64,000 bases of DNA from an uncultured Planctomycetaceae bacterium. Lineage in GTDB: Bacteria; Planctomycetota; Planctomycetia; Planctomycetales; Planctomycetaceae. Each line of letters starts with the position of its first letter. Position 1 is the first letter of the stretch. Position numbers and translations under genes: made by a program. Shown here piece by piece: positions 1 to 64,000 of the stretch. The notes under the pieces were generated by a model, which ran no database searches, had not been told where the DNA came from, and worked only from the letters and a program-made list of their open reading frames with translations. The stretch covers positions 896,001 through 960,000 of the forward strand of contig CAWFAK010000005.1 in NCBI GenBank assembly GCA_963813715.1, written 5' to 3'.

Positions 1-124
1 TAGCAGGTAAAATCACTCATCAGATCCTCGGCTGGCGACGCTCGTCGGTTGCCATTTCTTGAGAACTCAGTGGCCAGACAATCAGTGGCCTGACTGTACC
101 CAAACCGATCGGGGACGCAAGCAG

Positions 125-913
125 ATGAACGAACAAATTGGCAACGAACAAATTGGCTATCGAGATCGGCCGACGGCGTGGCGCAGATTCGCATCGAGCG
201 TCCGGAGAAAAAAAACGCGCTCACCGCCGTCATGTACACGGGGCTGGTCGAGGCATTCAAGCGGGCCGAGTCGGACCCGGCGGTCCGCGTGCTGTTGCTC
301 TGCGGTTCGGACACGTGCTTCACGGCCGGCAACGACCTGCAGGACTTCATGAACACGCCGCCGCGCGACGAGAGCAACCCGACCATTCGCTTCATCAAGC
401 AACTGCCGGTGACGCGCAAGCCGATCATTGCCGCGGTCGCCGGTCCGGCCGTCGGCATCGGCACGACGATGCTGCTTCACTGCGACCTGGTTTATGCCGA
501 CCCCAACACGCGGTTTCAGCTCCCCTTCGTCACGCTGGGGCTCTGCCCGGAGGCCGCGTCGAGTTATCTCTTGCCGCAGATCGTCGGCTTCCCGCGGGCC
601 GCTGAATTGTTGCTGATGGGCGACCCGTTCTCCGCCCAGCAGGCGCTCGAAATGGGAATGATCAGCGGCATCACACCGGCCGGCGAGGTGATCGCGACAA
701 CCGCTCGCAAAAGCAAAACAGATGGCCGAGCGCCCGGCCGCTTCGCTGCTCTTGACCAAGGCCCTGTTGAAGCGGGCTCACGCGCGGCAGGTGGCCGAGA
801 TCATGGCCGAAGAGCTGACCCATTTTGGCGAGCGGCTGACGTCGCCGGAGGCGGCCGAGGCGTTTCGCGCGTTCTTCGAGCGGCGCAAGCCCGACTTCTC
901 GAAGTTCACCTGA
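125..913 (+). CDS. Enoyl-CoA hydratase/isomerase (crotonase) family protein; apparent frameshifts near 150-170 and ~715
   Basis: ORF 178..1005 has RPEKKNALT, FTAGNDL, GPAVGIG, PFVTLGLCPEAASS; ORF 722..913 gives the typical C-terminus AFRAFFERRKPDF. Likely start is the ATG at 125. Confidence 0.9.
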
Positions 914-964
914 TCGCTCGCGCCGGGGAGCGACGTCTGAATCGGAAAGATGTCGCGTGCTCGT

Positions 965-1343
965 TCATCCGGCGACTTTCCGGCGTCGGCTTCGGTGCTC
1001 CTTAATCTCCTGGTGGCAGTTGGCCATTCCGAACGCGGCGCCGGCCAACAGCAGCAGCCCCAACACCGTCAAGAAAATGCGGCCTTGCAGGTCGAACGTG
1101 GCGCTGCGAAAGGCCAACAGCGCGCGGGCTCCCAGTCCGGCCAAGAGAACCGAGACGAGCAGCACAGTGCGGAAGAAGGGCATCGCCTTGGCGCCGATGA
1201 TCTCCTCGACCTTCGAATCGACGATCACGAGGCCGATGATGACGCCGATCGTCGCGAAAAATCCGATGACGTGCGAGCGGACCCAACGGCGGGTCTCGGC
1301 GTCGTCTTCGGCGGGCGTTTCGTCGATCGGGTCGCGTGTTCAT
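965..1343 (-). CDS. Small hypothetical membrane protein (start uncertain)
   Basis: ORF 965..1228 has two hydrophobic segments; it lies directly downstream of copA on the same strand. Confidence 0.45.
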
Positions 1344-1430
1344 TGGAAGCCGTCGTGTCGGAATTTCAGGGCGTGCGAAGATTCATCGTCCTGCGGGGCC
1401 GTTCGCGTGTCAATTGCCGCCGGACCCGTG

Positions 1431-3900
1431 TCAATCCAGGCGTGCGTGCCGCAGCCGCAGGGCGTTGGTGACGACTGAGACCGAGCTCAAGCTCATCGCC
1501 AGGGCAGCAAAGGCCGGCGGCAGCACCAGCCCGAAGACGGGATACAGCGGCGCCGGCCGCGATCGGGATGCCGATCACGTTGTAGACGAACGCCAGAAAC
1601 AGGTTCTGACGCACGTTGTGCATGACCGCGCGGCTCAGCAACAACGCGCGGACGATGCCTTGCAGATCGCCGTGGAGCAGCGTGACGTCGGCCGTTTCGA
1701 TGGCGATGTCGGAGCCGGTGCCCATGGCGATGCCGACGTCGGCCTCCGCCAGAGCCGGGGCGTCGTTCACGCCGTCGCCAGCCATCGCCACGATTTGCCG
1801 CGTCGCGCCGCCCTGCTTGCCGTTCGCGGAGGCGGGCCACTTCGTCGTGCTTTTCCTGGGGGCGGAGGCCGGCCTGGAACTCGTCGATGCCCAACGCCTC
1901 CGCGACGACTCCCGCCGTGGTCGCGTTGTCGCCCGTCAGCATCACGATCTTGAGGCCCAAGCCGTGAAGCGCGTCGATCGCGGCGCGGCTCGACGCGCGG
2001 ATCGGATCAGCGATGGCCAAGAAGCCGATCGTCTGGTCACCCGCGCGCACGAACGTGACTGTCTGCCCCTGCTTGCGTGAGGCTTCCGCTTGATCGAGAA
2101 GCATCTGGGGGATGCTCTGGCCCTCGGCTTCGACGAACCGCCGTTCGCCCAGGCGGACTGGCTGCTTCTCGACGAGTCCGCTGACTCCGCCCCCGGCCGT
2201 CGATTCGAAAGCGTCGGCTGGCGGCGCGGCCAGTTTGCGTTCCTCGGCCGCGGTGACGATGGCGCCGGGACAGCGGGTGTCCGCTCGGTCGGGCGACGGC
2301 CGCGGCCAGACGCAGCACCTCGTCGCGTTCGCTTGCCGGCGATCGGGACAACCTGCGTGACCTTGGGTCGCCCTTCGGTCAGTGTGCCCGTTTTATCGAT
2401 CACCAGCAGCCGAACTTGTTCCATCAACTCCACGACGGCCGCGTTGCGGAACAGCACGCCGCTCCGCGCTCCGCGGCCCACGCCGACGGTGATCGACATC
2501 GGCGTCGCCAGGCCCAGCGCACACGGGCAGGCAATGATCAGCACGGAGACGGCCCGCTCGAGCGCCACGCTCACGCCCGGTCCGGGACCGACGAGCCAGC
2601 CAGATGACGAACGCGAGCGCGGCAATCGCCACGACGGCCGGTACGAAGATGGCCGACACACGATCGGCCAGCTTTTGGATCGGCGCCCGGCTCATCTGGG
2701 CCGACGCAACCAGTCGTGCGATCTGACTGAGGACCGTCTGATCGCCGACGCGCTCGGCCCGCATCACAAACGCGCCCGACTGGTTGATCGTGCCGCCGAT
2801 CACGGCATTGCCCGTCTGCTTGGAGACGGGCATCGATTCGCCGGTAATCATCGATTCGTCGATTGTGGAGAGACCCTCGGCCACCACGCCGTCGACGGGG
2901 ACCTTGTCGCCCGGCCGCACCCGCAGGCGATCGCCCACGGCTACCTGGCTGAGCGGCACTTCGACTTCGCGATCGCCGTCGATCCGCCGCGCGACCGGGC
3001 GGGGCCAGCGCGAATAACTCGCGGATGGCCGCCGTCGTCTGCCCGCGGGCCCGCAGCTCGAGCACCTGACCCAGCAGGACCAACACAGTGATCGTGGCGG
3101 CCGACTCGAAGTAGAGATGCCCGCCCCGATGCCGAGTCTCAGCGTGCCCGTCCGCATGCTCGACCGACGAAACGCCATCGTGCCGTGCGGCGCGATCGTC
3201 TCGCCGATTAACTGATAACAGCTGTAGCCATAGGCCGCCGCCACGCCCATCGCGATCAGCGTGAACATGTTGAGCTGGCGATTGACGACCGAGCGGACGC
3301 CCCGCTCCAGGAAGGGCCAGCCGGCCCAAAAGACGATCGGCGTCGCCAAGCAGGAATTCGAGCCAGTTCGCGGTCGCCGGGCTCAGCCAACGCTCGGTTC
3401 CTCCGCCCACCATCCCCAGCATGTCCCAGAGCGACGAGCGGCACGGCCAGCGCCAGGCCGATCCAAAACCGCCGACTCATGTCGGCCAGTTCGCCGTCAT
3501 CCGCGGCAGTTCGTCCTGCCCGGGAGCGAGCCGCGGGACGAGGGCCATGCCGCAAATCGGACAAAGCCCGGGACCGATCTGCTCGACCCCTTCGTCCATC
3601 GGGCAGTAATAGACGCGCGTGTCCGCGGATCTCGACGAACGGGCTGAGGCGGCAGGGGGCGTGCCGCGCGATGGCCGGGGTGATCGTGCTGGGCGTGATT
3701 GTGGCCCGACTGATCGTGTTCGTGCGACATCGGCGGAGCAGTGCCGCCCACGATGCTCTCGATCGATTCGCCGCGATTCAGCCGATCGCGAAAGTCGCAG
3801 CGGCAATGCTCGCTGCAAAACCAGAACTTCTGTCCCCGTGCTCGACTGTCAGCGGCGACGATTCGTCGACCTGCATGTGACAGATGGGATCAACCGGCAC
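1431..3900 (-). CDS. copA: Cu(I)/Ag(I)-translocating P1B-type ATPase with N-terminal YHS domain and heavy-metal-binding domain; multiple frameshifts
   Basis: Fragments carry DPICHM..FCSEHC (YHS), a His-rich linker, [47 protein letters not shown] and AMSLSSVSV; stop TGA at 1431. Confidence 0.93.
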
Positions 3901-3924
3901 GAGGTCCCCCGTGGTCCTGTTTGG

Positions 3925-4730
3925 CTATTTGAAGTCGATGTCCTCGAGCTGCGGCAGCTCCTCCAGACGCCGTAGGCCGAACAACTGCAGGAAGCGAGGC
4001 GAGGTGCGATAGGCGGCTTCCTTTTCGCGGCCGCCGTCGCCCCGTTCGAGCACGACTAGCTCTCGCTGCAAGCAGCTGCCGCAAGTGAGAGCCGGCGCCC
4101 CGCTTGCCGATCTCCTCGATCGCTTTCCGCGAGATCGGCTGACGGTACGCCACCAACGATAACACTTCGAGCGTCTCCTGCGAGAGTCGCACCTGCCGCG
4201 GCCCGAATCCGTAGACGCCGATTTCGCTCTGGCTCGAACTCGGAGCGGAGGGCGAGACAGTAGCCGCCGTCGACCAGCCGAATTTCGTAAGGGCGGTTCT
4301 GGGCAGTGTACCGGTCACGCAACCGTTCGACGGCCGATTCGATAAACGTCGAATCGAACTCCCCGCGCAGCACGGCACCGATCGCCTTGATCGTCAGCGG
4401 CTTGCCCCCGACGAAGAGCAGCGCCTCGATCACTTGCTCGGGTCCGACCGGAGGCGTTTCACCCTCGGCGCCGGGGCCGAGATTGATTTGTGTCGCTGTT
4501 TCTCCTGTTCCGCTCGCTGGCAACGCGGCGACGGAAATCGAGGATTCGTCGGCCGCCTCGGCTTCGCCCGAACTGGAAAGCGCAGTGCTCACCGCGTTCA
4601 AATCGTTCGCAACGGCGTCGACGGCATCAAGGGCCTGCCGGTAAAGCCGCTCGATTTCGTCGACGCTCCAGCTCGGCTCGGCCGCGTCGCCCGCACCCGT
4701 TTCCAACGACGAATTGTGGGGAGAATTCAT
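3925..4730 (-). CDS. scpB: SMC-Scp complex subunit ScpB; frameshifted
   Basis: IEALLFVGGKPL, LSQETLEVLSLVAYRQPISR and the C-terminus YRTSPRFLQLFGLRRLEELP. Confidence 0.88.
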
Positions 4731-4888
4731 CGAATTGGCTTCCTTTCCGTCTCTGCAGACTGCCCGCCAAGCGGCAGGGCGGGGATCATCGCCGACGGGG
4801 AAAATGGCTGCAATGCCAGTTGAACCGGGTACGAAAGGAGCCGGCTGGCGGGAGAGGAGCGACTACAAACGGGTGCGCCGATCGCGAG

Positions 4889-5523
4889 TCAGGACTCTTT
4901 GCGGAGGTGCTGCACCCAGGCGGGCGGCAGGTTGAGAAAGACCCAGTCGCGGCGAAATCCGTGCTGCTCGAGCCGTCCGTTCAAGATGCGGTCGAGGTCC
5001 TTGATGCGGGTCCGCTCGGAGCCGCGGGAGATCAGGCCGCGCACCGGCCGCACATACATGTACTCGAAGAACGACAGCACGCCGCCCGGGGCGAGAAAGT
5101 TGAAGAAGGCGTCGAGCACGCGGCCGACAAACGCGGGCGAAAAATTGTTGAACGGCAGCCCCGACACGATGAAATCGTAGGGCAGCTCCGACTGGAACGA
5201 CTCGATGCCGCAGACGTGAATCCGCGCCCGATCGGCGGCTTGCTTGAAGGTCGGCTCGTTTTGAAATCGCTGCTCCAGTCGCTGGGCGAAAGCCTCGTTG
5301 AGCTCGACCATGTCGAGACATCGTCCGCCTTGAGCAGAGTCACGATCCGCCGCGTGACGGCGCCGGTCCCCGGGCCGACCTCCAGAATGCGGGCCGGCCC
5401 GCGATCGGAAGCGATGTGGCGGGTCATCGCACGGGCCAGACGCCGGCTGCTCGGGGCAATGGCGCCGGTCGTCTGGAACTGGGTGCGGAACTGGCGGAGA
5501 AATTCGCGGTGGTCGCGGAGCAT
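4889..5523 (-). CDS. Class I SAM-dependent methyltransferase (phospholipid N-methyltransferase-like); frameshift near 5320
   Basis: TGAIAPSSRRLA, ILEVGPGTG, YDFIVSGLPF and NLPPAWV motifs. Confidence 0.85.
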
Positions 5524-5607
5524 GCGACCAAATATAGGCGGGGCCGCTCGGCTCGGCCATCGAGCGGGCCGTCGCCCCGCACTCCGGCGAACGCGCCGCG
5601 GTCTGGC

Positions 5608-6650
5608 TTACAGCCCCGAATTCTGCGTGGTCGACTCGGGCTTGCTCGGACTCTCGGTGTCGCCTGCCTTGCTGGCCAACTTGTGCTGGCGGCGGAACCA
5701 AGCCTCGAGTTCGGTCTTGTCGAGGAAGCCGTCGCCGTTGGTGTCGATTTTCGCGAAATTCTTCTTGAGAAACGGCGGGGCTTCCTCCATCGACAGCTTG
5801 CCGTCGCCGTCGGTATCGGCCCGCTTGAGAATCTGCATCAGATTGCGTTCCTGCTTGCCATTCTTGCGGCGGGCCAGCGGAGCGGCCGGGGTGATCGTCG
5901 GTTCCTCGGACGAGGCGACGGCCGGCATCTCGTTCAGCTCTTTGGCGTCGAGGAAGCCGTCGTGATTGCGATCCAACCGGTCAAACAACTCGGCCGCCTT
6001 CGAGAGCTCTTCGCGACTCAAGCGGCCATCGTGATTGGTGTCGAGCAGCTTGGCGAACGCGGGCAGCTGTGACGACGCTTCGGCGGTCTCGTTCTTCTTC
6101 TCGGCCATGGTCCGCGCGAGCCCTTTCTTTTGGGCTTTCTTGCCGGCCTGCTTGCCTCCGCCACCCTGCAGCGCGGATTTGAGATCGTCCAGGGTCAGCT
6201 CGTCCTTGCCGAGCCGATCGAAGAGCGCCTGGATGCGGGGGCGCCCTTTCGCTTCGTCGCGCGTCAGTTTGCCGTCTTTATTTTTGTCGAGAGTGCGAAA
6301 GATTCTGCTGGGGATCGACCTTGGCCCGCGGCGGACCGGAGCCGGCATCGATGCCCGGAGTCTTGCTGATATCGATGCCCGGCGTCTCGTCCTTGCCCAT
6401 TGCCGCGTCGAATTCTTCGCGGCTGAGCTTGCCGTCCTTGTTCGTATCGCCGATCCGCAGCAGCCGCTCGAAGAATTTCTGATGCTCCTGGCGGAATCTC
6501 CGACGCGGTGAGCACGCCGTCTTTGTTCGTGTCGAGCTTCTCGAACAGCGCATCGGGTTTCGTTTCGGTTTCCGCGGGATCTTCGGCTCGCACACCGCTC
6601 ACCAGTCCGGCTGAAACGCAGAGCGCGAAGATCAGGGACAGCTTTTTCAT
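5608..6650 (-). CDS. Secreted multi-EF-hand calcium-binding protein; frameshifted
   Basis: Signal peptide MKKLSLIFALCVSAGLVSG; seven Dx(N/D)xDGxLxxxE loops (e.g. DTNKDGKLSREE, DTDGDGKLSMEE). Confidence 0.85.
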
Positions 6651-6930
6651 GGTCAGATCCCGTCTAAAAGCGCTGCCGCCATCGACCGGCGGATTTTGGT
6701 TCCCCAAGGACAAGCTTACGCCGCGACGCCCGTTTGTCTACGGGGCTCTCGGCGACCTGGCGGTGTCGCCTTCAGGCGACTTCCCGCGGCCCCGTTGCAT
6801 TCAGGCCACTCTCCTGGGCCCCTTTGTCTTTCAACACCAGCCGGAGGCGACGGGTGCCGCGGCATTTATGTATCTGGGCGTTGAATGACCGGAAGCCGCG
6901 CGAATCGAACGGAACGCGCGGCGGAAATGA

Positions 6931-6969
6931 ACGAGGCCCGACTCGCTCGCAGGAGCGGCCGGGCCTCGT
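6931..6969. terminator. GC-rich hairpin downstream of the 7023..8832 gene; possible terminator
   Basis: ACGAGGCCCG...CGGGCCTCGT 10-bp perfect inverted repeat; weak U-tract. Confidence 0.45.
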
Positions 6970-7022
6970 AACAGTCAGATTGTCATCGGGTTAAGGCGAA
7001 AGCCCCGCCTCTCCGATTGGGA

Positions 7023-8832
7023 TTACGGGGTCTTCGGCGTAAAGCTGACGAAGATCGCCCCGTTGGCGTGCGGAATCCCGTAGCTGCCCGAGGGGGGCAG
7101 GTACTTCTTGATGGCGTCGAATTCCGGAAGCTTCTTGAAGTCGATCCCCTCGATCAGCTTGCCGATGACCGGGATGGCCCCCAGCGACTCGGAAGCCTTG
7201 CCGCTGCGGAACATCTCGTAGATGCCCTTCATCTGGCCGACCTGCTCCTGATACCACTTGATCGAGGTCTCGGCCGGGAAGTTCTCGGCGATCTTCTTGT
7301 ACTTCTCGGCTTCGGCCAGCGGCTTGCGGTCCTTGTCGCCCAGGATGAGCTGCTCGAGGCGCGAAACGTCGTTGGAGAACATCAGGTGGTTCTGGACGAC
7401 CGTCAGCCCCATCTCTTTGTTGGAGTTGCCGAAGCCGGGGATGCCTTCGATCGTGTAGATGATCTCGCCGCGGAAGTCGCGGGTCTTCACCGGGATGCCC
7501 TGCATCTTGGAGACTTTGTCGAGCGCGGCCTTGGCCTTCTTGGCGTCCTTGACGCCCAAGGCGACGAGCAACCGCATGCTCTCCGGATTGTTGGCATCCG
7601 GCGAGTCGGTGCAGACGTCGATCGAGCCGTCGAGGTTGTCCAGGACGTCTTTCTTGATGTGGATCTTCGGGCCGTTGTCGTCGGTGGCCCATTCGTCGAG
7701 CTTCTGGGCAGTGAAGCCCGGACCCATGAACTGGTCGACGACGCCTTCAACTGACGTGAAGGCCTTCTGGATGTCCCAGTTGATGGCGATGTAGGAAGTC
7801 GAATCTTCCTTCACCCACTGAGGCGGAGTTTGCTTCGTCGCCGGGAAGTGAAGGACGCCCAACAGGCCCGACACCGGCTGCTCGACATACACGAGGATGC
7901 GGCTCACCGAGTCGTACTTCTCGGTGTCCATGTGGACGGTGCCCCCGATCGCCTTGAGGTTGTTCAGGCCCAACAGGGGCAGCACGGCCATCGCCATGCC
8001 GATGCTCTGGTCGATGTTTTCCGAAGACTTCACAAACGCCTGCACGAGGTTCACCGGGTTGACGTACCAGGTGAGGACCGACGGCGACGTTTCCAGCTTG
8101 CCCAGGTCGGCGATGGCCTTGTAGGCCGCAACTTCGGCCAGCGTTTCCGCGTGCTTGCCACCCCAGCGGCGGAGAATGTCCTGCATGGCGACCGCGCTCG
8201 ATGAGGCGATCAGCGTGCTGCCCTTGATCGCATAGGCGACCTGCGTGCCGAATTCCGGCTCTTCCGCCTTTTCGCTCTTGTCGTCCTTCTTATCGTCCCC
8301 GTCCGCCTTCGGATGGGAGTAGACGACGAGCTGGGTCCCCTCGAAATCGCGGGAGCTCTTCTTGAAGCCGGCCTTGTCCAGGCCCTCGTCCGTGTGCTTC
8401 AAAATCGTGGCGACCGTGTCGCCGTTCTTGCCGAAATCGATGATGGCGGCAACCGCCAGTTTTTTGGCGTCGGTCGGCAGCAGCACGGCCAGCGAGACTT
8501 CGCCGTCCGGAATGGCAAACGCGTCGGCCAGGCGGACGCCGATGTGCTTTTGCACCTCGTCGCTGATGTCGTTCAGCTTCTTGTGGACTTCCCCCATGAA
8601 GTCGGCCAGCTTGGGCTCCTGGAGGAGCCGGCCGGTGTGCGTTCTTGTTGAAGCGGGTCTTCAACTCGCTGACGTTGGGAATCGTGACATACAGGTACGT
8701 GTTGGGCGGGAGCAGCCGATCGTTCGGCCCTTTCTCCGCCGCGAAGGCCCCGCGGGCGGTCAAGCCCATCGCGAGGGCCAGGCCGGCGATTACGATCCGG
8801 CGGGCTGTCATTGATCTCATGGTCGGGTCCAA
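7023..8832 (-). CDS. Exported hypothetical protein (planctomycete type, possibly DUF3352-like); frameshift near 8640
   Basis: Signal peptide ARRIVIAGLALAMGLTARGAFA in ORF 8290..8832 joined to the 524-aa ORF 7023..8597; strongly biased codon usage. Confidence 0.75.
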
Positions 8833-9197
8833 TCTGGATGTTGGAGAGGGAAAATGAGCCTCGAAGTCAGCACACCGTCATCGCCAGCAACCGCGCGGTC
8901 GCCACGGCGGCCTATTTCATACGCCCGGTAACGCGCCCGGGTTTCGCAATTTCGTGCGAATCGAAGCGCAACGTCATCGTGGATCCCGTTTAAGGGATCC
9001 CGAGACCGCCTGAGTTGTAACACCGGCCCGAGACGGGAACAAGTCACCGCCGAGCCGTGTTCAACCGGCATTTCCCCCGTTTTTTCCGCGTTTCCTCGCC
9101 AGTTCTCAAACCAGTGCGCACGGCCCGTGCCCGCGGCAAACAGGCGCCAGCGCGCACGTCCAGCCCAGCCGCACCGGGTGCAGGGGCATTGCCCCTG

Positions 9198-10172
9198 CTA
9201 GGTTTTTGGCGGGGAGGCGGAGTTGTGGCGGCGGGGGGCGTCGAGGTAGCGGTAGCCGGTGTTCGGGTTGTTCTTGTCGAAGGCGAACGAGTCCCGGTTG
9301 GCGAGAAAATGCTTGAGGTAGGAGACCGGGATGGCGAAGCCCAGCCCTTCGCCGAAGTTGGACTTCATATTAGTGACGCCGACGACTTCGCCCCGCGAAT
9401 TGAAGAGCGGTCCGCCGCTGTTGCCCGGATTGATCTGCGTGGTGGTTTGAATGTAGACGAGCCCCTGAAAGCTGCGGTTACGGGTGCTGACGATGCCTCG
9501 CGAGACGGATCGCTCCAGGCCGAGCGGGTTGCCGATGGCGAAGACTTCGTCCCCTTCTTTCTGGTCGTCGCCGTCCGCCAGATAGACCGGCTGAAACCGC
9601 AGGTCTGCCTGCTTGGGGATTTCCAACAGCGCCAGATCGAGGAACGGGTTGAGGGCGATGATCTTCACGTCGTCAATCCGCCGCCGGACGAACTCGCCGT
9701 TCGATCCGCGATGAAACATGGTGACGGCGACCCGCGTTTCGCGTTCGATGACGTGATAGTTGGTAATGCAGTAGCCTCGGGTATTGATGATGAATCCCGA
9801 GCCGAGGCCGGCGGGAGTCGTCACCAGGACCACGCCTTCGCCGTAAGTGGCCGCCAGCTCCTTGACCGTCCGCACGGGAAGCCGCGCTGTGAGATAGCAA
9901 TCGTTCTCGGCTCCGCTGGCGGGCGGCTTGACGTCGCCGCGATGGGTTCGTTTGCTGATCGAGGCCGTGGGCACGCGGAGCACGTCGAAGCCCAGGTCGA
10001 GGAAGAGCGCGTCGGGCTCTTCCTTCAAGACGGGGGCCTCGAATTTCTGTCCGCTCTTCAGCTCGATCAGATCCTTCTGGGCCGGCGGACCCGCCCAGGC
10101 AATCAACAGCAGTGCCAGGCCTTTATGCAACACGCCGCCCGACAACAAACCCCCGCTCAAGATCGCCAACAT
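9198..10172 (-). CDS. Trypsin-like serine protease (S1C/HtrA-like, no PDZ domain)
   Basis: [25 protein letters not shown] and [10 protein letters not shown] catalytic motifs. Confidence 0.92.
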
Positions 10173-10313
10173 GGCAAATTTCCTTGGGTCGTCATTGACC
10201 CAGGCAGCGCTCCGAAGACTGGACCGTTGCAGTCCGTCGCGGCAATCGACCGCCCTCCGTGACCTCAGTCGAAAATCGTACCCCCGAAATCATACCTTCT
10301 AAATCGCAATCAC

Positions 10314-11479
10314 CTAAAAGCGAAAATCGGCGTGGCACGCGTCACATCGCTTCTGAATCCGTGTCAAAGCGTCGGCAAAGGCCGGCGCTTCGCCCGACTT
10401 GGCCGCGGTCGCCAGGTCGGACGCGGCACGCGTGAGCTCAGTCGCCTGCCCGTGATACTTCGGGTCATCCGCCGAGTCGTAATGGCCGACGGAGATGACA
10501 CGACTGAGCACGGCCAGGATCGCCGCATCCTCGACCGCCTGCCCGGCGTCCTTCTTGAGCAGTTGCTGGGCCGAGCCCCCCTTTTTCAAGTGTTGGAACG
10601 AACGGTCCATCCGCTTCATGAGTGAGCTGCGGTTGGCGACCTGTGCCAAATCACGCATCGGCTCGGCGGCGGGGAGTCCGGCGGGAACGTTGCCGTCGAG
10701 CACGTCCATCAACTGGTCGCTCGGTCCCTTGGTCGCCTGGTAGGCCTGTCCGCCGAGAGCCTTGGCCGAGTCATGGATGCTCGCCGCCAGGTCGCGGACG
10801 TTGGCCGCATGTTCCTTCCAGCTGGTGGACCGCGGCAGCTCGACGACGATTTCCGCGAGGGCGGCTAACGTCGCGGCGGAGACCGCGATCTCCTGGTAGT
10901 GAGCGTTGTACTTCCCCACCGACTGCAGCCCGGCCGTCAGCTCGGTGCGAATGTGCTTCACCTCCGCATCCAGCACGTCGGCATCGATCAGCTCACCCCA
11001 GTCGGCGGAGGCGCCGGCCGGTTTGGCTGCCGCGCCGCCCGCGGGCTTGGCGGCCGCCGCCGTCCCAGAATCGGTCGCGTTGGTAGGCGGGGCCGTGGTT
11101 GACGAAGCGCGCGGCCGTTCGACGGTGGCCACTTCGGTCTTGGATTTCTGGCCCTCGGTCGGTGCGGCTTTCGATCAGATTTTCCGATCGACCCTCGGCC
11201 GCCACGGCCGAGCGGATCGTCGAAGAAGACGTCGTACGGCACGTCGCCCAGCCATTTGCGGCCTTGGGCGTCGGTGTGCTCGGAGACTTGTCGCTCCCCG
11301 TCGCCAAGCGACCCCGGTCCGCCGACGGCCGTATTCTCGGTGGCCGGCGACGAAGAACTGGCGGTCGTCGACGGGGCAGAAGACGGGAGCGGCGCTGGCG
11401 TGCAACCGGAGACGGCGCTAACCAACAGGGCCCAGCTCGACAGGAGTGCCCAACTCGGCACGAATGCCGAGCTCGACAC
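10314..11479 (-). CDS. Putative lipoprotein c-type cytochrome (cytochrome c'-like C-terminal heme); frameshift near 11180
   Basis: Lipobox-like VSAVSGC; helical body; C-terminal CDACH. Confidence 0.7.
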
Positions 11480-11714
11480 TGTTGCCGGGAGGGCGGCGCG
11501 GCACGCCTTACGACCGTCTGCGTTAGCTCGATCCCTCGATCGACGGACATTTTCGTCGCTCGTTTTTGGAAAGTCCCTCCGCGATTATCGACTGCGGCGC
11601 ACGGGCATGCAATCGAGGATTTTTCGCCGCGCTGGCCGCAGTCGGCGCGGCCCATTACACTCAGTCTCGCCCCAAACTACCCGCCCGCGACTCCCAATCT
11701 CACCGGCATTTTCC

Positions 11715-14700
11715 ATGTTTTTCCGACTGAGTTTCGCCGGTTCGGCGTCGCGATCTTGTCGCTTTCGCCCCGTCCGGCCCTTCGCTTGGCTGGCTTGCGC
11801 CGCGGCTCTAGTCGGTTGCTTGTCGCTGGCTCAGCCGGAGGCGCTGCCCAGGCGCCAGCGCGCCCGCCCGAACCGCAAACGATCGCGAGCCCGCCGAGTT
11901 TAGCCGACGAGCTGCCGCGGATTCCGCCCGTGCCGGCGGACCAGACCGGCCGGACGTTTCAGCTCGAGCATGGATTTCGCCTCGAGCTGTTCGCCGCGGA
12001 GCCGCAGGTCGCCAGCCCGGTCGACGCCTGCTTCGATGAGAACGGCCGCCTGTACGTGGCCGAGATGCGCGATTACCCCTTTTCCTGGGAGCCGACCAAG
12101 CTCAATCCAACGGGCGGCGGGAAGAAAGACGCGGGCGTCATCCGGCTGTTGGAAGATACCGACGGCGATGGCAAGGCCGATCGCAGCGTGATCTTCGCCG
12201 ACAAGCTGACGTGGCCGACGTCGGTTTGCTGCTATCGCGGCGGACTGTTTGTGCTCGCGCCGCCTCACCTGCACTATTTCAAGGACACCGACGGCGACGG
12301 TCGGGCCGACGTGCACCAGATTGTGCTGAGCGGCTTTCGCCGCGATAACGTCCAGGCGGTCGTCAACAACCTCAAATGGAGTCTCGACAATCGCATCGTC
12401 TTCGCCGCCGGCCGCAATGGCGGCACGCTGACGCGCGACGGCAAGAAAGTCTTTGAGATTCATGGTCAGGATCTCTCGCTCGATCCGGCGAGCTTCGCGC
12501 TTACGGCCATCACTGGCGGGGAGCAATTCGGTCTGTCATTTGACGACTGGGGGAACCGCTTCGTCTGCAACAACAGCAACCACATCGAGCAGGTGGTGCT
12601 GGAGGAGCGGTATCTCCGTCGCAACCCGTACTACGCCGCTTCGAACGCCATTCGCACGATTGCCAAGGAGGGGCCGGCCGCTCCCGTGTTTCGCAAGAGC
12701 CCGCCTGAGCCGTGGCGAGTCGTCCGCACGCGTCGCCGCGTTTCCGATCCTGCTGTGCTCCGCACGCTGCCCTTCACCGAGCAATTTGCCATCGGGTATT
12801 TCACGTCCGCGGCCGGGATCACGATCTATCGCGGCGACGCCTACCCGGCCGACTTTCGGGGCAACGCGTTTATCGGTGACGTCGGCGGCAACCTGGTCCA
12901 TCGTAAAACGCTCCGCCGGGACGGGCCGCTGATCATCGCGCAGCGGGCGGAACCCGAGACGGAGTTCTTGACGTCGACCGACAACTGGTTTCGTCCCGTC
13001 AACTTCGTCAACGCGCCCGACGGCACGCTTTACCTCCTCGACATGTACCGCGAGACGATCGAGCACCCCTTCTCCATTCCCGACGACATCAAGGCGCACC
13101 TCGACCTCAACAGCGGTTTCGACCGCGGCCGAATTTATCGGCTGATGCCGCCGGGAAATCACAGGTTGCATTTCTCCAAGCTGGGCGGGCTGAGCACGCT
13201 CGAGCTTGTGCAGCAACTTGAATCAGACAATGCCTGGAACCGGGAGACGGCCCAGCGGCTGCTCGTGGAGCGGCACGATCGGGGGGCCATCGCGCCGTTG
13301 GAACGGCTCGCGAACGAGTCGCCGGCTGCACTGGGCCGCTTGCATGCGCTCTACACGCTCGACGGTCTGTCGGCTCTTTCCGATCGAATCGTGCTCGGTC
13401 GGCTGGCCGATCCCGAACGGCGAATCCGGGCGCACGCCGTGCGGCTGGGCGAGTTGCGTCTCAAACGGTCGCCCGCGCTCTTGGCCGCTGTCGCTCGGTT
13501 GATCGACGATCCCGATCGGCTCGTCCGCTTTCAGCTCGCGCTCTCTTTGGGAGACGCGGAACCGAACGTGGCGGCCGCGCCGCTAACCCGTCTCGCCCGC
13601 GAGGCGGCGACCGACGAGCCGGTGCGCTCGGCTCTGCTGACGTCGGTCGGCGCCAACGCGGATGTCGTCACGCGCGAACTGCTCGCCGACGGTTCGTTCG
13701 CCGATCGGCAGGACACTTCCGTGCTCTTCGGCGACTTGGCGTCGATCGTCGGGGCGCAGCCCGATTCTGCGCGAATCGTGGCCGTGTTGCGGCGAGCGTT
13801 CGAGGCCCAATCGCATCCGGCGGCGCAGCTGGCGATTTTGCGCGGCGTGGGCGAGGGCCTCTCGCGCCGCGGGCTGTCGATTGCGAGCTTGCTGGATTCG
13901 CGAACGAGCGACGCGGATCTCAAACGGGCCGCGGACAACTTGTTCTCGCGCCGCGAAAACGGTGCGCGACGAAGCTGAGCCGGCCGCCGCTCGTCTGTCG
14001 GCCATCCGCCTGTTGGCGTTCGCGCCTTTTCCACAGGCCGCGCTCGTGCTGCCCCAATTGCTGGCGCCGCAAGTGCCGACCGAACTGCAAATCGCGGCCG
14101 TCGTCGCGCTCACCAATCAATCGGAGCCGGCGGTTGCACGGCTGTTGATTCGCCCGTGGCGCAGCTTGGGACCCACGCTGCATCGCGAGGTGATCGACGG
14201 ATTGGTGCGAAAAGCGGCCTGGCTCAGCGAACTATTCGCGGCGATCGAAGCCCGGCAAATCGGCGCCGGCGAGATCGATCGCGACGTCAAGCAGCTGTTG
14301 ATGAATCATCCAAACTCGCAACTGCGGAATCGGGCTCGCCAGCTGTTTGCAGCCGATCGACTGGGCAACGTCGTGGCGATCGTGGAGGCTTACCGCCCGA
14401 CGGTGGAGCGAGCAGGACGGGCCGACCGCGGGCGAGCGATCTACGAGAAACGGTGCGCGACGTGTCACCGCATCGGGACTTTCGGTCACGCAGTCGGCCC
14501 CGACCTGGCGTCGGTGCAGAATAAATCACCGGCCGACCTGCTGGTGGCGATCGTCGATCCGAACCGCGAGGCCCAGCCCAACTACATTTCTTACACGCTG
14601 GTCACCCACCAGGGGACCGTGCACACGGGGATCATCGTTGCCGAGTCAGCCGCCGGCGTGACGTTGCGTCGGGCCGATGCCCGGGAAGACCGCGTCCTTC

Positions 14701-14834
14701 GTAGCGAAATCGAAGAACTCGCCTCGACAGGTAAATCGCTCATGCCCGAGGGGCTCGAGAAGGACATCCCCGCGGCCGAGATGGCCGACCTGATCGCCTT
14801 CATCAAGTCGCTGCGTCCCGCCCCGCCGAAATAG
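11715..14834 (+). CDS. PVC-type heme-binding CxxCH protein (membrane-bound dehydrogenase-like propeller, HEAT-like repeats, cytochrome c); frameshifts near 11850 and 13955
   Basis: FRLELFAAEP, LEDTDGDGKAD, DNWFRPVN, RGRIYR; C-terminal CATCH, GPDL and SLMPEGLE. Confidence 0.92.
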
Positions 14835-14861
14835 CGCGGCGGGCAATCGGCCGCACGACGA

Positions 14862-15689
14862 TCAGCCCTTGTCGGCCCAGATCGCGCGGCGTTCCCCGGG
14901 GACGAACTGCGACGTTTGGTACCAGGTGCTTTTCTTTTTCGACTTGGTATCGAAGACGGCCGAGTAACGAACGCCGCCGATCAGCACCAAGGCCGATATG
15001 CTCGCCGTCAGACCCCAGACAAACAGCCACAGTCGCCAGGCCTTGGCCGGCATCTTGCGGATCGCGTATCGCCAGAAATCGAGCGGCTTTAGGAAGATGT
15101 CGAACGGTCCGTACTTGTCGGTGTTGGGAATCGCGTAGAAGAAGACGAGCACATGCGCGGTGCCCGCCGCGACCAGCCCGATGACCGTTTGCAGAATCGT
15201 CCAAACGGCGCGTGACGGACCGAACTTCGGCAAGGTGAGCGAAACGTACACGCTCATCACGAAGACGGCCATCACGCCCACCCACAGCACGTGCGTCCAT
15301 AACGGCAACGATTTCAACACCGTCATGTACGATTCGGCACGTGGGCCGTGCTCCAATCCTGCTTCGCCCGATCCGGCCGGCGCCACCGGCGTGATCGGCA
15401 AGCCAAGCCGCGGGTGATAAAAGCAATTCGGACACCAGGAGGAGATGCCCCACGGCTCCGTCGACCCGCACTGCGGGCAAGGCTGGCGCTCTGGCTTGGC
15501 TTCGCCACTCGTGGTCGTCGGGGTGATCGGTGCGGCAGCCGCCGGAGTGGCAGGCGCCTGCGAGGTGCGAGCAGACGGCTCGGCCGGCGGATCCAACACC
15601 GCGACGCCCGGCCCATTCTCGTTTTGTCCCGCCTCGCTCTGTCCGCCGCGGGACTTGTTCAGCACGTTCGTAAATAGTCCAACCAGCAT
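14862..15689 (-). CDS. Hypothetical membrane protein with Cys4 zinc-ribbon
   Basis: CPQC...CPNC followed by three hydrophobic segments. Confidence 0.7.
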   Translation of the reverse strand: MLVGLFTNVLNKSRGGQSEAGQNENGPGVAVLDPPAEPSARTSQAPATPAAAAPITPTTTSGEAKPERQPCPQCGSTEPWGISSWCPNCFYHPRLGLPITPVAPAGSGEAGLEHGPRAESYMTVLKSLPLWTHVLWVGVMAVFVMSVYVSLTLPKFGPSRAVWTILQTVIGLVAAGTAHVLVFFYAIPNTDKYGPFDIFLKPLDFWRYAIRKMPAKAWRLWLFVWGLTASISALVLIGGVRYSAVFDTKSKKKSTWYQTSQFVPGERRAIWADKG

Positions 15690-15889
15690 GCGCGCGCCTC
15701 CCCTGGTACGAAGAAGAGGCTAGTTCGCCGGCCGAAAGCTGCCGCGGAAATTCGGGTGGCCGCAGTGAGTCGTGCCGGTCTGCTCACCCGATTCTGCAAA
15801 AAACAGCGGACAAAGCCCGTGCGAGTTGTGACGGCGGGACCGATCGCAGCGATCGACAGGGTTCTACGGAGGCCGTCGCGCTCTTCGGC

Positions 15890-17985
15890 TCAGTTGGCTT
15901 TGACTTCCGCCGTCAGCGGGATAAAGGACTCGCCGCCGCTTTCCGCGACGTCGATCGGCACCGTCCAATGTTCGCTTCCCAACTTGCAAAGCCCGCTCAC
16001 GCCGCCGCGACAATACGTGAAACTGAGCGCCACCTCGAGGACGGCGTGGCCCGGCTTGAGCGCGGTGGGAATCGAGACGCGGGCCTTGTCGGCATCGAGC
16101 GTGGCGGCGTGGCGCTTGCTGAGCTGGCTCGTCGCGACGAGCGCGGTCGGCTCGGCCGCACGCAGTCGGCAAGTGATTGGAGCTTCCTTGTTGAGCTTGC
16201 AGTCGGCGGGGAGATGGAACGAGAACTCCAGCCGCAACGCGTCGCCCGTCGCCAGATGCACCGTCGGAAGCGAGGCCTTGACGGTATCCTTCGACGCGAA
16301 TTCGTCCGGCGTCTGCTCGTGGCTCTTTGGCGCCGTGAGGCCTTCGATCTCGAAGACTCGCACGTTTCGGCCCGACGCGTCGGCGACTTTGATCACCTGG
16401 TTGTTCGTGTCGGCGATGTAGAGTTTGCCCCCCGCAAACGAGAGTCCGCCCGGCTCGGAGAATTGCGGCGGATCGAGACCGTCTCCCCGCTTCCCAGTTC
16501 CTAACAGCGTCTCCGCCACGCCGGTCGACGGGTCGACGACTTTGATTTTGTGGTTGTAGCTGTCGGCGACGTACAGCCGCCCTGACGCGTACGCGAGGCC
16601 CAGGGGATGCTGGAGCCGCGCGGCTGAGCCCTTGCCGTCCACGTCGCCGAACGCGAATAGCGACTGCCCGTTGTCGAGATTCGACGTGCCCGCCAAGGTG
16701 CCGACGGGTCCGGGAGGGTCGAGTGGAATGCGGCGAATGGCCGAGCCTTCGCTGTCGGCCACGAACAGAAACCGCCCGTCGCTCGCCAGTCCGGAGGGCT
16801 GTGCGAAAGCGGCCTCTTCGGGCGGTCCGTCAAGCACGTCTTCGCGACCGGTTCCGGCGAATACGCGAATCGTGTCAGTCCCCAGGGTATGCGCCAGATC
16901 TGATGAGCGCCGGCCATTGCCACATACAGTGTGCGGCCGACGATCAGCAGATCCCACGGGCTATTGAGCGCCGTTTCCCGCAGCGCTCCCTCCGTGCCCT
17001 TGCCCGGCGACTGCTTGCCCGTGCCGGCGAGCGTCGTCACTTTCTTGTGCTTCAGGTCGAGGACGCGGATCAAATGGTTTTCCGTGTCGGCTACGTAGAG
17101 CTTGTCGCCGGCGAGCGCCATTCCCTGCGGATGCTGAAACGTGGCCGACGCGAACGGGCCGTTCTTTTCGCCGACGGCGCCGCTGCCGGCAACGTTGAGC
17201 AGCTTGCCGTCCAGCGACGAGATCACGATGCGGTTGTGGTTGCTATCAGCGATGAACAGGCGGCCGCCCGATTCATCGGCCAGCACCTTGCCGGGGAATT
17301 TCAGCGGGGTGGCCGGCAGCTTGTGCCGCTCGAGCCCCAGCGCCAACGGCGCCCGATCGAGCGTGCCGTTCCCCTCGTGATAGGCGACGAGCTTGGCAAT
17401 ATCCGCGTCAAGCGCGGCCCGATGCCCCTCGCCCGTAACGGCCTTCACGAGTTTCCCTTCGGGATCGATGAGGGCCAGCGTGGGCCAGACGTTGACACCG
17501 CCCCGTGACCAGACGGTCAGGTCCGAATCGTTGAGGACCGGGTGCTCGATCTCGTAACGGACGATGGCCCGGCGAATGTTTTCGGACTCTTTTTCGTTGG
17601 CGAACTTGGCCGAGTGCACGCCGATCACCACCAGCTCGCGCGGATACTTGTGCTCGAGATATTTAAGGTCGGGCAGGATGTGCATGCAGTTGATGCAGCA
17701 ATAGGTCCAAAAGTCGATGATCACGATTTTGCCGCGGAGATCCTTGAGCTCGATCGGCCCGGAGACATTCAGCCAGCCGTGGCCCCCGTCGAACAGATCG
17801 TCCGGCACCTTGACCCGATGCGGGAATGGATTGGCGACCCGGCGGTGCGCAGTGGAGGCGCCCTTGGCCGGCTTCTCGGGATCCGCCAGACCGCGATCGA
17901 CGCGGCCCAGGCAGGCGCAGAGCGCCAGGAGCGAACAGACGAGCAGAGTTTTCGCTCGCAGTTTTCTGGAACGCAGGGTGTGCAT
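15890..17985 (-). CDS. Thioredoxin-like domain plus NHL-repeat protein (NHLRC2/SOQ1-like architecture), with signal peptide; frameshift near 16900
   Basis: IDFWTYCCINCMH, VIGVHSAKF, repeated LYVADTENH/LFIADSNHN/LYVADSYNH blades. Confidence 0.9.
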
Positions 17986-18249
17986 CGCAGCGGGCCCTCG
18001 AAGACGCACAGGGGCGAGCAGGATCATTCGTCGGCAGGAATGGAGTCGAATTCTCCCGGCTTGCGGCAACGTCAATCGTAACAGGCCTGCGTGCGGCTCG
18101 GAAGTTTTTAGCACTCCTTTTGGTCCGCGCTCGCAAAACAATGACGGCTGCGTAGGCTGGCGCGACGCTCGCGGTGCGTTACAATTCTCGATCAACGGAC
18201 GAAAACGCGGGTTTGTACTTAGAGAGTTCTTACCAGACGGAGCCGAAGC

Positions 18250-19207
18250 GTGGCGCGGTCGCGGACGGCCGGAAGGTGCGAGCAGGGAGTGCGGCAGCAG
18301 GACTGCATCGACGGGCTGGCAGCCGTGCCGGCCGGCAGCATCGATCTCGTCTTCGCCGATCCGCCGTTCAACATCGGCTACGAGTACGACACGTACGACG
18401 ATCGCCAGAGCCGCGATGAGTATCTCGCCTGGTGCCGCCGCTGGATCGAGGGCGTTTATCGCGGGCTCAAGCCGTCGGGCACGTTCTGGCTGGCGATCGG
18501 CGACGAGCGGGCCGCCGAGCTCAAGCTGCTCTCGCAGGAGATCGGCTTTCACTGCCGCAGTTGGGTGATCTGGTACTACACCTTCGGCGTCAATTGCACG
18601 CACAAGTTCAGCCGTTCGCACGCCGCACCTGTTCTACTTTGTGAAAGACCCGGCGACGTTCACGTTTCGCGAGGACGATCCGCAAAATCGCGTCCCCTCG
18701 GCGCGACAATTGGTTTATGCCGATCGGCGGGCCAATCCCCGCGGGCGGTTGCCGGACGATACCTGGATCCTCCGTCCGCAGGACATGAGCGACTGCTTCA
18801 CGGCAGATGAGGACACCTGGTACTTCCCCCGCGTGGCCGGCACCTTCAAAGAGCGGGCCGGTTTCCACGGGTGCCAGATGCCCGAGCAACTGTTGGCCCG
18901 CATCATCCGCACCTGCTCGAACGAAGGCGAGTTGGTGGTCGATCCGTTCTCCGGAAGCGCCACGACGCTGGTGGTCGCCAAGAAGCTGGGCCGCCGATTC
19001 CTCGGCTTCGAGATCAGCGAAGAATACGCGCTCCGGGGCAACAAGCGCCTGGAGCAAGTGCAGAGCGGCGACTCCCTCCGCGGGGCGGCCGACCCACTCA
19101 CGAGCTGCCCGTCGACGGCCAACGGCAAACGCCGCCGCCCGGAAAAGCGAGGCCAACGGCACATCGACCTGCCCGCTGAGGCCGGCGAATCGGCAGCCGG
19201 CGGGTGA
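18250..19207 (+). CDS. Site-specific DNA methyltransferase, N4-C/N6-A beta class; frameshift near 18628; start uncertain
   Basis: Catalytic motif FADPPFN precedes HGCQMP and the SAM-binding motif DPFSGSATT. Confidence 0.9.
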
Positions 19208-19410
19208 GCGCGGTCCGAACTCCCTTCGATCGATTTCCCTTCGATCCGAATTGCGTTGATCCACTTGGCCGTTCGGCCCGTTACCCCTTACCCATTGGCC
19301 GATGCGTGCCGATTGCAGGGCTGAGTGCCAAGACGGCCGATCGCTAAGATTTGCCGGCGAGCGGCGAACAACTGCCCGACCGACCCGAACAGGCCTCTGA
19401 CGATCACTCG

Positions 19411-20337
19411 ATGATTCAAGCCACCGGACTGCACAAATCGTTCGGCCAACTGCACGCCGTGCGCGGGATCGACCTCGAGATCCAGAGGGGCGAGACCTTT
19501 GGCCTGTTGGGAGCCAACGGGGCCGGCAAGTCGACGACCATCAATCTACTTGCCGGATTGATGGAGCCCGACGCGGGGCAGATCGTGATCGACGGCTCGA
19601 CCGACCCGACTCGCCGCGAGGTCCGCCGCCAGATCGGCATCGCGCCGCAGTCGCTGGCTTTGTACGAGGAGCTGTCAGCGGAGGAAAACATTTGCTTCCT
19701 CGGCAAGCTCTACGGACTGGGCGGGAGCAAGTTGAAAGAGCGGATCGAATACGCGCTCACGTTGGCGGGACTCGTCGATCGACGCAAGGATCCGGTCGGC
19801 CAGTTCTCCGGGGGGATGAAGCGCAGGTTGAATCTGGCCGCTGCGCTGGTGCACGAGCCGAAGGTGCTGTTCCTCGATGAGCCGACGGTCGGCGTCGACC
19901 CGCAGTCGCGCAATCGGTTGTTCGACAACATTCAGGAGCTGGCCGCGCAGGGGATGACCATCCTCTACACGACGCACTACATGGAAGAGGCCGAACGACT
20001 TTGCGACCGCGTGGCCATCATCGAGCAGGGGCAGATCCTCGCGCTCGATCGCGTCGACGGACTGATCGACCGCTACGGCGGGCTGGCCGTCGTCGAGGCG
20101 GAGTTGAAGAACGGACACCTCGATGCCGACCAACACCGGGCGAGCCTGGCCGCCGCCATCGGCAAGGCCGACTTCCAGCTCGACGCAAACAAATTGCGAC
20201 TGCAATCGAAGGAGCCGCTGGAAGACGTGGCGCGGCTGGCCCAGGCGGGCATCGGCCTGAAGACGTTGCGGCTCGACCGCCCCGACCTGGAGACGGTTTT
20301 TCTCAACCTCACCGGACGCAGGCTCCGCGACGAATGA
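19411..20337 (+). CDS. ABC-2 type exporter ATP-binding protein
   Basis: GANGAGKST, FSGGMKRR, LFLDEPT and TTHYMEEAE. Confidence 0.95.
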   Translation: MIQATGLHKSFGQLHAVRGIDLEIQRGETFGLLGANGAGKSTTINLLAGLMEPDAGQIVIDGSTDPTRREVRRQIGIAPQSLALYEELSAEENICFLGKLYGLGGSKLKERIEYALTLAGLVDRRKDPVGQFSGGMKRRLNLAAALVHEPKVLFLDEPTVGVDPQSRNRLFDNIQELAAQGMTILYTTHYMEEAERLCDRVAIIEQGQILALDRVDGLIDRYGGLAVVEAELKNGHLDADQHRASLAAAIGKADFQLDANKLRLQSKEPLEDVARLAQAGIGLKTLRLDRPDLETVFLNLTGRRLRDE

Positions 20338-21622
20338 ATCGCGTCATCACGCTAGCATTCAAAGATCTGGCCGTGCTCCGTCGCGAGAAGGAAGCGCTGT
20401 TTTGGATCTTCCTCTTCCCGCTCGTGTTCGCGCTGTTCTTTGGTTTCCTGTCGGGAGGTGGCGGAGGCGAACGAGGCAAGCTGCGGGTCGCCTTTGTCGA
20501 CGACGACCACAGCGAGGGCTCCCGCGCCTTGTTCGAAAAACTGCAAAAGTCGGATTCGCTGGCGGTCTACGACGAGTCGAAGGTCGGCACCCCCTTCACG
20601 GCCGACTCGGCCCGCAATGCCGTGCGCCGCGGCGATCTGACGGCATTTTTGATCGTGCCGTCGGGCTATGGCGCGACGGCCGACTCCTTCTGGCAGCCGG
20701 GGAAGCCGCTTGAGCTGGGCATCGATCCCTCGCGGACGGCCGAGGCCGGCATGCTCGAAGGCGCGCTGATGCAGACGATCTTCTCGGGTCTCGGGCAGCA
20801 GCTCACGGATCCGAAGCGGGTCAAAGCGAACGCCGACAAGGCCCTGGCTGAGCTGGATCGGTCCAGGGGCCTGGATGCCGACCAGAAGAAGCTGCTCAAG
20901 AGCTTTCTGGGTGATTGGGAAAAATTTATGGGCAGCGCGCCGGCATCGGTCGCCGAGTACTCGCCGTTTGCCGCGGAGAATAAGCTGAAAAAAGTGCCGG
21001 TCGTGCTCGAGGAAGGCAACAAGCCCAAGTCGGCGTTCGAAGTCACCTTCCCGTCCGCCGTCACCTGGGGCATGTACGGCTGCATCATTTCATTCGCGAT
21101 TTCGATCGTGAGTGAGCGGACGAAAGGGACGTTGATCCGGCTGCGGATGTCGCCCTTGAGCTGGGCCGAGATCGTCGCCGGCAAAGGGCTCGCCTGCTTT
21201 CTGGTGAGCGTGCTGGTTGCCGTCGCGCTGATGGTCCTGGGCCATCTCCTCTTCGGCATTCGCGTCGAGAGCGTGGTGGGGCTGGCGCTGGCCATCGTCA
21301 GCGCAGCCTTCTGCTACACGGGGCTGATGATGGCGCTCGCGGGGCTCGGCAAGACCGAAAAAGCCGTCTCGGGCTCGGCGGCGGCCGTCTTTATGCCCCT
21401 GGCGATGATCGGCGGAGCGATGATTCCCCTGGCCTTCATGCCCGCCTGGATGCAGACGGTCAGCAACATCAGCCCGACGAAGTGGAACATCGTGGCGCTC
21501 GAGGGGGCGATCTGGCGCGGCAATTCGCTCGCCGAGATGATGCTGCCCTGCGGCGTATTGCTGGCGATCGGCGCGGCTGGATTTGCGCTGGGCGTCCGAT
21601 TTCTTTCGCGCAAAAAGTCTGA
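20334..21622 (+). CDS. ABC-2 type exporter permease (3' end uncertain; the ORF reads on to 21728)
   Basis: ATGA overlap with the ATPase; N-terminal TM, large extracellular loop, ERTKGTLIRLRMSP, several C-terminal TMs, MPAWMQTVSNISP. Confidence 0.9.
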
Positions 21623-21654
21623 CGCCGGCGCTGCTCGCACGTGCCCGCGGGGAT

Positions 21655-24600
21655 TTAGCGATCGAGCAGTCGGCTCAATTGGCGGACCCGTTCGGCGTAG
21701 CGTTCGATGTCGTCCTGTAAACGGTTGACGTGCGAGCCGTAACCGAGTCGTCGGGCGAGGAAGACGAACTCTTCGGATTCTGGGGCGGGGACGGTGAGGT
21801 CGCGGGCGTGGCCGCGGACGATCCGCAGGGCGTCGATCAGATCGCGCTGGAAGACGTAGGCTTCGCGCAGGCTCGCGGCGTCTTCGGCCGAGACCAGGCC
21901 GCGGTCTTTGAGGGCAGCGAGCGCGTCGAGCGTGTTGACTGCCCGCAGCGACGGGTCGAGATGCCCGTGCGTGATCTGCAGGCCCTGCACGAGATACTCG
22001 GTGTCGACGAGCTGCCCGGGGCTGAGCTTGGCGTTGGTGGTGCCCGCCTTCACCAGTTGCCGCAGTTGCTTCTCGCGCATGGCCCGCATGGCGGCCACGT
22101 CGAAGGGCTCTCCGGAATAAATGAGGCGATCGCGCAGGGCGACGATCTCGGCGCCGAACGCGAGGTCGCCGGCGATCGGACGGAGCTTCACCAGCGCCTG
22201 CCGCTCGTAGGGCCAAGCCGCTCCCTCAGGACCAAAATAGCCGGCGAAGGCGTCGAGCGAGACGGCGAGGCTGCCCGCTCGGCCGTAGGGTCGCAAGCGG
22301 AGGTCGACTTGAAAGACCCCTTCCTCTCGCGAACGGATGGTGTGGGTCAAAGCCTCCACGAACCGCTGATAGAACTCGGCGGTGCCGATTGTCTCAGGTC
22401 CGGCCGTCGTGCCATTGCCGTCGTAGACGAACATCAGCTCGATGTCGGACGCGTAGCCTAACTCACGTCCGCCGCACTTGCCGAGCGCAGGCGCACAACC
22501 GGGCCGGTTGGCCGTCGCTGGTTCGCGGTTGGCCGTAACGCCGCTGCAGGTCGCGGAGGCAGATGTTGAGCGCGGCCCCGACGACGACCGCCGCCACGTC
22601 CCCCAACTCGGCCGAAAACTGGCCGAACTCGCCGACCAGGCCGAGGATGTGCCGCATGTCGGCCCGGAACATTTCGCGATCTTTGAACGCGTTGAGCCGC
22701 TCGCGGCGTTCTTCGGTCGTGGCCGCGGCCGTCAACTGGGCGTCGAGCTCCGCAGCCAGCGCCGCGCGGGTCTTGCGCTGTTCGAGCCCGGAAATATCCC
22801 GCACGACGGGGAACAAATTGACGTGCTGCAGCCGGAGAAAATCCTCCCAGAGGAAATCGCTCACCCCCAGCAGCCGGGCGAGAGCGGCCAGCACGTCCGA
22901 GCGTTCCAGCGACGCCAACTCGTGCAGCCAGTCGGGCTGTTGGAAGAGCTGGGCGAGGAAGTCGCGAAAGTGCAGCAGCGCCGCTTCGGGATTGGGCGAG
23001 CGCGGCAGCAAATGCGTGAAGTGCTTGATCAGCACGATGGCCGCCCGCAGCTCGCTTTGACGGCCCGGGTCGGTGATTTTTTCTCCCGCCGAGTCGGTGA
23101 CGTACAGCGTGTCGAACGCGCGGTTTCCGCGCGAGTCGACAATCATCCGCTGGATGTCGATGCCCGCCAGCGCGAGCGCGTTGGCCAGCTCATAGAGAAA
23201 GCCCATCGTGTCTTCGGAGCGGATCCGCAGCACACTCGAGCGGGGCGAGGCTTCGTTGTCGATTTCGATTTCGACCGGATAGAGCGTGGTGGCCGTCTCC
23301 GACGTCGCCGGAACGGCCGAGGCGACCCGCTTGGCCAGGCGTCCGTGGACTTCGCCGACGCGGCCGCTGCGGGCCTCGCGAATCAGGTCGGCCAATTCGC
23401 TCGCGTAGTTCTGCCAGAGAGCGACGAGCCCGCCGGGCGGCAGCTTGGTCGGCGGCTCGACGGTGAAGACATCGACGAACTTGGCGGCGGTGGTGTCAGC
23501 GTGGGCGGTCGCGCCGTGCGTGCGAGCGCGGGGCAGCGGACGAGGCACGGGCGGCGCTCCGGAGACATTTTCCTCGGAGAACGCGTTGCCGTCGACAATG
23601 TTGCAGCCCCAAGCAAACAGCAGCCCGCAGATGATGGCCAGTTCGCCCGGGTGATTGAAGCCGACCACCGTCACCTGCCAACGGCCGTCGGCCACGGGCG
23701 CGGCGGCGACGTCGACGGGCGCCGCATCGGAGAGCCTGGCCAAAAGCTCGAGATGCCGGGCCCGGTCGGCCGACTCGAAGGTTTCAACGTAAGAGGCCTC
23801 CATGTGCAGCGGAGGGGGCACGGCCATCTCAACCGATTGAGCCGCGCCGCCGGCGCGCGTCTTGCCGTCGAGGTAGTTGCGATAGATGGCTCGCACCGAC
23901 GCGCGGTGCCGGTTGTAGTAGTCCAGGAACTGGTCGGCGTCGGCAAAGTCGAGCCGCCGGGCGAGGAACGCGAGCTCACGGCGGTCCTCGGGGAGCGAGT
24001 GCGTTTGCTTGTGATGCATCAGCTGCAGGGAGTGTTCGATCGTGCGGAAAAACGTGTAGGCGCTGGCCAGTTGGCGGTACTCGTCGGCCTGGATGAAGGA
24101 GAAGTCGGCCAAGCGCACCAGTCCGTCGAGCGTGTTGATGCTGCGGACGTGGGGCTCCTCCCGCCCGTGGGCCAGCTGCAGGAACTGCGTGACGAATTCG
24201 ATGTCGCGGATCGAGCCGGCTCCCGATTTGACTTCGCCCCAGTCGCGGCCGCGGCGTTCGAGATTGGCTTCGATCCGCGCCTTGAGCTTGCGGATACTTT
24301 CGCGGATTTGATCGACCGGCGCGCCGAAGAGCAGCGGGTCGACCCGCTTGAGGAACGTTTCGCCCAACTGCGGATCGCCGGCGATGACACGAGCCTTGAG
24401 CAGCGCCTGCTTCTCCCAGAGCATGCCGTGCGCCTTGAGATACTGCACGTGCCCGTCGATGGTGTTCACGAGCGCACCCGAGCGGCCCCACGGACGCAGC
24501 CGCATGTCGACGCGGTACAAGAATCCCTCAGCCGTCGACTCGGTGAGCGCCTTGATCAGTCGCTGCCCCAACGTCCAATAACGGCTCGCGTCGGCCTCGG

Positions 24601-25321
24601 CCAGAAAGATCAGGTCGATGTCCGAGCTGTAGTTGAGTTCCTCGCCCCCCAGCTTGCCCATCGCGACGACGGAGAACTTGTCGCGCCCCAGTTCGAGTTG
24701 GGTCGCGAACATGGTCAGGCACGTTTGCACCAGGCTGTCGGCAAGCAGCGAGAGCTGCACGGTGACCGACTTCAGGTCGAAGAGGCCGAACGCGTCGCAG
24801 GCGCCGATCCGCAATAGCTCCCAGCGCTGATACCGCCGCAGCGCGTCGAGCCGCGCCTCGATCGGCCCTTCCCCGGCCGCCTCCCGCGCTTCGGCGACAA
24901 AATGCGCGCGGCTCTTGATGTCGGCCAGCTGCTTGTGGTTGGTCAGCTTTTCCAGGTAATCGGGATTGCGCAGCAGGATCTCGGTGAGGAACTGGCTGCC
25001 GACGAAGAGCTTGACGAGAATTTCGACGGCCCGCGGCTTGGAGGCCAGATACCGCAACAGGATGGTGCGGTTGGCCACGCACTGCACGTAGCGCTCGAAG
25101 TTGAGCAGCGATGCGTCGGGCGTGGCCGCGTCCGACAGGGCGATCAACAGCATCGGCAGAACATCGGCCAGGGCACGCCGCGAGGCATCGTCGTGAGCGA
25201 TCTCGCGGAGCCGTCGGAGGGCCAGCGCCCAATCGGCGAAGCCGACAGCCGAGAGCAGCTCGCGCGCCTCCGCTTCCGGAAAGTCGGCACGAAGGACAAG
25301 TTGGCCGCTGTGCTCGAACAT
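21655..25321 (-). CDS. glnE: Glutamine synthetase adenylyltransferase/adenylyl-removing enzyme with internal ACT domains; frameshift near 22480
   Basis: Two nucleotidyltransferase domains: [32 protein letters not shown], and [30 protein letters not shown]. Confidence 0.9.
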
Positions 25322-25399
25322 GCTGGAATGATCAGGAACCGCCGCGAGGAGGGCAAGCGGCCAGGGGTTGGCCGCTCGGGTGAAGATCGCCGGGGGTCA

Positions 25400-25408
25400 T
25401 GTTATTAT
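25400..25408 (+). promoter_or_regulatory. Candidate extended -10 promoter for the oxidoreductase
   Basis: TG-T-TATTAT about 100 bp upstream of ATG 25508, in the divergent glnE intergenic region. Confidence 0.35.
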
Positions 25409-25507
25409 GCCCCGAGCGCGTTTCCTCCCCCGTTTTTGGGCGGCAGCAGCGTATTTGTAAGAGCGAAGCCGCTTTTTGGCGAAGGTTTGCAGGTTCGGGA
25501 GCCATTC

Positions 25508-26875
25508 ATGTTCGACAAGTCAACACGTCGTGATTTCCTCAAGACCTCCTCGTTGCTGAGCACCGCGTGGTGGGTGGGCCAAAGCGAGGCCCTGGCCGTC
25601 AGCAAAAGCCCCAATGAACAGTTGAATTTCGCCTGCATCGGCGTCGACGGGAAGGGCTCCAGCGACACGGATGATGCGGCCCGCAACGGCATCATCGTCG
25701 CACTGTGCGATATCGACGATCGTCACCTCGAAAAGAAAAAGGGGCAGCTCAAGCGCCGCAACAAGATCAACGACTCGCTCAAGACTTTCAACGATTACCG
25801 CGAAATGCTCGACCAGATGGGCGACAAGATCGACGCGGTGACCGTCAGCATCCCGGACCACAGCCATGCGTCGGCCAGCGTCCTGGCGATGAAGAAGGGG
25901 AAGCACTGCTTCACTCAGAAACCGCTGACCTGGTCGGTCTACGAAGCCCGCCGCATGCGAGAAGTGGCCAACGAAATGAAGGTGGCCACGCAGATGGGCA
26001 ACCAGGGAACGTCCAAAAATGGCTTGCGCACCGCCGTCGAAATCATCCGCTCCGGCGCGATCGGCGACGTGAAGGAGGTCCACGTCTGGACCAATCGGCC
26101 CATCTGGCCGCAGGGCGCCGGTCGTCCCGATCGCACCGATCCCGTCCCCAAATATGTCCACTGGGACTTGTTCCTCGGCCCGGCGCCGGAACGCCCCTAC
26201 GTCAACGACGTCTACCATCCGTTCAAATGGCGCGGTTGGCTCGACTTCGGCACCGGCGCCCTGGGTGACATGGCGTGTCACACGGCCAACATGGGAGTGA
26301 TGGCACTGGAGCTGTTCGATCCCGCCGCCGTCGAAGTCAAGAAGACCTCGGGCATCGTCCAGAACGAAACGTATCCGAAGTATTCGGTCATCGAGTACGA
26401 GTTCCCCGAGCGGACGAGCGTCATGTTCAAGCAGGGCATCAAGCTGCCGCCGTGCAAGCTGACCTGGTACGACGGTCAGCAGTATCCGCCGAACGAGCTC
26501 TTGCAGGGCGAACACCGGCGCGACAGTGGCATGGTGCTGGTCGGTGATCAGGGCTCGCTCTATACGCCGGACGATTACGGGGAGGAATATGTGCTCTTAC
26601 CCCGCAAGAAGTTCGCGAAATACACCCCGCCGGAGAAGTTCTTGCCGCGGACCTCGAACCACTTCAAGGAATGGGCCACGGCGTGCCACGGCGGGGCTCC
26701 GGCGATGTCGAACTTCAATTACTCGTCGCGGCTGACGGAAACGATGATCTTGGGCGACCTGGCGCTGAAAGCCGGCACGCGAGTCGAGTGGGACGCCAAG
26801 AACCAGGTCGTGACCAACAATCCGGCCGCAAACAAGTTTGTTCGTCGCGAGTATCGTGCCGGCTATTCCGTCTGA
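25508..26875 (+). CDS. Tat-exported Gfo/Idh/MocA family oxidoreductase
   Basis: TRRDFLK Tat motif, [35 protein letters not shown] and GALGDMACH. Confidence 0.93.
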
Positions 26876-26894
26876 GCCTCGCGAGTGATTTACG

Positions 26895-26929
26895 AGCCCG
26901 CGGACCGCTTGTCCGCGGGCTTATTTTTT
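26895..26929 (+). terminator. Rho-independent terminator
   Basis: AGCCCGCGGAC-cgctt-GTCCGCGGGCT stem followed by TATTTTTT, 20 bp after the stop. Confidence 0.8.
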
Positions 26930-26964
26930 GACGGGCTTATCTTTTGCCCTGCGCCGGGTGGCCC

Positions 26965-27876
26965 ATGCCCAAACTCGCCTTCTCGACGCTGGCCTGTCCC
27001 GATTGGCCTCTCGATCGCGTGCTCGAGCGCTGTTGTAGCTACGGCTACGACGGCGTCGAGATTCGACAGATCTTCGGCCAGACCGATCTGCTGAAGGTCG
27101 CCGCGCTGCACCCGTCGCAACATTCCGAGTTGAGGCGGAAGTTGGCCGATGGAAACATCGCCATCTGCGGCCTGGCTTCGTCGGTTCGATTCGATTATCC
27201 GGAAGCCGCGGCGCGCGAGGCACAGTTTCGACATCGGCCGCGCCTACGTGGAACTCGCCGCCGCGCTCGGAGCGAGATTCGTGCGCGTCTTCGGCGACGT
27301 ATTGCCGCCGGGTCCGCCGGCCGCCCGTGCAGCGGCCCTCGAGCCGATTGCCGCGGGGCTGGACCGGCTGGGCGAATTCGCCGGCACGGTGCAGGTCCGC
27401 ATCGTGCTGGAAACGCACGGCGACTTCTCCGACTCGACCGTGGTCGCCGCGCTGATGCCGCGGATTCACTCGCCGTTTGTGGGCATTCTCTGGGATACGC
27501 ATCATCCCTGGAAGTTCTTCGACGAGCCGCTGTCACAAACGTGGGATCGCCTGCGGCCGTGGGTCTGGCACACGCATTGGAAAGACTCGGTGAGCCGCCC
27601 CGCCGTTCCGGCGCCGAATCGTCGACCGCCCACGAACAGTCCTCGGCCGCGACGGCGGCACACGCCCTGATGAGCGGCCATCGCGAGGCGGATTATGTCC
27701 TGTTCGGCGGCGGCGAATTTCCGGCGGAGGAATGCGCGCGGCTGCTGAAGACGTCCGGCTACGATGGCTGGCTCAGTCTCGAGTGGGAGAAGATGTGGCA
27801 CCCGCAGCTCGAGGTCCCGGAAGTCGCGCTGCCCCTCTTCGCGAACAAGATGCGGGCCCTGTGGGAGCGACTTTAG
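26965..27876 (+). CDS. Sugar phosphate isomerase/epimerase (xylose isomerase-like TIM barrel); frameshifted
   Basis: FSTLACPDW, YDGVEIR, LETHGDF, WDTHH, HTHWKD and YDGWLSLEWEK. Confidence 0.88.
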   Translation: MPKLAFSTLACPDWPLDRVLERCCSYGYDGVEIRQIFGQTDLLKVAALHPSQHSELRRKLADGNIAICGLASSVRFDYPEAAAREAQFRHRPRLRGTRRRARSEIRARLRRRIAAGSAGRPCSGPRADCRGAGPAGRIRRHGAGPHRAGNARRLLRLDRGRRADAADSLAVCGHSLGYASSLEVLRRAAVTNVGSPAAVGLAHALERLGEPPRRSGAESSTAHEQSSAATAAHALMSGHREADYVLFGGGEFPAEECARLLKTSGYDGWLSLEWEKMWHPQLEVPEVALPLFANKMRALWERL

Positions 27877-28142
27877 TCAGCGTCGCGCGCCGAGCTACTT
27901 GGCTCTCGAAAAGGCGAAAGAAGCGCGGACTCGGCTGACTTTTCGTTTCGGCACGTGCGAAGCGGCGACTGTGCCCGTCGCACCGGCTGTACGGGCGTTT
28001 TTCGGCTCGCGGGAGCGAATTTTTTGCCGTGCCGGCATGGTTTGCCCAGACCCCGGCTCGTGCGGTCCCGGCAGGACTGGTCCGACGTTTGCACGGCGTA
28101 GCGGCTGTGCCGAGAGCGACGTCGACGGTTTTGGCAAATCGT

Positions 28143-28170
28143 TTGACACCCTTCATCTACGGCTTATATT
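28143..28170 (+). promoter_or_regulatory. Candidate sigma70 promoter for the S41 protease operon
   Basis: TTGACA-N16-TATATT ending 32 bp before ATG 28203; GAGGGGG RBS. Confidence 0.55.
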
Positions 28171-28202
28171 CGACGGAATCACGTCGCTGCCGAGGGGGGA
28201 AA

Positions 28203-29961
28203 ATGATTTTTGCCTCAAGATGTCGCACCCGCGTCTCGCTGGTTGCCCTGCTGGTTGTCAGTCTTACATTCGTCCTTCCCTCGCGACCGGTGGAAGCCGG
28301 GCGCGTGACCGGCGTCGATCAGACGCCCGCCGATCCGGCCGCCGCGGTCGAGATAGGGCTGAAACATGAGCGCTCGCGACGCTGGCTCGACGCCATCGAC
28401 TCCTACGAGCACGCTCTCAAACACTTTCCCGACAACGCCGAGATCAAGTACGGCCTGCGTCGCTCGAAGATCCAGTTTGCGATCGAGCGCCGCTACGAAG
28501 ACGGCAGCTTCGAGAGTCGGCTGCTGCAGCTGCCGCGCGAGTCGGCGTTCGCACTCTTCGACAAGGTCGTGGAAAACGTCCGCATGTATTATGTGGAAGA
28601 AGTCGAGCGCCACCTCGTTCGTCGCTCACGGAACCGAGAGTCTGTATCACGCACTGGCCAACGAGAAGTTCCTCGCGCACAACCTGCGACAGGTCGACCA
28701 CGCTCGCGTGGCTCACGTGCGACAGGTGCTGCGGGAGCGATTCTGGAATCGGCCCGTCGAGGATTTCTCGGTCGCTCGCGACACCGTCTCCGAAGTTGCC
28801 AACCTGGTTGAAAGGGAGCTCAACCTGCCGGCCACCACCGTGGTCTTCGAATACGTCTTCGGCGGCTGCAATTGCCTCGACGACTACAGCAACTTTCTCA
28901 CGCCCGACCGCCTCACCGACTTGCACGGCAACATCAACGGCGAGTTTGTGGGGCTGGGAATTGAGATGAAGGGCGATCCCGGCAAGGGCATGTTCCTGGT
29001 CAACGTTCTGCCCGACAGCCCGGCCGAACAAGGGGGCTTGCACGCGGGCGAATACATCGTCGCGATCAACGGGTCGAGCTGCAAAAACATGACGACCGAC
29101 GAGGCCGCCAAGGTGTTGCGCGGCCCTCCGGGAACCCGCGTGGCGCTGGCCATCGAAGGCGCCCCGGCAGCGCGCCGCGGCAGGGAGAGTTCATCCGCCG
29201 GGCCGTCGAAGTCAAAAGCATTCCCGTCGCTCGCATCGTCGATCGCGAACATGGCATCGCCTACATCCGCATGACCGCCTTTCAGGCGACCTCGCCCCGC
29301 GAGCTCGACGCGGCCCTGAGCCAGCTGTCCCGCGAAGGCATGCGGGCCGTGATCTGGGACCTGCGGGGAAATCCGGGCGGACTGCTGTCGGCCGCCACAA
29401 GCGTGCTCGATCGATTCATCGACTCGGGCGTGCTGGTGTCGACCCGCGGCCGCTCGCTCGATCAGAACTCCTCGTTCTCGGCCTCGTCGCACCCCAAGTA
29501 CAATATTCCGATGGTGCTGCTCGTCGATGAAAACAGCGCCAGCGCCAGCGAGATCGTGGCCGGAGCCGTTCACGACCACAAGCGGGGCACGATCGTCGGA
29601 CGGACGACGTACGGCAAATGGTGCGTGCAGAGCATCTTCTATATGCCCAACGGTGCCGGACTGCGGCTGACCACGGCCAAGTTCTTCTCGCCTCGCGGCC
29701 ACAACTTCTCCGAGGTCGGCGTTCGCCCGGACGTGGCCGTCTCGTCGGATGAGGAATATGTCGCGCTCAAGCCGCCGGCCGACGGTCAGGACGCCGTCGA
29801 TACAAACAGCAGTGGCGGTGGGCCGACGGCTCGCGCTCCGCTGGGACGGAAAAGCCAACCGCATCCGCCCCAGCCTGCGGGACGTGCCGGGTCCGGACGA
29901 CCACGACATGCGAAAGGCCCTGGACATCCTTTCCCATCAGGTGCAGTTGACGGGACGATGA
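28203..29961 (+). CDS. S41 family carboxyl-terminal processing protease with PDZ domain; frameshifted
   Basis: Signal peptide, LDDYS, FVGLGI (PDZ), WDLRGNPGG, SASASEI, GRTTYGK and GLRLTTAKF. Confidence 0.9.
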
Positions 29962-30860
29962 CCGAGTCGGAGCAACGCTGGCTCGACCAAGGCCGGGGAC
30001 TCAGTCCCGAATGGACCTGGTCCTTCACGGCGGATGCTCCCTTGGTCGGGCTGGAGCTGGCTCGGGAGAGCGGCGACACGATTGTCGCGGACGCTTCCGG
30101 CAGCGTGTACATCCTGGACCGGCGTGGACGCATCGTCACCCTGTCCCGCGGTCTGCACGAGCTGGTCGACCTGGCTTGGTCCGACTCGGGCACTCACGGC
30201 GCAGTCGTCGTCGGTGAAACGACGCTGGCGGTCTTGAATCGTCAGCTCCGCCTGGTCTGGACCTCCGATCTGCGTGAACCGATCCGCGCCATCGCGGTGG
30301 ACCCTTACGGTCACCACTTTGCGGCCTGCCTGGAAGGCGGCGAAACGCGGATCCTCAACAACACGCGAAAGACCATCGGCCGCTTCAAGACGACACGGCG
30401 GCTGTCCCACGTGCGGTTCGTCACGGGACATGCCGATCTCATTGCCACGGCGGACAACGGCCTGCTTTGCCGCCACCATCTCGACGGCACCCCCCTGTGG
30501 GGCGAGCCCTGCTGGTCGAATATCGGCGATTTGAGCATCACGGGGGACGGCGGGGCGATCTTTCTGGCCGGCCTCAACCTGGGCATTCAGCGGTTCGACG
30601 GCAACGGAAACTCGCAGGGGACCTACGTCGTCGAGGGGACGCCAAACCGGGTGTCCACCAGCTACGCGCTGAACCGGGTGGTCGCATCGACCGTGGAACG
30701 AGGGCTGATCTGGCTCGATTCCGACGGGGAAATCCTCTGGGCAGTCGAAACCCCCGAAGAGGTCCTGACGCTGCGCTGCGACCCGCTGGGAGCCGGTTTT
30801 GTCTGCGGTTTTGAGGGGGGGCGCGTGGTCCGGCTCGACTGGGGAGCCCCTTTTCCTTAA
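29958..30860 (+). CDS. Hypothetical beta-propeller (WD40/PQQ-like) protein
   Basis: ATGA overlap with the protease stop; repeated beta-strand/Trp-Asp-like blades. Confidence 0.7.
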   Translation: MTESEQRWLDQGRGLSPEWTWSFTADAPLVGLELARESGDTIVADASGSVYILDRRGRIVTLSRGLHELVDLAWSDSGTHGAVVVGETTLAVLNRQLRLVWTSDLREPIRAIAVDPYGHHFAACLEGGETRILNNTRKTIGRFKTTRRLSHVRFVTGHADLIATADNGLLCRHHLDGTPLWGEPCWSNIGDLSITGDGGAIFLAGLNLGIQRFDGNGNSQGTYVVEGTPNRVSTSYALNRVVASTVERGLIWLDSDGEILWAVETPEEVLTLRCDPLGAGFVCGFEGGRVVRLDWGAPFP

Positions 30861-30886
30861 GCCTTCGTTATTGCCCGGACAGCGTT

Positions 30887-30916
30887 TTGACGCCGTTTGC
30901 CGAGCTTTGGTAGACT
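30887..30916 (+). promoter_or_regulatory. Candidate sigma70 promoter for the kinase gene
   Basis: TTGACG-N18-TAGACT with an extended -10 TG. Confidence 0.55.
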
Positions 30917-31044
30917 GGAATTCGGGCGGGCTAAAGCCTTGGTGCTTGTAGGATTCCGGTGTCGCGAGGCCGGCTGCGTGGCCTTGGGCCTTGCCGCGGC
31001 AGGCCGACACGGGAGTGCTACGCGCTCGGAATGTTGAGGCGTCG

Positions 31045-34000
31045 ATGTCTTCTGGATCGAACGTCCCGGAGGGCCAGCGCGCTTCGGATGCGCCGCGCGA
31101 GCCTTCGCTGGCGGGCCGAACGACTCTCGGCAAATACCAGGTCGTGCGAGAGCTCGGCGCCGGCGGCATGGGGACGGTCTATCTGGCCGTCGACTCCAAT
31201 CTCAAGCGGACGGTCGCGCTCAAGGTACTCCACAAGGAGCGGGCCTCGAACGAAACGCTCGTCCGCCGCTTCGAGTCGGAGGCGACGGCGTCAGCCCAGC
31301 TCAAGCACGAGAACATTGTCACCGTCTATGACGCCGGCCAGATCGACGGGCACCTCTTCATCGCCCTCGAGTTCGTCGACGGCACCGACATCCACGAACT
31401 GGTGGCCAAGCGCGGCGCTGTGCCGTTGACGCGATCGGTCAATTACGTCAGGCAGATCGCCCGCGCTCTGGACCATTTGCATTCGCGAGGCATCGTCCAT
31501 CGCGATATCAAGCCGTCCAACCTGCTCTTGACCAAGGACGGCGTGGTCAAGCTGACCGACTTGGGTCTGGCCCGCGCCGTCGACGAATCACTGGCCTCGA
31601 ACATCACTCGCGAGGGGACCACCGTCGGCACGGTCGATTACATGTCGCCCGAGCAGGCCCGCAACAGCCAGGCCGCCGACATTCGCAGCGACATCTATTC
31701 GCTGGGCTGCACCTGGTACCAGATGCTTACGGGCGAGCCCCCCTATCCGGAGGGAAGCGTCACCAACAAGCTGTACGCGCACATCTCGAAGGCGCGGCCC
31801 GATCCACGAGCGTTCAATCACACGGTTCCGGAAGAGATCGTCGCCGTCATGCACAAGATGATGGCCCGCAAAGTGGACGACCGCTACCAGAATCCGTCCG
31901 AGCTAATCAACGATCTAGACAACCTGGGTTCGGGCTACAAGCAGCTGGAAGAGGTGCTGGGGGCCGCCGCCGAGGAGAATTTTCCGAGTGCGCCGGACTC
32001 GGCTTTCGCCGCGCCCACGCGGGCCGCTCCGCTGCCGTTGCCTCCCCGGCAACCACGCCGCATGCCGCGCGAAGCCGAGCCGGAGGGGCACGATCGCGAG
32101 GAGACGGAGCGGTCGGTCCCCGAACGCCGGATGCCAGCCCGACAACTGCCGCCGTCGGCTCGAGGCGTTTCGCTGCCTCCGCGGCAACCGCCTCCTCCGG
32201 CGCGACCCGGGCAGCCGCCGGGTCGGCAATCCCACACTCCGCCCCGACAGATGCCCGTTCCCGGTCGACAAACACCGACGCCCGCTCGTCAATTGCCCAC
32301 GCCCAGCAACATCAGTGCAGCGGATCGGCAATTTCTCCGCGACGACTCGGGCATTTCCAAGGTCGGCGCAACCAATCGCCGAGCTCCCACGCGGCGCGGT
32401 GGCGGCGGCGTTGTTTCGGACGAGCCAGTCGGAACGGCTAGAGGTCCCAGACTGCCGCTGGGTGAGCTGTCCTCGCTTAACGAATGGCAGCCGCTGGCCA
32501 AAAAAGTCGGCACGGTCTTGGCTGCCGTGGCGGCGATCGGATTTTTGGGTTGGCTCACATCTCCCTATTGGCTCCCTGGCGGCTCGAACGGGACCGAGAT
32601 TGCCCACAACCCGTTTGATCCCTCGGCCCCAACGCCGCAGGCGACGCCCGGAGCCGACGACGACCAACCGTCCAAGAAGACCGGCAAATCGGAGAAGGGC
32701 AAAGCGGCCTCGGACGCGAACAAAAAATCGGGCGGCGCCGGCAAAGGGGACCGGTCGATCATCGTGGCGGAGGCAAAAAAGCCGAACGGGGACAAGCTCG
32801 GTGCCGGCTCCATTCCGGGGCGGCCCGCCGAACGAGCGGAGTTTCCCAGCTGGGTCAACGAGCTGTGGGATCCGCGGGGAACGAACGCAGCGGCCACCGT
32901 CGGGCTCAAAACGATCACCGTCGGCCGCGTCGGCAAAGAACCGCCGGCCCAGGTGGCAAATTTGTCCGATGCGATCGCCCGTCTCCCGGACGAGGGGGGA
33001 GTGATCCAGCTGCGCGGTCCGGGGCCCTTCCTGCTTCCGTCACAGCGGATTCAGCACCGCGGCCAAGTGATCTTCGCCGGTGCCGCAACGCAAAACGGTG
33101 CGAACTCCACAGGAATGAACACCCATGAAACTCGCCCGCTCATCGTGATGATGCCCCCATCGACCGCGGGATCCGTGGCCAAAAACGTCAGCGGCCTTTC
33201 GGCGAGCGAGACTTCGCTCACGTTCTACGGCGTCGACTTGATCGCCTTTGCAGACGAGTTTCGCAGTCAGGGGGCGCTGCGGTTGGTCGAGGTCACCGCC
33301 GGGGATCTGATCGTGCAGAAGTGTTCGCTGACACTGGTGGGCACACGCACTTCCCCGACGACCGCGTTCACGGTGTCCAGCGCTGCCCGCGGGGCCGCGG
33401 CGCAGACAACCGAGCGAACGCCCCGCGTGCTGCTGGATCGGACGGTGGTCCGCGGCAGCGAATTAGCGAGCATCGAAACCGAGCTGCCTGCCGTCGACTT
33501 TCTGGCGATCAACTCACTGTTTGTCTCCGGGCAGGCGCCGGTTTTCACCCTGACCGACAGTGCCAAAGCGACCCACGCCCCCGACGCGTCTGCGAACAAC
33601 GGGCACCCGGCGCGAACCGTGCGCTTCTTCTCGTGCACCACGTGCAGCGACGACTCGGCCGTTTCGCTCCGCGTCAACTCCGACGCGGCCGATCCGCCGA
33701 CAACGCGTTTCCAAGTGCTCAATTCGGTGTTTGGCGTCGTCACGCCGCCGCAGCATCCGATGGTTTCGCTCGCCAACTGGCCCGCACCGGCCGATGTGAC
33801 GGCCAATTCCCCGCGGTTCAAAAACCTCTCGTGGAAGAGTCAGGCGTTCGTTGCCCGGGGCTGGCAGGAAAACCTGGTCGGCAGTGCCTCGGGCATCCAT
33901 CTGGAAGGGCGCAACTCCCAGGACTGGGGCCATTTTTGGGGCGATGTCCGGGCCAGCATCGATTATCAGGGGACGCCGTTTCCCGCGATCGGCGACTTTG

Positions 34001-35421
34001 CGAACGTTGCTCCGGCCCAGTTCAAGGGCGAGGCGTCCCTCTTGCACGACACGGGCGACGACACGTCTCCCCCCGGTTGCGAGACGGCCCTGCTGGGAGT
34101 CACCAGCGCCGACATGGTTGCCCGCGCAGGCGCCTTTTCACATCGCATATTCGTCGCTGCCGAGCCCACCGAGGGGGGGCGACCGCTGGGGCTTCGGTGC
34201 GCGAGATCAATCTCGACGTTCCGAATCACGTGACCAAGGACGACCTGGCCAAATCGATCAACCGCACCGACTGGCCGAGCGGCACGCGCTTCCTCGTTCA
34301 CGGCACCAAGAGAAAACTGTGCAGCCCGATCCGTGTCTCGAACCGCTCGTTCACGATCGAATTCCTCGACAAGGACCTGGTGCTGGCGTTCGATGACCGC
34401 CGGGTCGATGCGTCCAGCGATCGCGAGGCGTTCATCACCGTTACGGGCGGCTCGATCGAAATCGTCAATGCGACGATCCGCATCGAATCGTCGACCCGGC
34501 CCTCCACGCATCGCCTGTTGGACGTGAAGGGGGGGAACTTTACGATTCGCGGCAGCGTTCTTTCCGGGCCGCGGCACGAGAACCCGGGTTACGAAGAGCT
34601 GATTCGCTTTTCCTCGAGCGTGGACGAGTCAATCGCGCCGACGGAAGGCGACCAGTTCATCGGCCTGGTCCGCAACAGCTTTCTATCGAGCATTCGCAAC
34701 CTGGTCAGCGGCGACTTGTCGTCGCGTCACCTGGTGTTCGAGAACTCGCTGCTCGTCGCGGAAAATCGCATTTTCGACCTGCGTTTGCCCGCCAGCCCCG
34801 GCCCCTCGGGTCTCGACCTGCGCTCGTGCACGCTGTCGGCCGGGACGGAGTATTTTCACTTTAATACGCGCACCACGGCCGGCACGCTCAACCGGGCCCT
34901 GGTGTTCGTCGAAAACTCCGTCTTCGCCCCGCCGGTTCGCCCGACCAACGGCGGCTCGACGCGGGCGACCCTCTTCGGCTCGGCCTCCGGTGATCTGCTG
35001 CGGGAACGGGTCGATTGGTGGGAGTACGGCAACGCGTATAGCGACCTGATCGAAGTGCCCGGCGGTGGCTCGTCGCGCGGTTCGCCCGACTTCGCCGGGG
35101 CCGATCCACTCGGCGGCTGGCGAGAGCTGGCCGGCCCCGCGCATATCATCCGATCGGTCGGGCACCCCGGAGCCGTCTTGTTGCCGGGCGATATCTCGAC
35201 GGCCAACGAGGTCAGTCCTGCCGACTTCCGTCTGAAGGCGGAATCGGTGGCGGCCGCCTGGTCCGACACGGGCAAGCCGGTTGGAGTGGACCTCGACGCA
35301 CAGCCCGTCCGTCACACGAAGCGCGTCGTCGACCCCCAAGCCGGCGGCGTCCAAACCCGTGGCCAAACCGGGCGCACCCAAGAAACCGAACGCTCCGCAG
35401 AACCCGGGCGGCGGCTTGTAG
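31045..35421 (+). CDS. Membrane-spanning Hanks-type Ser/Thr protein kinase with a Pro-rich linker and large extracellular region; frameshifts near 34185 and 35340
   Basis: GAGGMGTVY, VALKVL, HRDIKPSN, DLGLAR, YMSPEQ, DIYSLG; TM VGTVLAAVAAIGFLGWL; continues in ORF 33321..35588. Confidence 0.92.
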
Positions 35422-35611
35422 GATTGCAGCCGGGCGAGCCTGACTGGCCCCGGATCGCCAGTTCTCACCTGAGGCATTGCCCTGAACGATTCGATGAGGA
35501 ACCCGCTTCGACGCGCGCCTGCCAGACGGTCGAATGCGCGACGGCGAGCCGAAAGCACATCGCGCGCGGTGACCCTAAATCGGCGTGACTCAACCGTTTC
35601 CCGCGCACTGA

Positions 35612-35647
35612 GGCATTCCAAATGAGACGGCGGCATTCCAAATGAGA
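35612..35647. repeat. 16-bp perfect direct repeat with 20-bp period
   Basis: GGCATTCCAAATGAGA at 35612-35627 and 35632-35647. Confidence 0.9.
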
Positions 35648-35785
35648 GGGCCGGCCTGCCAGCCGAGGGCAGCGACCTCTTCAGTAGTCTCATCCCTCTC
35701 GTCTGGCGAATCCCGCCGCCGGCACGATGCTCCAAGCCCGAACACAAAATAAAAGCGCGAAACAAAGTCGCCAAACAGTGCCGAC

Positions 35786-35815
35786 AAAAAAACCCGGCCC
35801 TGGGGAGGGCCGGGT
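35786..35815 (-). terminator. Rho-independent terminator at the end of the pilus locus
   Basis: Minus strand ACCCGGCCCT-CCCC-AGGGCCGGGT followed by a T-run, about 30 bp after the DUF1559 stop. Confidence 0.85.
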
Positions 35816-35846
35816 CGATCAGACGATCTGAATGTGATGCCGCGAA

Positions 35847-37148
35847 CTACTTCACGTCGCCGTCGGTCGGTTGACCGAAGAGAGTACCGGCGGGCGAAAG
35901 GGCCCGCATGTAGACGCCCGAGTCCATGTTCTGGGACAGGGGCGACGCATGGCCGTCCGTGAAGCAAACGCAGAAGACGCCCGGATGGTTCGCGGCGGGA
36001 CGCGGCGCCTGGCCGTTCGTGGCCGTCAGCAGGTTCGAGTTCGGATCGGCGTCATTGAAGCCCGTGCCGTCCGTCAGGGCGAAGGTCACGGTTCGTTGCC
36101 AAGTTCGGCGTCTGCAATTCAGTGTTCGGCGGAGGCGGCGTCGTCACGATGTTGAACGAGCCCGTCGGCTTGGACGTGTTCACCGTGTAGAGCGTGGGGC
36201 TGGCCCCGCTCACCGGCGTGACGGCAACGCTGATGCCGAAGCCGATGTAACCGGTTTGCAGGTCACGGCGTGTCGGCAGCGTGGTGCCGCCGGTCGTGAG
36301 CGTGTTGATGTCGGCCCAGTAACCGGCGTTGACGTTCTCGGCAAGCAGGATCGTATTGCTGGTGCCGTCGCCGCGCTGGACGAAGTCCGTTGTGAGCGTG
36401 AAACCGCTGGGCTCATTTCGCCAGAAGACTCCGGTCGAGTAACCGATCTGCCTCCCGAGCGGCGTTTGCACGTTGGTGCCGGTTTGGACCGCCCTGTCCG
36501 TCCCAGTCGATCAACGTCGCGTCATGAGCGCCGGGCCCCATGTCACCGGCGAGTGCCCAGGTTGTGGCATTGATGTAGCCCGCGTTGGCGGCGTAGCTCA
36601 AACCGCCCGGCACGTTCTGATTGTTCGCATCGTCCGGGCAGGTGAGCGGCCCGATGATGTTGAGCGGGTTGACGACGTTCGTGGTCGTGTTGATCCCGGT
36701 GAAGGTCAGGAAGGCCGGCGTGCCGCCGCTGGTCGGATTCGGCTTGATGATGCCGCCGTTGTTGATGATCTGCCGCGAAATGGCCGGCTGATCCATGTAA
36801 CCGATGATCTGGGCGACCCACGACATGCCGGGGTTGCCCGTGGTGGTGCTCGTGCCAGCCGTGCTCAGCCGAACGGCCGGGTTTCCGGCGATGGGAGCTG
36901 TTTTCCAACAGCGGGTACTTGTCGCTGCTGCCGGTGGCGAAGTTGATGGTCGCCAGGCCGAGGTTGCGGATGTTGTTGAGGCACTGCGTACGGCGGGCCG
37001 CCTCGCGGGCGCTTTGCACGGCCGGCGAGACGAGCGAGATCAGCACGGCGATGATCGAAATCACCACCAAGAGTTCGATCAGCGTGAAGGCCGAGCGGGC
37101 CCCCGCGCGTGCGATCGAACGATGCGACTGCAGACGACTAGACTTCAT
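35847..37148 (-). CDS. DUF1559 (SBP_bac_10) prepilin-type protein with H-X9-DG C-terminus; frameshifted
   Basis: [61 protein letters not shown] and [13 protein letters not shown]. Confidence 0.92.
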
Positions 37149-37637
37149 TACGGTCTCCAATCCCCGAGGGAAATTTTGTGTTGTTGGTTTTCGTACCACG
37201 TCGAATGGGAATGCGTGGCCCGTTTCCTAACTGGCCGCCGTGACATGCGGCCGGTCCCAAACTAGCCGCTGCGACGAGCGGCCTTGTGTATCCTGCCGCC
37301 TGCTGCGGTTGTCTCGAATAACTCGCGTGTTCGCGAAGAACTCGAAACCGACCGCGTTGATTGCGGCAAACTCGATCTGGGCCACCCGAAGTGGCGGCTG
37401 ACAATCGATTCCAAAGCCGGCGAGGCCCCGCCGGACATCGGATGTTTATTTCAATCTATGATGAACCTGCCTTTGTCGCCGGGGCTGAATCGCCCGACGC
37501 CATTGTCAAGAATCAGGCATGGTGACTTCTCCATTATGCCGACTTGCGCCGTGATTTCGAGACCGAAATCCGATGCAAGCCTGCTCGAGCACTCAAATGG
37601 GCAATAGTGTACGTTTATGCGCTGGTCGCCCGGTCGG

Positions 37638-40600
37638 CTATTGAATCCGCTGTCGAAACAGAACCAGCGATTGGTAGTTGAAGGATCTGATTCGTACGAA
37701 AACACGAATTTGGCTCGTCGTTGGACGACGCAGGCAATATTGCGGTCCCATCAAGCTCAGAGCCTGCGACCGATCGATGACGAAAAAGCTCGCGGTAACG
37801 CCGGCGAACTGGGCAGCTTCGCCCCGATCCGAACAACGCCGTTGGGAGGGTTGACGTCCCTGGCCTGGAAGAAATCGATTTGGATCCAGACAAAGAAGAC
37901 GTTGCTGCGAGTCGTCGTATTCTGAAGGATCTTCGACAACACGCGGTCTTTAGTCGCATAGTCGACTACATCGGCCGCATGATCGGTTAGCCAGTCCCCA
38001 CCTCGAAGATCCGCCGACGGGCGTCCGGTGAGTTGGCCGGCGCCGCCGTCGCAGGGGGCGTGACCTGATCGCCCGTCAGAGCCCGCAGGATGGTCGAATC
38101 GAGCGTGCTGTTATAGCCGGATTGATCCTCGCCGCCCGTGGTCGATGCCGGCGCATTGGCGTAGGCCGAGAATCCCAGTCCGCGGAACGGGTGAGAGCCG
38201 GGCGCGACTGCGTTCGCGGTGCTGAGGACGTTCGCCCCGGTTGGCGGCGACCGTGCCGGAGGGATACCGCGGTAATCCGGGTATCGGCATATTGGTTCCG
38301 CCCATCGCAGGCGGGAGTGGATCGACGCCATCTCGCGCCGTGAGGAATTGCAGCCACCAATCGCGAGTGTTGGTGCCGACTGGAGGAGTTGGAGGATTGA
38401 CCACCGTGTCCCCGTTCTGATCCGGCAGCGAGAACGGAACCTGCAGGCCCGAGGGAAGGTTAAATTGTGCCGGGCTCGGGAACTGCGTCGAGAACAGCAG
38501 CCCGTAAATGTCATTTTCATCCAAGAGCCCTGCCAGCACGTCGGGATGTCGCACTGTGTTGAGATTGATCTTGCCGGGCGTGCGGTAGAAACCGAGCGAA
38601 CCGTTGATGGTTCCCGCCGTAATCTGATACGGCGGCTCCTCGAGCTGGCGGTGCGAACGGGTCGGCACTTCAACCAGTCCCAGCAGCCGGTGCCAGCGGT
38701 TCTCGGTTACGTCGGCAGCGGGATTCGGTGGCGTCAAGCCGCCACCCTCCGGATGTTGCAAGCGATAGCCGGCGACGCCGTATCCGTTGTAGTGCTGCCG
38801 CGCGGCCCCTGTGTCATTCGGCACGAAGTCGCTGCCGGCTAACACCTCCTGCGTATAAGGGGGCGCGGCAGGAGCGGTAATCGCCGTACCGGCTTCGTTG
38901 GTGCGCGTGGCCATCAGGTGCGTGAGACCCGAAGCCAGCGAGACCGAGCTGCCGGACGAAACGCCGGGAACGTTCATCGTGGTGGGGGACGCCGGTCCGT
39001 AAGGACCCCATGTCGGCACGTTGAACAGCTCAATGACCGAGGCGAAATCCCGATCGTAGTGCGGCTGGTAGAGCGGATGCGGCGGCGCGGCGGTCGGCGT
39101 TCCCGAAACGGTACCGGGATCGAAGCCGGCCGCGTCGTTGTCCTGGCCCAGGCTGTTGCCCTGCCACACAGTCGGCTTGAGCGTCGTCACGCCGCCGTTC
39201 CGCGGGTAGACGACGGCCGTACTCATGATGTAGGGGCCCTGCGGCGTCGCCGCGTTGGGCGATGCATTCGGGTTGAACGGATTGAGCGTGAAGTCGTGAT
39301 ACAGGGGCTGCGATCGCTCCGTGCTCACCAGGGGCATCGCTCCGCCCGTCGAAATATAGTGGTGGTAGGGCTGACCCGGCGACGGTGGGTCGGCGAGCAC
39401 AGCCGTGCTGCCGAGCTGGTTTTGAATCTGCGCAGAATAGTCGCTGGCGTTGCCGGTTTTCTTGAGGGCAAGCACGCTGACCGGCACGTCCATATGATCG
39501 ACGACGATCCACGGATTGTCGGCATTCTCGGTAAGCACATTGGGGTCTGTCGGCAGAATCGGCTGTGCGGTTGGGGTCGACGCGCCGTCGCAGCTCGACC
39601 CGGAGGATGAGGGCGCTCTCCGGAAAGATGTGGGCGCCGATCGCCGATGAGATCGTGCCCGTGGCCTCAACGATCGGATCCGTGAAGTTGAGCAGTTGGG
39701 TGCCGGGGCTCAAGCCGATCGGCGTGGTGATCAGGTTCGGAGAGCCGTCGGCATTGCCCGTGGGGTCAGCCGCGTTGGGCGGCACGATCCAATACTGCCC
39801 GTCCGTGCCCGTCTGTGTCAGGTCGAGATCGAGCGCGGTCGTGATGCCGAAGGGCGGGGCGGCGGGCGAGACGTAAGCCGATCGCGGAGCAATGGGGAAT
39901 TGATAGTCGAACCCCGTATTCGTCGGAGCACCGGACGTATCGTTCGGATCGATCACCAGGTAGCTGGGATTCGGGATGGCCGGGTTGGCCGTCGACCCGT
40001 TGATCTGGTCGTAGGTCACGCCGCCGACCGATCCGACCAATCCGCCGATGGTCATCCGCGGCTTGAATCCGCCGGAGGCGGCTCCAGCAACCAGTTGCGG
40101 CTGCGACGACTGGAAGATCAGGCGGCGTTCGCCGCTGCTGTTCGCGGTGCCGGCGCCGTAGAACGTCGAAGGCACCGTCACGATGGGAGACTGCTTGATC
40201 GCAATTTCCCATTGTTCGTTGACGAAGTTCACGTTCGAGGGGCCGATGTTATCCAGTTCCAGGTAAAGTGCGGCCCACTGGTTCCTGTCGTTCCACTGCG
40301 TGTCCGGGTGATCCCAGGAAACGTTGGGCGTGACCGTCGTATCGACGGCTTGCTGCAAGAAGGCGATCATTGCCTCGTTGAAGGCCAGCTGCTGCCGCTC
40401 GACGCCGTAGACCACGCCGCGGTCGGCGGCGGCGATGTTAAACGGCGGCTGCGTATCGGCGACCCCGTCGTACGCGTTGTCGTCGAGGTTCCACCCGTTC
40501 GAGAGGTCTTTGTCGTACTCGAAGACGGTGATGTTGCTATCCGGATCGAGCTGATCGACCAGGTTGACGGCAAACTGAGCCATCTCCTGCAACTGGTCGT

Positions 40601-43600
40601 CGGTATAGAGCGGGCGGACGCCGGCGACGGGCTGGTTCGAAGCCGTTGCGTAGTTCTGGTTGTCGTACCCGCCGCCCATCAGGTAGAGCAGCGTGTAGAT
40701 GTCCCGCGCCAGCCGCTGACGGTCGTAGCGGGCCAACCACTCCTGCTGCTGCACAGTCTGCCCGCCGTGCAGTTGTTCGGGTCGATGCTGATGCATGTAG
40801 CCGATACCGTCGGTCGTGTGCGCGGGACGGAACGATCGCCGTGTTGGGCAACGTGGCCGGCGGATTGGTCGCCGTCGGATGCGGCGTCAGCGGACGAATG
40901 CGGAACGTGAAAACCGGATTGCCGGACGATCGGATCCCGGTTTGAGTCTGTTCGGTGAGACCGTTGACGCTCAGCGGGTGTTGCGGCAACAACAGGGCGT
41001 TGCTTCCCAGTTGTTGCTTCGGATCGGCGAGCGTCCACAGCAGGTGAGCTACGTCCGGCCGCAGCGGATACGACGAGTATGTCGTTACCGTGATTGCGGC
41101 GCCTGGATCACTGGGTTCGGCCCCGGAGTTCCACCCGACGTTGGGCGGGAAACGGAACGGCCCAATACCGCTTCCACTGGTGTCCGTGAATTCCCACAAG
41201 GCGACGCGCGTCGTTAATCGGCGTCGTGTTCGAGTAGGCTCCCAGGAATTCCTTGCCGAACGACTTCAGAGTCCCAGCTGGCGGGGGTGAATCGCTGGCC
41301 GAATCTGCGACGGCGCGGGCGTTGGCGACAGGCTCAAGGGGCCAGATTCGCTGTAGCGGGCCGGACTGCCAAATCTGAGAAATCGGTGCCGCTGTATTGC
41401 AGCGAGCTTTCCGCAGGCGCCGAAGATGTTGTCCGAGGTTTGCGTCGCCGCGGCGGACGGCTCGGGAAGGTTTCGTCCGGCTCGTCGACAGGAATTGCGG
41501 GCCGCCTCCGGACATCAGGCCGCCGGAGAAGAAGTTCGTCCAGAGCACGCTGTTGTTGGTGAAGTAATTGGTGTACTGGGCGTACTTCTGTGCGCCCTGG
41601 GCGATCAGTTGCCGAACCTTTCCCTCCGTGCCGGTCACCCACGATCCCGCCGCGAAGACGTCGAGCGGCGTGACGAACGCGGGGTGAAGGATTCCCTGCT
41701 CATCCTGAAACTGCCCCGATTCGGCATAGTTGTTGTTGTCGTCGGCTGCTAGTGGTGGTGGCGGTGTATATAGAAACCCTCCCGACGTCCCGGGCAGCGG
41801 CCACGGATCGCCGCCGGGAGTGCCCAGCCCGCCTTGAACCGTCGTCCCGGCTAGCACCTGTTGGACGTTCGGATCGAGCCGGGTCAGGTTTTCGCCCCAG
41901 CGACCGGGAAGCTGGAGCCGCTGACCGTCGCCGGCGTGGTTGTCGGCGTGGCGCTCGGCGTCAACTGCGGGCGGCCGTTCAGGATGTTCCACCACTCCAT
42001 GTTCGCCAGCTCGTAATTGCCCGCGCTATGATCGTCGGTCGGCAGCGTGGTGCTTTGGGCCGGGCTGCGGAAGAAGGAGACATATTGCTGTAGAGCCGCG
42101 GCGACGGTGCCGGTCGTGGGAGCGTCGGCGGCGACTGCCGGGCGAGCATTAAAGGCCCACTCGATATTCACCTCCGACGCGCTGAGCCCCAGGTTCGAGC
42201 GGGAAATAAACTGCGTGGTGTTCGGCAAAGACCCCAGCTGCCGCCAAAGGGATTCGTGGGCAACCGGTGCCGGCACGACGACGCTGCCCGACCGGTTGCC
42301 ATGCGCGTTCAAGTTGTACAGGGCGTCGGCGTCGATGATCTTGCATCGCCGGCCATCGCGACGAATGCTGCGTGCCCGTCGGGCGTGGTCATCAGCGGGA
42401 AACCGAAGTCGATGTAATTCGCATCGGGAACGCCGTCGTTGTCGGTGTCGACGGCATAGTTGATGGTGGGCGGCGCCGCGGGATTGAGCGGCGTCGCGCC
42501 GTGGCGGACCAAACGCCTTCGGCTGGGGCGGTACGTCGTGGTCCCACTGGTCGCCAGGAATCGAGAAGGCCTGCAGCGAGATGTCGCTCCAAATCACGGT
42601 GCCGTCAGTTACGGTCGAACCTTGCGCCGTCGGCCAGACCGGTACTGTGCCGCCGCTGGTACCGGCCTGGGTGCACAGATAGTTGTACCCGTTGGCCGGA
42701 CTGGGCTGAACGATCTGGCCCACGGTGTAGGCGGTGGCTCGCGGCCCAGGTCGCTGCCGAAGTCGACGTGTCCGGATGGGCAGTTGGTCACGAAACGCTG
42801 GGCGTCGTGATGTTTCCGTTGTAGTCGATCGCCGTGTGCTCGACGTGCGGGTACATCACGTAGGGTGCGGTGAGCGGATCGACGTACCAATTCGCGAGTG
42901 GTACGTTCCCTGCTCCGCGAGCGGCCGTGGCGTTGCGCAGGAATTGCGGCCGATGGAACGACGGCGTGATCAGCCGCACCGGCTGCTGAGGTGAGCCGCT
43001 GAATGTGGCGGGAACGAGCCCGTCGTACGACAGGAAACGGGCTATTGATGTCGGGATAGGTCGAGTTGACGTCGGGGTCGGGATATAGATTCGGCGTAAG
43101 CGGATTTATGTTGGGCGGATAGTTGTTGAGATCGAGCGAGGTGGCGGTGGTCCAGGTCACGGTGCCGTCCGTCACGGTCGAACCGACCGTCGTGCCCCAG
43201 GTCGGCTCCGTCGTGCCCGAGGTGCCGGGAGTCGTCGCGATGTACAAGAAATTGGTTTGAGCGTTAGCGTTCGGCCGAACGAAGGCACCGGTGACAAACG
43301 CAGTATTGGCTTGCCAGGCGACGGCGGCCGACGGAGAGAGATTCAGGAAAGTCAACGCCCGATTGTCGGGCTCAGTCGGGATCGAGCCGTCGTCGGGGAC
43401 CTGATCATAGTTCTGGTCGACCGAGGCCTGGTTAAGCGCCGTGTTCCAAAACAGGTTGACGCCTCCCCCGTTGTAGGGGGAAGGTCGCGGCCGAACATCG
43501 TCGGCACGAGCGAGCGCGGCCGCCCCACAGCGCGCTTTGCTTTTCGATAGCGGCCGGACCGATGATGATCTGGCGCAGGACGTTGTTAAAGAACGTATCT

Positions 43601-43826
43601 GGGTCGAGTGCCGGCGTGGGGACCTTGGCGGCTGGGCGAATTGTCGAAATAGGTCGCGGCCTGGTTCTCCGACGCGGTATAGGCGAAGATGAAGAAACCG
43701 AGAGCGCGAGCATGCCCAGCAGGGCCAGCACGACGATGATCACGGTGCCCCGACGGGCTGCACGGCACGGCGAACACGGGATGTCAGCGGTTGGCCGAGC
43801 CGCGCGAGCAGTCGATAAGTCTTCAT
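37638..43826 (-). CDS. Giant (~2000 aa) PilX/GspK-like pilus-tip protein, putative adhesin; many frameshifts
   Basis: AGGAG RBS, N-terminal RRGTVIIVVLALLGML (prepilin-like, no Glu5), VDTDNDGVPD, RQRLARDIYTLLY, AQFAVNLVD, RTPGKINLN, TTRSNVFFVWI; C-terminus FNYQSLVLFRQRIQ*. Confidence 0.78.
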
Positions 43827-43886
43827 CGCATCGAACTCCTGCGAACGAGGGCGCGGCCCGCTCAGCCTCGTCGCGTTCGTAAAACG

Positions 43887-46091
43887 TCATTGCGTCAACG
43901 ACTGAACGATGGTCACCTGACGCAATAGGTTCTGGGTCGGGTCCAGGTATTTCACGGTGATTTGGATCGCCTGGACATTGAGTGGCGGGGTGGCATTCCA
44001 CTGCGCAGTCCCGTCGGTAATCGAATTCGCGTTTGGCGCCGGCGACATTACTGAGCTGATTCACGGTGTCGCCGAGCGAAAATGGATCCTGCTGATTTGC
44101 AGGCAGCGAAGCGAGTGGCTGTGATGTCCCCGCCGCCACGCACTGGTAGACATAGCCGTTCGCCGTGTCGATGGGGTCAACGAGCGTTCCCAGGGTGTAC
44201 GCGGTAGCTGGCTGCCAGGTATTACCGGTGCGCGGCCGGTAGGGGGCCGGCGCATTCGGCGACGCGGTGTCCGTCGCATCGTACGTTGCGCGCCACGTTG
44301 TCAAAAATGAAAGATGGATACCACGTATCGAACACGTTGTTGTAGTTGTAGGTGACTCCGTTGAAGGTGCGGGTAAACGCAGGGGCCCAAAGCGCCGAGG
44401 CGGGGGGCGCCGGGGCTGCAGGGACCGTATAGCCGCTATCGATCACCGGCCCATAGACCGGGAAGACGTTGTTCGCCTGAGCGAAATCGCCTGATGCCGC
44501 GTGCCCGATGTCCGCAAACCCGCCCGGCCCGGAGTCGATGACTCCATTTCGGTTTATGTCCAGGTTGACCGCTGTCTCCGAATAACGAGCGTCCCACAGT
44601 TTGACGTCGAAGCTGACGACGTTGGTCAAGAGGATGTCTTCACCGCGGCGAGGGCCTCCTGACAAAGATAAAGGGCTAGTCGGCGGATTTGCGTCGAGCA
44701 TCCACATCGTGTAGCTGGCTGAATCGATCGCTAAAAGCGAACCTGACCCCATTGGCGAAATAGGCGTCCCCGTGCCAAGCGGAACAAGCGGCAGGTTGCC
44801 GGGGAACTGAAAGTTTGGATTCGACGTTTCTTCGTGCGTATAGCGGCCGAAGAAAAACAACTGTGCCGGAACGCTTCCAGCCACCGTGTTCGCGGTGCTG
44901 TTGAACTGGAACGCGTATTCGCGAGGCGCTCCATAGAAAATCGTAGGGGTCGTTACAGGCGGCGTAGCCGGGAGGGGGTATGTCTGATCGAATCCGAAAC
45001 GATTGTCGGGCCGGCCGATCGGTAACGGCGCACCCGACGCCGAATTGTCCAGAGAGTTGACCGCCGTTGCCATTCGTCAAGAAATTCACGCCGGGGTGGT
45101 TCCCGGTGCTGATCCGCGCGGAATAATCAAAGTCAGTCCAAAAGTTCCCGCTTCCCGCGCCCGCCGGGTACGGCGGATAGGCGTTCGGGATCAAGGGCGA
45201 GGGGGCAGCAGTGCCGTCATTCGGCTGCGCATTAGTAAAGCCGGTGGTCGGATCGTAGGGCTGGCGAATCAACAGGACCCTACGATAGAGGTTTCCATGC
45301 CGCAGGAAATAAGTGATCTCCGCGAACTGCGAGGCGCCGGTGTTATTCGGACTTCCGCCGGGGGGATTGAGCGTGGGGCTGCCATTCGCGAACACAATCT
45401 GTTCGTCGTCGCCGTCGGGCTGGTCGAGTGGACATGCGATTGTGGTCCATGTCCCACCGCCGTCGCCAACAGTGTTGCCGATAGTGGTGGGCCAAGTCGG
45501 CTCCGTGGCACCGCTTGTCAGCGTACCCGCCCCCTCGTTCTTGTAAGCGAAACCGGCATTCAGCGATGGATTCAACGGCCGCACAACCGCGCCGGCCGCA
45601 TAGTTGGTGCCACTTTGCCACTGGGGGACCAGGAAAAGCCCTCGACCGTAGAGATAGTTCCCGGCAGCGGGATTATTGAACAGACTGAGGCCGGTATTGC
45701 CGCTGCCCATGTTGATCGTGAACTGAAGGACGTCGTCGGTGTCGTCGGTTGGATCGTTCTCCGAGACGTACAAATACCCCTGTCGACTTCCTGGGGTCAG
45801 CGCGGTCAGCGATGCCGTGCTCATATTTGGGTGGAACGGGGCCACGAGCCGCATCGTTCGCGCTTCCAGGTCGGTTTTCAGAACCGTCGTGAGGATTCGC
45901 GCACTTTGATCGTTCTCTCCGATCCCTTTCTGCCTGGTGACAAAGGTCCCCGTCATCTGAAAGATCGTCGCGAACATCGTCATCATCATCAGGGTCAACG
46001 CCAGCACGACGAGGACCTCGATCAGGGTGAAACCCGACGCCGGCTGACGCCGGGACGCCGTGTGGAGCTGCTTGTGCGCGCGGAGAGTCAT
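43887..46091 (-). CDS. Prepilin-type minor pilin, PilW/GspJ-like (~730 aa); frameshifted
   Basis: SGFTLIEVLVVLALTLMM, DDVLQFT, AEITYFLRHGNLYRRVLL, RGEDILLTNVVSFDVK; C-terminus AIQITVKYLDP..RQVTIVQSL. Confidence 0.85.
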
Positions 46092-46104
46092 AGCTTCGGG
46101 CCAA

Positions 46105-47479
46105 TCACTTGAGCGACAGAGGATATTCATCGACCACGCCCCGCATGAAGAGGACGCCGAAATTCAAGCTCGTCGTCACGTCGGACTGCGGCCGCGCACT
46201 GTCGACATAGATTTGGACGGAACTGCCCGTGTCGTTGGCGATGTTGCTGATGCGGTACCAGCGGCCAAAGTAGCAGTCGAACAAGAACCCCCCCTTCTTG
46301 TAGAAGGGTTTTTTGCCGGACGGATAGTTGACGGTGAAGGGGCTCTGCGCGCCATCGGCACCCGTAGCCTGGTAGACTTGCTCGTCGCTGGCGACCAGCG
46401 ACCGATTGAAAAAGACGGTGACTGTGACGTTCCAGGCGGGAAGCTTCGAGCCTGGCTGGGCCGGCGGGTTCGGGCGCACCGTCAGCATCCAGGTATATCG
46501 CCTGTCCTGCATTTCCACGCGAGCTGCCACGGGATTAAAGGTGGGCCCCAACCCATCGGCGTTAGCCGCGCCGCCCCAACTGACGACGCCGGTGGCGACG
46601 TTGACTCCCGTAACGATCCGCGTCTCGCTCGCCTTCACATTCGATGTGGGATTGAGAGCTGAGTTGTTGTAGCCGAGCATTACCACGCGCCAGGCGACCG
46701 GTGTTGGAAACGCTGTGGCGGGGGATGTCGGCGAAGCAGGCGCTCCTGGTCCCGTCGTTGGAACGTCCACGCTCAAACCAGGAATAGTCACCGAATTGGC
46801 CGTGAATGTCGTCACCGGCCCGCGAGCCTGCTCAATCCAACTGTCCGGCAGCGTGGCTCCAAGCACGGCTGTGCCAGCCGTGGAGAGTTCCCCGTTAAAA
46901 CGAGGCAGCGAGTTCGTGTCGACCCCGCCCGCGCCATTGTTCCCAATATTGGTCTGCAGCGGCGCCCCTAAGGTGTTCCAGCCCAACGGATCGATCACGA
47001 AGCAAGGCGGATAGGGGAGCCCGGCGGTGTTGATCGAGCTCGTGTACTGATTCGCGCCAGCCGCCGTCCATACGAGACTGCCGGTGCCATCAGTCGTTGT
47101 TGCGGCCGGCGCAGTATTCCAAGACCGGCGCCACTGCTCCCGAAGTCCCCGCTGTTGTGACATTCAGGCCCGACAATGTATTGGTCAGTGCATTCGTCAC
47201 GACGATCGTGTCGCCAACGTTGTAAGCCTGGTTCGGCCGCCACCGCAGCATGAGGTTCTGGTTGAAGTCCGACAAGCACTCGGCGTTGAATCGCAGGATC
47301 GTCCCGTTTGTCAGGTTCGTCGCCTGCACGGCGCGGACAAACGAGAGAGGCAACAAAACGATCACCGATGCGATGCCGATGCCCGCCACGAGCATCGACA
47401 TCAGAACTTCGACCAGCGTCAAGCCGGCGTAAGAACGGATCGCCGGCACAGAGGCCGATCGCGGCGGCACGCACTTCAT
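46105..47479 (-). CDS. Prepilin-type minor pilin, PilV/GspI-like; frameshift near 47122
   Basis: AGLTLVEVLMSMLVAGIGIASVIVLLPLS, RRYTWMLTVR, VTVTVFFNR, GRWYRI; ATGA overlap with the upstream gene. Confidence 0.85.
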
Positions 47480-48612
47480 TGGGTTACCTCACCGGTCTCG
47501 GCGTAGCGGAACTTGTCGAGGGGGTTGACAGGGCTCGTCGTGATGCGGCCGGTCGAGGTCGCCAGCGACACGATGATCCGCGGCTTGGGGCTATAGCACT
47601 GCCACATCACCGTCCCGTCGCTGAATGGGGGCGTGCCCGGTGTGGCCGTGAAGAATTGCGGCGGCTGCGTTCCCGACGACTGGCCGCCCTGGGTGCATTG
47701 AAAGACCAGGTCGTTCTGCGGATTGGGGACGACCCAGCTCGTCGGCTGCGCGGCGCTTGGCTGATAGTAGGTTGTGTTGGCCTGCCAGGTGCTAGTGCTA
47801 TCCAGGAGGGGCACGCCGCTGATGTTTCCGGGTGGGCTCGCCTGCGGGATCGAGGCATCCACATATTCGGAGAACACGAAATGGATGCGGCCAGCCGCCG
47901 CGACCGTCCCGGTCACCGTTCCGTTGGGAGAGAAGAGGACGTCGAGCGAGCCGGTGATGGCCCCCGGCGATCCCCAGGTGGGAGGCAGCACGCTGTTATC
48001 CAGATCGATCACGATATTCTGCGGCAGCGCCGGGGTTCCTCGCCGGGAGTGGGCGAAGGCAGAAGCTGCATCGTATAGGTCGTTGGGGATGCCCCGCTGT
48101 AGGGTGCGGTGAGGGTCCACGTTCCTCCATTGCGGGCCATGGAGTACGTCGTGCCGCCCAGAGTGATATTGGCGCCGTCCGTCAGCAACCCGCGTTGAAC
48201 GAGCGTTGTCCACGATGCCGGTGGCGTCGAGATCGTGCTAGTGGCGTCCCGCGGTGGTGATTGTGATCTGTGTGCCGTCGGTGAATGTCGACGGCGCGCA
48301 CGACGTAGACGAAGCTGTGCACGGCCGAGCGGTCGTTCGGATCCTGGATCAGCCGTACGCCGCGCGGCTGGCCGGCGTGACCGCGCGGTCGCGAGCACCG
48401 GCAAGGAACGATTGGAATTCCCTCGCGGCGTTACGGATGCGGTCCGAATTGAGCGTGGCATTGAGGAGCCGCATCGTGAGCGTCGCCAGGATCAGGATGA
48501 TCCCCAGCGAAACCAGCAATTCCAGCAGCGTGAACGAAGCGCGATACCGCCTGCGCGCCGCCGGCCTTCCGCGAACGGAGCGAGACAGAAATGTTCTTGG
48601 GTGGCGATTCAT
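47476..48612 (-). CDS. Prepilin-type minor pilin, FimT/FimU/GspH-like; frameshifted
   Basis: ASFTLLELLVSLGIILILATL, RIRNAAREFQSFLAGARDRA, LDVLFSPNGTVTG; ATGA overlaps at both ends. Confidence 0.85.
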
Positions 48613-49869
48613 TGCTGATGATTCGTAATGAGCGTGTAAAGCGCGGTCACGCCAGTAATGAGTCGGGTCCGTGGCCCCCATTTGAGGCGGTTGGGGCTCC
48701 GCGAGGTTGCCGTGATTGGCCGTATCGTAGGGCTCATAAAGTCCGAACATGAACCCGGTCTGCTTCGGGTCGCCGTTATCGAGGTCGGTCGCCGTGGAGA
48801 CGATCAGCGGCGTGTTCCACGTGTTGGGAGTTTCATACGGCTCGCTCACCAGGCCCGTGGTAATCAACCCCAGCGGATCGTCCGGATCGACCGAGAGTGG
48901 ATCGACCATCGCCTGCCAGATGACGTTGGGAGGAGTCCCCGTGCTCGGATCCCCAATCGTGTTGCCCACGTTTGGGGCATTGCTCCACGTGGGCTCAGTC
49001 CCACTCGATTTGGCCGACCCGTTAATCGCGACGCAACGATAAACAAACGAGAACGGGCTCGCTTGCGGCGGCGTTTGGGGAAGAATCGTTGTCCCGACGG
49101 CATACGTCGTATTGGGCTGCCAGGTCGCCAACTGGTTCCGCGGGGCAGCCCCTCCCATCAGAATGGTCGCCGGCGACAGCGGGGTCTCTTCGGAAGATTT
49201 GTCGCCGTCCCGGTGGGCGGTCCGCCAGGCCGGACGAGCCGCGTCGGCCAGCGGTAGAAGCGGAGCGGATGCCCCCACGCGTCGACGATTTCCGGAAGGC
49301 CATCGTTGTCGGTGTCGGCCGTTTCGATCGCTTTGAGGTCGCGGCGCTGGGCGGCTCGGTGTCGAACAGCGGGCCCTTCGTGAGAACAGGTAGAGGCATT
49401 CGGACTGTCGGTCACTGCGACGTGCGACGTGCCGCGCGGATTGGCATTTTGAATCGTCTGCGGCAGTTCGGAAAACATTTGCGGAAAGTTCAGCTGAAAA
49501 GCGTACTTGACCGCGATGACCTTGGCTTGCACCGGAATGTTGTCGCCGAACAGACCGCCAGAAGCGCGGGGCTGACGTACGAGGGCGGATTGTCGTCGCT
49601 GCCCGCGATCTGATCTTGTTTCTGGATCCAGCGGCGAAAGCCGTTGATGCGGTCGTTGAGCATCTCGTCGACTTTCTTGATCGTCGCCTCGCGTGGCGGC
49701 GACTTTCGACGCGTTGGCCACGCGGGGGATCACGGCCACGATGGCGGCCGTCAGGAACGCGATCAGTCCGATCACGACCAGGATTTCGATCAGCGAGAAC
49801 CCGCGCCGTGCGCGACCGCGCTGCGGCGCGCCGTCTGCCGGGCCGAGAGGAGGGGCTGGGGCGGCTCAT
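48609..49869 (-). CDS. Prepilin-type (GspG-like) protein; frameshifted
   Basis: RGFSLIEILVVIGLIAFL, DTDNDGLPEIVDAWGHPLRFYRWPT, TPLIVS; C-terminus ITNHQQ*. Confidence 0.83.
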
Positions 49870-50016
49870 CGGTGCTCGATTCAAAATGAGTCCAGGGTTC
49901 GGGTCAAATCGCCGGTCCGACCAGGGACCCTCGGCGCGATGGCTTGTCAACCCGGGACATTTCCGTCGACCCGGGACTGGGAACTCACACAAACCGGCCC
50001 GCGGTGCTGGCGAATC

Positions 50017-51062
50017 TTAGGGCGCCAGCGGTCCCGAGGAAAAATTGGTGATGTTATCGCGCTCTCCCGAGCGCGTTCCGACCAACAGGCCCTTGGGATC
50101 GCCCTGACTCGTATTCGCCACCGGTGCCCGTAAGCGCTGGTCGAAGCCGGGCGAAATAATCTGAAAGGAGTTGGGGTTCCAGGGCGGCGAAGGGACTCGA
50201 CGTGGTGGATCCGTTCGGGCCTTGCCGGTAGACGTCGGTAAACGTCGGCTCCAAGGGAGGGCTGGCCGGCAGCTCGTTGGTGACGTCGTAACCCTGCCCG
50301 TCGTAGCTGCTGAGATAGAGATAGGGCTGACTCTGCCCGGGAAGCGTGTCCTTGTAGGTGTTCATCGTATGCGGCAGCGAGCCGCCCGATGGCGGCTTAG
50401 CGGAACAGGCGGCTCGCGTCGAACTCCGTGAAGCGTTCGCGGTTGGTGCCGACCACGGTGCGGATCGTCGCGTGCCGTTCCATCACAGTGACACCGAAGG
50501 GATCAGCAGGATTCGTGCGAAAACCCCGCCGGCGCTCCGCCGAACCGAGCAGCGGGTTAGTTGTGTTGGTCGGATTCTGGTAAGGCGACGGAACGCCGCC
50601 CAGGAAGAAGACGAGGCACTCCGACTCCGGTCAGCGGGATCGCCCCGGCTGAGGGTGTCGTCGTAAGCCGTCGCCGGTGAAGTTGCCGTCGCCGTTGATG
50701 TCGATCTGGCCCCCTTCGGCCGCGTAGGTGAAGTCGAATTGCGGCCAGATCTGGCGGATGATCCCCATCGAACGCGGGTCGCTGTTCCAGCCGGAGGCCT
50801 GCTCATAGAGCGTGATGCGGCTCGGCGGCTCGACGCTGAATCTTTGCTTGAAGGCGGCAATTCCCTTGCCGAGGTCGCTGATGTCGACGCCGACCTGGGC
50901 GTTGCGGGCCTTGATGTTGGCCGAGCCGGCCACGGTCAGGATCAGGCTGGCGAGGATGCCGATGATGGCAATGGCGATCAACAGCTCGAGCAGCGTGAAG
51001 GCTGCCGGAGCACGGCGGGGGCGGGCCGGGCGACGGGAGCGCCCCGGGGCAGAGCATTGCAT
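50017..51062 (-). CDS. Prepilin-type (GspG-like) protein; frameshifted
   Basis: AAFTLLELLIAIAIIGILASL, IDINGDG, ECLVFFLGG, PYLYLSS, FQIISPG; C-terminus DNITNFSSGPL. Confidence 0.85.
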
Positions 51063-51250
51063 GGGCGGCAGACTCCTTCTGGGTCCAAGTTTCAGGGGCC
51101 CGTTGGCCAGGTTAACGCGCGGTTTTTGCTGCCGATGCTTAGGCCACCGCGAGTTTTGGAAACAACGGGAACCCAGAACGCTGGGACGAGCCGTGAACGT
51201 TCGCTTTTTCGGACTTTGGATACACGCTTGGGACGGACTGACCTGGCCCG

Positions 51251-52507
51251 TCAGGCCAGGCTGTTCAGCAGCTTGATCAGCGGCATGAACAGGGCGATGA
51301 CGATAAAGCCGACGATGAGGCCGAGGATCACGACCATCATCGGTTCGAGCAAGTTGATCAATCCTTCGACGAGGACCGAGACTTCCTCGTCGTAGACGTC
51401 GGCCACCTTGTAGAGCATGGTATCGAGCGCGCCGGTTTCCTCGCCGACGTCGACCATGTTGACCACGAGGTCGTCGCATACGCGGGATTCCTTCAGGGGG
51501 ACCGCCATCGATTCCCCTTCACGGATGGCCGCGTAGATATTGTCGAACGCCCGCCGGAACACGGCGTTGCCGGCCGTGTCGCGAGCGATGATCAACGCCT
51601 CCAGGATGGGCACGCCGGAAGAAATGAGTGTGCCCAAAGTCCGCGCCGTGCGGGCGACCGTCGATTTCTCGACGATCTTCCCCAGGACGGGAATCTTGAG
51701 CAGGATCTTGTCGCAGATGTACTCGCCCATCTTGTTCTTGCGGATGATCTTCAACAACAACCAGAAGGCGATCGGAATCACGGGGATCAGGTACCAGTAA
51801 TCGACCACCAGGTCCGAAATGTAAATCAGCCAGATGGTGATCGAGGGGAGCTCGATGCCGAAGTCCGCGAAGATCTTTTTGAACTTCGGAATGATCCAGT
51901 ACATGATGAAGCCGACGATGCCCGTCGCCACCGTGATGACGGCGATCGGGTAGATCATGGCGCCCTGGACTTTGCGCTTCAGGCTTTGGGAGCGCTCCTT
52001 GAATTCGGCCAAGCGTTGCAGAATGATTTCGAGCGCACCGCCCGCTTCACCCGCCTTGACCATGTTGACGTAGAGGTTGTCGAAGGCCTTGGGCTGCTTG
52101 GCCATCGCCTCTGACAGCGTGCTGCCCGATTCGATGTCTTCAATCACGCCGATGAGCGAGTTCTTCAGCGGTCCAGGCTTGGATTGTCCCTCGAGAATCC
52201 GCAGGCTGCGAAGAATCGGCAGGCCGGCGTCCTGCAGCGTCGAAAGCTGGCGGGTGAAAGTGCACAGCTGCTTGGGGCGCACGCCGCCGATCGAGAACGT
52301 CGTCTTCTTCTTGGCGGCCTTCTTCTTTTGTTCGACGCTGGTCTTGCCTCCCTTGGTCTTGGTGGAGCGACCCTTCTCCTGGATCTTGGTGACGAAGAAG
52401 CCCTTTTCCTTGATCTTCTGTTGGGCTTCCGCCTCGGACCCGGCGTCGATCGTTTCCTTGATCTCGAGGCCGGTGTTGTCCATCGCCTCGTACTGATAGG
52501 TTGGCAT
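51251..52507 (-). CDS. pilC: Type IV pilus/T2SS inner-membrane platform protein (PilC/GspF)
   Basis: FTRQLSTLQDAGLPI, YVNMVKAGEAGG, GAMIYP, VGEETGAL, LLEP; intact ORF. Confidence 0.95.
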   Translation of the reverse strand: MPTYQYEAMDNTGLEIKETIDAGSEAEAQQKIKEKGFFVTKIQEKGRSTKTKGGKTSVEQKKKAAKKKTTFSIGGVRPKQLCTFTRQLSTLQDAGLPILRSLRILEGQSKPGPLKNSLIGVIEDIESGSTLSEAMAKQPKAFDNLYVNMVKAGEAGGALEIILQRLAEFKERSQSLKRKVQGAMIYPIAVITVATGIVGFIMYWIIPKFKKIFADFGIELPSITIWLIYISDLVVDYWYLIPVIPIAFWLLLKIIRKNKMGEYICDKILLKIPVLGKIVEKSTVARTARTLGTLISSGVPILEALIIARDTAGNAVFRRAFDNIYAAIREGESMAVPLKESRVCDDLVVNMVDVGEETGALDTMLYKVADVYDEEVSVLVEGLINLLEPMMVVILGLIVGFIVIALFMPLIKLLNSLA

Positions 52508-52603
52508 GCCTGTCTCCGCCTGCTGAATCGAGCCCTCTGCCTGTTCCCATTTCGATTCGCGATGCGTTTGTGCGAAGTACGAAGTCCGAGCGATTTGCGC
52601 TCG

Positions 52604-54316
52604 TCACTCGACGTCTTCCATGACGGTCTCGCGCACCACTTCGTCGATCGTCGTCACTCCGTCAAAAATCAGCTTGAGGCCCGACTCCCGCAGGGTGGTC
52701 ATTCCCTGGGTGCGGGCGAAATTTCGAATATCGTCGACTGACGCGTCCGAGGTGATCATGTCGCGAACGTCGTCGTTGATCTCCAACAATTCGTAAAGGC
52801 CGGTGCGGCCCTTGTAGCCCGAGTTGTTGCACCGGGCGCAGCCCTTACCGTAATAAAAGCCGTATTGCCGGGCCTGGTCGATGGGCAACTGCAACTCCAT
52901 CAGGAGTTCGTCGCTAGGCTCGAACTCGGTGCGGCACTCCGTGCAAATCTTGCGGACAAGTCGCTGTGCAAGAATGGCTTCGAGAGTCGCCGTGATCAGG
53001 AAGGGTTGCACGCCCATGTCGCGCAGACGCGTGATGGCAGACGGCGCGTCGTTGGTGTGCAGGGTGCTGAAGACCAGGTGCCCGGTGAGCGCGCTTTGAA
53101 TGGCGATTTCCGCCGTCTCGTAGTCGCGGATCTCCCCGACGAGAATCACGTCCGGGTCGTGCCGCAGAATCGCGCGGAGCACGTTGGCGAACGTGACTTC
53201 GATATCGGGATTGACGGGAACTTGAATCAGACCGTCGATTTCGTATTCGATCGGGTCTTCGGTGGTGATGATCTTGGTCGAAACTTCGTTGAGCTCGTTG
53301 AGCGCGGAATAGAGCGTGGTGGTTTTGCCGCTGCCGGTCGGTCCCGTCACCAGCACGATGCCGTTGGGGTTGCGAATGATCTGGCGGAAGCGCCGCAGGA
53401 TGGTCGCGTCCATGCCGATCTTCTGCAAGTCGAGCTGCACGACCGTGCGGTCGAGCACTCGCATGACCACCGACTCGCCAAACATCGTGGGGAGCACGCT
53501 GACGCGGAGGTCGACCGGGTTGCCGCCGACGTTGAGCTCGATTCGGCCGTCCTGCGGCAGCCGCCGCTCGGCAATGTCGAGCTCCGCCATGACCTTGATA
53601 CGCGTGGTGATTGCGTTGGCCAGATGCCGCGGGGGCGGCACCATCTCGTACAGTACGCCGTCGGCACGAACGCGGATCTTGAACTCATCCTCGAAGGGCT
53701 CGAAGTGGATGTCGCTCGCCTGGTCCTTGATCGCCAGGAGGAGCACCATGTTGAGCAGCTTGCGGACGGGTGCGGCCGACGCGATTTCCTCGTCCGACGC
53801 CAGGTCGAAGGCGGCCTCCTCCTCATCGCCCTTGTCGAGCCCCGCCTCCTTCAGTTGATCGATCACTTCTTCGATGCTGTCCTGCTTGTCGGCGTAGTGG
53901 CGCTCAATCGCTTGCTCGACGTCGGCAAGGTTCGAGACGGCCCCCCGCACGTCGTAACCGAGAAAGTTGCGCAGGTCGTCCAGTGCGGCCACGTTCTGCG
54001 GGTCGGCCATCGCGACGGTGAGCACGTTGTTCTTGAGCGAGACGGGCATGATCTTGTAGATGTCTGCCATCGTCTGTGGCACGATTTCCAGCACGTTGGG
54101 CGGGATGTTCGTCTCCGCCAGGCTGACGACCGGCATGCCCCATTGCTCAGCGAGGGCTTCGGTCACCTGCGCCTCGGTGACGAGTCCCATGCGGATCGCC
54201 ACCTGCCCGATGATTTCCCCGGGACTTTGCTTCTGCTCTTCGAGCACGTCCCAGAGCTGGTCCTCGGTGAGATACCCGAGGTCGACCAGGATTTGCCCCA
54301 GACGTCTCTGTGCCAT
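52604..54316 (-). CDS. pilB: Type IV pilus assembly ATPase (PilB/GspE), copy 2
   Basis: N-terminal RLGQILVDLG, ASDIHFEP, GPTGSGKTTT, EDPIEY, DPDVILVGEIRD, TGHLVFSTLH, tetra-Cys motif. Confidence 0.95.
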   Translation of the reverse strand: MAQRRLGQILVDLGYLTEDQLWDVLEEQKQSPGEIIGQVAIRMGLVTEAQVTEALAEQWGMPVVSLAETNIPPNVLEIVPQTMADIYKIMPVSLKNNVLTVAMADPQNVAALDDLRNFLGYDVRGAVSNLADVEQAIERHYADKQDSIEEVIDQLKEAGLDKGDEEEAAFDLASDEEIASAAPVRKLLNMVLLLAIKDQASDIHFEPFEDEFKIRVRADGVLYEMVPPPRHLANAITTRIKVMAELDIAERRLPQDGRIELNVGGNPVDLRVSVLPTMFGESVVMRVLDRTVVQLDLQKIGMDATILRRFRQIIRNPNGIVLVTGPTGSGKTTTLYSALNELNEVSTKIITTEDPIEYEIDGLIQVPVNPDIEVTFANVLRAILRHDPDVILVGEIRDYETAEIAIQSALTGHLVFSTLHTNDAPSAITRLRDMGVQPFLITATLEAILAQRLVRKICTECRTEFEPSDELLMELQLPIDQARQYGFYYGKGCARCNNSGYKGRTGLYELLEINDDVRDMITSDASVDDIRNFARTQGMTTLRESGLKLIFDGVTTIDEVVRETVMEDVE

Positions 54317-54549
54317 GCGCCTCGGACTCCGACGACGGGGACGTCGTCTCGCGGACTTTAGTTCGTCGCGGGAACAAAACCCGCGGCTCGATCTTCGGTT
54401 CGACGACCGGTGGGAATTGACCGGGATCTCGGTGAACTCGACGGCAGCCACGCCGAAGGCCGGTCCAACCGGCTTTCGCCGCGCGTCACGCGGTCTCGTT
54501 CATCTTTTCGCCACGCTTGTATTTGCCACTCGTTAGCGGAATCGGGCCT

Positions 54550-55674
54550 TTAATCTTCGTCCTCTTCGACCTCTTCATCTTCTCCGGATTCATCGTCAAA
54601 GAGTCCGCGCTTGGCACGTTCCAACTTCGCCTTGAGTTCGCCCGGATGATTGGACTTCATCACGATGTCCTGCTCTTCGACCAAGCCGTTCTTCCACAGG
54701 TTGAACAGTGCGTCGTCGAGCAGCTGCATGCCGAATTTCCGCCCCGTCTGGATCGACGAGTTGATGCGGTATGTCTTGTTCTCCCGGATCAGGTTGGCGA
54801 TGGCCGGCGTCACCACCAGCATCTCGTAGGCGGCCACGAGCCCCTTGGGCTTGCGCGGCAACAGGGCCTGACTGAGGATGCCGATGATCGACGTCGACAG
54901 CTGCGTCCGGATCTGCTCCTGCTGACTGGTCGGGAAAACGTCGATGATCCGGTCGACCGTGCCTTGGGCACCGGTCGTGTGCAGCGTGCCGAATACTACG
55001 TGTCCCGTCTCGGCAGCGGAAATGGCGGCCGAAATCGTCTCCAGGTCGCGCATTTCTCCGACCAGGATCACGTCGGGGTCCATTCGCAGCACGCGACGCA
55101 GCGCCTCGGGGAAACTCGGCACGTCGACGCCGATCTCCCGTTGGTTGATCATCGATTTCTTGTGTTGGTGGTAGTATTCGATCGGGTCTTCGATCGTGAT
55201 GATGTGATGATCGTGGTTGTTGTTGAGCCAATTGATCATGCTGGCGAGGCTGGTCGTCTTGCCGCTTCCAGTCGGACCGGTGACCAGGAACAGGCCGCGA
55301 GGCCGGGTGATCACGTCTCGGACGGCTGCAGGCAGCCCGAGTTGCTCGAAGGTGAGGAAGTCGCGCGGGATCTGCCGCAGCACCATCGCGATGTGACCGC
55401 GCTGTTTGAAGACAGACACGCGGAAGCGGGCTTTATCGCCGTAGGCAAAGCCGAAGTCGGTCCCCCCAACTTCTTGCAATTCCTGCTGGTTGCGTTCGGG
55501 CGTGATGCTCTTCATCAGCGCCGTGGTGTCCTCGGGTCCGAGGGTCTTGGTCTCGAGCCGAACCAGGCGACCGTGCCGCCGCACGCACGGCGGTTGGCCG
55601 GTCGTGATGTGCAGGTCGCTGGCCCCCTCCTTGACCACCGTTTCGAGCAGTTTGTCGATTTGGATTGTGGGCAT
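54550..55674 (-). CDS. pilT: Type IV pilus retraction ATPase PilT
   Basis: ASDLHI, GPTGSGKTTS, TIEDPIE, QREIG, DPDVILVGEMRD, AAETGH, AIANLIRE, GMQ. Confidence 0.95.
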   Translation of the reverse strand: MPTIQIDKLLETVVKEGASDLHITTGQPPCVRRHGRLVRLETKTLGPEDTTALMKSITPERNQQELQEVGGTDFGFAYGDKARFRVSVFKQRGHIAMVLRQIPRDFLTFEQLGLPAAVRDVITRPRGLFLVTGPTGSGKTTSLASMINWLNNNHDHHIITIEDPIEYYHQHKKSMINQREIGVDVPSFPEALRRVLRMDPDVILVGEMRDLETISAAISAAETGHVVFGTLHTTGAQGTVDRIIDVFPTSQQEQIRTQLSTSIIGILSQALLPRKPKGLVAAYEMLVVTPAIANLIRENKTYRINSSIQTGRKFGMQLLDDALFNLWKNGLVEEQDIVMKSNHPGELKAKLERAKRGLFDDESGEDEEVEEDED

Positions 55675-55805
55675 TCAGTTCTCGCCGTTGCGGACGCCGG
55701 GCCATTATTGGCACGCGTGTTTCGAAACGCCACTCTCGGAAGGGATGTCACTAGGTAGAAACGCTGAATTGGCCGGCCCTGACTTTTCGGCTCCTCATCG
55801 CTTTC

Positions 55806-57503
55806 TCAGTCTTCGTTAAACTTCTCCAGTCGATAGACTTCTGCCAGTGACGTAAGTCCCTGCAGCGCTTTGTCCTTCGCATCTTCGACAATCGTTTTCA
55901 TGCCGAAGAGCCGAGCTTGGCGTCGGATATTTTGCGTTGGCTCGCTGCGGAAGGTCATTTCGCGGATCGTTGGATTCATGGTCATCAGCTCGAAAACGGC
56001 GATCCGCCCCCGGAACCCCGTATGCTGACAGTGATTACAGCCTTTGCCCCGCACAAACGTGGCGGCGGCCGCCTGATCGGGAGTCACGTCAAAATGATCC
56101 AGCTCGGCCTGATCGGGTCGATATGGCTCTTTGCACTTTGGGCAAACTACGCGGACTAATCGTTGGGCCATTACCGCCATCACGCTGGATGCGACCAGAA
56201 ATGGCTGCACGCCCATGTCGATCAAGCGTGTAATAGAACTGGGCGCATCGTTCGTATGAAGCGTACTAAAAACCAAGTGTCCAGTTAAAGACGCCTGAAT
56301 GGCCATGTCGGCAGTCTCGGCATCTCGAATCTCGCCGACGAGAATCACATTCGGCGCCTGCCGCAGCATGGCACGGATGATCTTGTCAAAGGTCAGGCCA
56401 ATCGATGACCGGACCTCCACTTGGTTGATGCCGGGCAGATAGTATTCGACCGGATCCTCAGCAGTGATGATCTTACGATCAGGTCGGTTCAGCTCGCCCA
56501 GCGCGCTGTAGAGGGTCGTGGTCTTACCGCTACCGGTCGGGCCGGTGACCAGAAAGATGCCGTTGGGTCGGCGAATGATGTTCTGAAAGGTCCTGTACTT
56601 TTCTTCACTAAAGCCGAGGTTCCGGATACCGATCCGGATGTTCTCCCGGTCAAGGATCCGCAGGACGATCGCCTGGCCGTGGTGGGTCGGTAAGATGCTG
56701 ACCCGCATGTCGAACTCACGGCCGGAAATCCGGGTCTTGATCCGGCCGTCCTGGGGACGCCGTTTCTCGGCGATGTCCATGCGGGCCATGATCTTGATAC
56801 GGGAGACAATGGCCCCCAACAGCCGCCGGGGAGGGCTGTCGCGCTCGATTAGCTCGCCATCGATCCGGTAGCGGATGCGAACCCGGTCCTCGAACGGTTC
56901 GACGTGAATGTCGCTGGCACGCATATTCACGGCTTCGCTAAACACCAAGTTCACCAACCTGATGACGGGAGCGCTATCGTCATCCTCGGCGACCATCGCT
57001 TCCGCGGCTTCGGTCTCCGTGAAGTCGATGGCCGTTTCGGTGAATTCTTGGAGCATCGAGTCGACCGACTCGGTTTCGCTCTGGCCGTAATGGCGGTTGA
57101 TGGCCGTTTGAATCGAGTCGACGGGCGAAATGGCGACCTTGATGTCCCGATTCAAGATGAACCGCAGCTTGTCCAGCACTTCGACGGCCATCGGGTCACT
57201 GACCGCCACGAGCAGGGAGTCGTCCTCGAGCGAGAGCGGAATCACCATGTTTTCGCGGGCGACAGACTCGGGCACGAGCTCGATGACCGCCGGCGAAATC
57301 TCGCGTCCGTCGAGATCGATGAACTCGTAGCCGTAGGCGTCCGCCTGGGCTTTGCCGACGATGGCGCCCGACACGTAGCCGAGTCGCACGAGCGCGTCGC
57401 CGACGCCGATGCCCATGTTCGAGGCCATGTCTTCGGCCTCGGAGAGCTGGTCGGCGCTGATGACTCCTTGCTTGACGAGTTTTGCGAGCCAATCGACGGG
57501 CAT
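55806..57503 (-). CDS. pilB: Type IV pilus assembly ATPase (PilB/GspE), copy 1
   Basis: ASDIHVEP, GPTGSGKTTT, EDPVEY, LRQAPNVILVGEIRD, TGHLVFSTLH, CPKC..CNHC. Confidence 0.95.
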   Translation of the reverse strand: MPVDWLAKLVKQGVISADQLSEAEDMASNMGIGVGDALVRLGYVSGAIVGKAQADAYGYEFIDLDGREISPAVIELVPESVARENMVIPLSLEDDSLLVAVSDPMAVEVLDKLRFILNRDIKVAISPVDSIQTAINRHYGQSETESVDSMLQEFTETAIDFTETEAAEAMVAEDDDSAPVIRLVNLVFSEAVNMRASDIHVEPFEDRVRIRYRIDGELIERDSPPRRLLGAIVSRIKIMARMDIAEKRRPQDGRIKTRISGREFDMRVSILPTHHGQAIVLRILDRENIRIGIRNLGFSEEKYRTFQNIIRRPNGIFLVTGPTGSGKTTTLYSALGELNRPDRKIITAEDPVEYYLPGINQVEVRSSIGLTFDKIIRAMLRQAPNVILVGEIRDAETADMAIQASLTGHLVFSTLHTNDAPSSITRLIDMGVQPFLVASSVMAVMAQRLVRVVCPKCKEPYRPDQAELDHFDVTPDQAAAATFVRGKGCNHCQHTGFRGRIAVFELMTMNPTIREMTFRSEPTQNIRRQARLFGMKTIVEDAKDKALQGLTSLAEVYRLEKFNED

Positions 57504-57719
57504 TGGAAGAACCTCGATGCGCCGATGAACGTCGTTGCCGACCGATCCGTGTCGCGCGCGGAGCGCGAATCAGTGGCCTCCGTGAACGCGGCCGCAGTCA
57601 ACGGCAATTCCGGCGCACGGGCGCCTGGGAAATCGGTTGGTCAATCTGCGACCGGAAGCGATCCGCACTCGACGTGAAACACGTTCGTGACGCCCGCCGC
57701 CGAAATGCTTTGGGCCACG

Positions 57720-57735
57720 GCAAGGGAAATGCCCC
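57720..57735 (-). promoter_or_regulatory. Candidate sigma54 (-24/-12) promoter for the pilus locus
   Basis: Minus strand GGGGCATTTCCCTTGC = GG-N10-GC with GGCA and TTGC, about 220 bp upstream of pilB. Confidence 0.35.
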
Positions 57736-57972
57736 GAACGTGACACGCTCGATTTTGATGCGGGCCATCTGAAGTGTCAAGGAGCCATCGACTTCGGATC
57801 GACGGACGAATTCCGCATGGATTGCCGCGCGCGGGAGCGACTGCGTGGTCGCCCCAACTTGCCAACGGGCGACCGGGTTGCCAAACGGATTCGGGCGGCA
57901 TACTCTTGGCCGCGCGTGCGACTTCCAACCCTTCCGGTCAGCGAGTATCCAGACTGAGGGCGACCGTCGATC

Positions 57973-58761
57973 GTGAGCGAAGATCGCTATCGCGATGTGG
58001 CCATCCAAGCGGCGCGCGCCGGCGGCGAAGTGCTGCAGCAATGGTCCAAGCGGTTCACGGTCCGCGAAAAGGGCCCGGCCAACCTCGTGACCGAAGCCGA
58101 CTTCGCTTCGCAGGAGACGATCGTTCGCATTATCTCCGCGCAGTTCCCCGATCACGGCTTTCTGGGCGAGGAGGAACTCGACCGTAGTTCGACCGGTCCG
58201 CCATTCCGCTGGATCATCGACCCGCTCGATGGCACGGCCAACTATGTGCATGGCTTTCCGTATTTCGCCGTTTCGATTGGGCTGGAGTACGCCGGCCAGG
58301 TGATCGTCGGCGTGATTTACGACCCCACTCGTGACGAAATGTTCGTCGCTCAAAAGGGTCGGGGCGCGTGGTTGAACGAAGAGTCGATTCGCCCCTCCGC
58401 CGTTGACGATTTGGGCAAAGCCTTCGTCGTCGCGAGTCTTCCGTCAGCCGTCGATGCCGGCCATCCGTCGGTCGAGCGGCTGTTGCGCGTGCTGCCGCAC
58501 GCCCAAACAGTTCAGCGCACGGGCTCGGCGGCGCTTAACCTGGTTTACGTGGGCTGCGGACGGATCGACGCCTTTTGGTCGACCAGTCTGAAGCCGTGGG
58601 ACGTGGCGGCCGGTTCCTTGATCGTGGTCGAGGCGGGGGGAGCCATCACCAGCACCGGTGGACGCCCGTTCGACATTAATGTGCCCGATCTGCTTGCCAG
58701 CAATGGATCTCCGGTCCACAGCCAGCTAACGGACCTGCTAACCGGCCCACTCGCGTCGTAA
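57973..58761 (+). CDS. suhB: Inositol monophosphatase family protein
   Basis: VTEAD, GEE, WIIDPLDGTANY, RTGSAAL and KPWDVAAG. Confidence 0.92.
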   Translation: MSEDRYRDVAIQAARAGGEVLQQWSKRFTVREKGPANLVTEADFASQETIVRIISAQFPDHGFLGEEELDRSSTGPPFRWIIDPLDGTANYVHGFPYFAVSIGLEYAGQVIVGVIYDPTRDEMFVAQKGRGAWLNEESIRPSAVDDLGKAFVVASLPSAVDAGHPSVERLLRVLPHAQTVQRTGSAALNLVYVGCGRIDAFWSTSLKPWDVAAGSLIVVEAGGAITSTGGRPFDINVPDLLASNGSPVHSQLTDLLTGPLAS

Positions 58762-59078
58762 GGATTATGACGGTCGTACGGCGGAACGGTTGCCAGAGCG
58801 GCTGAACCAGGGCTCCGGTGCTTTTTCGAGGTCGGTCGGGCGACTATCATGGAACTGGGGGCTCTGCGGTCACTTTCCTCTTTAATTGGTGCGGTCCCTC
58901 GACCCACCTTGAGAAGTCGCCGAGCCACACCCTGCTCGTCACCCGCGTCCCCCTGAACTTCGCACGCCCGTCTTTGCGGGGACCGGTCAGCCGCCGTTCG
59001 GCGGAGTTATGCGTCAGTGCCCCGTTCCTGGGGCGGCAGGCAAAAAATCGAAGGCCAGCGAGAACGAGTGTCTCTTAC

Positions 59079-62000
59079 GTGACACATCGACACCTCAGGA
59101 TTCTGTGTGCGGTCGGCCTCGCTTGCCTGGCGTCGCTGTCGGCTGCGGCGCAGGATCGCCCCGTCACACCTAACAGGTCGTCCGCCGAGCGAGTTTCCGC
59201 CGAACGCGAAACAGCTACCGCCGCGGATCAGTCGGCCGCCCAGCCAGGGAATCCTGCACGGCCAACCAGCGAGTCGCCGGCTTTGAAGCGAACGCGGCGG
59301 GTGCCGGCATTCCCCTGGTTGGCGCCGCGACAAACCGATGACGCCGCGCCTCCCGCCACGGAAAGCACCACTCCGCTGGCTCCGCGTCCCGGCGACCTGA
59401 TCCGTCTGGGGACGAAAGACGGCCAGGTCGAGTGGGCCATCTGGGGCGAAACCTTCGACAAGTTTCTCGAATTCCTTCGCTCGCAAAACGGTGCCGGTCG
59501 CTCGGATCCTAACTACAGCATTAGCTCGATTTCGATCAAAGGCACGGAAGAAGGCGACTGGGCGAAGCTCGACGTTCGCTATGAGATCCAAGTCGACCGG
59601 CCGGATATCACCGTCGGTGTGCCGATCGGCTTGCAGGAGGGGGCGGGCAGCTCGGCTCCCGAACACAGCGGGCCGGGTGAGTTTCGCGCGGCCGATGCGC
59701 TCAACCGGCAGAAGGCGCACACGATTTACTTGCGCGGCAAGGGGCTGCACATCGTGACGATTCCGCTCGTTGTGCCGATCCGCCGTCAGCTCAATCAACG
59801 TCATCTGCAGTTGACGATCCCGCCGTCAGCCGGCAGCCAGATCACGCTGACTGTGCCGAAGGAACACTGCCAGGTCAAACCGCTCGACGACGCGCCCGTT
59901 CGCGCGATCAGCGTTCCCAAGGGCACGCAGATCGAAGCCGTCGGCATCAAGGGGACCTTCGATCTCGCGTGGGAGAGCCCGCTCGACGAGGCGCACGCGC
60001 GGACGGTGTTCGACGTCTTCAGCAAGTGCAGCGTGGCCATGGACCGTGATCGCATTCAATTGGGCGTGCTGCAGACGATCGACGCCAAGCAGGGCAACCT
60101 CGCGTCGGTCCGCGTGCGCGTGCCCCGCAGCTTTCCCCGTATCACGGGGCAGCAGCTCTACGTCTCGGAAGCGCGCAAATACGGCCCCGCCGACATCGAT
60201 GCCAACGGGTTCATCAAAGTTGACCTCAAGCCGGCGGGCACGGGCCGCCTCGAGCTGCGCTGGGATCTCGAAGGTCCGCCGCCGCCTAGCGGCCTGCTCG
60301 CGCTCTTGGGCTTCGAGGTCGAAGGCGCGCGTTCGGACGGCGGCGACATTTCCATCACGCCGACCGAAGGTTTTCATTTCGACTACCGCGGCGGCAACAA
60401 CATTCGGCGGATCAATGTGTCGGCGTTGGGGGCCGGCTTGGCCGAAAGCGCGTACGCCTTTTCGCAGCCCTTCCGTCTGGACCTGGCGATCGAGGAGATC
60501 CGCCCGCAGTTCTCCGTGGAACCGGCGTACTTCGCCTTGCTGTCGCAGGGACGCATCGAGCTGACATCGCAGCTGCGGATTCATGTGCGACAAGGCGCGC
60601 TCCGCGAGCTGAAGTTCACGTGGCCCGATTGGAAGAAGCAGGGTTGGACGATCGACCAGTTGCCTGACTTCGCCGATCTGGCCGAACCGGAAAAACCAGT
60701 CGGCGAACATCCGGCTGCGGCGGCAGCGCACGACGACTCGACGCTGGGGCTGCGGCTGAACGGTCGCCGCGGTGACGATTTCGTTGTCACGTTTCGGGCC
60801 TCGCGTCCGGCGCCGACGTCCGGCACGACGGTCCCGCTCTCGCTGCCGCAGCTGGCCGGCTCGACGATGACCGGCGGCGTGCTGGTGGCCGCCGACGCCG
60901 AGAACGTCAAATCGAATCTCGAGCCGCGAGCGGAAACGGCGGTGCGATCGATCGCGCCGAACGGCGCGACGCGCTGGGTGCCCCCGATTCGTTCCGCGGT
61001 CTGCGGCAGGTGGCACTGCGGATCGATTCGCCGAAGGCGGACTTCGACGCGACAGTGACGACGCAGCAGCAGAAGATCGATACCGAGTCGCGTGCCAAGA
61101 TCGAAGTGCGAGCCGGCCGCCTGCAGGTGGAGCAGAGGATTCAATACCGCGTCAGCTACGAGCGCCTCTCCGAGGCGACGCTGGTGCTGCCCAAGGAGCT
61201 GCGGCGTGCCAGCGTCCAGTTCACCGTCGACCGGCCCGATCTCGAAGCCAAGATCGATCCGAGTTGGACGACGGGCGAACCCAGCGGTTCGGACATCGCG
61301 CGGATTCCGCTCTCCCCGCAGCCGCGGATCGGTACTTTCGAGTTGTACGCCCATTACTCGGTCCACTTGCCCGAGTCGCCCAGTCAGGCGGTCGAAGTAC
61401 CGATCCCACTGGTGCGCTCGCGGGACAGCGCGTTCAAAACATTGCGAGTCGAATTGCACGCTCCGGACGACAGCGAGTTCGAGGTGGTGGACGATTCGTG
61501 GATTCCTTCGCTCGCGATCGACAAAGGCAGCACCTACGCCTGGACGGCCAAAGGCGAACAGTCGGTGCTGCCGTTGCGGCTCGTGCGAGTGACGGCTCTG
61601 GCGTCCCCCGGCGTGAAGATCGGCCGGGCCCTCGTTCGCTCGACGCTCGATCCGACCGGCACGGCCCTCACCACCGCCCAGTACCGCATCCAAGGTCCCG
61701 TCTCGCGGATTGCCCTCACGTTGCCGGCCGGCTCGACCGAACCGAAGTTCTGGCTCGACCGGCTGCCACTCAAGCCCGAGCGGATTCGCGAAGCGCGGCC
61801 GAACAGCGGGGAGTATCTGCTCGACATCGGCGCGTTATCGCCCGAGCCGGAACCCGTGCTCACCGTGCAATTCGGAGATCCGAACGCGCAGTCGTGCGAT
61901 CTGATCGGCAGCCATACGCTGGGCGCCCCGGCCTTTCCGGACAACACGTCGGTCGAGTCGACGGTTTGGGAAGTCACATTGCCGTTCGAGCAATATCTCT

Positions 62001-62618
62001 ATTCGGCGCCCCGCGGGTTCACCCCTGAATTCCGCTGGCAGCGCGACGGCGCGGTGTGGGACCGACGCCCGACTCCGAAAGCTGCCGACCTCAGCCGCTG
62101 GCTGGTCGGTGCCGCACGGGCCACGGCGGACGACGGCAATACTTACGCGTTCAGCCGCTTTGGTCCCGCGCAGACAATCGTCGTCGGCTCGATGGCCGGC
62201 TCGTTCGTCGTTTTTGTCGGAGCGGGACTTGCGCTCTTGGCCGCGTTCGTGTTGTTGCGGCTGCGGGCTGCGCGAAGCCTGCTGACCCTGTTTCTCTTCA
62301 CGTTTGCGGTTGCCGTCTGCTGCCTGTGGTACGCCGAAGCGGTCCGCTTGCTCCTGCAGCCCGCGTTGATCGGTTTTCTTCTGGCGTGCGTCGCGGCGGT
62401 CATCGACGCGCGGATGCAAAAGCGCCGCGGCCGATTGCTGCTCGAACCGCCGGGCGCGGCGGAGTTCGTCACCACCGCGACTTCGCCGTCGTCGATCGAG
62501 CGGCATCTCGTTCCCGCCGCCGACCCCGAGGCGCCCACCATCAATCGGCTCTCCGCCCAGAGACGGCTCTCACGGCTCGCAGGCGCTCTCCGCCTCGGCG
62601 AGCGGGAGCCGCCCATGA
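59079..62618 (+). CDS. Large exported/membrane-anchored hypothetical protein; frameshifts near 60990 and 62550
   Basis: Signal peptide RHLRILCAVGLACLASLSAAAQ, long beta-rich region (ORFs 58818..61058 and 61010..63148), three C-terminal TMs; probable TGA overlapping the next ATG. Confidence 0.72.
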
Positions 62619-64000
62619 CCGGCGACGGCCATGACGGCAAGCGGCGTGTGCTTCACTCGGCGCGACAGCTCGTGGCGAATTTGACGCACGGACGAGCGAT
62701 CGTCTTGGCAAGCGCGCTGGCCCTTTCGCTGATGGCCCGTGATTCCACGCACGGCGATTCGACGCCGGCCTCCGATACGCCGCCCAAGCCGCGGCTGTTG
62801 TTTGTCGACGCCGACCATCCGTCGACGTGGCCTCAGGCCTTGGAGCCAATTCCGGCCGGCGAGCTGCGTCAATTGCTGGCGGCGGACAAAGATTCGGGTC
62901 GCGAACCGACCGGCGTTCAAATCGAGCAAGCCCTCTATCGCGCGACGTTTCGTGACGGAGGCGCTCACCCAAGGCCACGCCGAAATCACGGTCGGGCGGG
63001 GAGCTCGTCCGACGCTTGTGCCGCTCGAGCGTTCCGGCACCGACGCGGCGCATCCGATCGATTTTTCGCAACTCCACTGGGTCGACGCTGCGGCCAAAAA
63101 AACTGCGTCACCCGCCGGAGATGCGGTCCTCTGCGGCGTGGACCGTAACGGGCGCCGTGTTGTCGTGGCCGAGTTGGGCCATTCGCGGCTCGCCGGTGAG
63201 TGGTTGCTCGCCGGCCGGCCGACCTTGGGAGGGGCCGAATTCACGATTAGTCTGCCCCCGGCGGTCATCTCACAATTGGTGTTGAACGTTCCGGCCGGGC
63301 TCTCGGTCGAATGCGACCAGGGCGTCCTCATTTGTCCGCGCAAAGATGTAAAGTCGGTCGATGGCTCTGTCGCCGGCGCACCGGCCGTTTGGCGGCTCGA
63401 ATTGGGCAGCCGCTCGAGCTGCCGTTTGCGGATCGTATCGAAAGCCGCCGCGGCCAGCCGTCGCGTGTTCTACGACGAAGACACCACGCTCGTCCTGGCA
63501 GCCGACCGCTTGCGGCTGCAGTCGAAGCTGCAGTTGGACGTGTTCGGCGCGCCGCTGCGGACGCTGAAATTGGCTGTCCCCGCCGGGCTGCGCGTGGAAA
63601 CAATTACTTACGGGGACGACTTTCCGCTGGCTGTTCCCGCCAATTCGCCCGATGAAGCCCGGGAGCTTACGCTGGAGTTGCCCGAGCCCGTCCTCGGCAA
63701 GGGGCGAACGATCTCAGTGGAGGCTTCGGCCCCGACGCGCACACGACAGCTGTGGAACTTGCCGCAAGTCGAAGTGCCCGGCGCCGTGCTGCGCGACGGA
63801 CAGTCGCAACTCACCATCCGGGCACCGCTCAAACTCGTGCGCTTCGGTGGCGAGTCCGGGCTCGCGCAGTCCGAGGCTCCCACTTATTCGATCGACGGCG
63901 AAGAAACGTTTCTCTTGCGTCAGAACGCCTACGATCCCGCGCTGGCGATTGAGGTCGCCGAGCCAGCGCCCGCGCTGAGTGCGCGGACGTTCGCCCGGCT
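62615..64000 (+). CDS. Second large exported hypothetical protein, truncated by the window end; frameshifted
   Basis: MTGDGHDGKRR..AIVLASALALSLMA signal-like segment, IEQALYRATF; coding-like sequence continues to 64000. Confidence 0.6.

What the first reader, a model, noticed from the sequence alone, without database searches (positions are those of the whole stretch)
42589..49122. One putative glycan-binding module inserted seven times across five consecutive minor-pilin/tip genes
Seen in the sequence: a ~55-75 aa module recurs in otherwise dissimilar proteins. GspG-like, 48916-49122: WQPNTTYAVGTTILP..FVYRC..SSGTEPTW..GNTIGD..VIW. FimT-like, 47602-47787: WQANTTYY..VVPNPQNDLVFQCTQGGQSSGTQP..DGTVMW. 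PilV-like, 47068-47242: WRPNQAYNVGDTIV..TTAGTSG..W..TTTDGTGSLVW. PilW-like twice, 45447-45620: WQSGTNYAAGAVVRP..TSGATEPTWPTTIGNTVGDGGGTW, and 43998-44217: WQPATAYTLGTLVDP..NGYVYQCVAAGTS..ITDGTAQW. Giant PilX-like twice, 43152-43316: WQANTAFVTGAFVRP..YIATTPGTSGTTEPTWGTTVGSTVTDGTVTW, and 42589-42748: W..TAYTVGQIVQPSPANGYNYLCTQAGTSGGTVPVWPTAQGSTVTDGTVIW. Established: W-x5-Y-x2-G-x2-V..Y resembles CBM5/12 (chitin-binding type 3) domains, and FimU/PilV/PilW/PilX-type minor pilins form the pilus tip complex. Inference: a retractile pilus whose tip presents about seven aromatic-rich binding modules for multivalent attachment to polysaccharide or cell surfaces. The module appears to have spread between neighbouring genes at different positions. 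I know of no description of this arrangement.
Basis: partly seen in the sequence, partly recalled or inferred. Interest (0 to 1): 0.9.

Follow-up and report, generated by a model that had tools for sequence, protein, structure and literature searches.

The report
Phage-type module studs pilus tip proteins
In an uncultured soil bacterium and its relatives, five neighbouring pilus proteins carry seven to nine copies of one small protein knob that is otherwise typical of virus particles, probably to make the pilus tip sticky, though what it sticks to is unknown.

Summary
Seven copies of a ~58-aa module sit at the stated coordinates in five consecutive prepilin genes and nowhere else in the genome; a profile built only from non-pilin copies finds all seven. 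The frameshifts look like assembly errors (intact orthologues). Nine genomes of this Planctomycetaceae genus carry 7-9 copies at 13 sites; other genera carry 0-3, so the module is an insert, not pilin core. Copies group by site, not by genome.

The interpretation needs correcting. The module has the CBM5/12 fold, but its conserved W/Y residues map to the chitinase A1 hydrophobic core, and both known chitin-binding signatures are absent. Its nearest solved structures are in phage Pam1 tailspike and Carin-1 tail (Z 7.6, 5.7). The family (14,733 clusters) decorates many phage virion proteins, a contractile injection system and pilins of other phyla.

Best reading (about 0.55): a retractile type IV pilus whose tip subunits accumulated a promiscuous decoration module for weak, multivalent adhesion to an unknown surface ligand. 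Modular pilins are known; this multi-gene arrangement was not found in print. New variant of a known kind.

The parts
48916..49122 (-). Module copy 1, in gene 2 (site g2@276)
47602..47787 (-). Module copy 2, near the C-terminus of gene 3 (site g3@296)
47068..47242 (-). Module copy 3, directly after the N-terminal helix of gene 4 (site g4@83, shared with other genera); frameshift inside
45447..45620 (-). Module copy 4, gene 5 N-terminal site (g5@175)
43998..44217 (-). Module copy 5, gene 5 C-terminal site (g5@575, shared with other genera); frameshift near 44045 absent from short-read contigs
43152..43316 (-). Module copy 6, gene 6 first site (g6@191); AlphaFold2 model pLDDT 92.6
42589..42748 (-). 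Module copy 7, gene 6 second site (g6@305); frameshift just after the first Trp
50017..51077 (-). Gene 1: prepilin (weak GspG match), no module; limits approximate, frameshifted
   Evidence: PF07963; TIGR01710 below cut-off for the orthologue; tblastn
48609..49869 (-). Gene 2: prepilin of unassigned class, 1 module; limits read from translation, frameshifted
   Evidence: N-methylation motif seen in the translation; orthologue 447 aa intact; no NCBIfam hit
47476..48612 (-). Gene 3: FimT/GspH-like prepilin, 1 module
   Evidence: PF07963; TIGR01708 E 2e-7, below cut-off, for the orthologue
46105..47479 (-). Gene 4: PilV/GspI-like minor pilin, 1 module plus two other inserted beta-barrels
   Evidence: model of G007 orthologue pLDDT 91.3; XcpV/GspI/EpsI Z 6.7-6.9 over 80-87 residues; JGI names 'PilV'
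43887..46130 (-). Gene 5: PilW/GspJ-like minor pilin (class inferred from gene order and motifs), 2 modules
   Evidence: PF07963; tblastn
37638..43826 (-). Gene 6: giant PilX/GspK-like protein (~1,950 aa in intact orthologues; class inferred from position and a hydrophobic N-terminus without Glu5), 2 modules
35847..37199 (-). Gene 7: DUF1559 prepilin, no module
   Evidence: PF07596 and PF07963
51251..52507 (-). PilC/GspF platform protein
52604..54451 (-). PilB/GspE-type extension ATPase 1
   Evidence: TIGR02538 635.5 bits vs cut-off 675.65
54550..55674 (-). PilT/PilU retraction ATPase
   Evidence: TIGR01420 446.1 bits vs cut-off 319.1
55806..57503 (-). PilB/GspE-type extension ATPase 2
   Evidence: TIGR02538 614.7 bits

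Best explanation
The locus builds a retractile type IVa-like pilus (PilB, PilT, PilC: shown by family hits). Genes 3-6 are H/I/J/K-type minor pilins (gene 4 shown by fold; the others inferred) that, by analogy with characterised systems, cap the filament. A ~58-residue autonomously folding beta-module of the CBM5/12 superfamily has been inserted into loops of these subunits. Its two ends lie next to each other, so it can enter a loop without breaking the host fold (inferred from the model and from 15 different sites). Two sites are old in the family; this genus added 5-7 more and has kept them. The assembled tip would show 7-9 small knobs. Like Ig-like domains on phage particles, each probably binds weakly to a surface polymer (cell-surface or matrix glycan most likely), and avidity plus retraction gives attachment. 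It does not use the canonical chitin-binding face. The ligand and the binding itself are inferred, not shown.
For: Insert status and distribution. Retention by site (49.3% same-site vs 36.3% between sites in one genome; nearest neighbour at the same site for 60 of 68). 80 of 91 gene-4 homologues carry it, 13 of them twice or more. Separate domain in the full pilin model (residues 59-135 match 7EEA, Z 6.4, rmsd 1.8). Outside pilins it recurs in outward-facing parts of extracellular machines: receptor-binding tailspike of Pam1 (Z 7.6, rmsd 1.6, 51 residues), tail fibres, baseplate wedge, major tail, sheath, head closure, head decoration, and CIS12/CIS13 proteins. Fold relation to chitin-binding CBM12 (Z 4.2-4.9). 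Apparently separate recruitment into pilins elsewhere. Precedent: PilC lectin pilin of S. sanguinis (PMC9934059); PilX1/PilX2 of Nanosynbacter bind host wall glycans (abstract).
Against: No binding data exist here. Known binding aromatics are absent, and the one extra Trp (column 42) co-varies with P18, V50 and Y27, which suggests core packing; no exposed aromatic face is identified. The module is less conserved than the rest of gene 4 (0.57 vs 0.63 identity). Several orthologous loci in the family work without it. Tip location is by homology only, and gene 2's class is unassigned. A structural phage review calls carbohydrate binding by the analogous Ig-like domains unverified (PMC8718954).
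Confidence: 0.55

Rival explanations
1. Canonical chitin/cellulose-binding tip: seven CBM5/12 domains stack aromatic faces on crystalline polysaccharide.
For: CBM5/12 fold and core; 16 of 59 copies hit PF02839 at E<=0.05; near-identical sequence in soil, peat and rhizosphere runs; one GH18 gene in the genome.
Against: Columns matching ChiA1 W687 are 1-2% aromatic in 80 pilin copies, and no two adjacent columns form a conserved YW/WW pair. No window copy reaches the Pfam cut-off (best 20.6 vs 26.2 bits; 0 matches in the genome). Phage modules score above chitinase CBMs in the fold search.
Confidence: 0.12
2. Steric shield or spacer: the knobs mask the tip from pilus-dependent phages or proteases, or extend its reach, with no ligand of their own.
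For: Sites differ between genomes of the genus; surface residues are variable and Thr/Ala/Gly-rich while the core is fixed; the module is less conserved than its host.
Against: Gains are kept across the genus rather than turned over quickly. The same module sits on phage receptor-binding proteins, which a pilus-shield role does not explain.
Confidence: 0.13
3. Protein-protein module: copies bind each other or a secreted partner, stabilising the tip or bundling pili.
For: Found in structural virion proteins such as head decoration and baseplate wedge; one copy or more per tip subunit.
Against: Orthologous tips assemble from genes with 0-2 copies; insertion sites are too variable for fixed contacts.
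Confidence: 0.1
4. Near-neutral accretion: an easily inserted domain piles up in tolerant loops with little benefit.
For: Termini are adjacent, and copies even nest inside each other in other pilins; site occupancy is patchy.
Against: All 7 copies in the genome are in this locus and none in the other ~50 prepilin-type genes. Core W/Y/P/D residues are 86-99% conserved. Copies have been kept since the genus ancestor.
Confidence: 0.1

Closest known systems
Modular type IV pilins (S. sanguinis PilB/PilC; Raynaud et al. 2021, PMC8179133; Shahin et al. 2023, PMC9934059; author names recalled)
   Same: Adhesion-type module grafted on a minor pilin and predicted at the tip; 264 architectures reported, among them IPR012902-IPR003610 in 1 protein.
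   Different: Here one small module is inserted internally, 7-9 times, across five genes of one locus, at 13 sites within one genus; PilB and PilC carry different, large, C-terminal modules with proven ligands.
CBM12 (Bacillus circulans ChiA1 ChBD, 1ED7) and CBM5
   Same: Fold and core residues (Z 4.2, rmsd 2.5, 44 residues; HMM E 0.003-0.004).
   Different: About 14 residues longer; lacks W687 and the YW/WW pair; has conserved S35, P40, W42 and D52; below the Pfam cut-off in the window; not attached to a glycosidase.
Unnamed module in cyanophage Pam1 tailspike (7EEA 588-642), Carin-1 tail (8CK1 chain A 214-282) and PHROG 20658 'head decoration'
   Same: Full-length sequence and structure match (7EEA Z 7.6, rmsd 1.6, 33% identity; PHROG hit by 43 of 59 copies, best E 2.7e-15; BFVD TM up to 0.90).
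   Different: Carried by virion proteins, not pilins; I could not read the Pam1 or Carin-1 papers, so any stated function there is unchecked.
Ig-like domains on tailed phages (as reviewed in PMC9853417 and PMC8718954)
   Same: Works like them: a small domain appended to many unrelated surface proteins and proposed to bind glycans weakly.
   Different: Different fold; here also on bacterial pili and a contractile injection system.
GspH-I-J-K / FimU-PilV-PilW-PilX tip complex
   Same: Gene order and gene 4 core fold (XcpV Z 6.9, GspI and EpsI Z 6.7).
   Different: Subunits are much larger (about 400-1,950 aa) through inserted domains; no PilY1 gene was looked for.

Membership tests
CBM5/12 (PF02839) | Score at or above the Pfam gathering cut-off (26.2 bits) | tested here: not met
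   3 of 7 window copies hit at 14.9-20.6 bits; 0 matches in G000; 16 of 59 copies at E<=0.05, best 5e-6, which is near the cut-off
CBM5/12 superfamily fold | Small twisted beta fold with W/Y/V/Y/C/W core | tested here: met
   Model pLDDT 92.6; CBM12 domains Z 4.2-4.9, rmsd 2.2-2.5, 44-46 residues (middling Z); core residues align to 1ED7
CBM12 (ChiA1 ChBD type) | Surface Trp equivalent to W687 | tested here: not met
   Columns 37-38 are 2% and 1% aromatic in 80 pilin copies; mapping from the HMM alignment to 1ED7; role of W687 from PMC3701571
CBM5 | Two consecutive conserved surface aromatics (YW/WW) | tested here: not met
   No two adjacent columns both exceed 15% aromatic; columns 30-32, the expected place (recalled), are 0-1%; feature
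CBM5/12 | Binds chitin or cellulose | not testable with these tools
   needs binding assays
CBM5/12 | Exposed aromatic platform on the surface | tested here: inconclusive
Modular type IV pilin | Class III signal peptide / N-methylation motif | tested here: met
   PF07963 over cut-off for genes 3 and 5, 20.7 vs 21.2 bits for gene 4; motif seen directly in gene 2; gene 6 has a hydrophobic N-terminus without Glu5
Modular type IV pilin | Extra non-pilin domain on a pilin core | tested here: met
   Gene 4 model: discontinuous GspI-type core plus module at 59-135 and two more barrels
Type IVa pilus | PilT retraction ATPase with PilB and PilC | tested here: met
   TIGR01420 446 vs 319 bits; PilB/GspE and PilC/GspF hits just below their equivalog cut-offs
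Type IVa pilus | PilMNOPQ alignment/secretin complex | tested here: inconclusive
   One PilM and several secretins elsewhere in G000; which serve this pilus is unknown
HIJK tip complex | Subunits have H, I, J, K folds and assemble at the tip | tested here: inconclusive
   Only gene 4 was folded (Z 6.7-6.9 to GspI types); gene 3 weak GspH hit; genes 5 and 6 and assembly not tested
HIJK tip complex (T4aP) | PilY1 adhesin partner | not tested
   not searched

The most novel reading that the evidence does not exclude
A single CBM5/12-derived decoration module is a shared adhesion part of phage virions, contractile injection systems and type IV pili. Bacteria took it from phage into pilins several times, and this planctomycete genus put it on almost every tip subunit, so that the pilus tip recognises microbial cell-surface glycans the way a phage does (cell-cell attachment, grazing or parasitism rather than polysaccharide feeding). 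The locus would then be a tractable way to find the ligand of a 14,000-cluster orphan family.
Probability: 0.3. Interest if true: 0.78.

Novelty: new variant of a known kind. Interest (0 to 1): 0.56.

Why it matters
It shows stepwise accumulation of one module over a whole pilus-tip operon (0, then 2, then 7-9 copies within one family), which gives a natural series for testing avidity at type IV pilus tips. It also exposes a large unnamed family (14,733 clusters at 50% identity) that annotation misses or calls chitin-binding although it lacks the chitin-binding residues, and that links phage virions, contractile injection systems and pili. Planctomycete pili and their giant minor pilins have had little functional study in the papers my searches returned.

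Tried and rejected
Concerted evolution or recent copying within one genome: rejected; copies at different sites are no more alike within a genome (36.3%, 217 pairs) than between genomes (36.0%, 1,838 pairs), and only 2 of 21 window pairs show any DNA match, of 28-29 bases. Universal pilin core: rejected. Pseudogenes: rejected as unlikely. Single origin versus repeated import: inconclusive; other-site pilin copies are barely closer than non-pilin copies (36.2% vs 34.8%; 37 of 64, where the non-pilin set was chosen by a pilin-trained profile), and the AU test neither rejects nor shows one clade (p 0.178; 31 pilin and 28 other rows, 58 columns). Homodimer prediction of the module: no answer, score 0.00, not evidence either way. 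Foldseek on the PDB gave no match at E<=0.001 for the module (best 7EEA, E 0.021) or for gene 4. NCBIfam has no model for the module. Pattern-based locus scans are insensitive for this module (3 loci in genomes, 22 in viral contigs). ESM Atlas: unnamed, mostly viral clusters at 0.95-0.96, recognition value below the reliable mark. RNA runs X16 and X17 cover 24 and 23 of 30 bins as contigs, which does not show transcription. Earlier-finding look-ups by place and sequence were empty. The Carin-1 paper is not held; the Pam1 paper appeared only as a reference. A-1(L) and A4 phage papers mention CBMs, but I did not test whether they are this module; the A-1(L) neck-fibre CBM showed no binding to its host. 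Gene limits for genes 1, 2, 3 and 6 are read from the translation and tblastn, so they are approximate.


Full report
Observation. They align with a shared pattern of W, Y, G, V-x-P, Y-x-C, G-T-S-G, P-x-W and D-G-x-V-x-W. A profile of the seven finds only these seven in G000. As an independent test, a profile from 416 non-pilin modules ranks them first to seventh among 128,808 six-frame segments (iE 8e-20 to 4e-4; next 0.082). The window's genes are broken by many frameshifts. Orthologues in G006, G007 and G009 are intact, and short-read contigs of near-identical organisms show one-base indels at the breaks (12 rows shown, 58 more not shown), so these are most likely assembly errors.

Locus. 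In order of transcription: PilB-type ATPase, PilT (446 vs cut-off 319 bits), second PilB-type ATPase, PilC/GspF, six prepilin-type genes and a DUF1559 prepilin. Genes 2-6 carry 1, 1, 1, 2 and 2 modules. An AlphaFold2 model of the G007 gene 4 orthologue (74 sequences, pLDDT 91.3) has a discontinuous core that matches XcpV, GspI and EpsI (Z 6.7-6.9, rmsd 2.4-3.0, 80-87 of 83-89 residues), with the module as a separate domain at residues 59-135, right after the N-terminal helix. These Z values are middling. Gene 3 has a weak GspH hit; genes 5 and 6 are assigned by order and N-terminus only; gene 2 is unassigned. PilM and secretins lie elsewhere in the genome. A motif scan lists 53 prepilin-type starts in G000, with a separate four-gene cluster on C17; none outside this locus has the module. 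A relative at 78% module identity is titled uncultured Planctomycetaceae (L078). Near-identical DNA occurs in soil, peat and rhizosphere runs (4 of 24 listed runs laid).

Distribution. Of 12 genus genomes, 10 match. Nine have 7-9 matches, all in this locus (G005's nine include one copy split in two). G010 has one, with the locus running off a 9-kb contig. G001 and G004 (65% and 74% complete) have none and also lack a match to gene 5. In a phylum sample, 35 of 401 genomes match; in the family 19 of 24, with 1-2 copies (at most 16 candidates scored per genome). I fetched 10 of those 19 and all had the copies in the orthologous locus. Orthologous loci with no copy were seen in G013, G014 and G019 (genes 1-6 present), G020 (partial), and G025, G032, G034, G036 and G040 of other families. 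Mapping on module-free alignments gives 13 sites within the genus and 15 overall; two (g4@83, g5@574) are shared with seven genomes of other genera. Among 91 gene-4 homologues, 67 have one copy, 12 two, 1 three and 11 none. Copies group by site: 49.3% identity same-site, 36.3% between sites in one genome; nearest neighbour at the same site for 60 of 68 (90 modules). So gains are old and inherited vertically, with some later gain and loss. Whether new copies came from neighbouring genes or from outside could not be decided.

What the module is. The model is confident (pLDDT 92.6, all-beta). Best solved matches: Pam1 tailspike 7EEA (Z 7.6, rmsd 1.6, 51 aligned), Carin-1 tail 8CK1 (Z 5.7), then CBM12 domains of chitin enzymes (Z 4.2-4.9) and Anabaena contractile-injection-system proteins (Z 3.4-4.0). 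Sequence profiles hit the same two entries, 1ED7 (E 0.004) and 7EEA (E 0.009). 43 of 59 copies hit PHROG 20658, head decoration. Predicted viral structures match with TM up to 0.90. The family is large: 14,733 clusters at E<=0.001. Of the best 150, I read 7 as pilin-like from their N-termini. I scanned 59 of the 150 in Pfam, and 38 chosen proteins (carriers plus two neighbours) in PHROGs; they include minor and major tail proteins, tail fibres, sheath, baseplate wedge, head-tail adaptor and head closure. An Acidobacteriaceae locus has the module in three neighbouring genes (2, 2 and 8 copies), two of them CIS12- and CIS13-like. Pilins elsewhere carry it too: three other Planctomycetota genomes, a Syntrophorhabdus-type PilV family with up to six part-matches, and a PilX/Tad-like protein. 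In L081 and L082 only one pilin gene has it, so the multi-gene spread is not general.

Binding surface. PMC3701571 (passages) lists W656, Y662, V668, Y670, Y675, C677, L695 and W696 of ChiA1 ChBD as core and W687 as the surface binding residue. The bioRxiv and JBC versions of the Cellvibrio CBM paper (passages) give the YW/WW pair as the CBM5 binding signature. The module's W4, Y10, V16, Y27, C29 and W57 correspond to that core (W57 by position in the fold, beyond the HMM alignment). The W687 position is 1-2% aromatic, and no adjacent conserved aromatic pair exists (80 pilin and 585 other copies). The extra W42 (W 71%, F 14%, L 8%) co-varies with P18, V50 and Y27 (804 sequences, mean-field coupling), as if it replaces Y670 in the core; gap-driven couplings weaken that analysis, and burial could not be measured.

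Mechanism. Shown: insert status, fold, conservation by site, PilT, and the GspI-type core of gene 4. Inferred: tip location, outward display and ligand binding. I favour weak multivalent adhesion to a surface polymer (0.55), because the family recurs on outer parts of extracellular machines, including a receptor-binding tailspike, descends from a glycan-binding fold, and is confined in this genome to pilin genes. Rivals: canonical chitin binding 0.12, shield or spacer 0.13, protein scaffold 0.10, near-neutral accretion 0.10.

Prior work. Modular pilins are established: more than 1,200 proteins and 264 architectures (bioRxiv 2021.01.27.428410, passages); the supplement of PMC8179133 lists pilin + IPR003610 for one protein (3 files searched). 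Glycan-binding tip pilins are shown in S. sanguinis (PMC9934059, passages) and Nanosynbacter (abstract and outline). Promiscuous Ig-like domains on phages are the closest analogy in behaviour (PMC9853417 and PMC8718954, passages). An eCIS fibre catalogue has no mention of CBM or chitin in its main text (PMC12923769; supplements not read). Searches (listings) returned no description of one module spread over a minor-pilin operon, nor a name for this family. The Pam1 and Carin-1 papers were not readable and may discuss the domain. Three earlier scan notes describe CBM5/12-like repeats in single PilX-like proteins of other genomes (unchecked), so the pilin-plus-module pairing is recurrent; what is special here is the spread across five genes.

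Verdict. Real, conserved and not found in print as an arrangement; a new variant of modular pilins with an unexpected link to phage virions; ligand unknown. Interest 0.56.

Noticed in passing
P0052, P0089, L081:8956-10356, L082:8980-9954: Modules nested inside one another (several N-halves followed by C-halves) in a PilX/Tad-like protein and in Syntrophorhabdus-type PilV pilins; shows the module can insert into its own loops.
   Followed up: partly
L079:49-11728: Acidobacteriaceae contractile injection system locus with the module in three neighbouring genes (2+2+8), a parallel multi-gene spread; several top hits look like the same large protein.
   Followed up: partly
L011:4741-6003 (gene 4 orthologue), model residues 196-288 and 331-410: Two further inserted beta-barrels whose best matches include phage tail domains (lambda J, T5 pb9; Z about 7, a common barrel type).
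   Followed up: no
window 48919-49129: One short-read contig (run X1) fits both flanks but skips the gene 2 module, letters between not known; may be a relative with a divergent or missing copy.
   Followed up: no
P0007, P0024, P0057, P0066 and similar: A group of signal-peptide proteins with 7-10 copies of the module and no other Pfam domain among those scanned.
   Followed up: no
P0134: Multiheme cytochrome-like protein carrying four copies of the module.
   Followed up: no
G000:C17:52643-54633: Separate cluster of four short prepilins, probably a type II secretion set; most of the other prepilin starts in the genome look like DUF1559 types.
   Followed up: no
G000 C5, C8, C11, C16, C17: The same 55-residue segment appears at six places in the six-frame scan, probably a repeated element such as an insertion sequence.
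   Followed up: no
window 37638-43826: Gene 6 encodes a ~1,950-aa PilX/GspK-like protein with no Pfam or NCBIfam hit; orthologues of about 1,600-2,200 aa occur across the class.
   Followed up: no
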